Below are positions 1-64,000 of a stretch of DNA of 64,000 nt, piece after piece. The DNA is from a virus, in IMG/VR virus record IMGVR_UViG_3300036761_001135, positions 96,001-160,000 of that record. The stretch is one strand, 5' to 3'. The translations under genes and the position numbers were made by a program. Positions within the stretch are counted from its first letter, which is position 1, and each line of letters starts with the position of its first letter. Under the pieces are notes generated by a model. It was given only the letters and a program-made list of their open reading frames with translations, made no database searches and was not told the origin of the DNA.

Positions 1-1
1 A

Positions 2-1357
2 GATGGACTACGCGGGATCGTCTACAAGGTGGGCGAGTACACGCAGAAAATCGGCGGATTCGTCAGCGACATCGTGTATCAGGTGGCCAATCCAGATGAA
101 CACGCCAAGAAGATGGCGCAATTGCGAGCTGAGGATCTCTTAGACCAGAAAAAGAACCTGGACGAGCGCGTTCGCATGCAAAAAGATGCATACGACAAGC
201 AGTTGCAGATCAACAAAGGCCGGGCAGGCAAGGTGACAGGTCTGGCAGAAGTCAATCTGGCAGGAATTGGAGAGGCAGCAGAGGGAAAGAGTCCAAAACA
301 GGTCGCCAAGGAACAGGCGTGGCGTTCTACGCAGTGGCAGAAGACGGCAGGGGAAGTTTCGGCGGCTGCGATGGAGTACGGAAAGGCGCAGGCGGCACTG
401 ACGGCGGTGCAGGCGGACAAGAATCTCCTTGGGAGTGAGACGGACCTGGATGCTCAGAAGAGGATGCTCATAGCCGAGCAGGCACTAGCAGCTACGCGTG
501 GAACTGGGATCGAGGCGGCTAAAAAGGCAGGCGTTGGTGGTGAAGGATTAACGGGAATTGGCAAGGCAATGGACGTCCTTGTGAAGCAACAGGCGGACAC
601 TGCCAGGTACGAGGCGTTGGCGGCTGAGCAGGCGCAGAAGATGCAAGAGGCGCAGGCCAATGTGCAGGCGTTTACGCAGGCGAACGCGGCGACGATCACG
701 GACGCGCTTGGGCAGGCGGCGATGGGGGCTAGTGACGCGGGCATCGCGGTGGTGGACGACTTCGCGCGTGGCATCAACAACCCCGATGCAAACAAGCTTT
801 TGAAGGACTCGGTCTTTGGAGCATCGGACATGGTGAGCAAGTCGATGACGACGCACTCTCCGATCCTTGAGGGACCGTTGATGGGTGTTGGCGGAGGTGG
901 AGAGTCGGATCCTGCATGGATTGCGGGCCGCACGCTCATGGAGTCCATGGCGCTCGGTATCGAGAGCGGTACGACGGTGGTGTCGGAGGCCGTGGCGCGG
1001 GCTTTGGACGAGTCTGTGTTTGCCACTTTCGACGCCTACAAGATCAAGATGGCGGAGTTAGCCAAGAAGAAGAGCCTCTTAAACGATGTGGCGGACATGA
1101 TGATGCGCGACTTCGGGAGAGAGGGCAGCATCGTCAACACGATCACGGTGGATGACAAGACCGAAGACGTGCGGTCTAACATGAAGGCCATGTTGAACGT
1201 CCCGGGCCTGGCCGGCGTGACGATGGCGATTATGAATGAGGGCGCGAAGCAGCGGGCGATTTTGGACAAGATCCGTGGGTTCACGCAGGTCATCGCGGAG
1301 AGCGAGTTGATCAAAAATGGCGGTTCACCAACGGCGAAGCCAGTAGTGCTTGGATAA
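2..1357 (+). CDS. Tail tape measure protein, C-terminal part (5'-truncated by the window edge)
   Basis: The frame is open from the window start. Ala/Gln/Lys-rich helical sequence with an HSP..EGPL motif (TTHSPILEGPL) typical of tape measure C-termini, directly upstream of baseplate genes. Confidence 0.7.
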   Translation, partial: DGLRGIVYKVGEYTQKIGGFVSDIVYQVANPDEHAKKMAQLRAEDLLDQKKNLDERVRMQKDAYDKQLQINKGRAGKVTGLAEVNLAGIGEAAEGKSPKQVAKEQAWRSTQWQKTAGEVSAAAMEYGKAQAALTAVQADKNLLGSETDLDAQKRMLIAEQALAATRGTGIEAAKKAGVGGEGLTGIGKAMDVLVKQQADTARYEALAAEQAQKMQEAQANVQAFTQANAATITDALGQAAMGASDAGIAVVDDFARGINNPDANKLLKDSVFGASDMVSKSMTTHSPILEGPLMGVGGGGESDPAWIAGRTLMESMALGIESGTTVVSEAVARALDESVFATFDAYKIKMAELAKKKSLLNDVADMMMRDFGREGSIVNTITVDDKTEDVRSNMKAMLNVPGLAGVTMAIMNEGAKQRAILDKIRGFTQVIAESELIKNGGSPTAKPVVLG

Positions 1358-1369
1358 CAGGAGGCCGAG

Positions 1370-1735
1370 ATGCCTGCACCGACCCCGACCATACCCAAAC
1401 GGGTGCTGAACGCGACCATGGGATCGCCCATGAGGTTCATGGACGAGGAGGTCATCTGGGATCTAGAGATGTCGTCTTCGGTGCGGTTTAGAAGGCCGTT
1501 TGAGATGCCGAGTTGGGAGGGCGTGACGGACAACGAGGTGGAGTACGTCATTGAAGATCCGTGGATGCGGATCGACATCTTAGCCAAGAGTTTTTACGGA
1601 AACGAGGAGATGGGGTGGATCATTTCAGCGCGCAACAATTTGGACCTTCCAGATGTTGAGTTGTACCCAGGCCGGCGCTTGAAGATTCCTATGCGGGCTT
1701 GGGTAGAGCGCGTGTTGTTGCGGCAGGGGAGATAG
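1370..1735 (+). CDS. Baseplate LysM/tail-X/gp53-like protein
   Basis: RIDILAKSFYG..WIISARNNL..LYPGRRLKIP is a LysM-like baseplate pattern. SD AGGAGG at about 1358-1363. Confidence 0.75.
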   Translation: MPAPTPTIPKRVLNATMGSPMRFMDEEVIWDLEMSSSVRFRRPFEMPSWEGVTDNEVEYVIEDPWMRIDILAKSFYGNEEMGWIISARNNLDLPDVELYPGRRLKIPMRAWVERVLLRQGR

Positions 1736-1737
1736 GG

Positions 1738-3117
1738 ATGTTTACCGACCCAGTAGCGCAGATCGTTATCACGAACCCGACGAGCGGGAAGGTTTGGTAT
1801 TTCAACGCGCCAGATTACCCGTTTGTGACCGGGGTGAGCTTGGCGTTTGAGTTCGCGCGCAAGGCTGCTTTGCAGGTCACATTTGACGCGCCTTACGACG
1901 TGGCGGTTGATAAGCTGTTGGGCCTGGATTCGCCGTTCACCATGGGGAACAACGTGCGGGCTCGGATTGGATATGCGAAGCATCCGACATGGTGGACGGA
2001 GTGGTTCGAGGGGTTTTTGGCGGCGGGTGGGGACGGTCTGACCTTGGATGCAAACGGCATGACGGGAACGATCACGGTGCAGGTGATTTCGGAGGGTTCT
2101 GGATACACGGTGTCTGGCGAGGCTCTGAAGGTGACCAACCCGAACGATATGTTTGTGCAGTGCGCGAAGGCGTTGGGTGTGGAGTTCAAACCGTCGCCTG
2201 GGTCGGCCACGTTGATGAATGGTTTAAATTCTGATTTGGAAAAGGGAAAGCCAACAGATGCCGAGGCGGGTTGGAAGCCGGAGGCGTTTGCTGGGATGAC
2301 GGTGTGGGAGGCGGCAGATGCCCTTGCCAAGATGGCGAATTTGAGGATGTGGATAGGCCCGAATCCGGCAAGTCCTGGTGGGGGAATACACATCATGTAT
2401 CTTGGCACTGAAGAGGAGCTATCGACGGGCGTTCTGAGCCATCTCAAGGAAGCTGGGACGGCCGGAGGAGTTGGCGTGCGGCCGACGTTTAGGTTGCGTG
2501 GGGTGGTGGATTTAAACACGTCTACGTTCCCGTGTTTGTCGTGGGCACCAGAGGGATCTGGGTTTGCGTCGTGGCTTCCGACGAACATGGTCCAGACGGG
2601 CAAGGGCGTTGAGAAGGTATTTGTAAATACAAAAACGGGCTTGATCGAGTCTGTGAATGCGAAGGCGGTAGATCGCAAGGTGGCTACGGTAGGCGCGGTG
2701 GCCACGCCTGGGCCAGAGGACATCAAGACGACGGACGCCACGGGGAAGAGTTTGACTGGAGATGAGAAGAAGGCGGACGGCAAGGAGGCGGTCATTACGA
2801 GTTCGCCGGTGCCTGGGGGAGAGGCGGGCAAGGCGCGGGCGCAGTTGGCGGCGGAGAAAGAGCGTGATGCGGGGAGCCCTTCGCAGGTGGGGGTGATCAC
2901 GTCCTTGGGATTGCCGTGGGTGGTGCCGTCTGAGCTGTGTTTCTTGCGTGGGTGCGGGATGATCTACGACGGGCCGTACCTTGTGGACAAGGCGACGCAC
3001 AAGTGGGGGCCTGGCACCTATGAGATGACATTGACGTGCCGCCGACAGGGTGACGGCACGGCGATGAAGGCTGGAGAGAAGGTCCAGACGCCCGTGGGCA
3101 CGATGCCGGAGAAGTAA
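1738..3117 (+). CDS. Baseplate hub (gpD/gp27-like)
   Basis: Lies between the LysM and spike genes, with RIGY near the N-terminus and C-terminal GLPWVVP..LRGCG..YDGPYLVDKATH..YEMTL. ATG 1738 chosen as start. Confidence 0.7.
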   Translation: MFTDPVAQIVITNPTSGKVWYFNAPDYPFVTGVSLAFEFARKAALQVTFDAPYDVAVDKLLGLDSPFTMGNNVRARIGYAKHPTWWTEWFEGFLAAGGDGLTLDANGMTGTITVQVISEGSGYTVSGEALKVTNPNDMFVQCAKALGVEFKPSPGSATLMNGLNSDLEKGKPTDAEAGWKPEAFAGMTVWEAADALAKMANLRMWIGPNPASPGGGIHIMYLGTEEELSTGVLSHLKEAGTAGGVGVRPTFRLRGVVDLNTSTFPCLSWAPEGSGFASWLPTNMVQTGKGVEKVFVNTKTGLIESVNAKAVDRKVATVGAVATPGPEDIKTTDATGKSLTGDEKKADGKEAVITSSPVPGGEAGKARAQLAAEKERDAGSPSQVGVITSLGLPWVVPSELCFLRGCGMIYDGPYLVDKATHKWGPGTYEMTLTCRRQGDGTAMKAGEKVQTPVGTMPEK

Positions 3118-3120
3118 GTT

Positions 3121-4086
3121 ATGTTTGGCAACAGGAGCGATTCACTACGCCTGGCAACTGACCCGATTGGGTGGCTGCGGGACACCCTTGCGCGGATCGG
3201 CCTAGAGGGCTTTGCGCGACGATTCTACGGCCTTTACCCAGGTGTGGTGGTGAGCAACGCGGACCCAGACAATCGAGGCAGGATTCAAGCGCTGTGCCCT
3301 GCTGTTGGACTCAATACGGCGGACCAGTTGGGGCCGAGCTGGTGGGCGTTGCCGTGCATGCCTGGTTTGTCCGTGGACCCAGACACCAAGCAGGCGAGCG
3401 GGATCTTCCATCCGCCGGACGCGAATGCCCAGGTGTGGTTGATGTTTCAGCATGGAGATCCAGAGTTCCCGGTCTACATGGGCGGGTACATGGCGGCGGA
3501 CAAGGCGAGCGATACGTTCGACGCGGAGACCGCATTGAGGAAGGGATTTCGCACGCGCACGGGGCACTACCTGCGCATGTCGGACGACCCGGAGGATCTG
3601 CACCTCATCATTGGCAAGGGTGATGGAGCGGGCGGGCCGAGCCCCGCGTTCCTGACGGTGGACAAGGACGGTTCGACACTGCTCACCAACGAGATGGGCA
3701 GCATGCTGTTCATGAACGCCACGACCCCGGAGACAAGCTTGATGACGGCCAACGACAAGGGCGAGGTCACGGCGATGCTGATGCTGGGGGACGACAAGAT
3801 CACGCTGGCCACGAAGAGCGGAGGAGCCATCGGAATCGACGGCAAGAATATCACCATGACGGGGGACAACGTGGTGGCGGATGCGAGCAAGCAGTTTGTA
3901 GCGAACGCTGGGACGGTCATGTTGGGAAAGGGGGCCTCGGAGCCGGCGGTACGCGGGATGAAGTTGATGACGTGGGCTCTGGCGCACCAACATGTGTGTG
4001 CGGCTCCAGGAGCGCCAACAACTCCAGGGCCGCTGCCTCCGCCTATGCTGTATAAAGAGCTGAGCGAAGTCGTGTTTATTCGATAG
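3121..4086 (+). CDS. Baseplate central spike (gpV/gp5/VgrG OB-fold)
   Basis: FYGLYPGVVVSNADPDNRGRIQA, PP..AQVWLMFQHGDPEFPVYMG, RTRTGH, beta-helix-like repeats and an HxH apex motif (AHQH). Confidence 0.9.
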   Translation: MFGNRSDSLRLATDPIGWLRDTLARIGLEGFARRFYGLYPGVVVSNADPDNRGRIQALCPAVGLNTADQLGPSWWALPCMPGLSVDPDTKQASGIFHPPDANAQVWLMFQHGDPEFPVYMGGYMAADKASDTFDAETALRKGFRTRTGHYLRMSDDPEDLHLIIGKGDGAGGPSPAFLTVDKDGSTLLTNEMGSMLFMNATTPETSLMTANDKGEVTAMLMLGDDKITLATKSGGAIGIDGKNITMTGDNVVADASKQFVANAGTVMLGKGASEPAVRGMKLMTWALAHQHVCAAPGAPTTPGPLPPPMLYKELSEVVFIR

Positions 4087-4104
4087 AGGTGAGGATGAGG
4101 CCAA

Positions 4105-4464
4105 ATGTCCAAGTGCAAGATCCCAACTCCGCCGACCTTGGCGCTGGCCATTCCGATCCCAGGCATCCCGTTTGCGATGCCTGCGATCCCGACTTTGCCC
4201 GCGATACCGGCGATGCCTGCGATCCCTGGATTGACTATGCCGACGTTGCCGACGTTGGCACTGGCGATCCCGATCCCGAGCCCGCCGTTTGCATTGCCTG
4301 CGATTCCGACGTTGCCAAGCATGCCGAGTTTGCCATCGATCCCGAATCCGCCGAGCATGCCGACGTTGGCGCTGGCCATTCCGATCCCTGGATTGCCGTT
4401 TGCACTGCCCGCGCTGCCGAGCTTGCCAGCGATGCCCGGACTTCCAAGTTGTCCGCTAGACTGA
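4105..4464 (+). CDS. Proline-rich three-repeat protein next to the spike gene
   Basis: Three copies of PTLALAIPIPxxPFAxPA(I/L)P(T/S)LP, SD-like GAGG upstream, and it fills the gap between the spike and gp25 genes. Confidence 0.65.
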   Translation: MSKCKIPTPPTLALAIPIPGIPFAMPAIPTLPAIPAMPAIPGLTMPTLPTLALAIPIPSPPFALPAIPTLPSMPSLPSIPNPPSMPTLALAIPIPGLPFALPALPSLPAMPGLPSCPLD

Positions 4465-4467
4465 CAC

Positions 4468-4483
4468 GCGAACCTGGGTTCGC
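4468..4483. repeat. 16-bp palindrome, copy 1 (GCGAACCTGGGTTCGC)
   Basis: Read directly; intergenic, 3 nt after a stop codon. Confidence 0.9.
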
Positions 4484-4507
4484 CTCAAACTGTGATAGGA
4501 TGCGTTC

Positions 4508-4939
4508 ATGCCGAATGTGAACCAACTCCCGCCTCTGTTGGACGCTGACATCATGAGGACGTTGGCGTTTCCATTTCAGATGGGTTTGTCTGGATTTCCA
4601 GCCATGAGCGGATCGGAGCGGGCGATTTACCAGTCGATACTTTCGTTGATGATGACTGGTACAAACGAGAGGTTGATGCATGTGGATTTGGGAGTGAATT
4701 TGCACAGGTTGGTATTCGACAACATGACGCCGTTATTGCAGGCGCGCATTGCGACCGAGGTGACGCGTGCCATTGAGACCTGGGAGCCGCGTGCCGAGGT
4801 GATGGGTGTAGATTCTCGCATGGGCGACAAGTCGGACGGTGTGACGACGGCGATCATTGTGGACGTGCTGTACCGCGTGGCGGGGCAGCCTCAGAGCCAG
4901 CAGGTGCAGATCCCGCTGGTCGGGAGCCCAAATGGCTAA
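4508..4939 (+). CDS. Baseplate wedge gp25/GPW-like protein
   Basis: IYQSI..LMMT..ERLM..DLG..L..LVFD..IETWEPR is the gp25 family signature. Confidence 0.9.
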   Translation: MPNVNQLPPLLDADIMRTLAFPFQMGLSGFPAMSGSERAIYQSILSLMMTGTNERLMHVDLGVNLHRLVFDNMTPLLQARIATEVTRAIETWEPRAEVMGVDSRMGDKSDGVTTAIIVDVLYRVAGQPQSQQVQIPLVGSPNG

Positions 4940-7136
4940 CGATACCCATGCTCCATTGGTGGCGGATCGCGCCCCGCTGAACTCTGTGAAGTGGGCGGCC
5001 CGGGACTATCCGAGCATCTTCGACGACCTGTTGCGGCGGCTCAAGCTGTTGTATCAGGAAACATACAACGACTACGCGACGACGACGCAGGGCATCATGC
5101 TGATCGAGATGATGGCCTACGCCACGGCGCAGATTCAGTGGTACATGGACCGCATCGCGTCCGATTGCTTCCTGGACACGGCGCGCACGCATACGGCGGT
5201 TGGGCGCATTGTGCGGCAGTTGGGGTACAAGCTGCGGCCGGCGAGTGCGGCTTCGACGACGTTGACCTTGACCTTCCCTGACGGCACGCCTGGACCGTTT
5301 GTGATGCCGGCTCGCTGGCGTTTTCAGGGGCCAAATGGGCTTGTGTACGAGTCCTATGCTCCGCTCACGGAAACGGCAGCGTTGCCACCTGGAACCACGC
5401 GCACGATCATGGTGCGGCAGGGGGATTCTCGGATTCTGACGTTCACGGGAAACGGCCAGGCGAACCAGGTTTATAATCTCTCGGGAATCCCGGAATCTCG
5501 CTATCTCGCAGACCTGAGCGTTGAGTGTTGGGTGGACGGATTGGAGTGGGAAGAGCGGTCGTTTCTAACCTACGTTGCAGACGAGCAGTTCGAGGTGGAA
5601 TATCTGACCGAGCCCCCGAAGGTGCGGTTTGGAGATGGGATTGCAGGGGCGATTCCGCCATTGGGTGCCGAGGTAAAGTTTCGGTTTGTGATTATCGACG
5701 GGGTGAAGGGAAACAATCCGAAGTCGGGGAGCATTCGATCCAGCATCGACACGTTGGTGGTAGGCGGCACGCTGGTCACGATGACGGTGTCGAATCCGGT
5801 ATCTCCGAGCGGCGGTGCGGACCCCGAGACGGTGGAGCACGCCAAGAATCTGGCACCGTTGTCCTTCGCGGCGCGCGGTGTGGCGATTACCGAGAACGAC
5901 TACAACGCGCTGTCCAACAGCTTTGTGGACGCGCTCTATGGGTCGGTGGCCAAGGCGTATGCCTTCAACCCGCGCGGCACGTATTCAGACATCACGTTTG
6001 ACACGCTGGTAGTGGAGATTGTCGGTGCGCTCATCGTGTATGTGGATGCAGTCTCGTTATTGGAGACGAGCATTGCGGACGACGTGGCAGCCATCACGCC
6101 ATTGCTGGAGTCCATCAACGCCGACCTGGTAGATTTAGAGGAGTTGCGCGTCGATCAGGAGGGGTTTGCTGGGTCGGCGAAGTCGATCATTGGTGGGGCG
6201 CAGGCGAACTGCACGACGGCCGAGTCCACGCTGGTCGGAATCAAGACCACGGCGGAAGACCAGAAGGCGGCGTTACAAGATCTGGTCGATTATGTGCTGA
6301 CGAATGTGACTGCCGGGGCGACGCGGGACTATATCGAGGCGGATCTGAACGCGGCGATAGCGCAGGCGACGACGATTGTACAGAAGTCCACGCAGGCCAC
6401 AGGGGATGTCCAGACGGCCCAGAACGCCATGGGCAACGCTATTTCGAACGCGATCAATCCGCTGTTGGAGACGATTACGGATTTGTCTCCAACCTCGCCT
6501 GACACGTCGTTACCTCAGATCATCGCAGCGATGACGGCGGACACAGCGGGCATTGACGCGCTCTTGCCTGGGATGACAGCGGACGCGACGGCCATGGTAG
6601 GTGCTTCGCAGGCGTTGAAGACGGACATCGACGCTCATTTGGCGAGCATGCAGGTACGGATTGGAGAGTTGTTCTCGGACGACTGTTTGAGCAACTACGT
6701 ACAGGTGCCGATTCTGGCGCAGGACGCGGATGGAAACTACATCGCTCCTTCGGCCGGGATCATGGCGAGTCTCCAGACGTACTTGGACGGGGTAAAAGAG
6801 GTCACGCAGCAGGTTGAGGTCATCGACGGGTCTCCAATTCTGGTGCCGGCGCAGATTGCGATCCAGGCGCTAGTCGGTTCTGCCTACATTTACGACGAGG
6901 AGATCGCTAAGGTGAGATCTGCGGTGATTGAGTTACTCAAGGCGAGGGATTTCAACACGCCGTTGTACCTATCTCAGCTTTACGATACGGCGAAGAAGGC
7001 GAGCATTGGATTCTCGCATGTGAACATTCAGATCGCGGGTCCGGTGGAGTTCTTGGACGCGGGCGGCAACTTGGTTCCGCCTGAAAACCGGATCATCACG
7101 TTGGGTAGCCTCACCATTACGCAGCTCTACTCGTAG
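4932..7136 (+). CDS. Baseplate wedge J/gp6-like protein
   Basis: RDYPSI, LIEMMAY, FLDTAR..LGYK, VRFGDG..G.IPP, GGADPET and AITENDY motifs. ATG 4932 overlaps the gp25 end. Confidence 0.88.
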   Translation: MANDTHAPLVADRAPLNSVKWAARDYPSIFDDLLRRLKLLYQETYNDYATTTQGIMLIEMMAYATAQIQWYMDRIASDCFLDTARTHTAVGRIVRQLGYKLRPASAASTTLTLTFPDGTPGPFVMPARWRFQGPNGLVYESYAPLTETAALPPGTTRTIMVRQGDSRILTFTGNGQANQVYNLSGIPESRYLADLSVECWVDGLEWEERSFLTYVADEQFEVEYLTEPPKVRFGDGIAGAIPPLGAEVKFRFVIIDGVKGNNPKSGSIRSSIDTLVVGGTLVTMTVSNPVSPSGGADPETVEHAKNLAPLSFAARGVAITENDYNALSNSFVDALYGSVAKAYAFNPRGTYSDITFDTLVVEIVGALIVYVDAVSLLETSIADDVAAITPLLESINADLVDLEELRVDQEGFAGSAKSIIGGAQANCTTAESTLVGIKTTAEDQKAALQDLVDYVLTNVTAGATRDYIEADLNAAIAQATTIVQKSTQATGDVQTAQNAMGNAISNAINPLLETITDLSPTSPDTSLPQIIAAMTADTAGIDALLPGMTADATAMVGASQALKTDIDAHLASMQVRIGELFSDDCLSNYVQVPILAQDADGNYIAPSAGIMASLQTYLDGVKEVTQQVEVIDGSPILVPAQIAIQALVGSAYIYDEEIAKVRSAVIELLKARDFNTPLYLSQLYDTAKKASIGFSHVNIQIAGPVEFLDAGGNLVPPENRIITLGSLTITQLYS

Positions 7137-7144
7137 GAGGGCAG

Positions 7145-8899
7145 TTGATGACGACTTCGCATACCCCGCGCTTCTCGCTGCCCATCCCGACCTGGAACGC
7201 CGATTGGCAAAAGTGGCAGCAGGTATTTGAGACCTTTGCCACTGGCGTGGACTCCACCCTATTCTCGTTGTTGGAGCACACGACGCTCCTTCCTCGCGTG
7301 CTTCCGACCGTGTCGATTACGGGGGACGTGTTCTCGCAATCCGGTCCGGCTCAGTTTGTTTCGCGCACGTTGCAGGTGGCGATAGAGGTTGGTCCAAACT
7401 CGTTGACGTTGATCCCGGGATCGCTCGTGTGCGCGCATTTGCTATCTGGTGCTGTGGGTCCGCAGGCCATCGAGTGGGAGTTGCGGATCACGAGCACTGA
7501 GGCAGATGCGGACCTTGTCGTGTTCGGCGTGGTTGGAGATGATTACGCGATCACTTGGTACAACGGGGCGCGGTTGGAGCCGGGCACGCCGATGGCGTTG
7601 TTTGCGTTTGCGGGTGGAGGCGGTGGTGGTGGGCTCGATCCGGCTCCGTTCGACTGGGTGTTCGTGCCCACGCTGCTGTCGGTCGCTCAGAACGGTCAGT
7701 ATTTCTTTTGCATTGGGACTCCGTCTGGTAACGGGGACATCACGCTCCCGGCGAGTCCGACGGCTGGGATGCAGTTCACGATCATGGCCAGTGGGGGTGG
7801 CATCAAGATCAGCGGTAGTCCGACGCGACCGATCATTGGTCCGGGACCGTTTGCTAGTGGCGTCCTGGACCTGGCGATGTCGAACGAGAGCGCGGTCACG
7901 TTGACCTGCAAGGACATGGCCCCGCTTGCGCCTGGGGTCATGTCGTGGGTCATGACGGCTGGCGTCGGGCAGGTCGCCGACGATGCGGATCCGACCAGCA
8001 CGTTCAACTTCAACTTCAACGCGCCGTCGAGCTTCCCCACCGATGCAGCCGGAACGCTACTCGGTATCACGGCGGACGGGATCGTGCAGTTAGGGACAGA
8101 TCTGTACGGAACGAAGCGCGCTGGATCGCAGCAGCATGGGGGCGGAACGCCGGTAGACATTGGGCCGTCGGAGATTTGGAAACTGATCGAGAGCGGACGC
8201 AGCGACACCACCGGGACGGCTCCGGTGGTCTGCACGCTGGATGGGTTCGCGTGGTTGAACGACGACGGCTGGGAGTGCGAGTTCCTGGTCGGGGTGGACG
8301 CGGCACAGGACACGGTGCCCATGACGGTGAAGACCCCGCCGCTCACGACGGACATCTGCATCCAGGGGTCGCGCTACGTGAACAGCATCACCTGCGCGGA
8401 CGTGGGCGGGTACGTGCGACTGCGGTGGGCTCCGTGGGGGATCGGGCGCGGGCACTTCATCGTGACGGGCGGGCGCGGAACGTGGACGGATGAGTTCGGT
8501 GGCGTGCATAGCCTATCTGGAAGCGTTGAGGCGGAGTCCTACACCTGGGACAAGGTGGTCGCCGGGGGCACCGATGAGGTCGGGTCGGTGGTGACTCCGC
8601 TTGTCTCCGGGATCGGGTACAGCCTGAAGGTGGAGTGCATCGCGGGCACAGCGCCCTCGGGAGCGGATCTGGAATTGGCTGATGCGGCCTTCAGTGGGAG
8701 CCACGAGGTTATGTACCAGATCGGTCTGACCGGGGGCGGCATCCCGCGCTATGATCCCAGCCTGAATCCTACATGGATTGATCGCAATCCATTCGGTTTC
8801 GAGGGGTTGACCGGCGCGTGGCACTGGAGGCTGACGAATCTAGGCGGGACGACGGTGACATTTCGCGTGACGGTGCGCTGTCACGGGACGAGGAGTTGA
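7145..8899 (+). CDS. Putative tail fibre/appendage protein (paralog of 11188-12744)
   Basis: N-terminus TPRFSLPIPTWNADWQKWQQ shared with 11188, a poly-Gly linker, TLPASP motif and SD AGGAGG. Confidence 0.6.
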   Translation: MMTTSHTPRFSLPIPTWNADWQKWQQVFETFATGVDSTLFSLLEHTTLLPRVLPTVSITGDVFSQSGPAQFVSRTLQVAIEVGPNSLTLIPGSLVCAHLLSGAVGPQAIEWELRITSTEADADLVVFGVVGDDYAITWYNGARLEPGTPMALFAFAGGGGGGGLDPAPFDWVFVPTLLSVAQNGQYFFCIGTPSGNGDITLPASPTAGMQFTIMASGGGIKISGSPTRPIIGPGPFASGVLDLAMSNESAVTLTCKDMAPLAPGVMSWVMTAGVGQVADDADPTSTFNFNFNAPSSFPTDAAGTLLGITADGIVQLGTDLYGTKRAGSQQHGGGTPVDIGPSEIWKLIESGRSDTTGTAPVVCTLDGFAWLNDDGWECEFLVGVDAAQDTVPMTVKTPPLTTDICIQGSRYVNSITCADVGGYVRLRWAPWGIGRGHFIVTGGRGTWTDEFGGVHSLSGSVEAESYTWDKVVAGGTDEVGSVVTPLVSGIGYSLKVECIAGTAPSGADLELADAAFSGSHEVMYQIGLTGGGIPRYDPSLNPTWIDRNPFGFEGLTGAWHWRLTNLGGTTVTFRVTVRCHGTRS

Positions 8900-8900
8900 C

Positions 8901-9938
8901 ATGGCCGCACCGACAAGAACGAAAACGTGGGTGAAGCATTCGCATTACGTGGTAACGGCTGATGCTCCGACGCCACAGGCTGGGCAAACGGTAGACCGTA
9001 GCGCGGCACGGTACATCATGCACCTCATCAAGACGCAGTGGATCGCCATGGGGGGCACGGTGGCGCGCAGTTGCGGGTACTACGATGCCGGAGGTGGTGC
9101 GGCATGGCATTACGGGGCAGCGGACCATTGGCCAGATGCGGCATCGGTGCGGTGGAAAGAGGGCGACGGAAAGTTCGGTTGGGTCGTGTTGAAGAACACG
9201 AACATGCACAGCGGAGGTAACGGCTTCCAGGTACTTTTGGCTCTGACCAGAGATCGCACGCTTACATACTACATGACGATGGCGGTCTCGTTGGAGGCGG
9301 GCTTCACGGATGGGACCGAGACGACGCGCCCGACAGCGACGGATGAGGTGATCGTTTACAACGATGAGGCGTGGTATTCGACTGCCGGGGCGGGATACTC
9401 GCAGTGTCCGATGTCGCTGAATATCTGGTACGCTAACGATGGAACCAGTTTCCGTGTATTTGGTTGTGGAGTGGCGGCAGAAGAGACTTATAGAACTTTA
9501 AATCCGTGGATGTTCGAGAAGTTGGTAGACGCGCCGACCTGGCTAGATAAGCCGGTTGCTTTTGGGGCCATGTGGTGGCGGAGAACCAGCATGGTGGGTG
9601 ATCCGCCCGCATCATTTAGGCGCATGTTTTTCTGCTGCGACGACTTGGTAGCGATTCAGGCGATGATGTCTGTCGAGGGCATTTATGGCCTTGGACCGCT
9701 GACACAGCATGCAGCCTGTCAGGTATCTGACATGGGTGGATCGTGGCCGGTGTTTCCGGTGTCTGTGATAAGTATATATCCGTCTGTTCCCGGGTACATA
9801 GGGAAACTGGTTGACTTCTGGGCCGTACCGGATGCGTTGGCCAGCGGGGACTACATGCCAGGGGATGGGTCGATGGCGATGGCGGTGGTGCAGGACGTGT
9901 TGCAGGGAAATGACGGGACAGCCGTCATGATATCGTAG
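8901..9938 (+). CDS. Virion-associated protein (paralog of 9948-10928)
   Basis: Shares AGFTxG...RPTATDEV, WMF and GGxWPVF with the next gene; tight packing in the tail module. Confidence 0.55.
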   Translation: MAAPTRTKTWVKHSHYVVTADAPTPQAGQTVDRSAARYIMHLIKTQWIAMGGTVARSCGYYDAGGGAAWHYGAADHWPDAASVRWKEGDGKFGWVVLKNTNMHSGGNGFQVLLALTRDRTLTYYMTMAVSLEAGFTDGTETTRPTATDEVIVYNDEAWYSTAGAGYSQCPMSLNIWYANDGTSFRVFGCGVAAEETYRTLNPWMFEKLVDAPTWLDKPVAFGAMWWRRTSMVGDPPASFRRMFFCCDDLVAIQAMMSVEGIYGLGPLTQHAACQVSDMGGSWPVFPVSVISIYPSVPGYIGKLVDFWAVPDALASGDYMPGDGSMAMAVVQDVLQGNDGTAVMIS

Positions 9939-9947
9939 GAGGTTCGC

Positions 9948-10928
9948 ATGAGTGGACTCAGTCGGATCAGGGCGTATGCGAACAAGCGCATGATAGTGTA
10001 TGGGACACTAACTACAACTTATTATGACAATATGTTTTGGATGATCAAGGAGGCCATGCAGTACGGCACGAACGGGGTCAAAGTGGGGGGCATAGCGGCG
10101 TGGACGGTTGTGGGTAGTAGCAATAGCGTGAATTTCAATATGGCTGGCACGGATTTGTTAGTCGCACCGGCAAACATCGTGCAGGCTACTGGAAATCACT
10201 CGTGGATCGTGTTGCAGCAGCCGTTGCAGGGGGCCGCACCGGGCTATCTTCAGGTCTGCTTTGATTGGAATAGTGCGTCAGGCGGGTCTATGTCGATGGC
10301 CTTTTCTGTATCCGCAGGATTTACAGTTGGAGCGATTAATGCTCGACCGACCGCGACAGATGAGGTCGTTATGTTCACGGCTGGGGCGGTTTTTGGAGGC
10401 ACGACGAGTACGGGTAGTTGCGGTGTGAACTGCCTAAAGAGTACGGATGGAAAGTCTACGCGCATTGTTGTCACGCGGGACGGGGCATTAGAGACGCGGG
10501 GGTTTTGGATGTTCGATGAGCTGATCGATATCGAGAGTTACTGGATCTCGAAGAGTATCGTTTGTGCTACGAGCTTGACTCACGCAATGTTGAGTGGTGG
10601 GGCGAACATTTTCAACTATCAGGGTGGAAGCCATTCAGGTCGACTGACATGGGCGGGGATGACAAGTTACGTGTTGTCGGAGCAGTTTGCGGTTCCGACG
10701 ATGCATCGCCCTAGTTATGGTGGAGAGTGGCCGGTGTTCAAGGTAGGCTTCTGTAACACGGTGGGCACCAACAAAGGGTGGCTAGGGTCGGTAGCGGATA
10801 TGTGGGCGGCTCCATACACGATGCCAACAGGCCAGTATTTGGGGTCGTCTCTCGGGGGAGAATTTCAGTACGTCAACATTGGAGGCTTGGTGTTCCCCTG
10901 GACCGGGGAGCCCCTGGCGTTGCCATAA
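9948..10928 (+). CDS. Virion-associated protein (paralog of 8901-9938)
   Basis: Same motifs as the preceding gene; SD AGGAGG. Confidence 0.55.
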   Translation: MSGLSRIRAYANKRMIVYGTLTTTYYDNMFWMIKEAMQYGTNGVKVGGIAAWTVVGSSNSVNFNMAGTDLLVAPANIVQATGNHSWIVLQQPLQGAAPGYLQVCFDWNSASGGSMSMAFSVSAGFTVGAINARPTATDEVVMFTAGAVFGGTTSTGSCGVNCLKSTDGKSTRIVVTRDGALETRGFWMFDELIDIESYWISKSIVCATSLTHAMLSGGANIFNYQGGSHSGRLTWAGMTSYVLSEQFAVPTMHRPSYGGEWPVFKVGFCNTVGTNKGWLGSVADMWAAPYTMPTGQYLGSSLGGEFQYVNIGGLVFPWTGEPLALP

Positions 10929-11101
10929 TGGCGAACCTGACTGGGACATTGGGTTCTGGCGAGATCGATATGCCGAGTAGCGAACTCGATGGCATAGATG
11001 GCGACGGGGAGATCGATCTCGTCAGTTGGGGTGGCAGTCCGCCTGAGTCTCCGTGTGAGCCCGTGCGGTCTATTCCGCGTCTCGTCCGCACGGATCCGTA
11101 G
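10928..11101 (+). CDS. Small acidic hypothetical protein
   Basis: TAATG stop/start overlap; GEID occurs twice. Confidence 0.45.
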   Translation: MANLTGTLGSGEIDMPSSELDGIDGDGEIDLVSWGGSPPESPCEPVRSIPRLVRTDP

Positions 11102-11187
11102 GCGCGTGGGAAGTGGAGGTCGTGATATCGTCCAGATGGTGCAACCGGCGTCTCGATCCGGTATTCTATCCGGGTTAGGAGAACAGC

Positions 11188-12744
11188 ATGGCGCAGGCGA
11201 GTAATACAGGACATTTTCAGTGGCCGATTCCGAATTGGAACGCCGACTGGCAGAAGTGGCAGCAGATGTTCGGGACGTTTGCCCACGGGGTGGACGCCTG
11301 CGTCTTTGGCATCCTAGAGCACATCACAGTGCTCGCCAAGACGCTCCCGAGCGCGGTGATCATCGACCCGGGGACGCATGTGTTTTCGCAGAACGCGGCG
11401 GCGGTCTTCGTCTCGCGGACGCTTCAGACACAGATCTACGTGGGGCCGACCCCGTTGACGTTGATTCCGGGGGCGCTGGTGTGCGCGTCTCTTCAGCCGG
11501 GAGCGGTTGGTCCACAGGTTGTGGATTGGGAGTTGCGGGATGGAAGCACTCCGGTCGATCCGGCATTGGTCGTGTTTGGAGTGGTGGCGGACGACTATGC
11601 GATCCGCTGGTACAACGGGGCGCGGTTGCCGCTGGGCACGGCTATGGTGTTGTTCGAATTTCCAGGCGGGAGTGGGCCGGGCGGTGGATTAGATCCAGCG
11701 CCGTTCCTGACGCTTTCGGCGAACACGGTGCTGACCGAATCTCAAAACGGGCAGTATTTCGAGACGAATAATGTTGGGGGCACGGTAACAGTGACGCTGC
11801 CGACCGACCCGACGGACGGCATGCAGTACACGGTGGTTGCTGGGAAGGGCACTACGACCGTCGTGGAGGCAGGTGGGACGAACGGCATACTCTGGCCGCA
11901 GTCCACGGTGAGCGTGCCCCTGGTGCCTGATTTGCGGGCGGCTCCGACGACGTTGGCACCTGTTCGATTGACGATCACGGCGAAGGATCTCACGGCGTTT
12001 GGGATCTCGGAGATCGCGTGGATAGCGACGTCGGCGACGGGGTTGTGGACAGACGCGGTGAGTGGCAAGGCGTTTGACTTCAATTTCCCGGTGACGGTGA
12101 GTAGCGGGTTGCTCATCGACGATCCTTTGGTTGGGACCAAGTCGGTGGCGGGTGCGCCTGCGTTGGTAAGTGACGCAGCGGCGGTGACACCGTTCCGGCT
12201 GAAGTGCGAGTCGGACACCCATTTGCGCAGCGTGGACATGACGGTGACGCGAACCCAGGTTCGTGCCTTACTGGAGAGCTACCACGGGTCGGCCTCGGTG
12301 GTCCCGGTTGCGTTTACGGTGAACACCACGGTGTTTGCAGCGGTGGCAGACGACGGGTGGGTGGCCACGTTCAAGGTCGGAGCGAACACGTCGGGTGCAG
12401 CGGTTCCAATCGTTGTGCAGAACGAGGGCGTGGTGACCGAGATTTCCATTGGAGACGCGCCATTTGTCCACAGCATTACCTGCTCGCAGCTTGGGGCGAG
12501 TATCATCCTGCGGCACACGGGAAATCCGCTGGGGTCGCGTGGCCGGTTCCAAGTCATAGCGGGGTCTGGCACATGGACGGACAATCTTGGTGGCGTGCAT
12601 GTTTTCGATAGTTTGGGCGCGCTGGACGGGGCTGCGAATCCCAATGGGATCGTGACCGGGGTTCTTGGGCAGTCGTACTATCAGACAGGGGTGGGCGTAT
12701 TTTGGATCAATATAGACGGCAGCACGGAATGGATCGTACAGTAG
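11188..12744 (+). CDS. Putative tail fibre/appendage protein (paralog of 7145-8899)
   Basis: Shares WNADWQKWQQ, GGGLDPAPF, QNGQYF, DDGW and TWTD..GGVH with 7145. Confidence 0.6.
   Translation: MAQASNTGHFQWPIPNWNADWQKWQQMFGTFAHGVDACVFGILEHITVLAKTLPSAVIIDPGTHVFSQNAAAVFVSRTLQTQIYVGPTPLTLIPGALVCASLQPGAVGPQVVDWELRDGSTPVDPALVVFGVVADDYAIRWYNGARLPLGTAMVLFEFPGGSGPGGGLDPAPFLTLSANTVLTESQNGQYFETNNVGGTVTVTLPTDPTDGMQYTVVAGKGTTTVVEAGGTNGILWPQSTVSVPLVPDLRAAPTTLAPVRLTITAKDLTAFGISEIAWIATSATGLWTDAVSGKAFDFNFPVTVSSGLLIDDPLVGTKSVAGAPALVSDAAAVTPFRLKCESDTHLRSVDMTVTRTQVRALLESYHGSASVVPVAFTVNTTVFAAVADDGWVATFKVGANTSGAAVPIVVQNEGVVTEISIGDAPFVHSITCSQLGASIILRHTGNPLGSRGRFQVIAGSGTWTDNLGGVHVFDSLGALDGAANPNGIVTGVLGQSYYQTGVGVFWINIDGSTEWIVQ
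12249..12264. repeat. 16-bp palindrome, copy 2 (GCGAACCCAGGTTCGT), inside a CDS
   Basis: Read directly. Confidence 0.8.
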
Positions 12745-12797
12745 CGTAAAGTTACACGGTTCTCGGCAATATCGCCGGGTCACAAAGGAGTTCACCA

Positions 12798-13949
12798 ATG
12801 GCAGGGTTCACCAGTCCGTATCGCTACCACAACTTCATCGGCAATCACGCAAACAAAGCAGCGGCCAAGACGTTCTTCGAGACCACCCTGGGCTGGGGCA
12901 CGATGGGCGCGAGCGTCGGCCTTGGCGTCTCCTACTGGGACGACACAGCCGTGTTGATCAAGGTCTGGAACGGCTCGGATTTTGTAGCCCTAACTGCCGC
13001 GACTCCGGCACTGAGCGCAGTGCTCGCGGTTGGCGCGGACGCGAACTCTGTCGTCATCACGAACCTCGGAGCGCCGAACAATGCAGGCGATGCGGCGACC
13101 AAGGGATACGTGGACAGCGTGGCCACGGGCCTCATGTGGAAGCCCCCGGTCCTCGTGATCAACATGGTGAGCAACGCTGACCAAAGCGGAGCCGACCCGA
13201 CCGGCATGGTCAAGGGCGACTGCTACGTCGTGAACAACTGGCTCACCACGGATTGGGACGATGGCGACATCGTGGAGTACAGCGGCACGGCGTGGGTACG
13301 TATCCAAGCCGCGACGACTGGCGAGCCTGCCGATGGCACACGCGTTATCGTGAAGGCGACTGGCGCGGCGGGATCGTTCGTGGGCCAGGCCAACAAGGTC
13401 TCCACCTACAACGCCACGACAGACGCCTGGGCACATGCGGCTCCGGCAGACGGTTGGGCGGCGCTGGTCATCGGTAACGGCGGCATCTGGAGCGACACCG
13501 GCTGGACCTACACCGGATCGGCGTGGGTACAGTTCACTGGCGCTGGCCAGATCAACGCTGGTTCCGGTCTCACCAAGGACGGAAACACTCTGAACGTCGG
13601 TAAGGGCGACGGCATCGCGGTCGGTAACGACACCGTGGGCATCGACCTGACCTCCAGCAACCCCGGCTTAGAGCTGACTGGCACCAGCCCGAACAAGACC
13701 CTGCAAGTCATGGCGGACGGAGCCCACGGTATCGTGCGCGGCGCGTCCGGCGTCGAGATCGAGCTGGCGGCCACGGCGGCCAAGGGCGGTCTGGTCGTCG
13801 ACTCCGATGGCGTGCGCTCGATGCAGTTCAACGCTGGCAACCCCAACAGCGTCGTGACCGGCGTGCTGGGCGAGTTCTGCCTGGATACCACGAGCAAGGT
13901 GCTCTACGTCTGCACGACGGCGGGCAGCGCCAACTGGAACGTGGTCTGA
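12798..13949 (+). CDS. Virion fibre/structural protein
   Basis: DAATKGYVD knee motif, WVQFTGAGQINAGSGLTKDGNTL and a DUF2793-like P.DGW segment. SD AAGGAG. Confidence 0.7.
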   Translation: MAGFTSPYRYHNFIGNHANKAAAKTFFETTLGWGTMGASVGLGVSYWDDTAVLIKVWNGSDFVALTAATPALSAVLAVGADANSVVITNLGAPNNAGDAATKGYVDSVATGLMWKPPVLVINMVSNADQSGADPTGMVKGDCYVVNNWLTTDWDDGDIVEYSGTAWVRIQAATTGEPADGTRVIVKATGAAGSFVGQANKVSTYNATTDAWAHAAPADGWAALVIGNGGIWSDTGWTYTGSAWVQFTGAGQINAGSGLTKDGNTLNVGKGDGIAVGNDTVGIDLTSSNPGLELTGTSPNKTLQVMADGAHGIVRGASGVEIELAATAAKGGLVVDSDGVRSMQFNAGNPNSVVTGVLGEFCLDTTSKVLYVCTTAGSANWNVV

Positions 13950-13965
13950 CGATCTCGGGATCTGT

Positions 13966-14026
13966 GGGGTCGGGTAGACGGTCTCTTGTGCTTTTCTCCT
14001 CTGGCTACCCGGCCCCGCCTTTTTTT
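13966..14026 (+). terminator. Putative intrinsic terminator
   Basis: GGGGTCGGGTAG pairs with CTACCCGGCCCC, followed by T7; the loop is large. Confidence 0.5.
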
Positions 14027-14029
14027 GAG

Positions 14030-14250
14030 TTGCGCGATGAGGTGCCTGCTTGACATCCTCCGCCCGTTAAAGAAGGCGGATTCCTGAAGGAAGAATGCTA
14101 GGCATTGTTTACAACAGGTTGGTTCACAGTTCGACGACCGCTGCGTGTCTTGGCGAGTGCCTTGCTACGTCTTCTGCGGTCTCCCTGTGCGTTTATTCTG
14201 TCAGTCTGTCCGACCGCCAGTATATTCAGCGCGGCGTTGTGGTCCCGGTC
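14030..14250 (-). ncRNA. Predicted omegaRNA/reRNA of the TnpB element; guide approximately GCAGGCACCUCAUCGCGCAA
   Basis: In IS200/IS605 elements the scaffold overlaps the tnpB 3' end and right end, and the guide is the flank beyond TCAA. The 5' boundary is a guess. Confidence 0.55.
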
Positions 14251-15380
14251 GTGGACGACGCCGCATATCGGGCACGCCCATTCACGAATCGACAACGGCA
14301 GCGCACTAACAACGTGGCCACAATCGTGACACCGTTTGCTGGATGGGAAGAAGCGGTCAATCTTGACCATCTCCTTGCCGTACCAGGCGCACTTGTACTC
14401 AAGCAGGCCCACGAATTTGCTCATCGAGGCATCGCTGAGCGCCTGGGCCAGGCAGTGGTTGCGGACCATGCCACGCACGTTCAGGTCTTCGACGCAAATC
14501 ACGTCGAAGCGGCGCACAAGGTTGGTAGTGACCTTCTGCATGTGGTCGATGCGGGTATCCGCAATGCGGGAGTGGATGCGGGCAACTTTGAGACGTTGAC
14601 GCTCGCGGCGGTGACTGCCTTTCTGTTTGCGGGCCAGGGATTTTTGCGCCTTGGCCAGTTTGCGGAGCTTTTGTTTGAGCAGGCGAGGGTTAACGATGTG
14701 CTCGCCGTTCGAGAGCGTGGCGAGTCGGTTGATGCCCATGTCTATCCCGATGACATCGCCAGTTTTGGGCAGCGGTTGGATGGTCTCGTCGAGCACCAGG
14801 GTCACGAAGTACCGGCCATCCATGTGCTTGGCTATCGTCACAGTGGTGGGGGTACTGGTGAATGGGCGCGACCAGCGAACATCCAAGCGGCCAAGCTTAG
14901 CGATGGTCAGGTGGAGATGGGTAGCGTTCCAGTCAAAGGCACTAGCGGTGTATTCCGCAGATTGATGACCACGTTTTTTCTTAAAGGACGGGTACGACGT
15001 GCGCTTCTCGAAGAAGTTCACGAAAGCGGTTTGCAGGTGTCGCAATGTTTGCTGCGTGGGCACGGACGAGATTTCGTAGAGCCACGCGGTCTCGGGTTGC
15101 TTCTTGAGTTTGGTCAGTGCATTCGACGATGCCTCATATGTCATCCGAGAACCGTTGTGGTAGGCGTCGGTGCGGGCGCGAAGAGCCCAGTTATAGACGA
15201 AGCGACAAGCGCCAAAGGTGCGTGCGAGGATGCGTTGTTGGTCCTCCGTTGGGTACACGCGAAATTGATAACGCATCTTCACAGAAAACGGCATAATCCT
15301 GTAAATGCAGTCTGTCAACGAGGAAAGGAATGGCGCTTTTGCTGTCGTCTGAACGTGACGGTCTGAGCGCCTAAAATAAG
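14050..15380 (-). mobile_element. IS200/IS605-family element, TnpB only (IS1341-like, non-autonomous)
   Basis: On the minus strand the right end reads GGAATCCGCC-loop-GGCGGAGGATG-TCAA, ending at 14050. The left-end hairpin GGCGCT..AGCGCC is at 15332-15371. No tnpA. Left boundary uncertain (15375-15380). Confidence 0.85.
14098..15318 (-). CDS. tnpB: RNA-guided endonuclease TnpB
   Basis: YQFRVYPT..FGACRFVYN HTH, RuvC motifs GIDMG, VEDL and DRDHNAALNI, and zinc finger CHDC..CPIC. Catalytic D-E-D intact. The true start may be ATG 15294 or 15276. Confidence 0.95.
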   Translation of the reverse strand: MTDCIYRIMPFSVKMRYQFRVYPTEDQQRILARTFGACRFVYNWALRARTDAYHNGSRMTYEASSNALTKLKKQPETAWLYEISSVPTQQTLRHLQTAFVNFFEKRTSYPSFKKKRGHQSAEYTASAFDWNATHLHLTIAKLGRLDVRWSRPFTSTPTTVTIAKHMDGRYFVTLVLDETIQPLPKTGDVIGIDMGINRLATLSNGEHIVNPRLLKQKLRKLAKAQKSLARKQKGSHRRERQRLKVARIHSRIADTRIDHMQKVTTNLVRRFDVICVEDLNVRGMVRNHCLAQALSDASMSKFVGLLEYKCAWYGKEMVKIDRFFPSSKRCHDCGHVVSALPLSIREWACPICGVVHDRDHNAALNILAVGQTDRINAQGDRRRRSKALAKTRSGRRTVNQPVVNNA

Positions 15381-18152
15381 ATGAGTTTGACGATGCCTTA
15401 CGGGCAGAACCACTACATGGGCGAGTGCGCCACCGAGTCGGCGGCGCTGGTGTGGATTCGTGACAATAAGTGGGACAGCGCGGGGAACGGCACTGGCAAT
15501 CCGAAGGCTGGCATGGCGTTCTTCGATACGGGGGCGACCAAGCTCAAGGTGCATGACGGCAGCGCGTGGGTTGGACTAGGTAGCGCGAGTGCGGCAGGAT
15601 CGACGGGCTACGTCCAGTTCAATACTGGCGGGGTATTTGATGCCGAGGCCGCTCTCTTTTGGGATAAGTCGAATGACCGACTGGGCGTAGGGTGTTCGAA
15701 TCCATCATATGGGATTGAGGCTTCCAAGGATGGAGCACAGTCCGTCTGTATTTCAAGTTTTGGCACTGGCGTTTCGCCAAGCGTCATCATGCAACGCGGT
15801 CGCGGGTCGCGGGCGAGTTATTCAGCCATCAGCAGTGGAGACCTATTGGGGTCGGTTCGATTTGCAGGTTTTTACGACACTTCATCGGTCAGTTATGCCT
15901 CTGGGCAGATCCAGGTGGTGGCGACGGAGAATTGGAGCGGTAGTGCGTTTGGTGCGGAGATGCAGTTCCATACAGCTCCAAACGGTTCTGCTGGCATTAC
16001 GCAGCGCATGGTGATCACACAGGACGGCAGGTTTGGCTTTGGAGTAGCAGCGCCAGCGACGTTTATGCACTTACAGGCCGAGGCGAGCACGACGATCACG
16101 GCAGCGACCTATAGCAGCAGTGCGAGTGCGGCGCTGAACTTATTTCGAGCGCGGAACACGGTGGCTGTTCCACAGAATGTTCAGTTGGGCGACTATCTGG
16201 GGACTATCGCTTTTCGCGGGTACGTTGGAGGTGGGGCTACAGCGGGTCAGATTCAAGCAGTAGCGACGGAGAACTGGTCGGCCAGCTCGGGGACTGCGTT
16301 GACGTTTTGGACCTACCCGAACACCACGGGAGCGCTGACCGAGCGCGTGCGGATCGATCAGTCTGGGTACGTTGGCGTTGGAACGACGGCACCGACTTGG
16401 CAGGTCCATGCGTCTAGGGCAGGGGATGCGACGATAGGATCGACAGCGTATGGCACGGGCTATCGAGGCTATCTCCTCATGGCACATGCCAATGGGACGG
16501 AGGGAACGCCGACTACGCTTGGAAGTTATGACTATATCGGCCAGATCAGCTTTCTAGGGCACACGGGGACAGCGTTTCGTGGGGGAACGGCGATTCGTTC
16601 TATGACGTCGGAGGCGTGGACTGAGTCAAACCGTGGTTGCCAGATTGAGATTTTTACAACGGCGAGTACAACGAGCACGGTTCGTCAGATTGCGACGTTT
16701 GGGCAAGACGGATCTCTGACCATGGGAGTGGTTGGTACGTTGGGTGGCAAGATCGTGATGTCCGGTTTGACATCGGGAACATGTACGATTCAGGTGGCGG
16801 CGGCGGCGGGCACGGTCACGTTTCAGTTGCCGTCGACCAATGGCACGAACGGGTATTTTCTCAGGACGGACGGGGCAGGCGTGACGAGTTGGGCTGTCGC
16901 AACAGCGATTCCAGCGGGCAGCACAACACAAGTCCAATACAATAATGCTGGAGCATTTGGCGCAGATAGTGGTTTCACTTTTGATAGCACGAATAAAATA
17001 ATCGATCTTGCTGGAAGTGCGGTGAATTCAGGGTTACGTGTCACGGTGGCAGGCACTTCAGCTTTCCCATTTTTAACGTTCAGACGCTACAGGAATACCA
17101 TTGCATCGCCACAGGCGGTTCAAAGTGGAGATGTGATTGGACAGATTGCTTTTGTTGGCTATGGAACCACAGGAAATTATACGGGTTCAAATTTTGTTGG
17201 GTATGCAGATGCTACATGGACGGATTCGTCATCTCCGGCTTACATACTTTTCAGGACTACTCCTGCTGCATCTACGATTCCTGTCGAGCGACTGCGCATC
17301 ACGAGTACAGGACAGATCGCGACGGGAGCAGAGTCCGCACCAGATGTCGATCCAGGTGGACTCTGCATCCACCATGGAGCCAACGATGGGTATCCGTTGA
17401 CGTTCAAGAACAGCGACGTCAACCATCCGTTCACGGCGATCTGCGAAGCGGACACGTATCTCCGTACCAACAAGACGGACTCCGCCGCAGGCGGCGCGAA
17501 TTTCATCGGATTTGGCACAGGATCGGTCGGCATTGGCCTCTTGCTGGGAGGGGCCAACTCGAACCCCGTGAGTGGCACGTCCGATGGATGCGTGGCCATC
17601 GTGGCATACAAGAGCAACGGGACGACGGGGTTTGCGGCGTTGGCCGCGACAGAGAATTTGGCGGCCTTCCGCAGCTATCAGACGACGCAGGTGATCATCA
17701 AGGGGTCGGGCGACATTCACACCGTGGCCGGGTTGAAGATCGGGGCCTATGGCCAGACGGCGGCGGCGGGGGCCATCGAATGGAACGGCACCAACTTCCG
17801 AGGGTACACGGGGAGCGTGTGGAAGAACTTGGACGCGAGTGGCGGGACCACGGTGGACGCGGGCACGGCCCAGGGCCAGGTCTTGTTCTGGAACAACGCG
17901 GGCAGCGCGTGGACCTACGCGGAGACTTCGGAGTGGATCTGGGATGACACCAACAAGCGGGTGGGCATCAATGAGGCAGCGCCCAGCTCGCGCCTGGACG
18001 TGGGCGGGGACGTGGAGATCGCCAGCAACGGCTGGCACTACTACGGCGACCCGAGCACGGACGGGTCATGGCGCACGGGGCGGGTGAGTGCGGATCTGGT
18101 GGTGCAGAAGCGGGAGAGCGGCACCTGGAATACGAAGCACACGTTCTCGTGA
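15381..18152 (+). CDS. Long tail fibre protein
   Basis: Four repeats of R.RG/N....SGD.LG.I.F.GY..ATENWS..ER.RI...G.VG.G plus VQFN..G.F modules. Confidence 0.8.
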   Translation: MSLTMPYGQNHYMGECATESAALVWIRDNKWDSAGNGTGNPKAGMAFFDTGATKLKVHDGSAWVGLGSASAAGSTGYVQFNTGGVFDAEAALFWDKSNDRLGVGCSNPSYGIEASKDGAQSVCISSFGTGVSPSVIMQRGRGSRASYSAISSGDLLGSVRFAGFYDTSSVSYASGQIQVVATENWSGSAFGAEMQFHTAPNGSAGITQRMVITQDGRFGFGVAAPATFMHLQAEASTTITAATYSSSASAALNLFRARNTVAVPQNVQLGDYLGTIAFRGYVGGGATAGQIQAVATENWSASSGTALTFWTYPNTTGALTERVRIDQSGYVGVGTTAPTWQVHASRAGDATIGSTAYGTGYRGYLLMAHANGTEGTPTTLGSYDYIGQISFLGHTGTAFRGGTAIRSMTSEAWTESNRGCQIEIFTTASTTSTVRQIATFGQDGSLTMGVVGTLGGKIVMSGLTSGTCTIQVAAAAGTVTFQLPSTNGTNGYFLRTDGAGVTSWAVATAIPAGSTTQVQYNNAGAFGADSGFTFDSTNKIIDLAGSAVNSGLRVTVAGTSAFPFLTFRRYRNTIASPQAVQSGDVIGQIAFVGYGTTGNYTGSNFVGYADATWTDSSSPAYILFRTTPAASTIPVERLRITSTGQIATGAESAPDVDPGGLCIHHGANDGYPLTFKNSDVNHPFTAICEADTYLRTNKTDSAAGGANFIGFGTGSVGIGLLLGGANSNPVSGTSDGCVAIVAYKSNGTTGFAALAATENLAAFRSYQTTQVIIKGSGDIHTVAGLKIGAYGQTAAAGAIEWNGTNFRGYTGSVWKNLDASGGTTVDAGTAQGQVLFWNNAGSAWTYAETSEWIWDDTNKRVGINEAAPSSRLDVGGDVEIASNGWHYYGDPSTDGSWRTGRVSADLVVQKRESGTWNTKHTFS

Positions 18153-18156
18153 GGAC

Positions 18157-18172
18157 GCGAACCCAGGTTCGC
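18157..18172. repeat. 16-bp palindrome, copy 3 (GCGAACCCAGGTTCGC)
   Basis: Intergenic between two fibre genes. Confidence 0.9.
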
Positions 18173-18188
18173 CTGGTGAGGAGTACCG

Positions 18189-21100
18189 ATGGGCATTCAG
18201 TACGATAGCGCGAACAATCAGGTGGTCTTCAGCGGGGATGCCTACGTCAAGCGGGAGGCGGCGGGCGCGATCCGGTTGGGCAACGCCAGCACGGGCCTGG
18301 TGGCATCCGACCACGCGCTGTTCGCGGCGATCAGCACGCCGACAACGCCCGGATCGGGGCTGGGCCGCCTGTTTGCGAATGGGGCCGGGGCGAGTGACAT
18401 CTACTGGCTGAACAGCGGTGGGGTGGCGGTCTCGCTCACGCAGTCGCAGACGTTCTCGACGCTACAAGGCGAGCCAACGGGCTTGCCGAATCGCACGGAC
18501 TCGACGCTGTCGTTCAACAACACCACGCGGGAGTTCACGATTGCTCCAGCGGTGACGAGTTTCGACGTCTATTCGAAGGGCACCAAGTACACCAAGAGTA
18601 GCGCCCAGACGGTGACGCTGACGGACGTGACAGGGCTGCACTATGTCTACTTCGACGCGAGCGGCGTGCTCCAGAAGGCGACCTCGACGTGGGATCTCGG
18701 CGCGGGGATCTCGCCCGTGGCGACGGTGTACTGGAACACCGATCTGGACCAGGGGCGTATCGGCGAGGAGCGGCACGGCCTGGTCATGGACTGGGCCACC
18801 CATGACTACATGCACGAGACGCTGGGGTCTCGCTATGTGAACGGGCTCGGCGGTAGTTTCACGAACACCACGTTCACGATCACGGACGGCGTGTATCGAG
18901 ACGAGGACATCCGTCATGTGCCCGGTCAGCAGACGCAGTGTCGGGTGTTTCGGCGCGATGGGAGTGGGAACTGGACCTGGGGTAGCAAGGGCACGCTGTA
19001 CTACGTGGTTCAGAACACGCACCTGACCTACGACAACGGCGGCACGCTGACCGAGACGAACAGCAACGACTACGTGGCGGTTTGGTTCTTCGTGACGAAC
19101 GATCCCGAGACGCCGATCTACGTGATCATGGGGCAGCGCAAGGACGGCAACATCGCCGATGCGCGCAACAACAACACCTACGACCAGTTGAGCCTGACCA
19201 ATCTCCCAGCCAAGGAGTTCAAGGTGCTGTATCGCGTCATACTGCGGGACGACGCGAGTCCCTACGAGGAGGCGCAGGATCTGCGCAGCCTGGCGGTGGT
19301 GTCCTCGGGGACGTATGTGGCGACAGACCACAACAGCCTCACGAATCGCACCGTGCTGGGGTCGCATCCGGCGAGCGCGATCACGGTGGATGTGGGAGCG
19401 TTCACGGGCTTCTTGACGGGGACCACCAGCGGGCAGACCGCGTTTGCGACGTTGGACACGCACACGCATGCGCCGCCCACGGGCGATACCAAGGTAATCT
19501 ACAACGACGGCGGGGCGTGGGCCGCAGCGAACGTCTACTACACCAAGGCCAATGGGTATCTCGGTGTGGGCCAGGCCACGCCGGGCGAGCGCCTGCACCT
19601 CAAGGACGGGTCGGATAACGGCGCGGTAGTGCTCGGGGCGCACCAGAACGCGACGGCCATCGCAGGCACCGTGGAGTGGACGGGGACGGCGCTGCGCTGG
19701 TACGACGGGTCGACTTGGAAGAGTGCGGGCATCGAGCTGACCGATCCGTTGCTGTACAAGGGGGCCATCGACTGCTCGACGAATCCCAACTATCCGGCAG
19801 CGGACGCGGGGTTCACCTACCGCATCAGCGTGGCGGGCAAGATCGGCGGGGCCAGCGGGCCGAACGTCGAGGCGGGCGACATGCTGGTCTGCCATGTGGA
19901 TGGGTCCGCAGCGGGCACCCACGCTGTTGTGGGGGCCAACTGGGACATCCTCCAGATCAATTTGGACGGGTCGGTGATCGGCCCGACGAGCGCGACGGAT
20001 TCGGCAGTAGCGCTGTTCGATTCGACGACGGGGAAGTTGATCAAGAACTCGTTGGTCACGATTGACGGGAGCGGGTCGGTCAACATTCCCAGCGGGCAGA
20101 GCTACAAGATCAATGGGACCGCGTTGACGGCGGCGAACGTGGGGGCGGAACCGACGTTGCCGTTGAGTACGCGAGGGGATCTGCTCTACCGCAACGCGAG
20201 CAACGTGACGGCGCGGTTAGCTGTGGGGACGAACGAGCAGGTGATCACGACGAACGGGACCGACGCCTCTTGGGGGGCGGTGCCAGGGCGGCACGATGCC
20301 GTGACGTTGGCGACGTCAGCAACGACGGGTGGGCTTGGCCTGTCTACGCAGGAGATCAGCTTCCAGGCGGCGTCAGGGTCCACGAACGGGTATCTGACGA
20401 GCACCAACTGGACCACGTTCAACAGTAAGGTGAGCGGGGCGGCGGGTAGCAACACTGAAATTCAGTACAACAGTAGCGGCGCGTTCGCGGCGAGTTCCAA
20501 TCTGGTGTGGGACAACGGGAATGTGCGGCTAGGCATCGGTGGGGCGCCGCAGGCGACGTTGGACGTGCAGGCGGCCTCGGCGTGGATTCGGGCCATGGGA
20601 TCGACGAACCCGTACATTTCAGCCCAGGACACGACCAACAGTTGCGTGGCGAAGATCCAGGCGTTGGATACAGCCGTTTCCGTGGGCGCACAGAGCGACC
20701 ATGAGGTGCGCTTCATCGTGAACAACGCGGCGAAGATGTACCTCACGACGACGGGCCGGTTAGGGATCAACGTCGCCGCGCCCTCGTACATCCTGCACAC
20801 GTCGGTCGATGGGCGTGGCGACGTCCAGTTCGACGCGCACAGCGCCTCGGACGATGGGACGTTCTTGTGGTTGCGGCGGAGCGGCGGCACGCAGGCGAGT
20901 CCGGCAGCGGTGCCATCGGGGCATCGGCTGGGGAACATCGCCTTCGCAGGGTACTATGATGCGTCCAATTCGAGCTGGGGTGCCGTGATCCAGTCCATGG
21001 CCTACGGGCTGTGGTCGGCTACGAATCGCGGAGCCTGCCTGCAATTCTACACGACGACGACGGGCACGACCGCGCTGACCGAGCGCATGCGGATCATCGA

Positions 21101-22913
21101 CAGCGGGTACGTGGGGATCGGAGCCACCGCGCCTGACGCGAAGTTGCAGGTTGGAACTTGGATCGAGAACAACACCGTTGGCAATACGCCGACCGTTTTG
21201 TTTTGGGGAAATTCTCCTATGTCCGCGACCTCGGAGACGGTGTTGCGCTTGCAGCGTCCTGTGGCGTCTGGCGTGACCTATGGAGGCGGTGCGGATTTCA
21301 ATATTTACAGGTACACCACTGGAACGACAGCTCCATACACGCAGATGGATATCGCGCTGAAGGATGCCGTCTCGTACACGCAGACGGCCACGGTCAACGT
21401 GATCTCCATGCGAGATACCGGGGCAGTAGGCATCGGCAACATTACGCCAGACACGTTGCTCACTTTGGGCACGGCGGGCACGAAGGCGGGCGTGATCAAG
21501 ATCGCGGGCGGGACCAGTGGGGCGTGTACGGTGCGTGTCGCAGCGGCGGCGGGAAGCGGCACGATCTTCGAGTTACCCGCGACCAATGGCACCAACGGAT
21601 ATTTCCTCAAGACGGACGGAACGGGCGTGACCAGTTGGGCGGCGGCGGGGAGCGGGGGAACGCCAGGTGGTAGTGACACCTATGTGCAGTTCAACAACTC
21701 CAGTGCCTTTGGCGGTGACTCGAATTTCATCTGGGATAACACCAATAAGCGTGTGGGCGTGGGCGTGGCAACCACGCTGAATTATGAAATCCAGATCACG
21801 AAGGATTCGGCTGCGGCATCTTTTGCGGCATACGCTTTTGGTTCGACAGCGACTTATGTTCCAGAGATAAGGATGTTTCGGGCGCGTGGATCGTATGCGA
21901 GTCCGAGTGCTGTCTCTACCGGAGATGTACTTGGTCATTGGGGAGCATCAGGTTATGGAACTTCGTATTATATTCATACAGGGTCAATAGAGTTCATTGC
22001 TCGTGGTACGTATTCGTCTTCGTCTGGTTCTACCACTTTGCGTTTTATGAAGTCGCTAAGTGGTGCTGCTAGTGAATCATCTTATTTGCTCCACAACGTG
22101 GATAATCAGGCATTGTATACTTTAGAGGCGTATACATCTTATGACAGTTTCACTTTGAGCATGTCTTCGACTGAGTTTTTGCGTCCCACAGTAGTAGCAC
22201 AACGTACATGGGGTGGTACTACTAGTGCGGCGCGGGATGCAGCACTGATTGCGGTACATGGGTCGTCTTCGACAGCGAATGAGGGTGGATGGTTTTGGGC
22301 GATGCGATCTAGCGGGTTGACCTCGCGCAGTATCGTCACCAATGGCGATTCAGTGGGTGGTATCCAGGGGATCGCCTATTCGGGCAATTCGACGTATCCA
22401 TGGGTTCGCGTGGGTTCAATTGCGTTTGAGATGGACGGAACGTTGAGCACGACTGCGATGCCAAGTCGGATTACGTTCTGGACGGTGGCGTCGGGTGGAA
22501 TTGTGTTGTCGGAGCGCATTCGAATAGACAACGCGGGTAAGTTATATTCATATCAGATGTATAGTGGGTACACGATTGGTGGAACCAACAAGGCGGTGTA
22601 CGTCGATTCGACAGGGATGGTTGGCGTCCTTTCATCTTCTCTTCGGACCAAACAGGACGTCGTGGACATGGAGGACGTTGAGTGGATAGACCGGCTGCAT
22701 CCGGTGAATTTCTGCTATCGGTCGACGCCTGGGGTGAAGCAGTATGGCCTGATCGCGGAAGAGGTCGAGGGCGTGAACCGGGACATCGTCGGGTACGACT
22801 GGGAGGGGCTACCGGATAGCGTGAATTACGACAGGCTCGTTCCGGTGCTGCTCAAGGCAGTCAAGGATCTTCGGGGCGAGGTGCAACGATTACGGGCAGA
22901 ACTGTTGCCATAG
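18189..22913 (+). CDS. Long tail fibre with C-terminal intramolecular chaperone (peptidase S74)
   Basis: C-terminus SSLRTKQDV..LHPVNF.Y..GLIAEEV..VNYDRLVPVLLKAVKDL; fibre repeats shared with 15381. Confidence 0.9.
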   Translation: MGIQYDSANNQVVFSGDAYVKREAAGAIRLGNASTGLVASDHALFAAISTPTTPGSGLGRLFANGAGASDIYWLNSGGVAVSLTQSQTFSTLQGEPTGLPNRTDSTLSFNNTTREFTIAPAVTSFDVYSKGTKYTKSSAQTVTLTDVTGLHYVYFDASGVLQKATSTWDLGAGISPVATVYWNTDLDQGRIGEERHGLVMDWATHDYMHETLGSRYVNGLGGSFTNTTFTITDGVYRDEDIRHVPGQQTQCRVFRRDGSGNWTWGSKGTLYYVVQNTHLTYDNGGTLTETNSNDYVAVWFFVTNDPETPIYVIMGQRKDGNIADARNNNTYDQLSLTNLPAKEFKVLYRVILRDDASPYEEAQDLRSLAVVSSGTYVATDHNSLTNRTVLGSHPASAITVDVGAFTGFLTGTTSGQTAFATLDTHTHAPPTGDTKVIYNDGGAWAAANVYYTKANGYLGVGQATPGERLHLKDGSDNGAVVLGAHQNATAIAGTVEWTGTALRWYDGSTWKSAGIELTDPLLYKGAIDCSTNPNYPAADAGFTYRISVAGKIGGASGPNVEAGDMLVCHVDGSAAGTHAVVGANWDILQINLDGSVIGPTSATDSAVALFDSTTGKLIKNSLVTIDGSGSVNIPSGQSYKINGTALTAANVGAEPTLPLSTRGDLLYRNASNVTARLAVGTNEQVITTNGTDASWGAVPGRHDAVTLATSATTGGLGLSTQEISFQAASGSTNGYLTSTNWTTFNSKVSGAAGSNTEIQYNSSGAFAASSNLVWDNGNVRLGIGGAPQATLDVQAASAWIRAMGSTNPYISAQDTTNSCVAKIQALDTAVSVGAQSDHEVRFIVNNAAKMYLTTTGRLGINVAAPSYILHTSVDGRGDVQFDAHSASDDGTFLWLRRSGGTQASPAAVPSGHRLGNIAFAGYYDASNSSWGAVIQSMAYGLWSATNRGACLQFYTTTTGTTALTERMRIIDSGYVGIGATAPDAKLQVGTWIENNTVGNTPTVLFWGNSPMSATSETVLRLQRPVASGVTYGGGADFNIYRYTTGTTAPYTQMDIALKDAVSYTQTATVNVISMRDTGAVGIGNITPDTLLTLGTAGTKAGVIKIAGGTSGACTVRVAAAAGSGTIFELPATNGTNGYFLKTDGTGVTSWAAAGSGGTPGGSDTYVQFNNSSAFGGDSNFIWDNTNKRVGVGVATTLNYEIQITKDSAAASFAAYAFGSTATYVPEIRMFRARGSYASPSAVSTGDVLGHWGASGYGTSYYIHTGSIEFIARGTYSSSSGSTTLRFMKSLSGAASESSYLLHNVDNQALYTLEAYTSYDSFTLSMSSTEFLRPTVVAQRTWGGTTSAARDAALIAVHGSSSTANEGGWFWAMRSSGLTSRSIVTNGDSVGGIQGIAYSGNSTYPWVRVGSIAFEMDGTLSTTAMPSRITFWTVASGGIVLSERIRIDNAGKLYSYQMYSGYTIGGTNKAVYVDSTGMVGVLSSSLRTKQDVVDMEDVEWIDRLHPVNFCYRSTPGVKQYGLIAEEVEGVNRDIVGYDWEGLPDSVNYDRLVPVLLKAVKDLRGEVQRLRAELLP

Positions 22914-22995
22914 CAGGAGAGACACTGGTCTATTGAAAACGTGGCGCAATAGAATGGCTGCGTGATAACGTGGCGCAAGATGTCGGAGGTGTGTG

Positions 22996-23250
22996 ATGAG
23001 TTGGAGCGCAAGCGAGAAGAAGTGGGCCGAGGAGATGCTGCGTGGTTTTTACAGCGGCATGTCGAGTCAACCGGTGACGGCGCAGGACATCGACACGTTG
23101 GTGTTTGGGGCCGTCGAGGTGGATCGCAAGGCTGTGGCGACGGCCTACGCGCAGACCGTCATCAAGCCGCGCCTAGAGAACAGCCTGACGGCGTTGGACG
23201 ATCAGGCGGCGGTGGTAGAGGTAGAGATTGCGGAGATCCCGTCCTCTTGA
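22996..23250 (+). CDS. Hypothetical protein
   Basis: SD GGAGGT; follows the fibre gene. Confidence 0.6.
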   Translation: MSWSASEKKWAEEMLRGFYSGMSSQPVTAQDIDTLVFGAVEVDRKAVATAYAQTVIKPRLENSLTALDDQAAVVEVEIAEIPSS

Positions 23251-23299
23251 AATGGGGGGTCGGACGTTGGTGCAAGATGCACGTTGAAAGGGTGAGTTG

Positions 23300-23794
23300 A
23301 TGAAGTTGAAGAACGAGTTGTGTTTCGAGGGTGACGCGGTGATGGCAAAGGTCGAGAAGGTGAAGAACGTGCCAGTGGCCTGGGCCATGGCTCGAAACAG
23401 GGAGAAGTTGGAGAAGCCGTTGGCGGACGTGCGCAAGATGCTAGAGAGCACGGCGGCGATGAAGGCGTTGAATGAGGCGATCCAGAAGGCGGCGGAGGCG
23501 CACGCGGAGAAGAACGCGGACGGCAAGCCGAAGACCGAGATCGCGGATGATCGTGTGATGATGCGGTTGGCGGACACGGCGGGGTACACGGCGGCGGTGG
23601 AGGCCCTGCGGGCGTCTGAGGAGCACGCACAGGCCCTCGTGGACGAGAAGGAACTGAAGGAAAAAGAAACGGCCCTGCTGGCCGAGACTATCGACTGGGA
23701 GCCGTACAAGCTCAAGGTGGAGCGTTTGAAGGACGGCGACATGGACGGCGCGCAGATGCGCGTGCTGTTCAAGATGGGCATTTTGGAGGAGTAG
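23300..23794 (+). CDS. Hypothetical helical protein (possible fibre-associated chaperone)
   Basis: Lys/Glu-rich ORF downstream of the S74 fibre; function inferred from position only. Confidence 0.55.
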   Translation: MKLKNELCFEGDAVMAKVEKVKNVPVAWAMARNREKLEKPLADVRKMLESTAAMKALNEAIQKAAEAHAEKNADGKPKTEIADDRVMMRLADTAGYTAAVEALRASEEHAQALVDEKELKEKETALLAETIDWEPYKLKVERLKDGDMDGAQMRVLFKMGILEE

Positions 23795-23819
23795 CGCAAA
23801 CCACAAAGGAGGCGACGCC

Positions 23820-24143
23820 ATGGATCTAGTGAGCATCCTGATTACGCCACAGGTGTTGGCCATTGCGGCGGCGACGGTAGCGTTGATCTATTTCCTTGGC
23901 CAGATTCCGTTTCGGCGTAGCAAGTTAGTCAATGCTCGTTGGTGGCGTCGTCTCCTTCCACTTTTGCCGTTGGCCATGGGCGTTGGGATGGCGTTTTTGC
24001 CGGGGGTGTTACCGGCGGACGTGGCGCTGTCCAAGGGCTGGGGAACCAACGTCCTTGTGGGGCTATGGTCGGGCCTGGTAGCATCGCAGGGGCGCGCTGT
24101 ATTCAAGCGTCTTGTTGTGGATAAGCTCGAACCCAAGGAGTAG
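23820..24143 (+). CDS. Holin-like membrane protein
   Basis: 107 aa, about three hydrophobic segments, LPLLPL..G, GL.SGL motif and a basic C-terminus. SD AAGGAGG. Confidence 0.6.
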   Translation: MDLVSILITPQVLAIAAATVALIYFLGQIPFRRSKLVNARWWRRLLPLLPLAMGVGMAFLPGVLPADVALSKGWGTNVLVGLWSGLVASQGRAVFKRLVVDKLEPKE

Positions 24144-24185
24144 TCCTGGGGTCGATTACCCTGTACGCGGAAGGAATAGGGACAC

Positions 24186-26249
24186 ATGACGACCCTCAAG
24201 GAAATCTCCATTCCAGAGAATCAACTGAAGCTGCGGTGGCGCGAGCCCTATGTGACGGACGGCACCAACAAGGCGTTGGCGGTGTTGGATCCGGGGGCGT
24301 ACAGGGGCGGGTACGCACGGGAGACGGACCCGATCAGCACGTCGTTCCGCATTACGGCGGAGGGCGAGCAGGACAATTCTTTCTTGTGGGTGGACAAGGC
24401 CACGGGGACGGCGTTGTCGATACTGTACGGCACGGACGTGCTGGTCGATATGGCACCGCAGTTCTCCGGGCCTGGAGGCACGTTGCCGAGCGCGCAGACT
24501 TGGTACGTCTGGTTGGATTGTTCTTACAGCGTGGGTGTGGCGACCACGGGCAAGTTCTACGTGACGACTACGGCTCCGACCAGCGCGAATGCGGTGAAGA
24601 TCGCTCGCATCAACATGCCGAGCGGGGTGATGAGCATTTTGACCAGCTACATCGACTGGTCCACCTCGTACCGCACGGTGGCGCATGTGGATCGGCCGCT
24701 ATTGATCGCGAAGGCCGTGACGAAGTCGGTCTCCACCAACAAGTTCCAACTCTCGGGCAAGGTGTACCTGCCTGCTGGCACGGCCAACTGGGCGACGCGG
24801 GATTTCTATATCAATCTGCTGGGCGGATTGGGTCTGACCCGTTGGGCCTATGCAGGGGACGACGGGGCGCTGATCTGGGTTAAGAACGTGTGGGCGGACA
24901 GCGGCCTATCGGTGGCGGTTGGATCCGATTCCGAGGGGTTTATTGAAGATCCTTGGATCGAGCTGGACGTCTCGCAGACGACGGATCCAACTCCTCCGAT
25001 GTGTTATGTGCGGTACTGGACGCGAGGGACGATGCGCGACCTCGTGTTGGACGATCAGATCAAGTCGGACTGGTTGCCGCACGATCATGCGCTTTTGGTA
25101 TCGACGCGGGCGAAGGCTGGGTATCCGACTTCTCTCACGGCGGGGTCTGCACAGTCGCAGATCGAGGCGTTGCTGACGGCGGTTAATGAGCGGATTAGCG
25201 CGAAAGCACCAGAGTCGGCACCTGCCAGTCCGGTGTTGCTGTGGCGGTCGCACAACATCGCCAGCGACGCTCTGGTGACGGGCACGACGATCAGCATCTA
25301 CTGGGGCACCAACCTGGGCTTTGCGGTCATCGTGGGCGGGTACATCTCAGGGGGCAACGCGGTGCGGGCGCTGGTCAGCCCGGGGGACACGATGGTCCTG
25401 CTGCGCCTGCATGGGAACCTGGGGGCGGGGCCGGAGCTGCTGTCGAGTCCGGCGGCGGCGGGGGCCACGAGAGCTTGGAACATCGTGACCGACTGGACGG
25501 CGGGGCTGTACACGACAGATTTCTTCGGGGCTCCGCTGTTCAAGATGCCTGCGTTGATTGCGGAGATCCTCTTTGTGACCATGGGGATTACCCTGGACAG
25601 CTCGACGCTGTTGCTCACCAATCATGAGAGCTACATCTCTGGAAATCAGCCGGGCGTTGGTGGTCTGGACACCTACTGCAAGTTGTTCGAGTCTGCTGGG
25701 CTCGTGGTCAAGATGCGTTTGTACTACGGAAGTGGATATTTTTATATCACGTACAACGCGGAGTGGGTGCAGTCATCGGGAGGGTGGTATGAAGACGATG
25801 ATGGCGTAAATGCGATGGCGGTAGGCGTTAGCCTATACGATGGTGGTCCAGCACTGAAGGTCAGGACGAAGCGCAAGGTAAACTTTGGAGCTGGGTGGAC
25901 GGATTGGGATTCTGATTTGATGTATGGTGGAGATGTAGATGGATATTGTCGTGTGGCTCCAGTTGTGTCTGGAAATTACAAGGACATATGCAAGTGGTGT
26001 TTGTCGATTGCACCTGTTGCTGGAGCTGATGGAGTTTCTGCGCTCACGGCAGTTACTTATCATGCTGCGATCCCGACAATTCCAAACCTTTCCTCTGTAG
26101 ACGTCATAGATTCATATGGAACATGGGGATTAACACCGACGATTCTTCCAGATAGCATAGATGAGTATGGTCTTATGATTTATGGAACTGGAACGAGGCG
26201 TGCTGATGTAACGATTTGGTCGCATGGAAACGTGCGTATATTCGAATGA
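24186..26249 (+). CDS. Baseplate-anchored tail fibre
   Basis: N-terminus WREPY...N.....DPG.Y.G and INMPSGV..I....ID resembles, from memory, the anchor region of the phage P1 tail fibre S. Confidence 0.6.
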   Translation: MTTLKEISIPENQLKLRWREPYVTDGTNKALAVLDPGAYRGGYARETDPISTSFRITAEGEQDNSFLWVDKATGTALSILYGTDVLVDMAPQFSGPGGTLPSAQTWYVWLDCSYSVGVATTGKFYVTTTAPTSANAVKIARINMPSGVMSILTSYIDWSTSYRTVAHVDRPLLIAKAVTKSVSTNKFQLSGKVYLPAGTANWATRDFYINLLGGLGLTRWAYAGDDGALIWVKNVWADSGLSVAVGSDSEGFIEDPWIELDVSQTTDPTPPMCYVRYWTRGTMRDLVLDDQIKSDWLPHDHALLVSTRAKAGYPTSLTAGSAQSQIEALLTAVNERISAKAPESAPASPVLLWRSHNIASDALVTGTTISIYWGTNLGFAVIVGGYISGGNAVRALVSPGDTMVLLRLHGNLGAGPELLSSPAAAGATRAWNIVTDWTAGLYTTDFFGAPLFKMPALIAEILFVTMGITLDSSTLLLTNHESYISGNQPGVGGLDTYCKLFESAGLVVKMRLYYGSGYFYITYNAEWVQSSGGWYEDDDGVNAMAVGVSLYDGGPALKVRTKRKVNFGAGWTDWDSDLMYGGDVDGYCRVAPVVSGNYKDICKWCLSIAPVAGADGVSALTAVTYHAAIPTIPNLSSVDVIDSYGTWGLTPTILPDSIDEYGLMIYGTGTRRADVTIWSHGNVRIFE

Positions 26250-26259
26250 GAGGTGATCC

Positions 26260-26625
26260 ATGTTCATGAGCAGATTAACTGCAAATAGTATTACTGCGAA
26301 GTGCATGGCGTGTGAAACGTGGAGCGATTATGCACTATCGGATCTGAAGGCGGCAAATCGGTCGGTGTCGTTTCCAACCTGTCCGTCGTGTCAGAAGTCT
26401 ACGATGCAGGTGAATGTCATCCCTGGTCCGATCACAAAATCCGGCGATCCGGCGCTATCTCAGTCGTGGATCAAGGCGTTGCACCGACAGCTCATCGTTG
26501 CGGGTCATACGGCAGATATCTACAGCGCGGAGAAGGTGGCCTTAAACGCCCATGAGGGTGCTGTCGAATGGCCGACTGGCGATGCTGTGGTGGATTTCGT
26601 CGTGACGCCAGTGAGCGAGCCATAG
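26260..26625 (+). CDS. Zinc-ribbon hypothetical protein
   Basis: CMAC..CPSC; SD GAGGTG. Confidence 0.55.
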   Translation: MFMSRLTANSITAKCMACETWSDYALSDLKAANRSVSFPTCPSCQKSTMQVNVIPGPITKSGDPALSQSWIKALHRQLIVAGHTADIYSAEKVALNAHEGAVEWPTGDAVVDFVVTPVSEP

Positions 26626-26627
26626 AG

Positions 26628-26643
26628 GCGAACCCGGGTTCGC
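26628..26643. repeat. 16-bp palindrome, copy 4 (perfect, GCGAACCCGGGTTCGC)
   Basis: Intergenic. Confidence 0.9.
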
Positions 26644-26656
26644 GTGCAGGTGCAGA

Positions 26657-29077
26657 ATGACGGACGATCCAGGAAGCGGATTCTTTGGCAAGGGATATTG
26701 GGGGCGGCGTGTGCTGTGGGAGAACGTCCCTGTGCAGCATCGCAACCTCGACGTAGACGGATACCTTCAGCGGCTTTTGCAGGCGTATGGGGACACATTG
26801 GAGTCGTTCATCGCGCAGATCGCGGCGCTCCCGTTTCAGCGAGATCCATTTGATGCCAGGGCGGAAGAAAACCAAGAAGAGTGGTTTTACGTCACGGCCG
26901 CAGAGCGCTACACGGACCCGGTGCGAGGGGCGGTGACGCGTTTGATTGGAGAGCGAGATCCGTCGGAGAGTCCGGGCGCGGAGAATCCTTCCATGCCGGG
27001 ACCGTCGGAGCGATATCCGTGGGATCCATACGAGCCGATACAGCGGATTGCCAGATGGTGGAAGTCCATCATTCCGACTGTGGACGAGGCGACTGGGACA
27101 GAGGATCCGACCGAGTACGCGGTGGCGATGGTGCGGGCTCGCAACTTCGACGCTGGAGATCTGTACGACGTAGATCGGTCCATTGGGAACGAGGTATGGG
27201 TGGAGGGTGGCGACCTGACGTTGCCGATGTCCTTGCCCGCTGGCTGGCTCGTGTATGGCCCAACGATGCCGGGTGTGCCTGTGGGGTTAGGGGACGGAAC
27301 TGGGACGCCATCTGTGGCCATCCCTGGGCTTCACACGCGGTTTGAGCATGGGGACGGCACGGTGGCTGGCGCGTGTGTAGTGCTGGACGTGCCGACTCCG
27401 ACTGTTTTGAGGCTGTACGACAAGCCTGATGCGCCTGCGACGCTTGAGACCGGGGTGTTGTACCGCGAGGATCCGTTGGTTCCTGGATCGCTGGATCTTG
27501 TGAATCCGCTTGGTACGGTGGACTACTTCGGCGGCACGGTGGCCATTGATTTGTCGTCTCTTGTTTTGGCGTCGCACATACAGGGTGTCATTCGGGCGTT
27601 CTGGCAGGCGCGAGGGGTTTACTTGAGGTTTCTTCCTCCTCGCGTGTTGGACGTGCTTGCCAAGGACTACGGCTTTGAGAACGACCGGAACGATCCCGAG
27701 GACAGGCAGCGGGTGGCGATTGCGCATTTGCACCAATATTACGGTGTGAAAGGCGCGCAAGAAGCGTATCGAATTCGTGGAGAAATCAGCCTGTTCAAGG
27801 TCGAGGTGCAATCCTTGTGGCGCGTCTGCGATGCCGACTTGATCCTGGCGCTGCCAGAGGAGCACAGGTTTGAGTATGGCGGTCTGTTTTATTCGGATTT
27901 GACCCCGGTCATGCTGACCTTTGACGACATCGTGGCGGACGAGGAATACTACGATCCTGACGCGGCGGATTGGGTGACACTGCTGGACCGCGCGTTGCTG
28001 TATCAGTCCGATTCTTTCACGAGTGGCATGTCGCCGGCGTTGGCCTATGCAGTGGACGTGACGCAGGGGTATGAAGGGCCTGTGTCGTCTACGAATCCGG
28101 CTTTACGTGGCGCGGCCACGGTGGATAGCAGTACGCCATTGACGGCGGCCGAGGCGTTGGCGATGGGATTGCCAGGTGGCCATCGCGTGGTTGTTAGGAT
28201 GTTGCGCTGCCAGGCGGACGCCTTCAACTTTCGCAAGACGGCCTTCGGGCTGACGGAATATGACGCGTCGGAGTCTGAGCCACCGCTGTTGTCGGACCCA
28301 GTTTTTTGGATCGACCGAGAGGAGATTCCGTGGACGTTTGACGTGGCGGGATCGACACCGGAAGAGGACATCGGCCTTTGGACGATCATCATCGGCGTTG
28401 GGCTGGACGGGTCTGGGGATCCGCTTCCTGGTCCCGTGGTAGGCGGTGACGTGGCGGTGCGCTACGCGCCTGGAATGTCGATTAGTTGTTGTTGGTGCCC
28501 GAGCTATCGAGTGCGCGTGAGAATCGAGCCGTGGGAGGCACCAGACGGGACGTTCCCGGCCTACGCGCATTACGAGACGGACGCGGCGATGCAGGCGGCG
28601 GTAGATCGTCTCAAGGGAAAGATTCTCGACCAGCTTTTGCCGATCCATGTGCGCGTGGCCGAGTGGGTTGTCACCACTGAGTGGTCGGTGTTCATGGGTG
28701 GAATTCATGGCGGTGTGACGAGAACGTGGGACATCGTTGGCGAGTTTGCTGGGATGTCTGCTCGTGACGTGGTGCGTGTGACGTTGGAGCAGCGTGGGGA
28801 TTTGTTGGCGGTTGGAAAGACGCAGGAGATCTGGGCGCATATGTTACCGGCTGACGTGGCGTTGGTTCCTGCCGTGAATACTGGTTCTGTGCAGAGTGGG
28901 TACGCCGATCCAGACACTTGGTATCCGGTGGCAGGCTGGGAAGATGTGGATGTCACGGATTCGGTGGCTAGCTCGCCTGCGGATCATGATTTGCGGTTGA
29001 AGGCGAGCGCGGATGGGAGCGTAACCTACGGTGACGTTCGGTGGACATTCCGAGTGACACATAGCACGCTGGGTTAG
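26657..29077 (+). CDS. Baseplate wedge protein with a P2 gpI-like domain
   Basis: LDVLAKDYG...RQRVAI..L..YY.VKG and C-terminal LPIHV. Confidence 0.65.
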   Translation: MTDDPGSGFFGKGYWGRRVLWENVPVQHRNLDVDGYLQRLLQAYGDTLESFIAQIAALPFQRDPFDARAEENQEEWFYVTAAERYTDPVRGAVTRLIGERDPSESPGAENPSMPGPSERYPWDPYEPIQRIARWWKSIIPTVDEATGTEDPTEYAVAMVRARNFDAGDLYDVDRSIGNEVWVEGGDLTLPMSLPAGWLVYGPTMPGVPVGLGDGTGTPSVAIPGLHTRFEHGDGTVAGACVVLDVPTPTVLRLYDKPDAPATLETGVLYREDPLVPGSLDLVNPLGTVDYFGGTVAIDLSSLVLASHIQGVIRAFWQARGVYLRFLPPRVLDVLAKDYGFENDRNDPEDRQRVAIAHLHQYYGVKGAQEAYRIRGEISLFKVEVQSLWRVCDADLILALPEEHRFEYGGLFYSDLTPVMLTFDDIVADEEYYDPDAADWVTLLDRALLYQSDSFTSGMSPALAYAVDVTQGYEGPVSSTNPALRGAATVDSSTPLTAAEALAMGLPGGHRVVVRMLRCQADAFNFRKTAFGLTEYDASESEPPLLSDPVFWIDREEIPWTFDVAGSTPEEDIGLWTIIIGVGLDGSGDPLPGPVVGGDVAVRYAPGMSISCCWCPSYRVRVRIEPWEAPDGTFPAYAHYETDAAMQAAVDRLKGKILDQLLPIHVRVAEWVVTTEWSVFMGGIHGGVTRTWDIVGEFAGMSARDVVRVTLEQRGDLLAVGKTQEIWAHMLPADVALVPAVNTGSVQSGYADPDTWYPVAGWEDVDVTDSVASSPADHDLRLKASADGSVTYGDVRWTFRVTHSTLG

Positions 29078-29092
29078 ATAGAGGAGGTTGGC

Positions 29093-29923
29093 ATGGCGTT
29101 CGGGTTCATCGGCAAGCTCACTGAAGCAATCATGAACGGGCCGGAGGGCGCGGACAGCGCGAGCATGTCGATCTTGGGGATCGATTCGACTGACCCAAAG
29201 GGCAGCACGGTGATTTTGCCGGAGCGGACGTTTCAGTTCTGGCCGGAGAGCATCCAAGACAGCATCGAGATCGGGTGGCAGTTCAAGGACATTCCGGGCG
29301 GCTCGCATGCTCTGGCGCAATGGGGAAGTAACAACGGTCGCACGATCAGCTTTGAGGTACGGTTGCACCGTTTCATGAAGCCGGTGGACGACCGCACCAT
29401 CTTTGAGAAGATTATGGACCCGATTGGGCTGACGACGCCTGGCCAGCAGTATCTGAAGGACATGCGTCCGCACAACGTGGATATCGAATCTGAAATCCGC
29501 TACCTGAGAGCGTTCTGCTACCCGAGCTACGCTGTGGACAATGTGTCCGGTAGCACGGTTTCGTATTCACCTCCGGTGGCTATGCTGTGCGTGCCTGGAG
29601 TTGGTCTGAACGAGTTGGGAAGCCACACCATCATGGCCGTGATGACGGGCTGTGATGTTACCTACAATCTGTTGTTTCCAAATGGGAAGCCGCGCAACGC
29701 TACGGTAGCGCTCACGTTCAAGCAGATCGTCCAGAAGGCTGATGTTGGCGTGATGTGGAGGGGGATTGGCAAGGACGCGGCCATCAATGGGTACAAGCAC
29801 CGCATTCCAGACATCGGCTACAATGTAAATGCCTACACGGCGGGCAATGCCAAGAGTGCCAAGGAGCCCTGGACGGGCGCTGGAGGCGTGCTCAACAAGA
29901 TTGACACGAAGGGGACGACCTGA
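29093..29923 (+). CDS. Tail tube initiator-like protein (CIS tube/gp48-gp54 type)
   Basis: FQFWPESI.....W....IPGGSH...QW.....RTISF and VTY...FPNGKPR.A.V.LTF. Confidence 0.7.
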   Translation: MAFGFIGKLTEAIMNGPEGADSASMSILGIDSTDPKGSTVILPERTFQFWPESIQDSIEIGWQFKDIPGGSHALAQWGSNNGRTISFEVRLHRFMKPVDDRTIFEKIMDPIGLTTPGQQYLKDMRPHNVDIESEIRYLRAFCYPSYAVDNVSGSTVSYSPPVAMLCVPGVGLNELGSHTIMAVMTGCDVTYNLLFPNGKPRNATVALTFKQIVQKADVGVMWRGIGKDAAINGYKHRIPDIGYNVNAYTAGNAKSAKEPWTGAGGVLNKIDTKGTT

Positions 29924-30168
29924 TGGGCATCAAGGCACAGCCGACGCAGTCTACCCACGCGAACTCGGGTTCGTCTATGCCTCCAATATCGCCGGACGCG
30001 CATGCGCTCACGATGGAGGACGCGCTGGTCATGGTGATCTTCCCGCAGGCGACGTGGGATGCTGTTTTGCAGTTGGCGAAGGAGTTGAACGTCGCGCCGG
30101 CCGAGGCGTTAGGTGCGGCGATCAAGCTGCTTCGGGCGCGTGTAGACGAGGAGACGAGTCACGGATGA
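29923..30168 (+). CDS. Hypothetical protein
   Basis: TGATG overlap with the previous gene; the start may be later (29977). Confidence 0.45.
   Translation: MGIKAQPTQSTHANSGSSMPPISPDAHALTMEDALVMVIFPQATWDAVLQLAKELNVAPAEALGAAIKLLRARVDEETSHG
29959..29974. repeat. 16-bp palindrome, copy 5 (GCGAACTCGGGTTCGT)
   Basis: Read directly; variant. Confidence 0.75.
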
Positions 30169-30225
30169 TGGTGACGCACCGCTGGACCGTGACCAGGCGT
30201 CGCGGTCGGGCAGGAAGAGGGCCGC

Positions 30226-30645
30226 GTGGTTGCAGTTGCTCGCTTTGGGTTTGGCGCTAGCTCCGAGACCGTTCATGTGGCGTGTCTCTCGACCGACGCT
30301 GTGGGGGACGTGGTGGCGCTACGGGACACGGCGACGGTGACGGGGCGCTGGCGTGTGCAGCGGGCGGATCCGATGGACAACAATCGCATGCCGGGGATCG
30401 GCGTGCTTCTGCGCAAGGTGACGCCTACGACGGGGATCATGCAAAGGGTGGGTCATATTCGGGGTATCTATTCGGGGCTGGTCGCGCCGCGTCCGGTCTG
30501 GGTGGGGGTCGATGGGAGACCGACACAGACGATTCCGGCACCGACAGGGGGGCCTGTGATCATCCAGCGTTTGGGCCTGCCCGTGGACGGAGATGTGCTA
30601 TTCTTGACGGGAGAAGTTGGGCAGTTGACGCAGAGGATTCCGTAG
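30226..30645 (+). CDS. Putative virion decoration/cement-like protein
   Basis: VGDVV...A.......IG.....G....GL...VWVG..G.PT resembles the C-terminal domain of 31320-32726. Confidence 0.5.
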   Translation: MVAVARFGFGASSETVHVACLSTDAVGDVVALRDTATVTGRWRVQRADPMDNNRMPGIGVLLRKVTPTTGIMQRVGHIRGIYSGLVAPRPVWVGVDGRPTQTIPAPTGGPVIIQRLGLPVDGDVLFLTGEVGQLTQRIP

Positions 30646-30746
30646 GTGGAGACAGGCGTGCAGGCGATGGTTTCAGTTCATTTGTCGCGTCGTTGTATAT
30701 GTTGATTGGCACTGGACATGGCGGTATTATTAAACGCGGGTGTTGA

Positions 30747-31280
30747 GTGCTGAGTAAAAAGCTGATGGAGGAAGCGATGCAGAAGAAGGAAAAGTTAGCG
30801 AAGCTGAGCAAGCGGGTGAAGTTATTCCCGACGGTTGACCATGCGAAGACCGATGCGGATCTGGTCGGGCGGGTGAGTGATGTGCTGCCCGTGCTGGAGC
30901 CCACGTTGCCACCGGACGCGGCTGATTTCCCGCCGATAGCGGGTGGGATCGTGGACCATTTGCGTGTGTTGCGTCTGGCCTATGCCCAGATGGTCGTGGA
31001 GAAGTTGCAGTCGCAGCAGACCGCGTACACGCTTTCTTTTGACAGCCAGATCCGGGAGCTGACGCAGCGGAGGACGACGACTTTGATGCAGTTGATGCAG
31101 GAGTTGGCGCGGGCGAAAGAGACGTATCTGGGCGTCCAGCGTGAGATCGAGGGCTTCCATGGGATCGTGTTGGCCGAGTACACGTTCAACCCCGATGTTG
31201 GGACGTTGAACAGGATCGTGGATCCGTCAAAGAACATGGACGGGGCGTCTGCGGTGACGCAGGCAGAGCACTCGTCGTAG
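30747..31280 (+). CDS. Hypothetical coiled-coil protein
   Basis: Long ORF on the coding strand. Confidence 0.55.
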   Translation: MLSKKLMEEAMQKKEKLAKLSKRVKLFPTVDHAKTDADLVGRVSDVLPVLEPTLPPDAADFPPIAGGIVDHLRVLRLAYAQMVVEKLQSQQTAYTLSFDSQIRELTQRRTTTLMQLMQELARAKETYLGVQREIEGFHGIVLAEYTFNPDVGTLNRIVDPSKNMDGASAVTQAEHSS

Positions 31281-31319
31281 AGGCAGCGCGGCGCGTGTCG
31301 CCGTCGGAGGAGTCGCACC

Positions 31320-32726
31320 ATGGCAAACATTTACGTTCTGAAGTTGCACGCGGATGGCTACCCGGCAGAATTGGACCCCGCAGGGGTAGGGGCCGACATC
31401 CTACAACTGCCGAGCACCACGTTCGGTGGGGACATCGATCTGGGTGGCAACGAGGTCAAGAACATCTCGTATCCCACCGAGGGCGATTCGGCGGTCAACA
31501 AGAGCTATGTGGATGCGATTGCCTCGGGCCTCACGCCGCATGAGGCGGTCATCGTCAAGACACCTGCCATCCTGACGGATTACGTGTCGGGCGGCGGCAC
31601 GGGCGTGGGGCACACCTTGACCGCGCCGGACTTCACCGTCGCGCACAACACCATCGACAGTTTCCTGCTGACCACGATTGGCCAGCGCGTGTTGGTGTCG
31701 ATGCAGGGTGGCGACGATGCGACGGCGCACAAGGACAACGGCGTATACACCGTGTCGGCGTTGGCCAACGGCGTAGACGTGGCCTTCCAGTTGACCCGCG
31801 CCACGGACGCGGATCAGGCGGCGGCGGGCGAGATGGCGACTGGCCTGTACGTGTTCGTCACGGACGGCAGCACGCTGAAGAACACGGGCTGGACCCTCGT
31901 GACGCCAGAACCGATCACGATTGAGACCACCGCGCTGAAGTTCGCGCAGTTCAGCGGCGCACCGGGACTCACCTATGACAAGGGTCTCCATCGCTCGGTC
32001 AACAGCGTCTATGTCGAACTCGACGGCAACGCGGATGCGCAGGGCGCAGGTGCTCCCACGGCCTCACGCAAGTCGGGCTTGGAGTTCGATGCGGATACGG
32101 CGGCGGGCAAGTTGCGGGTGGCCGTGGCGGCCGCCGGTGGTTTGGAGCGCTACCAGACATCGACCTACGGTCTTGCGATCCTCGTGGACAACACGGACAG
32201 CGATGCCACGTTGGGGCTCACCTCCGACGGTGTGAAGGTGTTGGGTCTGCCCGCCTCGTTCACCATCGACGGGACAGGCGTAGATCCGTTGGTCACGGCG
32301 GACAACCTGACCGAGTTGGTGGACGGCAGCTCGACCACGCTGCATAGCCATCCGGGCGCGGGCGAGTCCGAGCGCGTGGAGTACGACTTCGTCGCAGATG
32401 GGGCCATCGCCCTGGGAGATCCGGTCTACTTGACCTCCGCTGGCAAGGTGTCCAAGGCGCGGGCCGATACCGATGCCAAGGCGTTCGCGTGCGGCATTGC
32501 GCATCTCGGCGGAGCAGATGGGTTTACCTGTCCCGTCGTGATCGATGGCGTGGCAGCGGCGGTGTTCGGCTCGGATCAGACGATGGGCGACCGCTGGTAC
32601 GTCGCGGCCACAGGCGGCTTGACCAAGGTCGTGCCGGGCGCTGGCAAGCACGTCATGCAGATGGGCTTCACCTGTGCGGTGCGCAGTCTACTTTTGCAGA
32701 AGCAATACATCGGCAAGAAGGTATGA
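31320..32726 (+). CDS. Virion fibre/decoration protein
   Basis: AVNKSYVDAIASGL, NGVY, LTRATDAD, FVTDGST, FAQFSGA and C-terminal GAIALGDPVY..GIA; related to 12798. SD GGAGG. Confidence 0.7.
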   Translation: MANIYVLKLHADGYPAELDPAGVGADILQLPSTTFGGDIDLGGNEVKNISYPTEGDSAVNKSYVDAIASGLTPHEAVIVKTPAILTDYVSGGGTGVGHTLTAPDFTVAHNTIDSFLLTTIGQRVLVSMQGGDDATAHKDNGVYTVSALANGVDVAFQLTRATDADQAAAGEMATGLYVFVTDGSTLKNTGWTLVTPEPITIETTALKFAQFSGAPGLTYDKGLHRSVNSVYVELDGNADAQGAGAPTASRKSGLEFDADTAAGKLRVAVAAAGGLERYQTSTYGLAILVDNTDSDATLGLTSDGVKVLGLPASFTIDGTGVDPLVTADNLTELVDGSSTTLHSHPGAGESERVEYDFVADGAIALGDPVYLTSAGKVSKARADTDAKAFACGIAHLGGADGFTCPVVIDGVAAAVFGSDQTMGDRWYVAATGGLTKVVPGAGKHVMQMGFTCAVRSLLLQKQYIGKKV

Positions 32727-32765
32727 TTCAGCATAGTTACGCATGACAGGAAAGCGTAACCAACT

Positions 32766-32894
32766 CAGTACATCCGCACGTTGATGGCGCAGGGCACGCA
32801 TTCCGCGAGCGACCTGGCAAAGATATTCTGTGTCTCGCCGATGACTGTGTATAATGTCCTCCAGCGGCGAACGCATGCGCACGTCACCGACTAG
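32766..32894 (+). pseudogene. Isolated HTH resembling the C-terminal DNA-binding domain of HNH homing endonucleases
   Basis: QYIRTLMAQG.HS.SDLAKIFCVSPMTVYNVLQRRTHAHV, with an in-frame TAA at 32757 just upstream. Not in the ORF track. Confidence 0.45.
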
Positions 32895-32902
32895 GAGGCA
32901 TC

Positions 32903-33244
32903 GTGGCCAAGGATCGCGTCCAGCCTCTCAAGCTTGAAGATCCCGAAACCGGGGGCGTCGAGACGGACTTTGGGCCGACCTCGACGGACCCGAGCGAGGA
33001 TTACCTTGACGCGCACGGGCTCACCATCCAGAGCACGACGTCCGACGATGAGGACGTGTGGATAGGGCGGGACGACGCGACCGACGACATGGTTTTCACG
33101 GACAAGGTGGCGGGGGGACCGTACACGCTGACCCAGTTGTTGGAGGGGGAGAACACGTTTGATCCGGGCATCTTGATCATTACGACATGGGGCGGACTGG
33201 TGTACAACAATCAAGGCCGGTTCATCGTGAAGAAGGAGCCATAA
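32903..33244 (+). CDS. Hypothetical virion-module protein
   Basis: SD AGGAGG with a GTG start. Confidence 0.6.
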   Translation: MAKDRVQPLKLEDPETGGVETDFGPTSTDPSEDYLDAHGLTIQSTTSDDEDVWIGRDDATDDMVFTDKVAGGPYTLTQLLEGENTFDPGILIITTWGGLVYNNQGRFIVKKEP

Positions 33245-33765
33245 TGCCCAGCACCTCGCTCCATAAAGACCTCATCCCAGAACAGATCCACGCGCCGTTG
33301 TCGTTTTCGTACACGGACTCGGCCACGCGGGAGGGTGCGACGGGCCTGTTGCCGATAGACGTGGGGAAATTCGCTCGCCAGCTCGATGACAACTCGGTGT
33401 GGATGCTGGTGGACGACAGCCCGGTGACGTGGGCGACGGTAAGTGGCCAGGGGATCACGACGGACCAGCACAAGGCGTTGAGGCACCTGATACATTTTAT
33501 CGATCATGGCCCAGCCGACGGCTTCGCCAGCGGGGCATACCGAGAGATGACGGGGACGGTGTTTCCGACGGCGATCATTTGGTATGATCAGGCCGGGGTG
33601 GGGAAGAAGAAAATCGTCGAGAAGCTGACAACGTGGACCGGGGTGAACCCGACGACGATCACCTGGAAGATGTACGATGCCAGCGAGACCTTGTTGGTGA
33701 CCTTGACAGACACGGTTGTCTACAGCGGTGTGTTCGAGACCTCTCGAACTCGCGCCATCAGTTGA
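33244..33765 (+). CDS. Hypothetical virion-module protein
   Basis: TAATG overlap, SD AAGGAG; DVGKFARQLDDNSVWML motif. Confidence 0.6.
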   Translation: MPSTSLHKDLIPEQIHAPLSFSYTDSATREGATGLLPIDVGKFARQLDDNSVWMLVDDSPVTWATVSGQGITTDQHKALRHLIHFIDHGPADGFASGAYREMTGTVFPTAIIWYDQAGVGKKKIVEKLTTWTGVNPTTITWKMYDASETLLVTLTDTVVYSGVFETSRTRAIS

Positions 33766-33775
33766 GAGGGAGAAC

Positions 33776-35116
33776 ATGGGCGACTCACCAGCTTCCATTT
33801 TACACAACACGTCGGGAACCGAGATTGCAACGGCGTCCAATCCCGTGCGCGTGGACCCGACCGGGACCACGACGCAGCCGGTATCGGCCACGGCGCTGCC
33901 CTTGCCCACTGGAGCCTCGACTTCGGCGAAGCAGCCCGCGTTGGGGACGGCGGGATCGCCTTCGGCAGATGTGATTTCGGTCCAGGGCGTGTCTGGTGGG
34001 ACGCCACAGCCGGTGTCCGATGGAGGGAGTTCGATCACCGTCGATGGGACCGTGACGGCGAACGCAGGCACGGGGCCGTTCCCGGTGAGCGACAACGGCG
34101 GGAGTCTCACGATTGATGGATCGGTGACGGCGAACATCGGCACGTCAGGATCGCTCGCGCTTGATGCCACGCTCACGGGCGGCACGCAGAAGGCTATCGT
34201 GCGGGGCGGGGCCAAGGGGGCAACGTCGGCAGCGGACGTGACCTCGACGGCGGAGGGCACCGACCACCAGGCGTTGGATGTGCAGATCATGCACGGGGGC
34301 GCGGCGAAAGATCCCACGCAGATCCGGGCGCTCACGGCGTCGGACATCGTGACAGCGGCGCAGGGGACGGCGGCGGCATCGTCTGGAGCCTGGCCTGCCA
34401 AGGTCACTGATGGCACCAACGTGGCAGCGGTCAAGGCGGCTTCGACGGCGGCGGTGGCGGCGGACCCCGCGTTGGTCGTAGCCATCTCGCCGAACAATAC
34501 CCCGGTGTTGCCGAGTGGGGCCGCGACGTCGGCGCTTCAGACGACGGGCAACACGTCGGTGGGGAACATTGATACGAAGACGCCAACGTTGGGGCAGAAA
34601 GCCATGGCGGGGTCGACTCCGGTCGTGTTGGCGTCGGATCAGAGTGCGGTGCCAGTGGCGGATGGCGGGGGGTCGTTGACCATCGACGCTACAGCGTTGC
34701 CCCTCCCGACGGGCGCGTCTACTGAGACGACGCTCTCTGCGGTGTCTACGAAGCTGCCTGCGACGTTGGGGCAGAAGGCCATGGCGGCGAGTCTCGCGGT
34801 GACGTTGGCCTCGGACCAGAGCGTGATCGCCATGCGGGATGCTCCAGCGACGGCGGCGACGGTGGCGAGCGTAGCGGCGGCGGTGGCCGATACGACGTTG
34901 CTGGCTGCGAATGCGTCGCGCATGGGCGCGTCCGTGTTCAACGCGAGCACGGCCATCCTGTACCTAAAGTTGGGTACAGGGGCGAGCGCGGCCTCCTACA
35001 CGGTGCGCATGACGCCCAACGCCTATTACGAGATTCCTTTCGGGTACAGCGGGCAGATCAACGGGTACTGGGCAGCGGCGAACGGGGCGGCACTGGTGAC
35101 GCAGGTGACGCAGTAG
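33776..35116 (+). CDS. Ala/Thr/Ser-rich repetitive fibre-like protein
   Basis: PVxDxGxS(I/L)T(V/I)D x3, LPLPTGAST x2 and TLGQKAMA.S..V.LASDQS x2. Confidence 0.65.
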   Translation: MGDSPASILHNTSGTEIATASNPVRVDPTGTTTQPVSATALPLPTGASTSAKQPALGTAGSPSADVISVQGVSGGTPQPVSDGGSSITVDGTVTANAGTGPFPVSDNGGSLTIDGSVTANIGTSGSLALDATLTGGTQKAIVRGGAKGATSAADVTSTAEGTDHQALDVQIMHGGAAKDPTQIRALTASDIVTAAQGTAAASSGAWPAKVTDGTNVAAVKAASTAAVAADPALVVAISPNNTPVLPSGAATSALQTTGNTSVGNIDTKTPTLGQKAMAGSTPVVLASDQSAVPVADGGGSLTIDATALPLPTGASTETTLSAVSTKLPATLGQKAMAASLAVTLASDQSVIAMRDAPATAATVASVAAAVADTTLLAANASRMGASVFNASTAILYLKLGTGASAASYTVRMTPNAYYEIPFGYSGQINGYWAAANGAALVTQVTQ

Positions 35117-35551
35117 ATGGGGCTGTATCTCCCATATCCCGAGGTTGGCGGGATCATACAGACGGCCTCGGCGCGGTTGACGGCGAACACCACGACGACC
35201 TCCATCACCTATGTGGATCTGTTGACCTGTGCGATCACGACGGGGGGCAGCTCGCGGTTGGAGGTGTACGCGAGTTTTGCGACGAGCAATGCGGTGGACC
35301 GTGCCGGGACGGAGCAGGACTACTTCCAGATCACGGTGGATGGGACGGTGTTGGCCCAGGGCGGGAGCGAGCAGTGGACGGTGACGGAGAGCGGGGCATT
35401 GTTCGCGGTGTCCGGTGTGTTGGCGGCGGGGGCCAAGACGGTGCGGCTCCAGTGGCGGACCACGACAGGGGGGACGTTGCGCTGTGCGGGTGGCACCATA
35501 CTGACCCAGCCCGAACATGCGTCGCTCGTGGTCATCGAGACGAAGGGTTGA
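35117..35551 (+). CDS. Small beta-rich virion protein, paralog 1 of 3
   Basis: VDG...G.E, LxAGxxTVxxxW and TLRC shared with the next two genes. Confidence 0.65.
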   Translation: MGLYLPYPEVGGIIQTASARLTANTTTTSITYVDLLTCAITTGGSSRLEVYASFATSNAVDRAGTEQDYFQITVDGTVLAQGGSEQWTVTESGALFAVSGVLAAGAKTVRLQWRTTTGGTLRCAGGTILTQPEHASLVVIETKG

Positions 35552-35556
35552 TGTAG

Positions 35557-35967
35557 ATGCCACTCTTCCCAGACCTTCCGGTATTGATCACGAAGACGGC
35601 GTTTACGGCGTTGGAGGTGGATCGAACGACCACGGCGACCAGTTACGAGAACCTGTTGACGCAGGAGATCCTGACGCAGGAGGGCAGCTTTCTGGTGATT
35701 CGCGCCTCGTTCTCGACCTCGGACAGCGCGTCGTTGTCTTCGCAAAACTCTTTCCGCGTTACGGTAGACGGAAACACGGTCGCTCTTGGGGGGGCTGAGA
35801 TATTTACGTGCATCCAGTCGGGGTCGATTTGCACGCTAGTGGGTCCGTTGACGGCGGGACCGCATACCGTGAATCTGGACTGGCAGACGGCGGCGGGGAA
35901 CACGTTACGGTGTCGCCCGGTGACGCAGGATGAGCAGGCGTCGTTGCTGACGACTGAGGAGACGTGA
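35557..35967 (+). CDS. Small beta-rich virion protein, paralog 2 of 3
   Basis: LTAGPHTVNLDW..TLRCRP. Confidence 0.65.
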   Translation: MPLFPDLPVLITKTAFTALEVDRTTTATSYENLLTQEILTQEGSFLVIRASFSTSDSASLSSQNSFRVTVDGNTVALGGAEIFTCIQSGSICTLVGPLTAGPHTVNLDWQTAAGNTLRCRPVTQDEQASLLTTEET

Positions 35968-35968
35968 G

Positions 35969-36394
35969 ATGCCGCTGACCAATGCGAAGGTGGTAGATCC
36001 CAACGTGGTGCAGACGGTGAGTGCCGTGTTGGATGTCGATAAGACCATCGCCTCGACCACGTATGGGGTGGTGCTCTCGCTGAGCGTGACGACGTTGGCC
36101 AGTTCGAACCTGTTGATCTGGGTGAGTTACTGCATGACGTTCACGCCGAGCGTGACCAACGAGTACCGCTTGCAGTTGCGGGTGGACGGGACGGTGGTGT
36201 TGTTCTCCGGGGAAGAAGAGTTCGGCATTGCGCAGACCGGGTCCATGGTGCATCGGGCGGTCGCGCTGACAGCCGGAGCGCATACCGTGGACGTGCGGTG
36301 GCGCATTGGGGCGGCGGGGGAGGGCACGTTGCGGTGTCGCCCGTCGGTGCCGCCCGAGGGGATTTCCATCATTGCCATGGAGACGCTAGTCTAG
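35969..36394 (+). CDS. Small beta-rich virion protein, paralog 3 of 3
   Basis: LTAGAHTVDVRW..TLRCRP. Confidence 0.65.
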   Translation: MPLTNAKVVDPNVVQTVSAVLDVDKTIASTTYGVVLSLSVTTLASSNLLIWVSYCMTFTPSVTNEYRLQLRVDGTVVLFSGEEEFGIAQTGSMVHRAVALTAGAHTVDVRWRIGAAGEGTLRCRPSVPPEGISIIAMETLV

Positions 36395-36405
36395 GAGGAG
36401 TACCG

Positions 36406-37353
36406 ATGACCAGTTATGTGTTTTCCATTCACGACGATTTTCCGAACCACGCCTTAGCCTCCGACCGGCTCACCATCGAGATTGGGGAGAGCGCCATTGT
36501 CACCGCGCTGGACGGCATCAGCACGTCCGGGGACGTCTGCGACATCGTGTTCAAGGCGGCGCTCTCCGAGGGGGACGAGGCGCTGCTGGAGGGGCTGGTA
36601 GCCGCGCACAGCGGGTTGCCGCTGCCCCAAGTGACCGAGGTGCGCACGACGGACGGGAAGTTGTACGTGTCGCCCGACATGTGGCCGCTAGGGACGCTGA
36701 CCAACTTCACGGGAGCCGCCGACGATGTGACCAACGGCGTCGTGGGCACGGATCTGCTGGCGTTTTCCTCGACAGCCGTGGAGGACAACGTCAAGGCGTT
36801 TCAGTTCATCCTGCCCAGCTACCTGGCCGGGGGGCATCTCCAGTACCAGGGGGCGGTGTTTGGCGACTGGATCGACTTCACGAGCGTCGTACCAGCGACG
36901 GCAGGCGTGTCGAATCCGGGGGCAGGAAATTTCAATAAGGTGCAGGTGGGCGCAGGGGCAAACGTCTTTGTGCCTTCGGTGCCAGGGTCGGGAAATTGGG
37001 ATCTCGATCTTACCGCCAAGGAGAACGCCAACGTCACCTTTACCAAGGTCAGGCCGGTTCCCGCGCCCGGCATGAACGGATACTTCGACCACAGCATCGA
37101 GACTGGAGCGGTGGTTCTCAACGCGACTGGGCATGGAGGGTATCACCTGTGCGATTACGAGGTGACGCTGGCTCGGTTCATTACGCGGGTGTCGATCATG
37201 GGGAGCGACCACTTCCCGTTGACGGTGCCAGCGGTGCGCCCGATCCTGATCCTGCCGCACTGGTTGCACCGCGTGACCGTGCATAATTCGACGACCAAGA
37301 CGCTGCATCTGGTCGCCATGCTCTACCGAGGGTTGGTCAATCCGTTGAGGTGA
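36406..37353 (+). CDS. Hypothetical virion-module protein
   Basis: SD AGGAGGAG before ATG 36406. Confidence 0.6.
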   Translation: MTSYVFSIHDDFPNHALASDRLTIEIGESAIVTALDGISTSGDVCDIVFKAALSEGDEALLEGLVAAHSGLPLPQVTEVRTTDGKLYVSPDMWPLGTLTNFTGAADDVTNGVVGTDLLAFSSTAVEDNVKAFQFILPSYLAGGHLQYQGAVFGDWIDFTSVVPATAGVSNPGAGNFNKVQVGAGANVFVPSVPGSGNWDLDLTAKENANVTFTKVRPVPAPGMNGYFDHSIETGAVVLNATGHGGYHLCDYEVTLARFITRVSIMGSDHFPLTVPAVRPILILPHWLHRVTVHNSTTKTLHLVAMLYRGLVNPLR

Positions 37354-37886
37354 GCATGGACGACGTGCGCATCATTTTGTCGGCCTCCAGAACGCCTCTT
37401 GGATCATTGATCCGGTGGTGTACTAAGAGCCAGGTCTCGCACTGCATGGTGGAGTTCCCGGTCTGGGGACGGAGCATGGTAGCCGAGTCTCGGGTGGGTG
37501 GAGTGCGGATTGTGCCATCGACGAAAGCGCGGCATCATGTGGTGGTTGAATATCGCTGTTGCTTTCCCTCTCGTACCGGGCTGGCGGCGATCTCGGACGA
37601 GGCTGGGGAGAAGTACGACTACGGCGGGTTGTTCGTGATCGGTTGGGCGATCATTGCTGCGAAATGGCTGCGGATTTCTGTGAAGCGGTGGCGTTGGAAG
37701 TCGGAATCAATCAAGTGCTCGGAGCTGGTCGTGATCTTCTTGCGGGCGTCGGGTGTGAAAGGGGCGGAGTTGCTTCCCATGGAGCTGACGACCCCGGAGG
37801 ACATCCGTAGTTTTTGCCAAGAACAGAAGGCGTATTTCGAGGAGGTCATCAAGGGGAACGCTGCCAAATCCGGGCTCATACCCTGA
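37350..37886 (+). CDS. Permuted papain-like NlpC/P60 enzyme (YaeF/YiiX, peptidase C92-like)
   Basis: IRW.T.S..SH, YDY and CSELV, with His preceding Cys. Confidence 0.75.
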   Translation: MSMDDVRIILSASRTPLGSLIRWCTKSQVSHCMVEFPVWGRSMVAESRVGGVRIVPSTKARHHVVVEYRCCFPSRTGLAAISDEAGEKYDYGGLFVIGWAIIAAKWLRISVKRWRWKSESIKCSELVVIFLRASGVKGAELLPMELTTPEDIRSFCQEQKAYFEEVIKGNAAKSGLIP

Positions 37887-37887
37887 C

Positions 37888-37903
37888 GCGAACCTGGGTT
37901 CGC
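37888..37903. repeat. 16-bp palindrome, copy 6 (GCGAACCTGGGTTCGC)
   Basis: 1 nt after a stop codon. Confidence 0.9.
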
Positions 37904-38084
37904 CTGGTATCGCTGAAGCCTCGAAAACGGAATAGTTATTGGATATTCGTCTGGCATTATTCAAAATCTCGGGGTCAAAAAAAACAGCCTGGATATATAT
38001 GCGAAATCATAAGTCCGCGCAAAGCGTGTCATAAAGTGCATAACTTATGCGTGCGGTTTGCACGGGATCGCGGGTGTGATAGAA

Positions 38085-38255
38085 GGGGATTAGCCCACGC
38101 TGCCATCGTCTTGACCCTCCCCGTTTGGTTGGTGGCAGCGTGGGGTGTCATCCTTGCCGCTCTAGATCTGGCGTGATACCATCAAAACCATGGTAGATTG
38201 CGTCCATGCCATCTCGCGGGAGTGCGCCGATTTTGGCATGGCGATGATCGATCCT
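38085..38255 (+). ncRNA. Candidate structured non-coding RNA
   Basis: A 14-bp stem (38094-38107/38131-38144) plus a multi-stem junction (38148-38247); promoter-like TTGCAC..TG.TAGAAG upstream. Confidence 0.3.
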
Positions 38256-38283
38256 GCGGGAAAGACCACATGGAGCCGGTATT

Positions 38284-38877
38284 TTGTGGACGTATACCGC
38301 GAACCAGATCATGAGATCTGAGAATCCCGTTCCATATCTGCGCTGGCCGGATGTGCGCATTGTTTTTGTGAGTACGTCGGGGGTTTTCGCGTCGATAACG
38401 CGATGGGCAGCGAGTAGCCCGGTAAACCATGTCTATCTGGAGGTGCCTGTTTGGGGGCGGCGCATGGTATGCGATGCGACGATGAGGCATGGCGTGCGGT
38501 TGCTTCCACATGCCCCGTTGGGAGTACGTGTCGTTGCCACATATCGCTGTCATTTTGATACCACCCCTGGAATCTACCTATTGATGGATCAATTGGGGCG
38601 TCCTTACGAAAACTGCGGCAGGTTTGGAACCGCGTGGATGCGTTTGGCATGGAGGTGGCTCAGGCTAAAGATGAAGAACTGGCGTTGGAATACGAGTGCG
38701 ATTAAGAGTTCCGAATTGTCGGTGTTATTCATCAAGGCATGTGATGTTCGATCCACGAGTCTCGTTCCAGATCGCACGGATTTAGTGGATATGTTAGGTT
38801 GGTGTCAGGCTCGGCCTGGATGGTTCGAGCGGGTTCAGGGAGCGCCGCCCCATTTGGCGCAGCGGGAGCGACGATGA
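38284..38877 (+). CDS. Second permuted NlpC/P60 paralog, with Ser at the catalytic Cys position
   Basis: Aligns with 37350 (DVRI, PVWGR, YRC.F, WRW, IK-S-SEL versus IK-C-SEL). Start uncertain (ATG 38311 possible). Confidence 0.7.
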   Translation: MWTYTANQIMRSENPVPYLRWPDVRIVFVSTSGVFASITRWAASSPVNHVYLEVPVWGRRMVCDATMRHGVRLLPHAPLGVRVVATYRCHFDTTPGIYLLMDQLGRPYENCGRFGTAWMRLAWRWLRLKMKNWRWNTSAIKSSELSVLFIKACDVRSTSLVPDRTDLVDMLGWCQARPGWFERVQGAPPHLAQRERR

Positions 38878-39287
38878 CGACATGGTTGCACAAGACGCAG
38901 GCGTGGGTCGAGCGCTACTGGCAGTGGGTTGTGGCGGGGTTGGGGACTGGGGCGGCACTTGTGGCGACATTGGTAGTCCGACGAAAGAGCCATAAAGATC
39001 CAGAGCCCGTGGTGCCGGAGGTGGTAGTCGATCCTAGCCCGGCGTTGGGACCGTTGGCGGACATCGGCCCGCAGGTGGACGCGATTGAGGCCGTGGTGCG
39101 GGATGAGGCGGCGCATGATGCCGTTGAAACGAAGGAGGCCCACGATGCGATTAACGCTGCTGATAGCATTTCTGCTGTCACTGATATTCTGTATGGCCGC
39201 ACCAAGTCGAGCGACGTCCCTGCCTCCACGTCCGACGGTGGAGCTGCCCCTACCGATGGGGTTCGAGGAAAAAACAAGCGGCGGTGA
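38874..39287 (+). CDS. N-terminally anchored membrane protein (i-spanin-like)
   Basis: A single N-terminal transmembrane segment followed by an acidic helical region; ATGA overlap. Confidence 0.45.
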   Translation: MTTWLHKTQAWVERYWQWVVAGLGTGAALVATLVVRRKSHKDPEPVVPEVVVDPSPALGPLADIGPQVDAIEAVVRDEAAHDAVETKEAHDAINAADSISAVTDILYGRTKSSDVPASTSDGGAAPTDGVRGKNKRR

Positions 39288-39600
39288 GGCGCAGTGTTTT
39301 TTGCTTCCCGAGTGGAAGGAGATGGCGCACATCGTTGTGGACTATCGGTTGTTGCTGGCGTGGGCGGGCCAGGCGGAGGTGTTGTACGCCACGGCGAGCA
39401 TTAGCAAATCGACGGCAGAGGCGACGGCGAAGGTGGCATTGGCGTCTCAGCAGGCGGCAGTAGCGAGCGAGAAGGCATCGCGGGAGAAGGCGGAAAAGGA
39501 GCGTAAGAAGTCGCAACGGCGGGGATGGCTTGCGGCAAGTTTTGGATTAGCGGCTATCGTACTTGGTGGCGTTGTGGTTGTCGTTGTAGCGGGGAAATAG
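39145..39600 (+). CDS. Signal peptide plus coiled coil plus C-terminal TM protein (spanin-like), overlapping the previous gene
   Basis: SD AAGGAGG before ATG 39145; MRLTLLIAFLLSLIFC leader and hydrophobic C-terminus. Confidence 0.5.
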   Translation: MRLTLLIAFLLSLIFCMAAPSRATSLPPRPTVELPLPMGFEEKTSGGEAQCFLLPEWKEMAHIVVDYRLLLAWAGQAEVLYATASISKSTAEATAKVALASQQAAVASEKASREKAEKERKKSQRRGWLAASFGLAAIVLGGVVVVVVAGK

Positions 39601-39601
39601 C

Positions 39602-40078
39602 ATGATCCTGTTGCGTCCAGATCCGGTTGATGTTGCGCTCCAGATCCTTGCGACTGGCCTGGACGGTGCGCCCAAACTGGACGTGGTAAGTGGCACGGTG
39701 CGCGTGTATCGGGTGACGGGCGCGGGAGAGGTGGAGGTTTTCCCGGTAACGGCGTTGGCGAACGTGGCTGGCACGAGCACATGGAGATTGCTGTGGACAT
39801 CGGCCACGCTGGTAGTTGGGCAGTACGTCGCGGAGTATCGGTTGGTTGACCTCTACGGCCAGGAGTGCGTGGCTCAAGAGGACATTGTGGTGCATGATTT
39901 GGCGTTGCAGGCGGACCTTGCGTTGGTGCGGCAGGTGGAGACAGGGCGCTGGCGCATTGTAGCCAACCAGATGATTTTCTTTGGTGATGATGGAATTACG
40001 CCTATCCTGACGTTCAACTTGAAGAACGAGTCTGGTATTCCGGCGATGGACGAAGTGTTCGAGCGGGTGCCAGTATGA
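39602..40078 (+). CDS. Hypothetical virion-module protein
   Basis: ETGRWRI..NQMIFF.DDG.TP..TFNL C-terminus. Confidence 0.6.
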   Translation: MILLRPDPVDVALQILATGLDGAPKLDVVSGTVRVYRVTGAGEVEVFPVTALANVAGTSTWRLLWTSATLVVGQYVAEYRLVDLYGQECVAQEDIVVHDLALQADLALVRQVETGRWRIVANQMIFFGDDGITPILTFNLKNESGIPAMDEVFERVPV

Positions 40079-40239
40079 TTGGCCAGAGGATCATCACGCG
40101 TGGGATGGGGCGAGAGCAGCAGCTTCTTTGCACGCGTGGATATGGCAGGTTGCGGGCTCGTATTCGTGAGGTCATTCGGCTTTGTGGTTGTATAGCGCAG
40201 CAGATTTGGATTAGGTCGCCATGGAAGCCGACCGAATAG
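40075..40239 (+). CDS. Small basic hypothetical protein (54 aa)
   Basis: ATGA overlap; ITRGMG/CTRGYG repeat. Below the ORF-track size cutoff. Confidence 0.5.
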   Translation: MIGQRIITRGMGREQQLLCTRGYGRLRARIREVIRLCGCIAQQIWIRSPWKPTE

Positions 40240-40396
40240 CAGTTGTTTCACGGTTTTCTGGGTTTCGCATCGAACTCGTTTCGCGGCCTGGGCAGCGGAT
40301 CACGATGACTTCTCGTCCGACGAGACGATTGGATGTACAATCGCCGTTTGGGACTCAGATCCGCGTAGCGTCGGCCCTATCACTGGAGGAGCTTCG

Positions 40397-40708
40397 ATGA
40401 GCGTGTGTCAAACAGGGTGTGGAAGCAGCAAATACTATGTGGGAGACGTCGGAACCGAGTTGATTGTCGATGTGTGCGTGGACATCACGACGGCGGTGGC
40501 GTCAAAGCTGTACGTCATGAAGCCTGGGGCAACCTTGGCGGTGGAGTGGGCGGCGGGAGTGTATCAGACGCAGTACCTACGGTACGTGATCCAGGCAGGC
40601 GACTTGAGCGTGCCTGGGGAGTTCAAGGTGCAGGCGTGGGTGCAGCTCCCGAGCGGGTCGTGGCGCGGGGACGTGGGCACGTTTCGTGTGTATCCGCCTT
40701 TCGCCTAA
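40397..40708 (+). CDS. BppU N-terminal-like (Ig-like) virion protein
   Basis: GDVGT, KPG, LRY...GDL..PG....QAWV..P.G.W; SD GGAGG. Confidence 0.6.
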   Translation: MSVCQTGCGSSKYYVGDVGTELIVDVCVDITTAVASKLYVMKPGATLAVEWAAGVYQTQYLRYVIQAGDLSVPGEFKVQAWVQLPSGSWRGDVGTFRVYPPFA

Positions 40709-40784
40709 TTTATAGATGGCAGCCATCGGCGGTGCTACGCTGAAGGTTGCAGACGCAGAGAACAACACCAAACAGGAGGACACT

Positions 40785-41366
40785 ATGGGTTACGAGAAGC
40801 TGAGCCAGTCGGTGGTCACGGATCAGGAAGCGCAGTTTGCCGGGGACGTCGAGGCCACGTTCTTCGAGATGCCGTACCTGGCCGGGCTCCCTCCCGTTGC
40901 GCCGGACAAGAGCACGACACGCCTGTACACGGACACGGCCGGGCACACCAAGCTACGGGACGCGACTGGCAAGGTGCTGGACCTGACGGCTGGCGCGCTG
41001 GCAGGGTCGGACGCGCGGTCGCTGTCGGAGGTATCTTTGGCGGTTGCAGCCACGACGACCAAGCGGGTTTTCCGGGCGCTGACCGATGGTGCGATCCGTG
41101 AGGTGGCGGCAGAGATCGGGACCGTGGCGGCGGCGGCCGAGTCGCTCTCCATCGACATTCTCATCGCTGGCGTTTCCGCGTTGACCGCTCCCATCGTCAT
41201 TGACAGCACGGTGCTCATCAACACTCCGGTGGAGGGATTGATCGATGCGACATCCAACGAGTACGTCGTGGGCGATTTGATCACGGTGTCATTTGCCTAT
41301 ACGGCAGGCGGCGGACCAACTCCCATGGCAAACGCCATTGTTGGGATTGGCGTACAGAGCGCGTGA
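40785..41366 (+). CDS. Hypothetical virion protein
   Basis: SD AGGAGG; beta-sandwich-like C-terminus (GDLITV). Confidence 0.6.
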   Translation: MGYEKLSQSVVTDQEAQFAGDVEATFFEMPYLAGLPPVAPDKSTTRLYTDTAGHTKLRDATGKVLDLTAGALAGSDARSLSEVSLAVAATTTKRVFRALTDGAIREVAAEIGTVAAAAESLSIDILIAGVSALTAPIVIDSTVLINTPVEGLIDATSNEYVVGDLITVSFAYTAGGGPTPMANAIVGIGVQSA

Positions 41367-41375
41367 TTGTAGGCG

Positions 41376-41723
41376 ATGTTTGACTACCAGGCGCGTGTGG
41401 TGTCGGTCATCGACGAGTACACGGTGGAATTGGCGGTTGATCTTGGGCTAGGAGTCACGAAGATCGACCGTTTTTTCCTGTTTGGAGTCGATTTGTCTGT
41501 GAGTCACATGGCATATCCGCAACACAGGCAACGTGCCAGGACTCGATTGCGTGAGATCCTCAACCAGACCATAAACGGCAAGGTGTATGTCCTCACGGTG
41601 CGCAATCCACATGACCCATATGGAAGCTATCTAGCGCGCATTCTGGTGCCTACTCAGAGTGGCGTATGGGATGTAGGGGCCATGCTTGTTGACGAGTGCC
41701 TAGCGCGTCCTAGCGCGTCCTAA
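41376..41723 (+). CDS. Thermonuclease (SNase)-like protein with a degenerate active site
   Basis: YQARVVSVIDEYTV...VDLG, LFGVD and YGSYLA, compared with canonical VIDGDT, RL.GIDAPE and YGR.LA. Confidence 0.65.
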   Translation: MFDYQARVVSVIDEYTVELAVDLGLGVTKIDRFFLFGVDLSVSHMAYPQHRQRARTRLREILNQTINGKVYVLTVRNPHDPYGSYLARILVPTQSGVWDVGAMLVDECLARPSAS

Positions 41724-41786
41724 CGACGTGAAAAGATAGATCCGCCTTTCGTCATCGTGCTACAAAGTAAGAATTGGAGGTACGAC

Positions 41787-42533
41787 ATGCCAGGACGCGA
41801 CGTGAATCCACGATTTATGCAGCGGTGTGTGGCAGATGTGACGGCGACTGGCAAAGAGCTGGGGTCGGCCTTCGCAATCTGTACGGCGCAATCCCAGAAG
41901 TCTGGCTACACTAAGAAAGGCTCGTCCAAGATGACCGGCAAGGGTGCCGCGAGGGAACGGGCTTTCAAGAATGCGCCGGATATGGACCAGAAGAATGCAG
42001 ATTACGAGCGTGCGGTGCAGGCCGGGCGCCAGCAGGAGGAGATCAGCATGCGGAGCATTATTCGACAACTCGAAGAAGGGTCCAAAGACCGCCCGCGCCA
42101 TCGGGAGATCTTGTCCGAGATCAAGGCGATGGAGTTGGAAGTGCAACGCATGGCGGAGCGCATCTCGGAGGACGGCGACGAGAAGCTGGCCGGGTATGCC
42201 ATGGAGGCCGCTGGCATGCTGGGCAAGGCATGGGTGCGCATGGCCTTCTTCGTGAAGAGCGCCGCTGGAAAGACGATCCGATCCGAGGAGACGGATGCGG
42301 ACGATGGCGTGCTGGACGAGCGATTCGGTCGTCGTCAATCCTACAGTCGTGATCCCTACCTCACGAAGGCAAAGACGGCGGGAGTCGATGCCAAGGGCCT
42401 GGCCTACAAGAAGGGCGACGAGGTCATGATCTACAAGGACGGGGCAACATATGCCGGGGCCAACAAGGACCAGGCGTGGCGGGATTTCCAGGCGGCCAAG
42501 GATGATGAAGCATTCATGAGTGGCGGGTACTGA
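41787..42533 (+). CDS. Multi-module protein with an internal MRSIIRQLEE motif (42048)
   Basis: SD GGAGG at the start and a second SD AGGAGGAG before the in-frame ATG 42048. Confidence 0.7.
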   Translation: MPGRDVNPRFMQRCVADVTATGKELGSAFAICTAQSQKSGYTKKGSSKMTGKGAARERAFKNAPDMDQKNADYERAVQAGRQQEEISMRSIIRQLEEGSKDRPRHREILSEIKAMELEVQRMAERISEDGDEKLAGYAMEAAGMLGKAWVRMAFFVKSAAGKTIRSEETDADDGVLDERFGRRQSYSRDPYLTKAKTAGVDAKGLAYKKGDEVMIYKDGATYAGANKDQAWRDFQAAKDDEAFMSGGY

Positions 42534-42542
42534 TAGCCTGAC

Positions 42543-42558
42543 GCGAACCCAGGTTCGT
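42543..42558. repeat. 16-bp palindrome, copy 7 (GCGAACCCAGGTTCGT)
   Basis: Intergenic, just before an SD. Confidence 0.9.
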
Positions 42559-42572
42559 ATGGAGGACGGACG

Positions 42573-43337
42573 ATGCGTAGATTATTCGAGCGGTGTGAGA
42601 GGCGGATGAACGAGGAGTATGGCGGCAAGAAGACCGTTCGGGAGCCAGCGTCTCACACGGAGTATATCGAAAAGATTTTGCGGGGCATCGGCAAGAAATA
42701 TGCGACAAGTTACGCTTCGCGTACATCTGGTACCTATACGGACAATCCTCCTTACGACGCGCCAAGTACAAATATTGTGTGGAGTCTGCCAAATGGTTAC
42801 GTCAAGTTGTCGATTGAGTCAGATTTGACAGCAGGTGGAGCCCCTCTGAAGACGTTGCGGGCATTTATAGAGCCAGCTTACGCGAACCGACCGATGACGA
42901 AGGTGACAGAAATTGCCAAGGCGTTGAAGGGGGAGCTGGAGGCGGGGGATACAGACTCCAGTGCGGACGCTGAGGAACTCATAGCAACTGTGAAGAAGGC
43001 GTTTGCTGAATTCGAAAAAGAATACGCAAAACCACAGAAAGCACGCATGCCGACTCCAGTGCCTGTGTTGTCATTTAATACAGAGGAAGACATGCGATTT
43101 TGGAAGGCGGCGGTAGCCGTAGGGGGAACAGCCTCCAGTTCCAACGTGATTCTGAAGATTTCTGGTGCTGAGATTTCAATACACAATCAGGGTTACTACG
43201 GCGGATCGGTAAATATTTATACAAAAGACGAGATGCTGGACAACCATTTGGTGCGCTTGAACGTGGCAGAGCGAGCGTTCCTGCGAGTCATGCAGCAGCA
43301 TGGGTGGCTGAAATCTGGCTATGTGCGAGAGATGTGA
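42573..43337 (+). CDS. Hypothetical protein with a divergent leader (MRRLFERCERRMNEE)
   Basis: SD GGAGG. Confidence 0.7.
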   Translation: MRRLFERCERRMNEEYGGKKTVREPASHTEYIEKILRGIGKKYATSYASRTSGTYTDNPPYDAPSTNIVWSLPNGYVKLSIESDLTAGGAPLKTLRAFIEPAYANRPMTKVTEIAKALKGELEAGDTDSSADAEELIATVKKAFAEFEKEYAKPQKARMPTPVPVLSFNTEEDMRFWKAAVAVGGTASSSNVILKISGAEISIHNQGYYGGSVNIYTKDEMLDNHLVRLNVAERAFLRVMQQHGWLKSGYVREM

Positions 43338-43362
43338 CAGACGTAGTTGGTAGCGATCCGAC

Positions 43363-43378
43363 GCGAACCCAGGTTCGC
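43363..43378. repeat. 16-bp palindrome, copy 8 (GCGAACCCAGGTTCGC)
   Basis: Intergenic relative to ATG 43397. Confidence 0.9.
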
Positions 43379-43396
43379 ATATTGACGAGGCACACG

Positions 43397-44623
43397 ATGG
43401 CAGAAAAATTGGACCATGGCGTTGTCAACCTGCCGCTCGACAAGCGCGGGGGTGGGAGCCTGGACGCGCAGATCGACCGCTTCAAGGCGGGGCAGCAGCG
43501 AGATGCCAAGGCAGCGGCCAAGGACAAGCACGCGCGATCCGTGGAGGCCAAAGAGTTCGTGGACAACATGGACGACGCGCAGCTTCGGCGACTGGCGGAG
43601 AAGGCCGGGATGACGGTGGTGCAGGCGCGCAAGAAGCTGTTGAGCATGGCGCGTTTTGAACCGGACAAGGTGCTGCGGCTCAAGGCCGCGCAGCCCACGG
43701 AGGAGACGATGCGGAGCTTGATCCGGCAACTGGAAGAGGCGAAGAAAAGCAATCCGAAACATGCGCAGGATAATGAGAGTGAAAAACATCGAGAGATGGA
43801 TCCGAAGACGAAGGCGGCTTTTTCACGAGCATTTAGCGCTCTTGGAAGTAATAAGCAGCCTTCTGCTGGCGCATCGAGTGCGGATGATGACAGGAAAGCT
43901 CGCAAGGAATTGGCAGATGTGAGCGCGAAGCATCGAGAGCTAGGGGCGGGTGGTGGCCACGTCGGCACCAAGAAGATTTTCACGGGTAAAAAGTCAGCCA
44001 TGGACCAGCTCAAGGCCGGTGGTCCGGCGAGCAAGGGATCGGACGCGGGTGGCGAGGGGACGATGCCAGGGCCAGAGGGCGAGGTAGATGGCAAGTGGGT
44101 GACGGTGCGTGGAAAGCGAATGTTCTTCCCGAACGATCCCGGGGAGGGCGTGCCCGAGGGTCCGTGGGGTGGTGCGCCATGGCGTCCCGGCTGGACTGGC
44201 AAGGGTGGGGATTGGCGCAAGGGACGCGGTGTTCCTAAACAAAAGGGGCAGATGAGTCTCTTTGGCAAAAACGAGGACATGCAGTCGCTATTCCAACGCC
44301 TGGAAGAGGAAGCCGGTCGGTCTAAAGAGATCGCGGACGAGATTTTGCGGCAGTTGGGTGGGAGGCGCTTCCTGGTGATGACGGGCGCGAGGAACCTGCT
44401 GGCGTTTGACACGCTGGACGCGGAGCGGAAGTGGCCTGGCTTGCAGGTGCAGTTTCCACATGGGAACGCCAAGGTGATGCGGATCGCGTTGGCACCGGAC
44501 GACACCTATGTGATCCAGTTCATGACGCGGGCGGGGCGAATAACCAAGGAGATGGACGACATCTATTCGGAGGTGCTTCAGCGCGTGGTCTCGGACTACA
44601 CGGGCTTGGCGTTGAGCCTGTAA
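43397..44623 (+). CDS. Three-module protein with internal leaders at 43709 and 44279
   Basis: MRSLIRQLEE and MQSLFQRLEE are each preceded by an SD-like sequence. The C-terminal ILRQLGG..F..MTGA..DTY...F..TGL domain recurs in phage proteins of unknown function. Confidence 0.7.
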   Translation: MAEKLDHGVVNLPLDKRGGGSLDAQIDRFKAGQQRDAKAAAKDKHARSVEAKEFVDNMDDAQLRRLAEKAGMTVVQARKKLLSMARFEPDKVLRLKAAQPTEETMRSLIRQLEEAKKSNPKHAQDNESEKHREMDPKTKAAFSRAFSALGSNKQPSAGASSADDDRKARKELADVSAKHRELGAGGGHVGTKKIFTGKKSAMDQLKAGGPASKGSDAGGEGTMPGPEGEVDGKWVTVRGKRMFFPNDPGEGVPEGPWGGAPWRPGWTGKGGDWRKGRGVPKQKGQMSLFGKNEDMQSLFQRLEEEAGRSKEIADEILRQLGGRRFLVMTGARNLLAFDTLDAERKWPGLQVQFPHGNAKVMRIALAPDDTYVIQFMTRAGRITKEMDDIYSEVLQRVVSDYTGLALSL

Positions 44624-44632
44624 GGAGATCCC

Positions 44633-45280
44633 ATGGGACGATTGGCGATCCTATCCGAAGCGCTCATGCAGGTGGCGCGTCCGAAGACGCTTTCCGACGA
44701 AAAATCTTACAGGCAGGCATTGGCGTTATTGCGTGATGGCGTGATGCCGATGGGTGAGACTTGGGGAGACGGCCCGCCGCCGTTGTTCGTGCATCTTGGC
44801 GGTTCAGATTCCTGCGTAGTGATGCGCGAGCGTAGGGAGTCGGTGGACGATCCATTGCGGATGGGTCGTGGAACTCGATTTTGGGTACGGTTTTCTGTGA
44901 AGCCAGGGCGTAGTGGAGGTGCGGGGGTCAGCATCGATCCTGTCGCAACTGAGGCGTTCATGTCGCAAGCCATGGCGGCTCCTTGCGACGACCATCTGGC
45001 GTTAGAGCATTTGGCTGCGGCGATGCGGGTGGTGTCCGAGGAGCGCTTGGATAGCGTGCAGGGTGCCATTCGGAAGTTGTTTTGGGAGGACGGGATCTGG
45101 AGATTGGTTGGCTGGAGGAATGCGGATCAATGGGAGTTGGAGACGATTGAAGTGACTCGCGTGGATCTTGGCGAGGCGGTTGTTGGGGAAAACCGTGGAG
45201 AAGATTGGGTAGCCAAGCGGTGGGAGGCGTGGGTGCCGTTCACTTGCGATGTTGAGGCGACTCTTTGGAGGAAGAAATGA
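44633..45280 (+). CDS. Hypothetical protein
   Basis: SD AAGGAG. Confidence 0.6.
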   Translation: MGRLAILSEALMQVARPKTLSDEKSYRQALALLRDGVMPMGETWGDGPPPLFVHLGGSDSCVVMRERRESVDDPLRMGRGTRFWVRFSVKPGRSGGAGVSIDPVATEAFMSQAMAAPCDDHLALEHLAAAMRVVSEERLDSVQGAIRKLFWEDGIWRLVGWRNADQWELETIEVTRVDLGEAVVGENRGEDWVAKRWEAWVPFTCDVEATLWRKK

Positions 45281-45606
45281 AGACGATTGAACAGAAACCA
45301 AGCGGTTCAGAATACAAGTCGCGTAGTGGGTTGGACCGACTTCAGGATGGGATTGCAAAGTGGGTAGAGGGACATCCTGTTCATGTGGTGGTGAAGGCGA
45401 AAGGCATGGGAGAGGATGTCACGTTGGAGGACGATCTCTCGGCGGTAGCGGAGCAGATCGACAAGATTTTGCGTGAGAATCCCGACGCTAAGTTTTCGTT
45501 GGTTGGATTTGCAACGTATTCCACGGAGGAATCCGAGGAATCCGATGAGCAGGAAGAATCCGTCGAGCAGCCATCGATCTGGGCGGCGCGGGGCGCAGTG
45601 CAATAG
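45277..45606 (+). CDS. Hypothetical acidic protein
   Basis: SD GGAGG; ATGA overlap. Confidence 0.6.
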   Translation: MKTIEQKPSGSEYKSRSGLDRLQDGIAKWVEGHPVHVVVKAKGMGEDVTLEDDLSAVAEQIDKILRENPDAKFSLVGFATYSTEESEESDEQEESVEQPSIWAARGAVQ

Positions 45607-45640
45607 GCGAAGGATCAGGTCGCAAACCAAGGAGGCATAG

Positions 45641-46006
45641 ATGCCGCTATCCGTTTCAACGCAGGTCTCCCCGGTAGGGAGCAAACTGATCGCGCAGACA
45701 AGTGTGGGCGCGACACCGGACAACAACGTCACGGGCGCAGCGGGCACGCTGTACATGGTGGACGTGGACAACACGGCCAACACGGTGGACCCAGCGTACC
45801 TAAAGATCTACAGCGATGCGGCTCCGGTCGTGGGAACCACGCCCCCGGACCTCTTGTTTTTGGTGGGCGTGAACAAGCGGCGGACGTTCGTGGTGCCGGA
45901 GGGCTGGGCCTTCACGGCGCTGTCGTTCGCGTGCGTCACGGCGGGTGGCACAGCGGGCGTAACGGCTCCGACGAATCCTGTCGTGGTCAGGATGGTGGCG
46001 TCGTGA
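45641..46006 (+). CDS. Small beta-rich structural-type protein
   Basis: AYLKIY.....VVGTT.PD; SD AAGGAGG. Confidence 0.6.
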   Translation: MPLSVSTQVSPVGSKLIAQTSVGATPDNNVTGAAGTLYMVDVDNTANTVDPAYLKIYSDAAPVVGTTPPDLLFLVGVNKRRTFVVPEGWAFTALSFACVTAGGTAGVTAPTNPVVVRMVAS

Positions 46007-46596
46007 AGCGTTTCGACATGGATGTAGACACACATGAGGCGGTATGGACGTTGGGTGCGCGAGCAGCGCGAGAGGCGCGTGGGAAGCTCGATCTCGATGG
46101 AGCCTTCATCGCGGCGGTGCGTAAATACGGAACCAAAGTGTTCCCTGCGGCCAAGGGCCACGAGGATGACCCATGGTTCGAGGAATACTTCCAGGCGTTT
46201 CGTGATGGGGCCGAAGCGGCGGGCGTGAATGAGAGCACCATGGCGATGCGTGGTCTGATTCGTCGGTTGGAGGAATCGAGTGTAAAGGACTCCGGTTCCA
46301 GTGAGTGGGTGGCGCAGAATCTGGCGATGTTGGCAGCGAATTTCGCACAGCAGGCCACGGAGACCTATCGAGGGCGAGGGACGGCATATCCGCGTAAGTG
46401 GTATGGCAAGATGGAGAAGGTGCTAGCGGGAAATGGGTTCGGTCCGTTGAATGCCAAACAGTTGGCCCTGTTCTCTGAGGCATACGAGCGGTTCATGGCA
46501 GCGTATGGGTCAGAGGACGGGCAGGATCTCGATGCAATAGAGCGGATTACCAAGGACATCACAAATCGCGCGTTAGCGCTCGTGAGGGCATCATGA
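46003..46596 (+). CDS. Two-module protein with an internal MRGLIRRLEE motif (46246)
   Basis: GTGA overlap with the previous gene; start uncertain. Confidence 0.6.
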   Translation: MKRFDMDVDTHEAVWTLGARAAREARGKLDLDGAFIAAVRKYGTKVFPAAKGHEDDPWFEEYFQAFRDGAEAAGVNESTMAMRGLIRRLEESSVKDSGSSEWVAQNLAMLAANFAQQATETYRGRGTAYPRKWYGKMEKVLAGNGFGPLNAKQLALFSEAYERFMAAYGSEDGQDLDAIERITKDITNRALALVRAS

Positions 46597-47033
46597 CAAC
46601 AATGCGGATCTTGATCGAGCGGTTGGAGGAAGGCGCAAGCGCGTGGACGCCTGCCGAAGAGACGGCTTGCTTTAAGCTCGCCAAGCAGCAGATCGCCACG
46701 CACGGCTACCGCTGGAATCCGCGCGTAGATGTCAGCAGCAGTACCGTGGTGGTGGACGCGCTGGTGAAGGGGCTGTTCAACGGGCGCGAGGGCACGCTGG
46801 TGATCGAGGTATCGCGGGGACGCACGGGGGACGGATCGCAGATGGAGGCGGGGGCCTCGTTCCAGACGGGCAAGAAGTGGACGGTCGAGGTGGTGGCGTT
46901 CAAGCCGATCCCGCAGACGAAGGAGAAGAAATGGCCACCGGATGCCTTTGCCTTCGGGCTGGAGGCCGGGGACATGCTTGTGCAGATATACGAGATGGCA
47001 ATCCGCGAGGGGTTTTCCGAAGGGGCACCCTGA
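46593..47033 (+). CDS. Leader-bearing hypothetical protein (MRILIERLEE)
   Basis: Motif at 46602. Confidence 0.7.
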   Translation: MTTMRILIERLEEGASAWTPAEETACFKLAKQQIATHGYRWNPRVDVSSSTVVVDALVKGLFNGREGTLVIEVSRGRTGDGSQMEAGASFQTGKKWTVEVVAFKPIPQTKEKKWPPDAFAFGLEAGDMLVQIYEMAIREGFSEGAP

Positions 47034-47049
47034 TCGGTGGAGATGGGAT

Positions 47050-47065
47050 GCGAACCTGGGTTCGC
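47050..47065. repeat. 16-bp palindrome, copy 9 (GCGAACCTGGGTTCGC)
   Basis: Intergenic, abutting an SD AGGAGG. Confidence 0.9.
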
Positions 47066-47077
47066 TAGGAGGACAGG

Positions 47078-47602
47078 ATGACGAGGATGCGGTCATTGAT
47101 CGAGCGGTTGGAAGAGGCCAAGACGATGAAGGATCAGCCGGAGCCCTACAAGATTGGACAGCGGTTCCAGTTCAAGGTGGGGGACCGCGTGATCTGTAAT
47201 GGGTATCCCGGCGAAGTGGAGCGGGTTGTCAAGGAGCGTGGCAGCGTCGAGGTGCGTCTGGAGCGTGGGCATGTGGAAGTGCCAGCTTCCTATCCTGATT
47301 GCTACCCAGACAAGGATGGATCTGACCTGTCAAGGTCGGACGTGAAGAGCGTAGGGGAACCGAAGAAAGAGGACGAGCCTGCGCCGCGTGGGCGCAACCT
47401 GCCAGACTCATGGCGAATCACGCAGATGTTCCGTGTGGGCAAGGATCGTTATCAGGTGCGGACTTCCTGGAAGGGGATACCGTGGGACGAGCGTGAACAG
47501 GTAAATCTCGTGAATGACATGCGCGGCGAGCTGTGGCAGCAGCTACGCACGGGGCATTCGCGGTTGCAGTCGATGGGAGCCAACCTGTGGGTTCTGCCAT
47601 AG
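47078..47602 (+). CDS. Leader-bearing protein with an SH3/KOW-like segment
   Basis: MRSLIERLEE at 47087; FKVGDRV...G.V..V. Confidence 0.7.
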   Translation: MTRMRSLIERLEEAKTMKDQPEPYKIGQRFQFKVGDRVICNGYPGEVERVVKERGSVEVRLERGHVEVPASYPDCYPDKDGSDLSRSDVKSVGEPKKEDEPAPRGRNLPDSWRITQMFRVGKDRYQVRTSWKGIPWDEREQVNLVNDMRGELWQQLRTGHSRLQSMGANLWVLP

Positions 47603-47629
47603 CTCTCAACGCCTTGTAGGAGCATTGGG

Positions 47630-48226
47630 ATGAATGTATCGACCGACTTCGTGGGGCGACACCTGATCGTGGACGCCTCGACCTACAACCGGCGAAACCT
47701 GACGTCCACGGACACCATCTTCTCGCTGTTCGAGTCGTTGGCCCGCAACCTGGACATGACCCTGATCATCCCGCCCATCGTATGTCGGTATCCGTTTGCG
47801 AACAGCGAGCTTGAGAACTTCTGCCACAGCGTGGAGCGCGATCTTGAGAAGCAGGTGCCGCAGCCGGACCTGGCCTCTATCCGCACCATGCGGCAGTTTT
47901 TAGCGCGGCGGCAGGTGGAGGAGAGCGGTGTCACGGGAATCAGCGTTTGGGCGGAGTCGCATTGCGCGATCCATACCTGGGACGCGGACAACTATTTCGC
48001 GTTCGACGCCTTCTCGTGCAAGGACTACGCGCCCAAGGACGCCCTGCGGCTGCTGCTGAACCACTTCGACGTGGAGATGCTGAACTGCATCAACCTGATC
48101 CGGCACCAGCGGAGCGTGCCGACGCTGACGAACTTCCAGGTCAACACGAACTGGGACGTGCTGGTGGCGGGGGTCAAGATCGGTGAACTCGACACAGTGG
48201 ACTTTGACAGGATGGTGGCACAATGA
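47630..48226 (+). CDS. speD: S-adenosylmethionine decarboxylase proenzyme
   Basis: GRHLIVD, GVTG....AESH.AIHTW and FDAFSCK, including the ES pyruvoyl cleavage site. Confidence 0.88.
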   Translation: MNVSTDFVGRHLIVDASTYNRRNLTSTDTIFSLFESLARNLDMTLIIPPIVCRYPFANSELENFCHSVERDLEKQVPQPDLASIRTMRQFLARRQVEESGVTGISVWAESHCAIHTWDADNYFAFDAFSCKDYAPKDALRLLLNHFDVEMLNCINLIRHQRSVPTLTNFQVNTNWDVLVAGVKIGELDTVDFDRMVAQ

Positions 48227-48735
48227 AGACAATGAGATCGATTTTTGAGGCGGCAGAGACGAGCCAGGCAAGGCTGACGGACAAGTTGGTCGCGCAGTTC
48301 TGCGTGGGGACCAGCGGGGTTGCGGAGCGTATGGCCAGGACGGGGCAGCAGGTCGAGGGTAAGGAATTCGCGTTCCTCCAGAAGCAGAATGTTCGGAATG
48401 TATCGAAATACTGGACCGTGACCCGACTGCCAGACGGGATCGAAGTGTTGGCGAAAGGGATCGAGGTGTCGGAGAAACTGACGCGGGGGAGCGATTTGAA
48501 TCAGGGCTTACGCAACGATGACTACTGGACCGTGAAGGTGGTGTTGACCGCTGCGCGCAACGGGGTGGCGTTCAATGCGGAGTACGCAAGGGAAATGGAC
48601 GAGGGGGGGAAGAAGCATATCGAGACCCTTCCGTGGCGGAATGTGCTGAGCGCCGATTCGGGGGATCTCGCGTATTATGTCATCGACGCGATTGACTGGA
48701 TCTGGGACGAGATCCGCGACTACGTGAAGCCGTAG
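48223..48735 (+). CDS. Hypothetical protein with a shortened leader (MKTMRSIFE)
   Basis: ATGA overlap. Confidence 0.65.
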   Translation: MKTMRSIFEAAETSQARLTDKLVAQFCVGTSGVAERMARTGQQVEGKEFAFLQKQNVRNVSKYWTVTRLPDGIEVLAKGIEVSEKLTRGSDLNQGLRNDDYWTVKVVLTAARNGVAFNAEYAREMDEGGKKHIETLPWRNVLSADSGDLAYYVIDAIDWIWDEIRDYVKP

Positions 48736-48757
48736 GGTAATTTACCGTGAGGTGACC

Positions 48758-49612
48758 ATGCGATCTTTGATCCGACAGTTGGAAGAAGCGTCTGGGGCGC
48801 GCATCACAATCGACACTGGTCCATACGAGAAACAAATCCGAGAGAGATTGCAGGATCTGTTCGATTACGTCATGGACAAATACAATGACGAGCAGGCGGG
48901 GAGGCGGCAACCGCATCCTCGCATGGGTCCGACGGAGAAGCCAGACTGGGACGTTGACAAAGAGGTTGCGAGGATTATTGAGGAGTCCCGCAAGGAAATT
49001 CAGACGCTGGTGCGACAGGTGGAAGCGGCGCTCGGTCGGTTGGAGAGTTGGGACAGCGGGATGCCGATTGTGATCCGTCCGATGCCTGGCATGGACGAAG
49101 TGTTTCACGATCAGATCTCTATAGATCCAGCAAAGAACATCGCGGTGGAGATGGGGACGGGGAGGGACAAACCTGGGTTTACGTTGTTCTTCGATGGCAC
49201 CATTGACGACGTTCTGGACGCCGGAGACCGTGACTTTTTCCGCGATCCGGCGGTGGAGACGGACTACTTCAACATTGTAAGTGAAATCGAAAAGCCGGGC
49301 AGTACGAAGCGGGCTGCGGGTAAGGTTGTCACAGTTTACACGGCGCGGCCGATTCGGGACAGAGCACAATATGAGCGTGCGACGACGATTCCGCATGCGG
49401 TGTTCCTGACCAATGATCTCGATACGGCGGTAGGCTATGCGCATGACCTGAGTGGTAGTGGTGGTCGAGACATCTACCGCATTCGGATCGACGAGCGGCA
49501 TCTGCGGGTGACATTGCAGAGTGGGCGCGTTCGTGAGTACCAAGTGATTGGCACGACAGGGAAGGTGCCCGTGGTAGAGATCGAACTGGTTGATATGATT
49601 TCAGCTCGGTAA
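48758..49612 (+). CDS. Leader-bearing protein with a C-terminal ADP-ribosyltransferase-like domain
   Basis: MRSLIRQLEE; VTVYTARP..VFLT.DLDTA.GYA..IYRIRI..EY. Confidence 0.55.
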   Translation: MRSLIRQLEEASGARITIDTGPYEKQIRERLQDLFDYVMDKYNDEQAGRRQPHPRMGPTEKPDWDVDKEVARIIEESRKEIQTLVRQVEAALGRLESWDSGMPIVIRPMPGMDEVFHDQISIDPAKNIAVEMGTGRDKPGFTLFFDGTIDDVLDAGDRDFFRDPAVETDYFNIVSEIEKPGSTKRAAGKVVTVYTARPIRDRAQYERATTIPHAVFLTNDLDTAVGYAHDLSGSGGRDIYRIRIDERHLRVTLQSGRVREYQVIGTTGKVPVVEIELVDMISAR

Positions 49613-49648
49613 AATAGCGCGTACTGCTATCAAGGAGCTTTTGAACCA

Positions 49649-50020
49649 ATGAGACATCTTCTGCGACGGCTAGAAGAGGCCACGGACGCGCCTTTGGCGA
49701 CGATCACGGTGCGGGTGGTGGACGGCGCGCAGGCGCGGGCGCAGGACCAGTCGTTCGCGGTAGGCGGGCACCACGAGGTGTACCCGTGGATTCCACAGGA
49801 CGAGGTCTGGATCGAGCGTGGGTCGGATGGGCCGGACCGCACGGCGATCCTTGTCCACGAGCTGGTGGAGTGGGCGCTCATGCGGTGGGATGGGCTGGCC
49901 TACGACCGGGCGCACCAATTAGCCAACGCGGCGGAGGAGGCGGTGCGGTTGCGGGTCGGGGTGAAGGACGGGGAGACGCGATCTGCTCCGGCGGGCCTGC
50001 CGGTGGGAGAGGGCAAGTGA
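49649..50020 (+). CDS. Leader-bearing metal-binding (zincin-like) protein
   Basis: MRHLLRRLEE; EVWIE..ILVHELVE..Y..AH (HExxE variant). Confidence 0.6.
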   Translation: MRHLLRRLEEATDAPLATITVRVVDGAQARAQDQSFAVGGHHEVYPWIPQDEVWIERGSDGPDRTAILVHELVEWALMRWDGLAYDRAHQLANAAEEAVRLRVGVKDGETRSAPAGLPVGEGK

Positions 50021-51312
50021 TGCGACAGCTCATTCGACGCTTGGAAGAGGCGGCTCCGGCTCCTGGATCCAAGGAGTGGCTGGCAGGGGTCAAGAAGTGG
50101 TGGGGGCAGTGGGTTGAAGACGCTGATCGGATTTCAAAAATTCGAGATCAACAGGATCGTCGGCAGGTTCGGGCGTGGTTTGTCGATGGTGAGAAGCGTT
50201 TGAACATGCTTGTGGACGTTTTAGTACGTCGGGCGAATCTCGTAACAGCGCCAGCCCTGGCGAGTATTACGACGGGGGACGACAACCGAGAGTACAAAGA
50301 TGGAGTGGGGCGTTTGAAGGTGCCGCGCTCATATAGTGTGCTTGGATTCAAGGTTAAGCCTGAGCCAGGGGATTTAGTGCATTCGCACTTGCAGGCGGCT
50401 TTGGATTCATTGGGCAATGTGCAGGATCATGAGCAGGATCGCTGGGTAGACATGCAAAGACGCCCGGATGAGAGGGACTGGGGAACGACGGGCGATTTAG
50501 ACGAGTGGCAAGCTTACTTGGAGATTATGCCGCATAACATTTCTGGAGTTGATGCGGACGTGCAGGCGGCGATGCGTAAGTTTGCAATGCAAATGAAGTC
50601 GGAACCTAATCGGGAGAGCGTCATAAACGACGCAATTCCGTTGGATTATGATTTGGGTGGCATGAAAGTGCTTACCAACCCTGGGTCATTGAGTAGTCTG
50701 TATTCTGCTGTCACTGGGGATGAGCAGGACGATATGGAAAATGCGATGGTGGATGCTGCCACGTCGAAGGAGGTTCGTGCCGGGTTGATGCTGGCACAGA
50801 GAGCATTGGAACAGCGTGGTTTTGGTAAGGTTTGGCATGGAAAAATCTATGTGTTGCCACCTCGTCTGGCGGCTACTTTTACGAAAGCTAAGACCAGGCA
50901 GTCATTCTTGTCTGGCGGTCATTACGATCACAGCAAAGATATTGTTGTTATAAATCCAAGGCATAACTGGAAGGCAACGACCATCTCCGAGATCGTGGTA
51001 CACGAACTAGGGCATCGCTACTGGTACAGATTCATGAAGGCGGGCGCGCGGGCGCGATTTGCGGCATGGTTCGACCCACGCACCAAGGCGGAACAAGATC
51101 GAGCTGGAGCGAAGTCCGAGTATGTGCCAGCGCCGACGGCGTATGGATCAGAGAGTCCGGTCGAGGAGTTTGCAGAGACCTTCGCAGCCTACGTGCTGGG
51201 AAAATACGAGGGCATAACGCTGACGGGGCCACAGAAGGCACGGTTCGAGGCGTTGGCCCTTGGTAGGGCAGCACAGAGCGAAGACGTGGAAGAGGCGCTG
51301 GGCAAAGACTAG
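50020..51312 (+). CDS. Leader-bearing zinc metallopeptidase
   Basis: MRQLIRRLEE at ATG 50020; VHELGH and YG...P.EEFAETFA.Y. Confidence 0.75.
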   Translation: MRQLIRRLEEAAPAPGSKEWLAGVKKWWGQWVEDADRISKIRDQQDRRQVRAWFVDGEKRLNMLVDVLVRRANLVTAPALASITTGDDNREYKDGVGRLKVPRSYSVLGFKVKPEPGDLVHSHLQAALDSLGNVQDHEQDRWVDMQRRPDERDWGTTGDLDEWQAYLEIMPHNISGVDADVQAAMRKFAMQMKSEPNRESVINDAIPLDYDLGGMKVLTNPGSLSSLYSAVTGDEQDDMENAMVDAATSKEVRAGLMLAQRALEQRGFGKVWHGKIYVLPPRLAATFTKAKTRQSFLSGGHYDHSKDIVVINPRHNWKATTISEIVVHELGHRYWYRFMKAGARARFAAWFDPRTKAEQDRAGAKSEYVPAPTAYGSESPVEEFAETFAAYVLGKYEGITLTGPQKARFEALALGRAAQSEDVEEALGKD

Positions 51313-51394
51313 CCATGACGTCCTCGACGCGGCATACTGGCTGCCTGATGGTGTTGTCACCCCGCTGTGAGGCGGTCGAGCAAGGAGTATCCCC

Positions 51395-51775
51395 ATGACC
51401 GAGCAGTACAAGGCGTTGAACTATGCGGACGGCATGCGCGGGCTGCTGCGGTCCCTGGAGGAAGCCCTCACGGGGCGCTACACGTTCGTGTTCAAGCCGG
51501 TGAAGGAGCGCGTGGGGGCGACAGGCCCGGACAAGACGCTGATCGCGCACCCCACCAAGAAGGTGAGCGTAGAGATCTATTACTACGAGAAGCCGGATCG
51601 GTGGAGCGCGACGATCTTCGATGGGGATGCCGAGGAGGAGTTCACACCGGACTACATCGTGGGCGGCCAGGCGTTCGCCAAGGGGCTCACGCAGTCCGAG
51701 GCGGAAGAGGCGGCGATTGAGATCACGTTGAAGTACCTGGGGGACAAACGACGCAAGGGCTGGCGGGAGCCGTAG
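51395..51775 (+). CDS. Leader-bearing hypothetical protein (MRGLLRSLEE at 51434)
   Basis: SD AAGGAG. Confidence 0.7.
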   Translation: MTEQYKALNYADGMRGLLRSLEEALTGRYTFVFKPVKERVGATGPDKTLIAHPTKKVSVEIYYYEKPDRWSATIFDGDAEEEFTPDYIVGGQAFAKGLTQSEAEEAAIEITLKYLGDKRRKGWREP

Positions 51776-51803
51776 GGGCGGAGAGCGTTCGACGGCGATC
51801 CGA

Positions 51804-51959
51804 TCACAAGCGCAGGTGTCCCAGATTCCCCGTGAGCAGTAGGATGAGCAGGATGAGCATGATGATGCCCAGGGGGGACCAGCCGAGGGGATGGCCTTGT
51901 ATCCCGCCGAAGAGGGCCACGACGATCAGGACGATGACCAGGATGACCAGTATCGACAT
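51804..51959 (-). CDS. Small two-TM membrane protein (DUF3309-like)
   Basis: MSILVILVIVLIVVALFGGIQGHPLGWSPLGIIMLILLILLLTGNLGHLRL, with SD AAGGAG on the minus strand. Not in the ORF track. Confidence 0.75.
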   Translation of the reverse strand: MSILVILVIVLIVVALFGGIQGHPLGWSPLGIIMLILLILLLTGNLGHLRL

Positions 51960-51998
51960 GCCGTACTCCTTTCAGCTCGCCTGGTAACAGTGTAGCAC

Positions 51999-52014
51999 GC
52001 GAACCTGGGTTCGT
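51999..52014. repeat. 16-bp palindrome, copy 10 (GCGAACCTGGGTTCGT)
   Basis: Between divergent genes; extends to CAC..GTG. Confidence 0.9.
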
Positions 52015-52084
52015 GTGGTTCTCACCAATCGGCAGCGGTGGCATGTCCGGGGTGGCAAACGATATTTTGTGATAAACTTGGGGG

Positions 52085-52462
52085 ATGAAAACGTTGACCT
52101 TGAAGACGCGACCACCCAAGAGCCCACCGGAGAATTGCGGAAGCGGAAGCGGAGAGTGTACCGACTTCTTTCTACGCATTACTGAGACGATGGAGGCGAT
52201 CCGTGAGGAACAGCGGACTCTACGTCGAAGTGTACTGGCCATGGAGGGGAGGTTGGCGACCTTGGAGGTACAGGGCCAAAAGCTGGGACATCAAATCCGG
52301 CAGTCGGACATGGTCTCTCGCCAGTTGCCTGTGATGCAGGAACGTGCGGTAGAGAAGTTGCCCCAACGGTCGGGTGCGCCGTTCATCGGAATTGTGATAG
52401 GGGTTGCGATAGTGGTTGTTATCGTGCTTGCTGCTTGGATCGGGCTGTTCAATGGGTTCTAA
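52085..52462 (+). CDS. Coiled-coil protein with C-terminal TM
   Basis: Heptad region and hydrophobic tail. Confidence 0.55.
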   Translation: MKTLTLKTRPPKSPPENCGSGSGECTDFFLRITETMEAIREEQRTLRRSVLAMEGRLATLEVQGQKLGHQIRQSDMVSRQLPVMQERAVEKLPQRSGAPFIGIVIGVAIVVVIVLAAWIGLFNGF

Positions 52463-52474
52463 AAAACATGGAAG

Positions 52475-52503
52475 TTGACGAACCATTTGCTATCGGTTAG
52501 ATT
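52475..52503 (+). promoter_or_regulatory. sigma70-like promoter
   Basis: TTGACG-N17-TAGATT. Confidence 0.65.
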
Positions 52504-52559
52504 TGGCGAGCGATGCCTGGCATGATGTTGGGCTGATACACAAGGAATTGGGTGAATCC

Positions 52560-52784
52560 ATGAGTGACGAGAGCACGGGAGAGAAGGCGGCTAAGGCTGC
52601 GGCGGCGGGTGCGGCGGGCGCAGCGGCTGGGTACGGCGTGGTTGCGGCTACGGGAATGACAGCGGTGGGCATGATGGGTGGTGGCGCGGGTATTGGTGCG
52701 GCGGCCGGGCCGGTGGGCGCGGCAGCCGGAGCCTTGTTTGGCCTGGCAAGCTACGGTCTCTATCGGTTGTTCGACAGCGATTGA
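52560..52784 (+). CDS. Glycine-zipper membrane peptide
   Basis: GAAGAAAG, GAGIGAAAGPVGAAAG. Confidence 0.65.
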   Translation: MSDESTGEKAAKAAAAGAAGAAAGYGVVAATGMTAVGMMGGGAGIGAAAGPVGAAAGALFGLASYGLYRLFDSD

Positions 52785-52794
52785 GAGGTCACGG

Positions 52795-53538
52795 ATGGCG
52801 CGACGTTTGAAATATGTGCAGACAGATCAGTTGGACATCTTTGCACCTGCACCGCCTCTTCCAAAGCCGATTGTGACGGTGCCGCAGGAAGTTGTGCAGG
52901 AGCCACCTACACCTGAACCACCGTTGGTCAAGGCACTTGTAAATGGCGAGACAGTGTTGACAGGGGAGGGATGGAAGCCGATTGAGAGTACCATGATTGG
53001 AGATCGTGTTGCTGGGGCTGACGGGGCGCTCCATGTCGTGACAGGAATCTATCCACCCATCTGTGCGGCGTTGCCAGAGTCGATGTTGAACGTGGCGGTT
53101 GAGGTTGTCGTTCCAGATGTGATAATCGAGCCACATGTTGAGACAGTTGCAGATGTGGATTCTGTAGCGAGTAGTGCTGAAGCCGTGATAGCGATGGCTA
53201 TCGCACGGTGGGAGACCTTAGTTCACTTGTGGGAAGGTGGAACGCCAGAGGTGTGTGCTCCCTACGTTGGGAATGCGGAAGGAAATCGCCCGTGGAAGGC
53301 GCGTTGGATGTCTACTGCCGATGCCGAGCGCGTGCTTGCGATGGCTCAGTACACATTGCATTGCCATCACGAGGGGCCGTTTCCGGGAGGTGGAGGACCA
53401 CGTCGTGCGAAGGTTTGGAGGCGTGCCGACTCGGACAAGAGGACGTTTGCGGCTCCACTGGCAGTGGTTGCTGTTGAGTTGGGCGTGCCAGAGCTGTTGG
53501 ATTCCATCGCCGTGGCCCGTCGGAATCCTGTTCCTTGA
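52795..53538 (+). CDS. Hypothetical protein with an intein N-terminal-like fragment
   Basis: KALVNGETVLTGEGWKPIE...GDRV.GADG....VTGIYP; SD GAGG. Confidence 0.6.
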   Translation: MARRLKYVQTDQLDIFAPAPPLPKPIVTVPQEVVQEPPTPEPPLVKALVNGETVLTGEGWKPIESTMIGDRVAGADGALHVVTGIYPPICAALPESMLNVAVEVVVPDVIIEPHVETVADVDSVASSAEAVIAMAIARWETLVHLWEGGTPEVCAPYVGNAEGNRPWKARWMSTADAERVLAMAQYTLHCHHEGPFPGGGGPRRAKVWRRADSDKRTFAAPLAVVAVELGVPELLDSIAVARRNPVP

Positions 53539-53542
53539 CACG

Positions 53543-53570
53543 TTGACGAACACACGCCAGCGGTTAAATT
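53543..53570 (+). promoter_or_regulatory. sigma70-like promoter
   Basis: TTGACG-N16-TAAATT. Confidence 0.55.
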
Positions 53571-53622
53571 AAGGGCAGATTCCTGGCGTTGATGCCAGGT
53601 GAGGTGGACCAAGGAGAAGCAC

Positions 53623-53928
53623 ATGGAAATCAGGAACGAGGCAGAGGCGCGGGCCTGGGTGCGCGCGTGGCAGCAGGACGGCGGACTTCGGATCGGCATC
53701 CTGAAGGCGGCGATGGACGGGATGCGGACGTGCGTGGGGCTGACCTACAAGACGCCGGACACGCAGGCGGCGTACCAGGCGGCGCTGACCTACCTGGACG
53801 GGGTGCTGGCCGAGCTGGAGATCCAGCGGGAGCAGGCGGCGCGCGATTACGAGCGCATGGAAGAGGCGAGACAGGACTTGGCGGAGGCCCGGACGGACCG
53901 GATCTCGAACGGGTATCGAAACTGGTAA
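53623..53928 (+). CDS. Hypothetical helical protein
   Basis: SD AAGGAG. Confidence 0.65.
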   Translation: MEIRNEAEARAWVRAWQQDGGLRIGILKAAMDGMRTCVGLTYKTPDTQAAYQAALTYLDGVLAELEIQREQAARDYERMEEARQDLAEARTDRISNGYRNW

Positions 53929-53938
53929 AGGAGAAGTT

Positions 53939-54268
53939 ATGAGCGACGAAAATGAAGCTGAAATGAATCCAAATGAAGTAGTAGAGGCATTTGCTGTTCT
54001 ATGCCCAGAGTGCCTAAAGATGGGAAGACGTAGTGAATACAATACGTCTGCTGTGCTATATGTACACTACACAGAAGAGTGGATACATAGCCTTGTAATA
54101 GATTGTGATGACACTTCTGATCATGTAGTGAAGATTGAAGGGGCTTGGACCAATCCGATAGTCAAAGATGTATTGGCGCGGTTTGGTCTAACGAAGCGCA
54201 AGATCATGGCAGAGCATGCAAAACGAATGGCGAAGAAGGAGGTGCCCCATTTGCAAGCTGTTCACTGA
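53939..54268 (+). CDS. Hypothetical protein (lower GC)
   Basis: SD AAGGAG; CPEC. Confidence 0.6.
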   Translation: MSDENEAEMNPNEVVEAFAVLCPECLKMGRRSEYNTSAVLYVHYTEEWIHSLVIDCDDTSDHVVKIEGAWTNPIVKDVLARFGLTKRKIMAEHAKRMAKKEVPHLQAVH

Positions 54269-55373
54269 AATCAATCCTGGGCAGTCGGGATGGTACTGGC
54301 ACGAGGGCCGCGTGATCGAGGTGGTGCGGCACGCGGACGGGACGTTGTGGGTGTTCTGGCGGGTCGAGGGGAAGGATCCCCGGTTGGACTTCCCGACAGG
54401 CCCACGGTGCTCGTCGCCCGAGGAGGACAATGCACTGTATCAACGGTTGCTGGCGACGGATGATCGGCTTAGGACGACGGCACAAGTGCTCATCGAAGCT
54501 GTTGGAGCCGAGGGACCGTGCGATGCGGAAGACGCGGCGGCTCGTGCCGTTGAGCATCTCGAAAAGATGACGGAAGCGCGGGATGCGTTGGCGGCCAAGG
54601 CCAGTCGGTGGCAGGAGGAGTACGATCATCTCAAGGTGCTGTGGAATGAGGCGGCTGCCGTAGCCAGGAAGAATTGCCCGACTGCGCTTGGCGAGGACTA
54701 TCTCATACATGGCGTGCCTCGGCTGGCGTCGCTACTGAAGGATGCGCAGATCGAGAACGAGCGGTTGCGTGGGGTGCTCCAACAGGAGAAGGCAGATCGT
54801 GAGAGGGCGTGGATTGCCAACTGGCGCTTCACGATCTCGGTCGAGTCCAGCGAGCCCCAGCGGCCGGGTCCGTACAACCGCGTCACTGCGATCATTGCGG
54901 ACATCGGGCACGCGGATCGCGGCGTGATCCTGGATCCCGAGGTGCCGTTGGTGCCCGCCAGCGATGTGGTCGCGTTGAAGGCCGAGGTCGAGCGGCTCCA
55001 GGGGGCGCTAGATGCGGAGAAGGCTTACTACGCCTGCCTCCAGGGGGAGTTTAATCGGGCGGTGGCGTTGGCGCAGGAGCACTGTCCCAAGCCGGAGTTG
55101 GGGCAGTCCTGGTTGATGGCGGGCATCCCCTTGTTGGCCCAGCGGGCGGCGGCGCTAGAGGTTGAGGTAGCGCGGCTCCAGGGGGAGCTAAGTGACGAGG
55201 AGTGCGATGCTGCCTACTGGCGGGAACAGGCTGCCAAGGCAGCCGCACGGGAGCGGGCGGCGATTGTGGCGTGGCTAAGAAGAGACGAAAATGAACTTAG
55301 ACTTTTAGGAATGAGAACACTGACCTACAGAATTGAGCTGGGCGAGCACTGGCCCACGGAGGAGAAGCCATGA
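54216..55373 (+). CDS. Coiled-coil early protein with an internal duplication
   Basis: CP..LG...L..G(V/I)P.LA x2 and E(V/N)ERL repeats; start uncertain. Confidence 0.6.
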   Translation: MQNEWRRRRCPICKLFTEINPGQSGWYWHEGRVIEVVRHADGTLWVFWRVEGKDPRLDFPTGPRCSSPEEDNALYQRLLATDDRLRTTAQVLIEAVGAEGPCDAEDAAARAVEHLEKMTEARDALAAKASRWQEEYDHLKVLWNEAAAVARKNCPTALGEDYLIHGVPRLASLLKDAQIENERLRGVLQQEKADRERAWIANWRFTISVESSEPQRPGPYNRVTAIIADIGHADRGVILDPEVPLVPASDVVALKAEVERLQGALDAEKAYYACLQGEFNRAVALAQEHCPKPELGQSWLMAGIPLLAQRAAALEVEVARLQGELSDEECDAAYWREQAAKAAARERAAIVAWLRRDENELRLLGMRTLTYRIELGEHWPTEEKP

Positions 55374-55711
55374 AACAAGTACCATTGCTACCGATGATGT
55401 TGGTGGTGTTCGTGCTCGGCAGCGTGATTCTTGGCGCGGTATGTGGAAAGTGGGTACAGGCTGCGGACGATGAGGTTGCGGCGTTAAAGGAGAGTGTGTC
55501 CGATCTAGAGCAAGACCTAGTGGATTGTCAGATTCAGTTGCGGGGTGCGATGCTGGAATCGGACAAGCGCAAACAGGGTGCTCTCGGAGCAGCTAACATG
55601 GTGAAGGGTGAAGATGTGTATCTCAGATGTCCCGATGGAGAGCGATGCAGTCGCATCTTTCTGGATGCGGAGAACCGCGTGCAGATCGAGCCATATTTGG
55701 AGGAACCATGA
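55370..55711 (+). CDS. Membrane-anchored hypothetical protein
   Basis: N-terminal TM, SD GGAGG and ATGA overlap. Confidence 0.6.
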   Translation: MKQVPLLPMMLVVFVLGSVILGAVCGKWVQAADDEVAALKESVSDLEQDLVDCQIQLRGAMLESDKRKQGALGAANMVKGEDVYLRCPDGERCSRIFLDAENRVQIEPYLEEP

Positions 55712-56214
55712 GCGAATGTGAGATCGAAAAAGACGGGGAGTATGTCGGGCGGTATGAGTGCGCGACGCATGGCGTTTGGTATTGCGACTCGGACACAAAG
55801 CCCAAGGAGTCGTGTCCCGTCGGCGAGGCCGAAGAGGGATTGCGGCGCGAGGTAGAGCGGCTCACCAAGATGCTGGAGGTGTGTTCCGTTACGCATAGCC
55901 ATAACGTGGAACTCAAGACCGAGGTCGAGCGGCTCAAGATCGAGACCTATTGCGGGGACCGTGGATGCGGTTTCCGTTTGGACGCGCCGGACGCGACGAC
56001 GCAGATCGGGGCGCACATCGGGACGTGTTCCAAACATCCGATGCGAGTTGTGGAAGCGGAGAGAGATGATCTGAAGCGCGAGGTGGCGCAGTTGCATGCC
56101 GAGATCTTCGGGTTGAAGCCGTATGTGTATCAGGCTGAGGAGTTGCAAGCCGAGCTGAGGAAGATTCGGGAGGCGGTCGCCGAAGGAGCGCCCTTCTTGT
56201 TCTTGCCGGAGTAG
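55708..56214 (+). CDS. Cys-rich coiled-coil hypothetical protein
   Basis: SD GGAGG; HI..C.KHPM motif. Confidence 0.6.
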   Translation: MSECEIEKDGEYVGRYECATHGVWYCDSDTKPKESCPVGEAEEGLRREVERLTKMLEVCSVTHSHNVELKTEVERLKIETYCGDRGCGFRLDAPDATTQIGAHIGTCSKHPMRVVEAERDDLKREVAQLHAEIFGLKPYVYQAEELQAELRKIREAVAEGAPFLFLPE

Positions 56215-56216
56215 CC

Positions 56217-56441
56217 ATGAGCACGTCTATCGCAGACTACTTTAAGCTGTTGACCGATCACGACTGGACCTATCAGCACGCAGACGAATTCCGCGCATGG
56301 GTGAAGGGTGCGGAGGAGCGCCGCCGCCTGGAGTATCTAGCTTTGGGTAGTGAACAACGAGCGTCCCTCTACATAGCGTTCCGGGACTTCCACGCGGGGC
56401 TCAAGACGCAGCTCCCTACCTGCCCAGAGGAGGAGACATGA
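56217..56441 (+). CDS. Hypothetical protein
   Basis: L..HDW.Y...D motif common in small phage early proteins. Confidence 0.65.
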   Translation: MSTSIADYFKLLTDHDWTYQHADEFRAWVKGAEERRRLEYLALGSEQRASLYIAFRDFHAGLKTQLPTCPEEET

Positions 56442-56680
56442 CGACGGAAGAACAGGCGTGTACGCGATCTAGCCTGCTGGCTGCGGTGACCAAGGTGGTG
56501 GACGTCCTGCACCTGACAGATCCATACGCGATCCCGCCCATTGCGGTGGAGGCCGTGTACTTTCGTTTGGGGGACGTAGTGCAGTGGCCTCCAAGCCAAG
56601 GAGAAGTGCGTCACGCCATAGCGCTACGGATCGCGGAGATCCACCCGAGTAATCCAGTTGCGGAACACCTGCCGTTTTAG
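56438..56680 (+). CDS. Hypothetical protein
   Basis: SD AGGAGG; ATGA overlap. Confidence 0.55.
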   Translation: MTTEEQACTRSSLLAAVTKVVDVLHLTDPYAIPPIAVEAVYFRLGDVVQWPPSQGEVRHAIALRIAEIHPSNPVAEHLPF

Positions 56681-56810
56681 TTGTGAGGATGGGGGAAATA
56701 AAAAAAGCGACGCGCCAAGCTCAGTGTGGGGGGGACACCGGGGGTGCTCGGCGCATCGCAGGGGAAAAAGCTATCATCGCTTTTATCGAAAATCAAATTG
56801 AATTTGCGAC

Positions 56811-56826
56811 GCGAACCCGGGTTCGT
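56811..56826. repeat. 16-bp palindrome, copy 11 (GCGAACCCGGGTTCGT)
   Basis: Extends to CGAC..GTCG. Confidence 0.9.
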
Positions 56827-57356
56827 GTCGATTTTACCATGTGCAACGTCTTCGATATTTTATATGTGGTATTTAGCAACAGGTGATGTCTTTTGTAATT
56901 TCATGGAGTTACAGTACGATGTCGCTATTTGCTTGACACGACATTTGGATCAGGGCACATGGGGGGAGGCGAGCGCAGCGAGACGGGGGGCAGGCGCGGA
57001 TCCGAAGCTCTGAACGAAGCCGTCACCAACCCCGAATCCCCACATGCTTTTTTGATGTCTGAATCTTCAGAGCTGCGATTCACCGCCCCCCGGAAGGGGG
57101 GACGGCGCTGACCGCAGGGAAGCGCCGGGGGGGATCGATGGTTCTTGGGTTTAAGTAGAGATCCATTCAAAAAAACAGGTATCGGAAAAAACCAACAAAA
57201 GTCCACTGGTTAGGTACACATTTAAATAGGCACAGATAACAGTTTGTCAACAGTTGAGTTTTGTTGACAAACGACATGCGTTTTTCGGTTTGGCGCGTTT
57301 TGATCGGTTGACAAACGTGCATGAGCAGATCAACGTGTGGCTGGTTTTTGTGGCAG

Positions 57357-57372
57357 GCGAACCTGGGTTCGT
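57357..57372. repeat. 16-bp palindrome, copy 12 (GCGAACCTGGGTTCGT)
   Basis: Upstream of the BRO gene. Confidence 0.9.
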
Positions 57373-57447
57373 GTCTGTGGGTATTTGGAGTTGATGCGGT
57401 TCGTGGTGAGCCGCGTGGATTGATGGCTGAACAGATGGAGGTGATCG

Positions 57448-58323
57448 ATGGAAGAGAGTCAGTTGGTACAGGCGTTTGAGTTTGATGGTCATCGGGTGCG
57501 TGTGCAGATGTTCGATGGGGAGCCCTGGTGGGTGGCTTCTAACGTGTTGGTGGCGCTTGGGCATAATGACAACGTCGATGTTCTGAGTGCCTTGGCGGAG
57601 GTGCCATACGAGTGGAAGGGTAATAAGCCGTTTGCGCTTCTTTTCGGAGTGGATGAACTTCCAGCGCTTTCCGAGCATGGTCTTTACGTCCTTTTGGCTC
57701 GGAGCATTATGCCGGCGGCTATCCCGTTTCATAAGTGGATTGCCAGTGAAGTGTTGCCACAGATTCGGAAGACGGGTCGGTACAGTGATTCGAAGACCCC
57801 GGTCGAGTCTCTTTTGGACGCTGTGCAGAACCTCGTGGATCACGAGCGTCGTATGCGGGAGCTGGAAGCCGAGCACTTTCGGGTTAGGTCTGCCCAGCAG
57901 GTCATTGCGAAGCGAGTAGGTGACTTGGCACGTCGTGCGGCAGAGGGTGCTGCGATGATCCTAGCGCCACCGGAGCAGGCTGAGGAGCTGGCAGTGGAGC
58001 CTGTCAAGGAGCCGGTAGTGGATCCTCCCGTGCTTGGTGTGTGTGAGGTGCCATTGAGGGAGCGTATTAATCAGATTGTCCAGAGGTACATTGATGCTCG
58101 CGGGCTCAGCAATGAGGAAGCAGGGATGGTCTGGAGTAAATTGTATAGTGAGTTTCGAACGCGGCATGGAATCGATCTAGTTCGAAGGGCTAAGAACCGA
58201 GGACACAAGGTTTCTGGGTTAGATATCGTCGAGGAATTAGACAGAGTGAAATATCCGGGATCTTTTTCGGATCTTTACATTGTGTCTCGTGATTTGTACG
58301 GATTTCGTGCAGATTCCAAGTAA
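57448..58323 (+). CDS. BRO-N family antirepressor-like protein
   Basis: FEFDGHRVR...GEPWWVA..V..ALG, SE.GLY....RS and F.KWI..EVLP.IRKTG.Y; SD GGAGGTG. Confidence 0.9.
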   Translation: MEESQLVQAFEFDGHRVRVQMFDGEPWWVASNVLVALGHNDNVDVLSALAEVPYEWKGNKPFALLFGVDELPALSEHGLYVLLARSIMPAAIPFHKWIASEVLPQIRKTGRYSDSKTPVESLLDAVQNLVDHERRMRELEAEHFRVRSAQQVIAKRVGDLARRAAEGAAMILAPPEQAEELAVEPVKEPVVDPPVLGVCEVPLRERINQIVQRYIDARGLSNEEAGMVWSKLYSEFRTRHGIDLVRRAKNRGHKVSGLDIVEELDRVKYPGSFSDLYIVSRDLYGFRADSK

Positions 58324-58485
58324 TCAGCAGCGGATTTTCGTATGTGCGTTTGATACTGGTGAATCTCCATGTGGCGGATTGTGATTCGTGAGGATTTCTT
58401 GCTGATTTTAACGAATTAGCAACGGATTTCTATATGTGATTTTGCTGTTGTGGTAGGGTTCTAAATCGGTCGGTTACCCAACGGT

Positions 58486-58516
58486 GCCTCGGCGCAATGG
58501 TGCGCCGGGGCTTTTT
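58486..58516 (+). terminator. Intrinsic terminator
   Basis: GCCTCGGCGCA-ATGG-TGCGCCGGGGC-TTTTT. Confidence 0.75.
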
Positions 58517-58602
58517 ATTTTACGGGGTAGTTTCGTGGCATTAGACGAAGGGGAATTGATCGGTTGAACAACCTTGTTGGCAGGTGATATAGAAGCGTGG
58601 GC

Positions 58603-58640
58603 AAAAAAAAAGGCCGTCCAGTGAGGCAAACCGGACGGCC
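58603..58640 (-). terminator. Intrinsic terminator for a minus-strand transcript
   Basis: GGCCGTCC/GGACGGCC stem preceded by A9 on the + strand. Confidence 0.6.
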
Positions 58641-58654
58641 TAAAACGAAAGGAC

Positions 58655-60115
58655 GTGACGTGCATGGATAGCAATGGAACCAGTTTGAGGCAAGAGGGAA
58701 CGAACAAGGGCAGTGCGAAACTGGCGGAGCGGATCGTCGATACGTTGAATCTGGGACAGTACGGCGTCACGTACCGTGTGGAGGACGGCCAGCGGTGGTG
58801 GAATTTACGGGAGATGTTGCGACACCTCGGATACACGCTCGATTACAATCCTCCGCATGTGGAGGTGGTCCACAAGCGGTTCTTTACCATCGAGACAAGC
58901 AGGGGCCAGCAGTCCCGTGTTTACCTGTCTGATTCCGGCATGATCCGGTTCCTGGTGCGGTCAGACAAGAAGAGTGCCCAGTCATTCCGCTACCAGATCG
59001 CGGAAGCCCAGGTGGTCGTCCCGCAGGTACCAGTCGAGCCAGCTCCGCAGGCACAGCCGAGATCCGTCCCACAGGAGCCCGCTGCACCAGCAGCGCCACG
59101 GGTAGCCGAATCTGAGAGGGTACTCGATCCCGTCGATTTCCATGGGCAGAGACTGACCCTCGTGGATCGGAGGGGCGAACCCTACGTGGCGATGCGGCCG
59201 ATTGTCGAGGGTATGGGGTTGGACTGGAAGGGCCAGCATGCGAAATTGACCAGTGAAACGAGTCGTTTCTGCGTGGAGATGATCACCATGCAGCTTTTTG
59301 GGGATTCGCAAGTGCGCGAATTTACTTGTATCCCATTGCAAAAGCTGGCTGGGTGGTTGATGACCTTGCAACCGTCGCGGATGGATATGTTCATGGCCGA
59401 CAAGGTGCGCATGTACCAGAATGAGTGCGACACCGCCCTTTGGAACTACTGGACGAGGGGGGCGGCTGTGAATCCGCGTGCGCAGGTCTCGGATGACCCG
59501 ACGAAGATGGGGTTGCCGGACTTTCGCGATCCGCGTGCGGCTGCCGTGGGGTGGATCGAGCAATACGACCGGGCGGTGGCGGCAGAGCTGGAGGCGCGAG
59601 CGGCCAAGGAGCGAGCGCACCTCCTCGCGGCCAAGATGGCGGAGGACGCCCCATTGGTGGACTTCGCGGAGCGCGTGGAAGCCTCCCCGACGACGCATCT
59701 GGTGGGGGCCGTGGCCAAGATGATCCAGCAGGGCACGGGGCTGTCGATGGGGCAGAACCGGCTGTTCGAGTGGTTGCGCGAGAACCGCTACCTGCATCAG
59801 ACGGGGAGCCGCACGAATCAGCCGACCCAGCGCAGCCTGGACCAGGGCTGGTTCATGTTGCAGGTGAGAAACGTGGACATCGGGCACGAGACCCGCGTGA
59901 AGTACACGACTCGCGTCACGGGCAAGGGGCTCATGCACTTCTACGAGCAGTTCTACCGGACGGCCATCGAGCTGGGGCTCAAGCCGCGAGTGCGACCGGA
60001 GCTGGTTACGTCGGCGGAGGTGTTGCGCCAACTGCCACTTTGGGCCGACGAGGACAGCGACCGAGTGGACGAGGATCTGATCAAGGAGGCCAAGCGGCTG
60101 GATCCGAAGCCCTAG
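58655..60115 (+). CDS. Phage antirepressor (BRO-like + P22 AR N-terminal + KilAC/ANT domains)
   Basis: FHG..L......PYVAMRPIVEGMGLDW..Q..KL and P.VDFA..V..VAK..GQNRLFEWLR..PTQRS..TRVTGKG. Confidence 0.9.
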   Translation: MTCMDSNGTSLRQEGTNKGSAKLAERIVDTLNLGQYGVTYRVEDGQRWWNLREMLRHLGYTLDYNPPHVEVVHKRFFTIETSRGQQSRVYLSDSGMIRFLVRSDKKSAQSFRYQIAEAQVVVPQVPVEPAPQAQPRSVPQEPAAPAAPRVAESERVLDPVDFHGQRLTLVDRRGEPYVAMRPIVEGMGLDWKGQHAKLTSETSRFCVEMITMQLFGDSQVREFTCIPLQKLAGWLMTLQPSRMDMFMADKVRMYQNECDTALWNYWTRGAAVNPRAQVSDDPTKMGLPDFRDPRAAAVGWIEQYDRAVAAELEARAAKERAHLLAAKMAEDAPLVDFAERVEASPTTHLVGAVAKMIQQGTGLSMGQNRLFEWLRENRYLHQTGSRTNQPTQRSLDQGWFMLQVRNVDIGHETRVKYTTRVTGKGLMHFYEQFYRTAIELGLKPRVRPELVTSAEVLRQLPLWADEDSDRVDEDLIKEAKRLDPKP

Positions 60116-60151
60116 CAGACGTCTGGAAGTCTGGAAGTCTGTGGTCGGAAC

Positions 60152-60167
60152 GCGAACCCGGGTTCGT
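60152..60167. repeat. 16-bp palindrome, copy 13 (GCGAACCCGGGTTCGT)
   Basis: 3 nt upstream of a -35 box. Confidence 0.9.
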
Positions 60168-60170
60168 TTG

Positions 60171-60199
60171 TTGACAAACGCGGATCGGGTGGCTAGATT
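60171..60199 (+). promoter_or_regulatory. sigma70-like promoter
   Basis: TTGACA-N17-TAGATT. Confidence 0.75.
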
Positions 60200-60241
60200 G
60201 AGAGGCAAGATGGCGGGCGCGATGCTCGCCGGGAGGTGTCC

Positions 60242-60526
60242 ATGGAAATCAAGAAGCTCAACCGCGTTGATGACGAACCTTTGCGCCAAGCGATCCTAGA
60301 CGAGATCATGCAGGCGATCACGGTCCGCGTGGTCGCTGGGGTGGTCCATCTTGAGTCCCTGCGTGGTCTGGCCACGGTGGCGACTGCTGGCAGCATCGTG
60401 ACCATAGAGTACCGGGGCAAGGCGTCGGGGGTGGCGTACCAGTTTTGGATGGACAAGGAACATGCTTCCGTTCGGGCGCTCGGGGCGCAGTTGCGTCGCC
60501 TCCGGGACGCGCAGCGGGCGGCGTAG
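60242..60526 (+). CDS. Hypothetical protein
   Basis: SD GGAGGTG before ATG 60242. Confidence 0.6.
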   Translation: MEIKKLNRVDDEPLRQAILDEIMQAITVRVVAGVVHLESLRGLATVATAGSIVTIEYRGKASGVAYQFWMDKEHASVRALGAQLRRLRDAQRAA

Positions 60527-60536
60527 AAAGGCAACT

Positions 60537-60824
60537 ATGATGAACCCAAACAATTTGAAGGGACCGCTTGTTCACCTCAACGGAACGAGCGCGGGTGAGC
60601 TGGATGAGCAGATGCGTGCGTGCCGTGACACGCTGCGGGCTGCTTTGTTCGCATTGCACCTCGCCGCGCCCAACGCGAGGGACTACTATCCTCTTGGCGA
60701 CAATGCGTTCGCGGAGGCGCAGGCCCGTCATGCGAGCCGAATCATGGCGATGAGGGCCGTTTACAATGAATGCTGTGCGATTTTTATAGAGATCGTCGAA
60801 CAGAAAGAATCTAGGGCGCGGTGA
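60537..60824 (+). CDS. Hypothetical protein
   Basis: P.VHLNGTS..L and PNARDYYP pattern. Confidence 0.65.
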   Translation: MMNPNNLKGPLVHLNGTSAGELDEQMRACRDTLRAALFALHLAAPNARDYYPLGDNAFAEAQARHASRIMAMRAVYNECCAIFIEIVEQKESRAR

Positions 60825-60872
60825 AGGATGGCGTTACACTGTACTGGGGAGGGGGTGTAGGAAGGATAGGAG

Positions 60873-61067
60873 ATGGAGACGGGGAAGGGTGGCCGCGAGC
60901 TAGAAACCTGTGAGATGAATTTACTTTGGTTTCGCCTACGGGGTCGGAAGGTGCTCAACCATTACGACGTGCAGATGTGCGTGCGCCAGGCAGAGCGCGC
61001 ACGGATGGACCAGAACAGCTTGGCTTTTTGGGATGAGATCAGCGGCATAGAATTGACAGACGGTTGA
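60873..61067 (+). CDS. Hypothetical protein
   Basis: AGGAG upstream; short ORF. Confidence 0.4.
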   Translation: METGKGGRELETCEMNLLWFRLRGRKVLNHYDVQMCVRQAERARMDQNSLAFWDEISGIELTDG

Positions 61068-61093
61068 CAAACGCTTGAATGGCTGGGAATACT
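61064..61093 (+). promoter_or_regulatory. sigma70-like promoter
   Basis: TTGACA(AACG)-N18-AATACT. Confidence 0.5.
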
Positions 61094-61109
61094 CTCCGCA
61101 GGAGGGACT

Positions 61110-61727
61110 TTGGAAAATTCAGATGTTTTTTGTACCCCGGGCGTAGGCGTTTTCACTGTCAATGCGAATGACGTAGTAGACGAGGCCCGCCTGCGGCAGG
61201 AATGGCAAACTCCGCGCGTGTTCTTGGCGGCTCTAGCGCGTGAGTTCTGCATCGACATTGATGTCGCGTCGAGTGACGACAACGCCGTGGTTCCTCGCCA
61301 TATCACCTGGGAACAAGATGGGCTGGTACAGTCGTGGTTTGCACAGGCACCAGAGGACGTTCGTGGTCGCCCTCGCGTGGCATGGTGCAACCCTGGCTTC
61401 AAGGATCTTGGCGCGTGGATGTCGAAGGCCGTGCGTGAGGTGGACGCTCATCCGGGGTGCGTAGCGCTTGTCATGGGCACGGCAGCACCATCTACGGCCT
61501 GGTGGGCGCGAGCGATTGCGGCGGGTGCAGAGATCCGTCTGCTTGCTCCGCGTGTGCAGTTCATGGCCCCTCCGGGTATCAAGCAGTCGAGCAATGCGCG
61601 AGAGAACGCGCTGGTCATCATTCGGAGCCAAGTGGGCGGCAACTCGATCCTTCGAGAGCGTCGTTCTCATATTTGGACATGGCGGTGGGATGCAGAGGCA
61701 GTTCTCACCAATGGAGAAGAGTCATGA
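61110..61727 (+). CDS. Phage DNA N6-adenine methyltransferase (Dam, T1/lambdoid type)
   Basis: EWQTP..F, IDVAS..DNA, DGL.QSW, WCNPGF, W..KA and ST.WW; SD AGGAGG with a TTG start. Confidence 0.8.
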   Translation: MENSDVFCTPGVGVFTVNANDVVDEARLRQEWQTPRVFLAALAREFCIDIDVASSDDNAVVPRHITWEQDGLVQSWFAQAPEDVRGRPRVAWCNPGFKDLGAWMSKAVREVDAHPGCVALVMGTAAPSTAWWARAIAAGAEIRLLAPRVQFMAPPGIKQSSNARENALVIIRSQVGGNSILRERRSHIWTWRWDAEAVLTNGEES

Positions 61728-62083
61728 AAGAGTTGATCATCAGCGGTGGAAGTGACGACCTGATCGAAATCGGTGGGTGCATCTCGGACGAATTCGCAGC
61801 CAACGTCGGATCGCAGGAGGAGCTTGGCGAGGTGATCGACATGTACGTTGGATGCAAGCAGGTGGCCTGCGTCCACTGCTTCTACGACGGCTGCTGGTTT
61901 TTCGGGTTCGTCGGGACGGACGACACCGAGGACGGTGACCGCGTGACCATGCCGGAGGGTTGGAAAGTTGAGGTGCGTGCGTGTGGCGACCGAGAGGGTG
62001 GCATCGCTCCGTACTCCATGAGCGTTCACATCTTCATGCCAGACGACTGCGATGTCAGCGTGGTGCAGCGCCAGGCAGATTAG
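61724..62083 (+). CDS. Hypothetical acidic protein
   Basis: G.SDDLIEI.G motif; ATGA overlap. Confidence 0.65.
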   Translation: MKELIISGGSDDLIEIGGCISDEFAANVGSQEELGEVIDMYVGCKQVACVHCFYDGCWFFGFVGTDDTEDGDRVTMPEGWKVEVRACGDREGGIAPYSMSVHIFMPDDCDVSVVQRQAD

Positions 62084-62084
62084 G

Positions 62085-62348
62085 ATGCCCGAGCACCATC
62101 GTATGGCTCGCCTGTCGGCAGTGAAGCGCAACGAGCGCGACCGACTGGTTCAGCAGATCTTGGATGCGTCGAAGGCGCTGTACGAATACAAGCTGCTTCG
62201 CAATTGCGATCTTGTCGTGGACCAAGACGACCTCGGACCAACGGAAGCGCGCACTGGAAACCCGACTGACAATATGTTCTATTCGAATAATCGGAGCTGC
62301 GACGTGCGCGTTAGTGTCACATTGGTGGTGCGCGCCATAGATCGCTGA
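62085..62348 (+). CDS. Hypothetical protein
   Basis: Fills the gap on the coding strand. Confidence 0.5.
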   Translation: MPEHHRMARLSAVKRNERDRLVQQILDASKALYEYKLLRNCDLVVDQDDLGPTEARTGNPTDNMFYSNNRSCDVRVSVTLVVRAIDR

Positions 62349-62353
62349 ACACC

Positions 62354-62728
62354 ATGGACGAAGACAACATCATCACGTTGAGAGACATCAAGGACCAAAT
62401 CCGGGCGCGAGAAGAGGAGCTGGAGAAACTTCATGGGGAACTAGATGCGCAGCATGTTGCAGGAAGAATCCAGGCTCGTGAGGAGGCGCTCGAACGGCTG
62501 TGCATAGCGCTCCAATATTTGCAAAACTCGATGGCCGAGGTGAAGGCCACGCGGGCTCGATTGGATATGGAGCGGGGGATTATGATGCGCGAGTTGCGGG
62601 AGTCCCGTGCGCGAGCTGAAGAGCTGGACGCAGAGCTGCGGAGCGTGCGGTTGGCCCACCGAGAAGTTGAACGACAGATGGAATCCGATGACGACGACAC
62701 TGACCCAACGCCTTCGGGCGCTCGCTGA
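62354..62728 (+). CDS. Coiled-coil hypothetical protein
   Basis: Heptad pattern. Confidence 0.55.
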   Translation: MDEDNIITLRDIKDQIRAREEELEKLHGELDAQHVAGRIQAREEALERLCIALQYLQNSMAEVKATRARLDMERGIMMRELRESRARAEELDAELRSVRLAHREVERQMESDDDDTDPTPSGAR

Positions 62729-63140
62729 ACACCCCTCCACCCCGCCCGAGGAGCGCGACAATGCCATGCGGCGATTGGCAGAGCTGGGGGCCAAGTCGCC
62801 ACCACCGTCGCCGGCTGCACCAACAGTGCGCGAGAAGCTGGGACGTGTCCGGGCGAGGCCCGTGGTCCGAGTGCTTCCAGTGCGCTGGCCCTTCGGCTGG
62901 GAAGGTCCGCGACTTCCTGTGGAGCGCGAGATCGGAAGCGATGGGCGCGGCGGGATCGCCGTGGGCTGGAAGTGCCCGGCTTGCGGTGGACAAGTCGAGC
63001 GGCGTCTGTCGCGTGCGGATCTCACTCGCATGTCGCCACCTGGACGAAAGAGCAGTGTTGAGTCGCAGATCACTCACATGGTAGATGGGACGATGAACCA
63101 GCTCTGCATGACGTGCTGGGATCGTTGGGAAGCGCTCTGA
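62688..63140 (+). CDS. DUF2786-like N-terminus plus zinc-finger protein
   Basis: LRALAEHPSTPPEE..NA; CPAC..CMTC. Confidence 0.5.
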   Translation: MTTTLTQRLRALAEHPSTPPEERDNAMRRLAELGAKSPPPSPAAPTVREKLGRVRARPVVRVLPVRWPFGWEGPRLPVEREIGSDGRGGIAVGWKCPACGGQVERRLSRADLTRMSPPGRKSSVESQITHMVDGTMNQLCMTCWDRWEAL

Positions 63141-63141
63141 C

Positions 63142-63157
63142 ACGAACCTGGGTTCGC
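63142..63157. repeat. 16-bp palindrome, copy 14 (ACGAACCTGGGTTCGC)
   Basis: 1 nt after a stop codon and 14 nt upstream of a -35 box. Confidence 0.9.
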
Positions 63158-63171
63158 GTGTCGATTCACGG

Positions 63172-63199
63172 TTGACAAACGCGACAGGCTGGTTAAATT
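63172..63199 (+). promoter_or_regulatory. sigma70-like promoter
   Basis: TTGACA-N16-TAAATT. Confidence 0.65.
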
Positions 63200-63253
63200 C
63201 ATAGGCGAGGGCGAGATGCCTGGCAACGGATGCCGGGTGCCCAAGGAGGAACC

Positions 63254-63676
63254 ATGTACCTTCATTCCTGCAAGCCGAACTCGAAGCGCGATGCCAGCAA
63301 GGACCGCAACGGCCAGAGCAATATCGTGGCACTCTTCCGCCGCACGCGGAAGGGCCAGAAGCAGATCGCTTCCGGCCAAGAGCTTGGCGTGGAAGGCGTG
63401 AACGGATCGGACTACTACGAGATCCGCATCGGAGTAGACGGAGTGCTCTACTGCTCGTGCCCGGATTACAAGTTTCGGGGTCACCGCTGGAACCGAGAGC
63501 ACGCGAGCCACTACGCGTGCAAGCACATCGTCGTGGCGCTCGAACACTTCGCCACGATGGCCCAGCGCGGCGTGGCCATGGACAGCGAGATGATCGTCTA
63601 TCGTCCCGAAGTGCTTGTCGCCGAGGCCGCTCGCCTCTCCGCCGCCGCCGCCGCCGCTTCAGAGAGGACCGCATGA
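63254..63676 (+). CDS. SWIM zinc-finger protein
   Basis: YCSCPDY..ACKHI; SD AAGGAGG. Confidence 0.85.
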   Translation: MYLHSCKPNSKRDASKDRNGQSNIVALFRRTRKGQKQIASGQELGVEGVNGSDYYEIRIGVDGVLYCSCPDYKFRGHRWNREHASHYACKHIVVALEHFATMAQRGVAMDSEMIVYRPEVLVAEAARLSAAAAAASERTA

Positions 63677-63828
63677 AAAAGCGCGGAGATGCGGAGCGGG
63701 CCGCCAAACCCGCGCCTGTGACACGGCTGCCACGTCGCACGAGCCCTCGCCAACTGGCATCGCAGGCAGCTCGCCAGACGGCTGCCTTGGAGGCTGCCAG
63801 GGCGCTGCTTGAGGAGGTCAACCGATGA
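63673..63828 (+). CDS. Small basic hypothetical protein
   Basis: ATGA overlaps at both ends. Confidence 0.45.
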   Translation: MKKRGDAERAAKPAPVTRLPRRTSPRQLASQAARQTAALEAARALLEEVNR

Positions 63829-64000
63829 CCGGGCCAGAGCGCTGCCCCATTTGCGGGGATGCCCTTGAGGCGGGTAGGACCGTGGGGATCGGGGGCTGGA
63901 AGGTCTGTACCCATCATTGGGTACGGATCATGCCCAGCAAGTACGCCTCGCGCTGCCATGAGTGCCTCGGTCCAATCCTGCCCGGCGAGGAGATCGTGTT
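63825..64000 (+). CDS. Cys-rich protein, 3'-truncated by the window edge
   Basis: CPIC..C..H and SKYASRCHEC..I.PGEEI; SD GAGGAGG. Confidence 0.55.
   Translation, partial: MTGPERCPICGDALEAGRTVGIGGWKVCTHHWVRIMPSKYASRCHECLGPILPGEEIV

Follow-up and report, generated by a model that had tools for sequence, protein, structure and literature searches.

A shared ten-residue peptide in an array of otherwise unrelated genes

The window, a 64-kb stretch of DNA, is part of the 168.7-kb genome of an uncultured IMG/VR phage with T4-like head genes (G000). A six-frame regex scan of the window for M-R-x-[LI]-[ILF]-x-x-L-E-E recovered ten strict copies between 42048 and 51434, all on the + strand, together with two divergent copies on the same strand (Table 1), in agreement with the ten clear and two divergent copies listed in an earlier note on this DNA. 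The strict motif was found nowhere else in the window. By chance, approximately 0.0004 copies per window would be expected analytically, and 300 shuffles yielded zero occurrences. The peptide, hereafter the tag, is often preceded by an M-T-T or M-T prefix, and several tagged genes have in common an upstream palindrome and a Shine-Dalgarno sequence.

Table 1. Genes and tags of the window array (positions in the window; a slash marks the predicted cut)
Feature	Position	Strand	Tag start	Remarks
258-aa ORF	41757..42533	+		~90-aa N-domain (C-x-A-x-V-T...AFAIC), internal tag, 150-aa C-domain
Internal tag of 258-aa ORF, MRSIIRQLEE/G	42048-42077	+	42048	regex scan
254-aa ORF, MRRLFERCERRMNEE	42573..43337	+	42573 (divergent)	palindrome GCGAACC-N2-GGTTCGC just before
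439-aa ORF	43304..44623	+		two internal tags, three segments
First tag of 439-aa ORF, MRSLIRQLEE/A	43709-43738	+	43709
Second tag of 439-aa ORF, MQSLFQRLEE/E	44279-44308	+	44279
Untagged ORF 1	44633-45280	+
Untagged ORF 2	45265-45606	+
Untagged ORF 3	45641-46006	+
ORF with internal tag	45931..46596	+		likely start ATG 46019
Its tag, MRGLIRRLEE/S	46246-46275	+	46246
146-aa cargo, MTTMRILIERLEE/G	46593..47033	+	46602	tag HMM 14.6 bits
174-aa cargo, MTRMRSLIERLEE/A	47078..47602	+	47087	tag HMM 17.9 bits; palindrome and AGGAGG upstream
S-adenosylmethionine-decarboxylase-like gene, untagged	47630..48226	+		Pfam AdoMet_dc 1.1e-18
170-aa cargo, MKTMRSIFEAAE/T	48223..48735	+	48232 (divergent)	tag HMM 13.8 bits
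286-aa ORF, MRSLIRQLEE/A	48752..49612	+	48758	284 aa from tag Met
123-aa cargo, MRHLLRRLEE/A	49649..50020	+	49649	HELVE inside; stop overlaps next start (ATGA)
430-aa cargo, MRQLIRRLEE/A	50020..51312	+	50020	A-P-A-P-G-S linker after tag; zincin-like
126-aa cargo, MRGLLRSLEE/A	51395..51775	+	51434	tag from residue 14

Four of the tag copies (42048, 43709, 44279 and 46246) are internal to longer ORFs, the upstream parts of which are coding in the same frame. GC3 of the part of the 258-aa ORF upstream of its tag was 0.70 in the coding frame versus 0.59 and 0.50 in the other frames, and the three successive segments of the 439-aa ORF had in-frame values of 0.85, 0.61 and 0.82. The three consecutive untagged ORFs matched no Pfam family above the cut-off; the third has counterparts in the relatives G001 and G002 (ORFs L003 and L004, with near-identical or similar N-termini), and the segment 45550-46006 showed 92% DNA identity to G001.

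The peptide is constrained and related phages differ by whole cassettes

Codon counts confirmed the earlier proposal that the constraint acts on the protein rather than on the DNA: the invariant Leu8 is encoded by four codons, Arg2 by five, and Glu by GAA or GAG, and because codons vary at the conserved positions, the constraint must lie at the peptide level. Comparison with G001, which is 97% identical to the window phage, revealed that whole cassettes differ between the two. The 254-aa ORF is absent from G001, indicating insertion or deletion of one cassette. Similarity stops precisely where the first tag of the 439-aa ORF ends (43739), and the ORF at 45931 has only the 35-bp tag (46240-46274) in common with G001, both flanking domains being different; further breaks at or within tags were observed at 49664 and 50032. 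The 51395 cargo has the same N-terminus in G001, which carries an additional paralogue. Furthermore, the G002 orthologue of the 258-aa ORF (41% identity) retains the N-domain and the internal tag and bears a further tag at its own N-terminus.

These breaks, together with the common upstream palindrome and Shine-Dalgarno sequence, would fit a DNA-level feature, for instance a junction for recombination or a cassette for translation start, spreading along with the genes and encoding a functionless peptide. We regard this as very unlikely, given that the amino acids are fixed although synonymous sites change freely, and that the peptide pattern is kept in relatives of very different base composition with only 48-66% protein identity. 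Recombination at the tags more plausibly follows from the conserved coding sequence.

Two tagged arrays lie within the structural gene block

Genome-wide, all tag HMM matches above ~7 bits fell into two + strand arrays, both in the structural gene block, with no match in the rest of the 168.7-kb genome. The earlier statement that the motif is absent outside the window array thus held for the 64-kb window but failed for the genome, in which array 1 occupies positions 77,919-90,463, upstream of the window, with ~20 tagged genes and more degenerate tags, many lacking a clear L-E-E end. Together, array 1 and the window array (array 2) comprise ~31 tagged ORFs, ~13% of the genome, with cargos of 55-511 aa.

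Array 1 lies directly 3′ of a tail tube gene of the T4 gp19 type and ends before a T4_baseplate-family gene and a gene for a 1291-aa tape-measure-like protein. Its placement directly after the gp19-type gene recurs in G002, G003, G004, G007 and G008, and relatives with 60-76% capsid-protein identity have, immediately following the tail tube gene, successive genes with MRxLIExL-type N-termini. Being located between tail tube and baseplate-hub/tape-measure-like genes and not beside head genes, array 1 does not point to the capsid by position alone. In contractile injection systems, payload arrays typically adjoin the tube and sheath genes, and this neighborhood would suit a tail-loading signal that docks cargo to the tube lumen, to the tape-measure complex or to a tail chaperone, in the way that N-terminal signals serve payloads of extracellular contractile injection systems. 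However, the lumen of a phage tail tube is already filled by the tape measure protein, and array 2 does not adjoin tube genes. Moreover, the tag can be aligned to the head-targeting sequence of T4 and has the gp21 cut motif at its end, and homologous cargo carries T4-like head tags in other Gp23-type phages, as detailed below; tail loading consequently appears quite improbable to us.

Two tagged cargos have unrelated predicted folds

All-vs-all BLASTP of the 31 tagged ORFs detected a single paralogous pair, in array 1 (37% identity); all other matches covered only a tag-length stretch or a short motif. The AF2 model of the 48752 cargo (pLDDT 89; tag helix at residues 2-12, pLDDT 56) comprised, in its mature part, a helical N-part and a C-terminal ADP-ribosyltransferase (ART)-fold domain at residues 187-284. 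In VIA-align searches the leading Z scores were those of TreTu (8.7), diphtheria toxin (8.3) and KptA (7.8), nearly all of the top 50 matches being of the ART fold, and Foldseek retrieved Tpt1 at 3.5e-3. The 50020 cargo (pLDDT 85; tag residues 1-10, pLDDT 39) contains invariant HExxH and EEFAE motifs, with H328, E329, H332, E382 and E386 invariant; its Foldseek matches to zincin proteases were weak (best 1.2e-2), and Pfam Peptidase_Mx (0.0035) fell below the cut-off. From these models, the two cargos are predicted to fold as unrelated enzyme-like domains, ADP-ribosyltransferase-like and zincin-like, respectively. In both, the tag formed a separate low-confidence helix detached from the domain.

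The BLASTP comparison and the two different folds uphold the earlier view that the domains downstream of the tag are unrelated. They also bear on whether the N-terminus might be the last remnant of one old paralogous family with diverged C-terminal parts and not a portable module. The array 1 pair and further paralogues in G001 speak for such descent, which we nevertheless consider highly unlikely: cargo lengths span 55-511 aa, the two modelled folds are unrelated, tags also stand between two unrelated domains, and the ART family bears different tags, or none, in other lineages.

The phage encodes a T4-type head module and a gp21-type protease

Pfam searches identified T4-type head genes (Portal_T4, 3.8e-59; Gp23, 1.2e-68) and a T4 gp19 tube gene, and the order portal, two small proteins, protease-scaffold and capsid equals that of T4 genes 20-67-68-21-22-23. 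The gp21/U9-type prohead protease that the earlier note had expected was found (Peptidase_S77, 1.3e-13, 51 bits versus a cut-off of 27); its gene is fused to a gp22-like scaffold and interrupted by an intein, which is lacking from an orthologue. By BLASTP, the protease can be aligned to T4 gp21, with a common PQLLIET N-terminus and conserved His and Ser motifs (GELDHP and GVSSRGFGS; GELNHP and GVSSRGLGS in T4).

Cutting after Glu is common to the gp21-family proteases of T4, phiKZ and SPN3US (PMC5694885). As hydrophobic-x-Glu is short and frequent by chance, we give weight to its occurrence in head proteins only at positions conserved in an alignment. Sites of this type, predicted earlier for further substrates, were present in the capsid protein as K-S-[LF]-x-E/[DE]-T (residues 64-66; 12 relatives, middle residue variable) and in the protease-scaffold as L5-I6-E7 (invariant in 10 orthologues). 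For comparison, T4 gp23 loses 65 residues, and LIE-9 of T4 gp21 has been flagged as a likely autocleavage site (PMC9026906).

Residue-by-residue alignment of the tag with the T4 capsid targeting sequence

In T4, a capsid targeting sequence (CTS) is carried by the internal proteins IPII and IPIII (MKTYQEFIAE in both), by IPI and by Alt, and is removed by gp21 (PMC9026906, PMC5694885). The analogy with this peptide drawn in the earlier note was borne out by the T4 record: MKTYQEFIAE/A and MRSLIERLEE/A align residue for residue, with Met1, a basic residue 2, a hydrophobic residue 4, an aliphatic residue 8, Glu10 and a small residue 11 in both. CTS processing is governed by residues 8 and 10 (PMC9026906). 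The hydrophobic register differs, comprising positions 1, 4, 7 and 8 in T4 and 1, 4, 5 and 8 here; position 7, one of two T4 targeting positions, is aromatic in T4 and polar in our tag.

The 48752 cargo has 31 metagenomic homologues with lineage-specific tags. Those of other Gp23-type phages include the bridging tags MKNFLEWLFE/S, MKNFYQWLKE/S and MRNFIEWLSE/S, and one such contig encodes Gp23 and a neighboring gene with the N-terminus MRDFIEWM. In addition, the tagless homologues P0010 and P0015 start at the mature domain, exactly at the predicted cut.

Short amphipathic N-terminal helices have many docking roles, and the tag could instead act in the infected cell as a docking or regulatory helix, for instance one grasped by a common chaperone or partner, or one serving as a degron, on proteins that are not packaged. 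In favor of this, a crotonase/ClpP-fold protein (PHROG 1128, 4.9e-16) is encoded ~4 kb upstream of array 2; against it, that protein has no Pfam peptidase match. This explanation, which we judge unlikely, leaves unaccounted for the strict Glu and small-residue end, the T4 CTS register, the T4-like tags on homologous cargo and the same-strand placement of both arrays in the structural gene block.

Collectively, the T4-type head genes, the protease, the CTS register and the homologous cargo support the earlier reading of a portable capsid-loading and protease-cleavage tag, and we consider it likely that M-R-x-L-I-x-x-L-E-E is this lineage's version of the T4 CTS, a signal that loads cargo into the head and is then cut off.

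A model for loading and release, compared with known systems

Core binding, cleavage, packaging, ejection and any anti-host role are steps that we infer. The tag would form a short amphipathic helix with a hydrophobic face at positions 1, 4, 5 and 8, kept off the cargo by a flexible linker, and may bind the prohead core, composed of the fused gp21-protease/gp22-like scaffold and two small core proteins. Tagged proteins would be enclosed as the gp23-type shell forms, and the gp21-type serine protease would cut on the C-terminal side of the second Glu, with Leu at P3, Glu at P1 and mostly Ala, Gly or Ser at P1′, freeing cargo inside the head to exit with the DNA at infection. Internal tags would create cleavable multi-domain precursors, so that one tag could load two cargo domains, and the conserved tag-coding DNA coincides with the cassette-swap junctions between related phages.

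As in T4, a 10-residue N-terminal peptide is found on unrelated proteins in a phage with gp20, gp21 and gp23 homologues in T4 order, and the ART-fold 48752 cargo parallels Alt, a head-packaged, gp21-trimmed ADP-ribosyltransferase. Unlike in T4, the tag is often M-T-T-prefixed and in some multi-domain ORFs internal, the arrays lie within a tail/structural block, and the protease is scaffold-fused and intein-interrupted. We know of no demonstration that the T4 CTS functions at an internal position. What is new relative to T4 is the scale (the ~31 tagged ORFs in one genome compare with three Ips and Alt), the in-frame multi-domain proteins with internal tags, and the mosaic breakpoints at tags.

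Ip1-3 of T-even phages each act against different GmrSD type IV restriction enzymes by inhibiting them, "at least 10" Ips have been reported across related phages, and ip loci are thought to be anti-defense hotspots (PMC12373910). The polymorphic ip loci likewise hold unrelated cargos with only the leader in common, and their gene content varies between close relatives, whereas the per-genome scale is ~10 times greater here and among the cargos are large enzyme-like proteins reaching 511 aa. In phiKZ, 201phi2-1 and SPN3US, many head-internal proteins are cut after Glu by a diverged homologue of gp21, and targeting of cargo to the prohead is attributed to their propeptides (PMC5694885). Those propeptides mostly exceed 100 residues, have no single short common tag and have the motif A/S/G-x-E, whereas the present phage is not jumbo and uses a compact, repeated 10-residue tag.

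Encapsulin cargo-loading and microcompartment encapsulation peptides also place unrelated proteins in a shell by means of a short amphipathic helix on a flexible linker, and encapsulin shells have the HK97 fold, as in phage capsids. No protease removes these peptides, and their cargo is not delivered to another cell; the comparison is an analogy only, with no homology implied.

One tagged protein, encoded at genome position 79467, consists of the tag, ~55 acidic residues, the site DDMLE/G and a Lys/Ala-rich basic tail; it resembles a DNA-associated internal protein bearing a neutralizing propeptide.

Two arrays of tagged genes in a distant T4-superfamily phage

The earlier note had described a shared leader on an array within the 64-kb window, and a six-frame scan of the window with the pattern M-[RQ]-x-[LI]-[ILF]-x-x-L-E-E showed it to be real, recovering ten strict and two divergent copies of the tag and none elsewhere in the window. 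Chance would supply approximately 0.0004 strict matches per window, and shuffled sequence yielded 0 in 300 shuffles. L8-E9-E10 was invariant in the ten strict copies, residue 11 was Ala, Gly or Ser in nine of them, position 4 was Leu or Ile in every copy and position 7 was Gln, Arg or Ser; the hydrophobic residues (positions 1, 4, 5 and 8) occupy one helix face. Leu8 was encoded by CTC, CTG, TTG or CTA and Arg2 by five codons across copies. Because the codons vary while the residues stay fixed, selection acts on the peptide, as the note had argued; such free synonymous variation contradicts a DNA-level element, which we consider a very improbable source of the repeats.

A profile built from the tag copies was run in six frames over the whole genome (an IMG/VR record of 168,688 bp, estimated to be 91% complete, with the window at bases 96,001-160,000). 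Matches above about 7 bits occurred in only two places, the reported block (array 2) and a second block upstream of the window (array 1), where approximately 20 consecutive ORFs begin with more degenerate tags, including MTTMRTLIGRLEE, MATMRTLFEAVEE, MTMRTLIEQIE and MTTMNDLFESMETA. The claim that the motif is confined to the reported block thus held for the window and failed for the genome. Together, the two arrays comprise approximately 31 tagged ORFs in approximately 22.5 kb, roughly 13% of the genome. All-versus-all BLASTP of these ORFs found one paralogous pair, the remaining matches covering no more than the tag or a single short motif, and the tagged proteins (cargos) also differ by fold, in agreement with the note's view that the downstream domains are unrelated.

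The short motif, K-W/H-x-T-V-R-G-x-x-x-F-F-P-x-D, is common to two otherwise unrelated tagged ORFs (BLASTP, 8.5e-05). Untagged genes also occur within the arrays: an S-adenosylmethionine-decarboxylase-like gene (Pfam AdoMet_dc, 1.1e-18) in the middle of array 2, and an Amidase_2 gene (N-acetylmuramoyl-L-alanine amidase, 1e-08) in array 1, the latter followed by a T4_baseplate-family gene (1.9e-14) and then by a 1291-aa tape-measure-like gene. Adjacency to head genes was discarded as an argument, since both arrays sit among the tail and late structural genes.

Coordinates of the tag copies and associated features, in window or genome numbering
Feature	Coordinates	Strand	Basis
Strict tag copies (n = 10)	window 42048, 43709, 44279, 46246, 46602, 47087, 48758, 49649, 50020, 51434	+	six-frame scan
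Divergent tag copies (n = 2)	window 42573, 48232	+	six-frame scan
Reported block (array 2)	window 42048-51434	+	six-frame scan
Second block (array 1)	genome 77,919-90,463	+	profile scan
Tag starts with extra residues	window 46593, 47078, 48223; genome 79467, 80274, 80592, 81859, 82544, 83168, 83666		
ORFs with shared short motif	window 43304-44623 (residues about 263-285); genome 82544-82711		BLASTP
gp21-type prohead protease gene with intein-like insert	genome 60337-63132 (locus L005:4337-7132)		Peptidase_S77 match
Untagged AdoMet_dc gene	window 47630-48226		Pfam
Untagged Amidase_2 gene	genome 88215-88913 (locus L006:12215-12913)		
Crotonase/ClpP-fold protein	window 37350-37886		
ORF with weak CIS_tube match	window 29093-29923		
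Palindrome GCGAACC-N2-GGTTCGC	window 42550-42565, 47050-47065; genome about 80250		

The phage encodes a T4-type head module and a gp21 homologue

Beyond the window, the structural genes include those for a T4-type portal (Pfam Portal_T4, 3.8e-59), a major capsid protein of the same type (Gp23, 1.2e-68) and a tail tube protein of the T4 gp19 type. A prohead protease of the T4 gp21 type, which the note had expected in the genome, is likewise present: a 931-aa protein outside the window matches Peptidase_S77 (PF03420) with 51.3 bits against a cut-off of 27, and matches T4 gp21 (from NC_000866) by BLASTP at 2e-08 and 9e-05. The two proteins have the N-terminus PQLLIET in common, and the motifs GELDHP (GELNHP in T4) and GVSSRGFGS (GVSSRGLGS in T4) are kept. 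Directly after GELDHP lies an intein-like insert of approximately 390 residues with a LAGLIDADG-like segment, and the protease domain is followed, in the same gene, by a long helical scaffold-like extension; most IMG/VR relatives carry an insert-free protease gene of 533-548 aa. Portal, two small proteins, protease-scaffold and capsid protein follow one another as do T4 genes 20-67-68-21-22-23; the small proteins and the scaffold extension were assigned from position and composition only. Identity of the capsid protein to its counterparts in cultured T4-like phages is only approximately 27%. The phage belongs to the T4 superfamily, of which it is a distant and uncultured member, and its clade is represented in IMG/VR by 35 loci.

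Candidate cleavage sites are conserved in this module. The capsid protein carries K-S-[LF]-x-E followed by [DE]-T, with [LF]-x-E at residues 64-66, in 12 of the 12 relatives compared, the middle residue being variable; in T4, a 65-residue propeptide is removed from gp23 (PMC9026906). Residues L5-I6-E7 of the protease are invariant in its orthologues and shared with T4, in which LIE-9 of gp21 has been noted as a probable autocleavage site (PMC9026906). Moreover, cutting after Glu is common to the gp21-family proteases of T4, phiKZ and SPN3US (PMC5694885). A crotonase/ClpP-fold protein encoded in the window was rejected as the relevant protease, as it has no Pfam peptidase match and a true gp21 homologue exists.

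The portal match of G002 (L008), a more distant relative, is split by approximately 1.1 kb, and the tail tube ORF of the clade relative G008 is 527 aa long with its match in two pieces; both may represent further inteins. In the present phage, a tube paralogue (26% identity) lies directly upstream of the gp19-type tube gene, and a 276-aa ORF within the window weakly matches CIS_tube, a contractile-injection-system tube protein family (1.2e-05, just below the cut-off).

The tag resembles the T4 capsid targeting sequence

The T4 internal proteins (Ips) IPII and IPIII start MKTYQEFIAE/A (a slash marks the predicted cut). The ten residues of this capsid targeting sequence (CTS) suffice for head incorporation, residues 4 and 7 weighing most in targeting and residues 8 and 10 in gp21 cleavage (PMC9026906). 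The tag has the same length, Met1, a basic residue 2, a hydrophobic residue 4, an aliphatic residue 8, Glu10 and a small residue 11, whereas its position 7 is polar and its hydrophobic residues lie at 5 and 8 instead. On sequence evidence, the tag closes with an aliphatic-x-Glu context of the kind that gp21 cleaves, after which the mature N-terminus would begin, and similar starts are found in the T4 core proteins gp67 (MEGLIEAI), gp22 (MLKEQLIAE/A) and gp24 (MAKINELLRE/S). Co-folding of the tag (window 47078-47200, 41 aa) with an intein-less protease-scaffold orthologue scored 0.00, controls not having been run, and gave no answer either way.

The strongest evidence for a putative T4-type tag comes from the family of the cargo at window 48752-49612, followed across lineages through 31 metagenomic homologues. 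Close homologues start MRQLLRRLEE/G or MRELLQRLEE/A, and distant ones start MKNFLEWLFE/S, MKNFYQWLKE/S, MRNFLEWLFE/G, MIDFIEWLNE/N or MIMRNFIEWLSE/S. The distant tags fit the T4 pattern (residues 4 and 7 aromatic, residue 8 aliphatic, Glu10 and a small residue 11) and share M-R-x-hydrophobic-I-E-x-L-x-E with the tag described here; tags such as MRNFIEWLSE bridge the two hydrophobic registers, with residues in each. One distant homologue lies on a 170-kb contig with a Gp23-family capsid gene, and its neighbouring gene starts MRDFIEWM. Furthermore, two tagless homologues start exactly at the start of the mature domain. With differing tags or none on the same cargo, the tag is thus a separable module, bounded by the predicted cut, whose form follows the phage lineage rather than the cargo. 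This change of tag on a single cargo family, together with the different folds of the cargos, contradicts descent of the tagged genes from one diverged paralogous family, an explanation that we find scarcely credible.

Collectively, a head-loading tag of the T4 type, removed by the protease, is the best-supported reading. The T4-type head genes, the gp21 homologue, the conserved candidate cut sites and the T4-like tags on homologous cargo support the note's proposal of a portable, CTS-like signal, and we infer that the tagged proteins are packaged, cleaved and ejected. A signal for loading into the tail, comparable to the payload signals of extracellular contractile injection systems, would suit the position of array 1, which adjoins the tube gene, but is distinctly improbable: the tag resembles the T4 head signal and ends in a predicted cut site, and homologous cargo bears T4-like tags; a cytoplasmic docking helix or degron, which would leave these same observations unexplained, is also unlikely. 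The mechanism suggested by the head-loading reading is of a known kind, the T4 CTS with gp21; what is new, compared with T4, is its expanded scale (approximately 31 genes) and its organisation (two arrays, internal tags) in a distant uncultured lineage.

Predicted folds of the cargos

An AlphaFold2 model based on the 48752 family alignment had a mean pLDDT of 89, with the tag forming a helix at residues 2-12 (pLDDT 56). VIA-align of residues 187-284 gave Z scores of 8.7 for TreTu (rmsd 2.5, 89 aligned), 8.3 for diphtheria toxin and 7.8 for KptA, almost all of the top 50 being ADP-ribosyltransferase (ART)-fold proteins, and Foldseek returned Tpt1 at 3.5e-3 with probabilities of 0.8-1.0 for Tpt1 and PARPs. 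In the model, the C-terminal domain adopts an ART beta-sandwich fold. When the catalytic motif R-S-E or H-Y-E was sought in the family alignment, R197 was invariant within Y-T-A-R-P and Y261-Q262 was conserved; an invariant catalytic Glu was absent. Among 50,697 records of cultured phages, tblastn with window 48752-49612 as the query detected nothing at E 1e-3, and no Pfam family was found for the cargo. T4 Alt is a head-packaged, gp21-trimmed ADP-ribosyltransferase (PMC9026906), to which the 48752 cargo would be analogous in function and fold only, having no detectable sequence similarity to Alt/ModA/ModB-type proteins of cultured phages. Weak PDB matches to histone H2A (E 0.13-0.63) were dropped in favour of the confident ART-fold model over the same residues.

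The model of the cargo at window 50020-51312 had a pLDDT of 85, its tag (residues 1-10, pLDDT 39) being followed by an A-P-A-P-G-S linker. H328, E329, H332, E382 and E386 are invariant (HExxH and EEFAE), and weak fold matches (best E 1.2e-2, TM about 0.2), with a Pfam match below cut-off, suggest a zincin-like protein. The tagged protein at genome 79467 comprises the tag, approximately 55 acidic residues, DDMLE/G and a Lys/Ala-rich basic tail, a layout that would be expected for an internal protein that associates with DNA and carries a neutralising propeptide. PDB sequence searches with four cargos returned nothing significant, and Pfam and PHROG searches of the cargos assigned almost no families.

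Internal tags and turnover of the arrays

Four tag copies are internal to longer ORFs rather than N-terminal, and in the segments upstream of them GC3 peaks in the same frame (0.70-0.85). For the first of these ORFs, G002 (48% identity) keeps the N-domain, internal tag and C-domain and has an extra tag at its own N-terminus. Under the cleavage model, such ORFs would be precursors cut into separate cargos, which suggests loading of several domains by one signal. Internal initiation may also occur, given that Shine-Dalgarno-like sequences precede two internal tags.

Compared with G001, a 97%-identical relative, the array is a mosaic, with 92-98% identity across the blocks in common. G001 lacks the gene at 42573-43337 and has extra tagged genes and a second zincin-like paralogue. 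Blocks of similarity begin or stop at tags (43739, 46240-46274, 49664 and 50032), and the ORF bearing the 46246 tag shares only the 35-bp tag with G001, its domains differing on both sides. This turnover resembles the polymorphism of T-even ip loci, whose Ips have nothing in common but the packaging leader and act as inhibitors of different restriction enzymes (PMC12373910).

We tentatively consider it possible, rather than probable, that the tag combines three roles in one module, loading proteins into the head, linking domains in a way that the protease can cut and providing a junction for recombination, and so serves an injected and swappable arsenal of approximately 30 proteins. If so, unrelated cargo domains could be fused, split and swapped at no cost, and an arsenal including an ART-fold protein, a zincin-like protein and a histone-like DNA binder, encoded by approximately 13% of the genome, would turn over between near-identical phages. 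T4 proteins of the same class include restriction inhibitors and a modifier of host RNA polymerase. Provided that the tag works as inferred, this phage and its clade offer a catalogue of approximately 30 proteins probably delivered into the host with the DNA, and the tag a straightforward sequence criterion by which proteins of this sort could be recognised in uncultured T4-superfamily phages. The T4 CTS is already used to package foreign proteins in phage heads, a toolkit that could be widened by a short tag of another lineage that a protease removes.

In four clade relatives with 60-76% capsid-protein identity (G003, G004, G007 and G008), runs of small genes lie directly after the tail tube gene, with N-termini such as MRKLIEKL, MRDLLERL, MRQLIERL, MRLLIERL, MRDLIEKI and MHEIIEKLE. 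When IMG/VR was searched at the DNA level for the exact 13-mer M-T-x-M-R-x-L-I-x-x-L-E-E, the near-identical relative alone was recovered, and a looser pattern gave few matches in more distant relatives because the tag is degenerate there (MRxLIExL type, judged from ORF starts).

In front of many tags stand two or three additional residues, M-T-T, M-T-R, M-K-T or M-A-T (ATG-ACN-ACN-ATG), giving a double-Met start, which takes the form M-T-M or M-I-M in distant homologues. Finally, several tagged genes have, immediately before the Shine-Dalgarno sequence, a palindrome that could act as an operator or a terminator or mark the boundary of a cassette.

Follow-up and report, generated by a model that had tools for sequence, protein, structure and literature searches.

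The capsid-targeting tag of bacteriophage T4 underlies both the natural injection of anti-defence proteins and engineered protein delivery; to our knowledge, the N-terminus, where it forms a propeptide, is the only position at which this capsid-targeting sequence (CTS) has proved functional. Head genes nested in frame are known from lambda C/Nu3, from herpesvirus UL26/UL26.5 and from T4 gp21 with its Met45 short form, and PeSL modular shuffling was reportedly described by Arbiol in 2010. Processing in T4 is governed by CTS residues 8 and 10, and the gp21 protease cuts after L/I-X-E (PMC9026906). Propeptides of the giant phage SPN3US span 111-254 residues, and T4-like proteases of giant phages make several cuts (PMC10052503). 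Hyperplastic internal-protein (IP) loci are described for T-even phages (Repoila 1994, as cited in PMC2839356 and PMC12373910).

In this work we analyze three open reading frames (ORFs) on the + strand of a 64,000-nucleotide window (the whole stretch of DNA under analysis, positions 96,001 to 160,000 of IMG/VR virus record IMGVR_UViG_3300036761_001135), which most likely belong to the T4 CTS/internal-protein system in a new arrangement. As in that system (IPI-III and Alt, with gp21), the head module is T4-type and includes an S77 protease, the genes lie in variable clusters, and unrelated proteins share a 10-residue leader in which position 8 is L/I, position 10 is Glu and the residue that follows is small. 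In contrast to T4, there are approximately 18 leader sites rather than a handful, four leaders lie between modules of one reading frame, relatives possess C-terminal copies, and the sequence identity of the leader to the T4 CTS is negligible. The locus shares with T-even IP loci and PeSL the exchange of cargo genes at short conserved sequences, with palindromes bracketing an indel cassette (42543, 43363); whereas whole genes are swapped at IP loci, many joints here fall within the leader coding sequence, so that exchange creates, alters and collapses in-frame fusions. An internal in-frame Met with an SD-like sequence in a longer ORF, a candidate start only, and a putative shared C-terminus, recall lambda C/Nu3, UL26/UL26.5 and gp21/gp21s, but here the SD accompanies only part of the sites and the shared element is a putative targeting tag, not a scaffold domain. 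As happens to the head and ejection proteins of phiKZ and SPN3US, one precursor would be cut after Glu at several sites by a T4-like protease; unlike the cleared propeptides of those phages, the N-terminal parts here are conserved, apparently folded domains that also occur independently, and the putative targeting leader is present in full at each joint. Our literature search found no published description of such leader-joined in-frame fusions.

The leader and its genomic setting

The virus record holding the window spans 168.7 kb and encodes a T4-type portal (E 6e-61), a gp23-type capsid protein (E 1e-56, with only ~27% identity to T4-type gp23 proteins) and a gp21-family Peptidase_S77 prohead protease (PF03420, E 5.5e-10 and 1.3e-13), whose gene, at positions 60337-63132 of the genome, carries an interrupting insert of ~400 aa. 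The source is an uncultured, distant phage of the T4 superfamily. A megablast search of positions 40000-52000 against GenBank phages returned no match, and a search of IMG/VR with the leader DNA pattern returned one relative only. In the corresponding metagenome search, 8 of 101 matching stretches were homologous to the genome (blastn, E <=1e-10); the other 93, without blastn homology, were taken as chance matches.

Scored with a position-specific scoring matrix (PSSM) built from 13 copies of the leader (consensus M-R-x-L-I-x-x-L-E-E, then A/G/S), the 168.7-kb genome has 18 sites of 14 bits or more, a recurrence well beyond chance. Every one of them lies in a + strand coding frame, with none in other frames or on the opposite strand, and L-E-E is followed by A/G/S in 16 of the 18. 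The leader is conserved as a peptide, since 281 of 519 same-residue codon pairs use different codons, and its format is that of a predicted 10-residue amphipathic helix of capsid-targeting type, in which positions 8-10 read L-x-E and residue 11 is small, as in the T4 CTS. About 14 otherwise unrelated ORFs begin with it and continue into unrelated sequences. At the remaining four sites, distributed over ORF1 (41787-42533), ORF2 (43397-44623) and ORF3 (46018-46596), it is internal, preceded by 74-104 (or 294) in-frame translated residues. The L/I-x-E motif by itself is short and also arises by chance.

Architecture of three in-frame fusions

The sequence-only reading had described internal leaders at 42048, 43709, 44279 and 46240/46246, each with its own Met and no preceding stop codon; inspection of the sequence bore this out, the frames being open from 41787, 43397 and 46018 to the leader. 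Codon log-likelihoods of the upstream modules favour the leader's frame by 0.3-0.6 nat per codon, and these statistics, together with pN/pS values of 0.05-0.15 in most pairs, indicate that the modules are translated in that frame. Chance open frames were considered as an explanation and rejected: two such frames, preceding 50020 and 46602, were used as controls and gave values near or below zero, and the modules do not. The same open frames recur in an IMG/VR contig (L003) and in three metagenome contigs (L089, L095 and L083) at 93-99% identity with synonymous differences; their presence in independent assemblies disposes of the earlier concern that stop codons had been lost in assembly. The three ORFs are thus genuine in-frame fusions under purifying selection. 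A promoter and terminator scan of 40500-52500 did not rise above shuffled sequences, giving no sign of separate transcription units within the ORFs.

ORF1 (248 aa; AF2 model with mean pLDDT 82.7) consists of module 1, a leader, a variable middle, an L-D-E junction and domain B, and is found in the same fused form in L003, L095 and L089. Module 1 (41787-42047, 87 aa) is a helical domain without a leader of its own, bearing the motif CVADV..AFAICTAQSQKxGY; it starts behind a strong SD (dG -10.6), has a coding log-likelihood ratio of 0.38-0.48 and pN/pS values against relatives of 0.12-0.56 (mostly 0.12-0.2), and is predicted to be well folded (AF2 pLDDT ~96). The internal leader MRSIIRQLEE+G (42048-42080; 33.9 bits) has an SD-like AGGAGGAG 6 nt upstream. 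Its junction reads caggaggagatcagc-ATG, translated as QQEEIS/MRSIIRQLEEG, with a predicted cut after E97 (nt 42077). The AF2 model draws this leader inside one continuous helix (residues 66-100) leaving module 1, not as an exposed linker. The middle segment (42081-42320) is variable: L089 has a different sequence here and P0004 almost none. It closes with V-L-D-E, where the L-x-E of a junction stands without the rest of the leader, and then comes domain B (42321-42530; ~70 aa, beta plus helix, pLDDT ~97).

Both folded parts of ORF1 have lives of their own. Module 1 belongs to a widespread unannotated family that stands alone as proteins of 81-120 aa and also occurs inside larger ones, while domain B has independent homologues of 65-108 aa and is elsewhere the last domain of larger proteins. 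At the point where ORF1 has its V-L-D-E junction, domain-B proteins that stand alone have a leader of their own that ends in L/I-x-E. In all 14 of the most similar complete cluster representatives (identity of 33-79% in alignment A1), module 1 is followed by a leader-like helix and a variable partner, the C-terminal part being different in each; two of these, P0018 and P0022, carry module 3 of ORF2. The helix starts with Met in the closest relatives (Val in one), and distant stand-alone forms often lack the Met; the residue at the P0018 junction is Val. Module 1 and domain B define two large unannotated domain families and are probably head cargo. Neither tblastn of ORF1 against GenBank phages nor a Foldseek search of its model against PDB (E <=0.001) gave a match.

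ORF2 (408 aa; variants of 218, 480 and 484 aa in relatives) was proposed by the sequence-only reading to be three modules in tandem, and this division stands; the third module belongs to a family found alone elsewhere. Module 1 (43397-43708, 104 aa) is helical and has no leader of its own; its coding log-likelihood ratio is ~0.6, its pN/pS against relatives is 0.05-0.08, helices are modelled at residues 22-97 (pLDDT 66-84), and a search for longer partners returned close relatives only. The first internal leader, MRSLIRQLEE+A (43709-43741; 36.7 bits), follows an SD-like GGAGGAG located 3 nt upstream, and the junction is acggaggagacg-ATG, or TEET/MRSLIRQLEEA. Module 2 (43742-44278) is basic, Gly-rich, mostly of low confidence or disordered in prediction (pLDDT 33-55) and hypervariable among relatives, being partly replaced in L003, enlarged by a 72-aa insert in L089, represented by 60 aa instead in L095 and deleted in P0155 and P0157. 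The second internal leader, MQSLFQRLEE+E (44279-44311; 31.4 bits), has no usable SD; the junction is aacgaggac-ATG, or NED/MQSLFQRLEEE, and L095 has D-I-A-E-E/AGRS in its place. Module 3 (44312-44620) is an alpha/beta domain of ~100 aa (pLDDT 77-86) with a full-length profile match to phrog_9437 (E 3.9e-13, positions 3-98 of 98); its family stands alone (~90 aa) in RSP15 and others. By tblastn, 19 GenBank phage records contain it, and matches of ORF2 to GenBank phages run through this module only.

ORF3 (192 aa; coding log-likelihood ratio 0.3-0.5) joins a 74-aa N-module to a C-module through M-A-MRGLIRRLEE+S (46240-46278), the junction reading NEST-M-A-MRGLIRRLEES. Searches of Pfam and PHROGs returned nothing for ORF1, ORF3 and modules 1-2 of ORF2, nor for ten large proteins bearing the ORF1 module-1 domain, the exceptions throughout being phrog_9437 and two weak matches.

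All four internal leaders retain their Met, often within the M-x-x-M pattern typical of N-terminal copies. The claim that an SD-like sequence usually accompanies it was only partly sustained: it applies to 42048 (dG -10.3) and 43709 (-9.5), both among the strongest 1% when 511 internal in-frame ATGs are ranked, and fails for 44279 (-1.8) and 46240/46246 (-3.3/-2.7). When relatives are added to the window, 7 of 12 distinct internal leaders have dG <= -8.4, against a background 5th percentile of -7.2 and with Glu/Gly codons as a confounder. The GGAGGAG before 43709 is identical in four sequences that show three synonymous changes just upstream. The SD-like strings double as Glu/Gly codons and are possibly kept for protein reasons.

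Exchange of modules at the leaders

Comparison with relatives places the exchange, insertion and deletion of modules exactly at the leaders. Homology breakpoints, taken as HSP ends, fall inside leaders in 17 of 61 cases (9-10 of ~36 distinct positions), with 4% expected (binomial P = 2e-10 over the 61 ends, in which one relative contig is counted twice, as L003 and L009). They include 42064 (L089), 43739 (L003, L095), 44306 (L095) and 46274 in the ORF3 leader. The N-module of ORF3 is attached to one C-module in the window, to a second in L095 and to a third in L083, and the C-module of L083 is attached to another N-module in L003. In P0155, module 2 of ORF2 has been deleted from leader to leader, leaving a hybrid (MRSLIR/RLEEE) of the first and second leaders. 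A module that is fused in one genome can be a gene by itself in another, and L111, a more distant syntenic phage, has three internal, one C-terminal and five N-terminal leaders.

Breakpoints inside leaders, shared modules in different fusions or as separate genes, and the leader-to-leader deletion are direct traces of the cassette accretion by which, on the earlier proposal, cargo genes could be built. The predicted Glu-containing junctions are likewise present as the L/I-x-E of T4-type prohead proteases, which is retained even at junctions without a full leader (V-L-D-E/R before domain B; D-I-A-E-E/AGRS before module 3 in L095). The palindrome GCGAACC-NN-GGTTCGC occurs twice between ORF1 and ORF2 (at 42543-42558 and at 43363-43378), once on either side of a gene at 42573-43337 that is missing in L003 and L089.

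Proposed loading and cleavage of the fused products

We consider it reasonably probable (about 0.6) that the three ORFs encode capsid-loaded polyproteins cut after L-x-E, in which the tag doubles as an in-frame recombination joint. This reading starts from observed features, namely in-frame fusions under purifying selection, junction motifs, a T4-type head module and breakpoints at leaders, from which we infer docking, cleavage, packaging and injection. It is also favoured by the conservation of the leader as a peptide, the match of its format to the T4 CTS, the recurrence of the module-1 architecture in the 14 cluster representatives, the internal leaders of L111 and the leaders that are not N-terminal at 51395, in L095 and in L111. 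Translation beginning upstream would yield the whole precursor, the internal leader would dock it to the prohead core wherever it lies in the chain, and the S77 prohead protease would cut after L/I-x-E at each junction, so that one precursor would deliver two or three separate proteins into the head, untagged N-modules included. Since the same 33 nt of leader stand in frame in every cassette, leader-to-leader recombination would swap, add or delete modules with the frame intact. Hitch-hiking of an untagged N-module into the capsid, as the sequence-only reading suggested, would be part of this scheme, and is strengthened by the many diverged relatives in which the ORF1 N-module family precedes a leader-like helix. 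Several points speak against the polyprotein reading: the modelled helix continuity at the ORF1 leader, the restriction of known T4 CTS function to the N-terminus, the shortness and chance occurrence of the L/I-x-E motif, and the location of the leader arrays outside the head module. Met at all four leaders and two SDs as strong as true starts are not required by a pure cleavage-site model. A broader and tentative possibility is that the leader acts as a position-independent, two-sided loading tag that would load both neighbours, be cut by the protease, provide a nested start setting the ratio of long to short products and serve as recombination joint.

The internal Mets may instead start separate leader-first proteins as the main route, with the long form minor or there just to fix the stoichiometry, a process that could also accompany cleavage. 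The universal Met with its frequent M-x-x-M, the two strong SDs, the 7 of 12 low-dG leaders, the invariant GGAGGAG amid upstream synonymous change and the Met kept by the closest module-1 relatives (Val in one), often missing from distant stand-alone forms, all favour nested genes. We nonetheless find this rather doubtful as the main route: a usable SD is missing at half of the window's four internal leaders, the SD-like strings may be protein-driven Glu/Gly codons, Met-less L/I-x-E junctions exist, and the stop after module 1 is persistently absent across much divergence, which argues that the fusion itself is selected. It appears unlikely that the protease removes the upstream modules for degradation, as long propeptides of no further use or as assembly chaperones, and that they do not stay in the head as cargo; the length of these modules (74-104 aa), the protease-type motif at their end and the stripping of long N-terminal propeptides by several cuts in giant phages (PMC10052503) fit such a role, but ORF1 module 1 is strongly conserved, predicted to be folded and found alone or within larger proteins, and the pN/pS of ~0.06 in ORF2 module 1 is unlike that of a spacer-like propeptide.

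It is more improbable still that these are ordinary multidomain cytoplasmic proteins whose shared peptide serves as a generic helical linker or for oligomerisation and takes no part in capsid loading or cleavage. The placement of the leader within a modelled helix and the lack of annotation for most modules are compatible with a linker, which would not be expected to begin ~14 unrelated ORFs, nor to end in a T4-protease motif plus small residue in a phage with the matching S77 protease. An assembly or sequencing artefact joining genes that are really separate is effectively refuted: the window does come from a single metagenome-derived record, but its open frames are shared with the IMG/VR relative and several metagenome contigs, and fused forms are found in many diverged cluster representatives.

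If the tag works internally, as the polyprotein reading holds, one precursor would load several proteins in a fixed ratio, untagged ones included, and phages could build new injected effectors by recombination between tags. Cargo-gene recognition in metagenomic phages would then change, because untagged N-modules would be missed, and multi-cargo designs for phage-based delivery would be suggested. A two-sided tag would give the phage a natural plug-and-play means of putting together and reshuffling polyproteins of injected effectors.

The leader arrays are placed amid tail and accessory genes, outside the head module. Downstream of ORF3, six + strand genes with an N-terminal leader (46593, 47078, 48223, 48752, 49649 and 50020) extend over 46593-51312, with a leaderless AdoMet decarboxylase gene (47630-48226, + strand) among them. 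The leader is not always terminal: besides the C-terminal copies in L095 and L111, the + strand gene at 51395-51775 carries it at 51434-51466, after a 13-residue prefix. Its SD lies before 51395 and not before 51434. Conserved in L039, this gene is a fifth, minor case of a non-initial leader.

Leaders and the phage that carries them

The strict leader pattern M-[RQK]-x-hydrophobic-hydrophobic-x-x-[LIVMA]-E-[EDAT] occurs in 13 copies, every one on the + strand, and a position-specific scoring matrix (PSSM) derived from these copies identifies 18 sites at a cut-off of at least 14 bits, all of them in coding frames (18/18), whereas the other five frames yield no site. Leader sites fall into two arrays, at 80-85 kb of the genome and at 42-51.5 kb of the window, with consensus M-R-S-L-I-R-Q-L-E-E and an A, G or S at the next position. 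When leaders are paired, 281 of 519 codon pairs for an identical residue differ in codon; conservation acts on the leader peptide, not on its DNA. The leader shares the format of the T4 capsid targeting sequence (CTS): a length of 10 residues, L/I at position 8 and Glu at position 10, with a small residue directly after; processing of the T4 CTS is governed by positions 8 and 10, and gp21 cleaves after L/I-X-E (PMC9026906). The T4 CTS and internal proteins have been described (PMC3012670, PMC9026906, PMC12373910), hypervariable IP loci are described in PMC2839356, which cites Repoila 1994, giant-phage proteases process at multiple sites (PMC10052503) and P1 DarB has its packaging signal at the N-terminus (PMC9024508). 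Our literature search found no description of in-frame tandem or internal CTS copies.

The source record (168,688 bp, completeness ~91% by CheckV), of which the window covers bases 96001-160000, belongs to an uncultured phage placed distantly within the T4 superfamily, with ~59% G+C and nearly all window genes on the + strand. It encodes a T4 portal (E 6e-61) and a major capsid protein of gp23 type (E 1e-56), whose identity to its gp23-type counterparts from cultured T4-like phages is only ~27%. Genes for a T4-like baseplate wedge and tail fibres also lie within the window, and no DNA-level similarity to GenBank phages was found. A 931-aa Peptidase_S77 (gp21-type) prohead protease is encoded outside the window (L001:73-2865, genome 60337-63132). 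Its S77 domain halves are split by an insert of ~400 aa, edged by a Cys after ..ELDHP and by ..TGN then S at the far end, and the protein runs on into a Glu/Ala-rich coiled-coil tail of ~380 aa. Judged by sequence, the insert looks like an intein and the tail like a fused scaffold.

Architecture and translation of the three ORFs

ORF1 (41787-42533, 248 aa) consists of a helical module 1 (pLDDT ~96), the leader, a variable helical middle, a disordered stretch ending V-L-D-E and domain B (pLDDT ~97). ORF2 (43397-44623, 408 aa) alternates modules and leaders: a helical module 1, leader 1, a basic, Gly-rich module 2 that is low-confidence in most of the structure model, leader 2, and a module 3 modelled as an alpha/beta domain, which matches phrog_9437 across the full 98-position profile and whose family is a separate gene of ~90 aa in other phages, Ralstonia phage RSP15 among them. 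ORF3 (46018-46596, 192 aa) joins a 74-aa N-module to a 106-aa C-module through M-A-M-R-G-L-I-R-R-L-E-E-S. All three N-modules lack their own leader.

The four internal leader sites (42048, 43709, 44279 and 46240/46246) and their flanking nucleotides match exactly what the sequence-only reading had described. Its assignment of SD-like sequences held at 42048 and 43709, where anti-SD pairing (-10.3 and -9.5 kcal/mol) ranks in the top 1% among 511 internal in-frame ATGs, and fell at 44279 and 46240/46246, which have no usable SD pairing. Of all the SDs we measured, the strongest (-10.6) belongs to the upstream start of ORF1. In the parts upstream of the internal leaders (41787-42047, 43397-43708 and 46018-46239, all +), codon statistics prefer the frame of the leader, with a margin of 0.3-0.6 nat per codon; two control frames that are open only by chance, one preceding 50020 and one preceding 46602, come out near zero or below. 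Comparison with relatives gives 13-16 synonymous and 2-3.5 non-synonymous differences for ORF2 module 1 (pN/pS 0.05-0.08) and a pN/pS of 0.12-0.56 for ORF1 module 1. Codon statistics and pN/pS thus show that the upstream modules are translated in frame with their leaders. These frames are likewise open in an IMG/VR relative (L003/L004) and in metagenome contigs of other assemblies (L089, L095, L083), and this recurrence in independent assemblies rules out an assembly artefact.

Module exchange among relatives

Homology to relatives breaks within the 33-nt leaders at 42064, 43739, 44306, 46274, 47116, 48231, 48786, 49664 and 50029-50032. HSP ends lie inside leaders in 17 of 61 cases (binomial P = 2e-10 over 61 ends, one contig being counted twice, as L003 and L009), or 9-10 of ~36 distinct positions, against 4% expected. 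L089 has a different segment after the ORF1 leader. Half of ORF2 module 2 is substituted in L003; in L089 the module has gained 72 aa by insertion, in L095 a 60-aa segment takes its place, and it is deleted in a relative's protein, P0155, whose sole leader is a leader 1/leader 2 hybrid, M-R-S-L-I-R/R-L-E-E-E. The ORF3 N-module bears three different C-modules (window, L095, L083); the L083 C-module sits on a different, 190-aa N-module in L003, and L095 and L083 carry a further fusion of an N-module of ~95 aa, a leader and 140 aa. Two tagged modules share one frame in L079, and the body fused there is a separate gene in this genome, its own leader preceded by a stop. Modules are thus found both as separate genes and in differing fusions, which is the outcome of the comparison with related phages called for in the sequence-only reading. 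The interpretation offered there is supported in part, and cassette accretion, with breakpoints at leaders and a hybrid leader, is its best-documented element.

A second, intergenic type of recombination joint appears to be formed by the palindrome GCGAACC-NN-GGTTCGC, which we liken to the PeSL elements of T4-type phages and which has 21 matches within 2 mismatches (0.07 expected by chance), at 42543-42558, 43363-43378, 47050-47065 and 18 further places. The copies at 42543 and 43363 flank a gene (42573-43337) that L003 and L089 lack, homology breaking off at 42557 and 43355-43360; a further breakpoint coincides with the copy at 47050.

ORF1 matched 185 relatives among the 1.84 billion cluster representatives searched, and these separate it into independent families. 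The module-1 domain (motif CVADV..AFAICTAQSQKxGY; 41787-42047, also in P0024, P0046 and P0120) occurs alone (81-120 aa), N-terminally with many C-terminal partners, and within 400-900-aa proteins. It defines a large family of 185 cluster representatives for which neither Pfam nor PHROG offers a model, and tblastn against 50,697 GenBank phage records gave no match. All 14 closest complete representatives (33-79% identity, alignment A1) run from module 1 through a leader-like helix (M-R-A-L-I-R-S-L-E-E-A, M-A-A-V-F-A-R-L-E-E-S or M-R-E-I-F-D-R-I-E-E-A, for example) to a differing partner; two (P0018, P0022) carry ORF2's module 3. This shared layout indicates that fusion is an old state that has been maintained and did not arise by recent accident. 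Some proteins of 750-916 aa contain the module-1 domain twice, and L-E-E-A-type motifs separate the domains of these proteins.

Leader position also varies. L111, a more distant syntenic phage, has five N-terminal, three internal and one C-terminal leader, and its protein at L111:10001-10924 ends leader-like (..G-M-R-S-L-L-R-Q-L-G-E-A-I-stop). On the reverse strand of L095, a protein of ~166 aa with an untagged N-terminus (8467-8979) ends ..M-T-M-R-T-L-F-E-R-L-E-E-S-K-stop, and the neighbouring gene starts 12 nt on, in a different frame, with its own leader.

Proposed processing, possible internal initiation and neighbouring genes

The best-supported reading of our analyses is that the three ORFs encode head-loaded polyproteins. 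Translation of the precursor would begin at the upstream ATG; by analogy with T4, the internal tag would attach it to the core of the prohead, and cleavage after L-x-E by the S77 protease would free the modules inside the head. Upstream modules might instead be propeptides, a reading weakened by module 1 being folded and occurring independently. Internal leader Met codons may also initiate translation, as an added layer: Met is kept in the internal copies, and 7 of 12 distinct internal leaders (window and relatives) show SD pairing at least as strong as -8.4, but the SD-like strings double as Glu/Gly codons and half of the window's internal sites are without one. Junctions that lack Met argue for cleavage over initiation. 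Domain B also stands alone, several copies starting with their own leader, which ends L/I-x-E just ahead of the conserved R/W-x-G-R-R that opens the domain, where ORF1 has V-L-D-E then R; in L095, D-I-A-E-E then A-G-R-S precedes module 3 in place of a full leader. The polyprotein layout, if borne out, would broaden the rules by which capsid targeting is understood to work.

Several other genes lie in or beside the array. An enoyl-CoA hydratase/carnitine racemase-like gene (37350-37886; phrog_1128, E 5e-16) is immediately upstream, and a leaderless S-adenosylmethionine decarboxylase gene (47630-48226; PF02675, E 1e-18) sits amid the tagged cargo. Tagged proteins include one of 123 aa with a VHELVEW motif (49649-50020) and one of 430 aa with a HELGH zinc-peptidase motif (50020-51312; weak Peptidase_Mx match, E 0.0035), present as two tandem diverged copies in the related stretch L015. 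In the gene at 51395-51775, 13 residues (M-T-E-Q-Y-K-A-L-N-Y-A-D-G) come before the leader, an arrangement kept in the relative L039; the SD there precedes 51395, not the leader Met.
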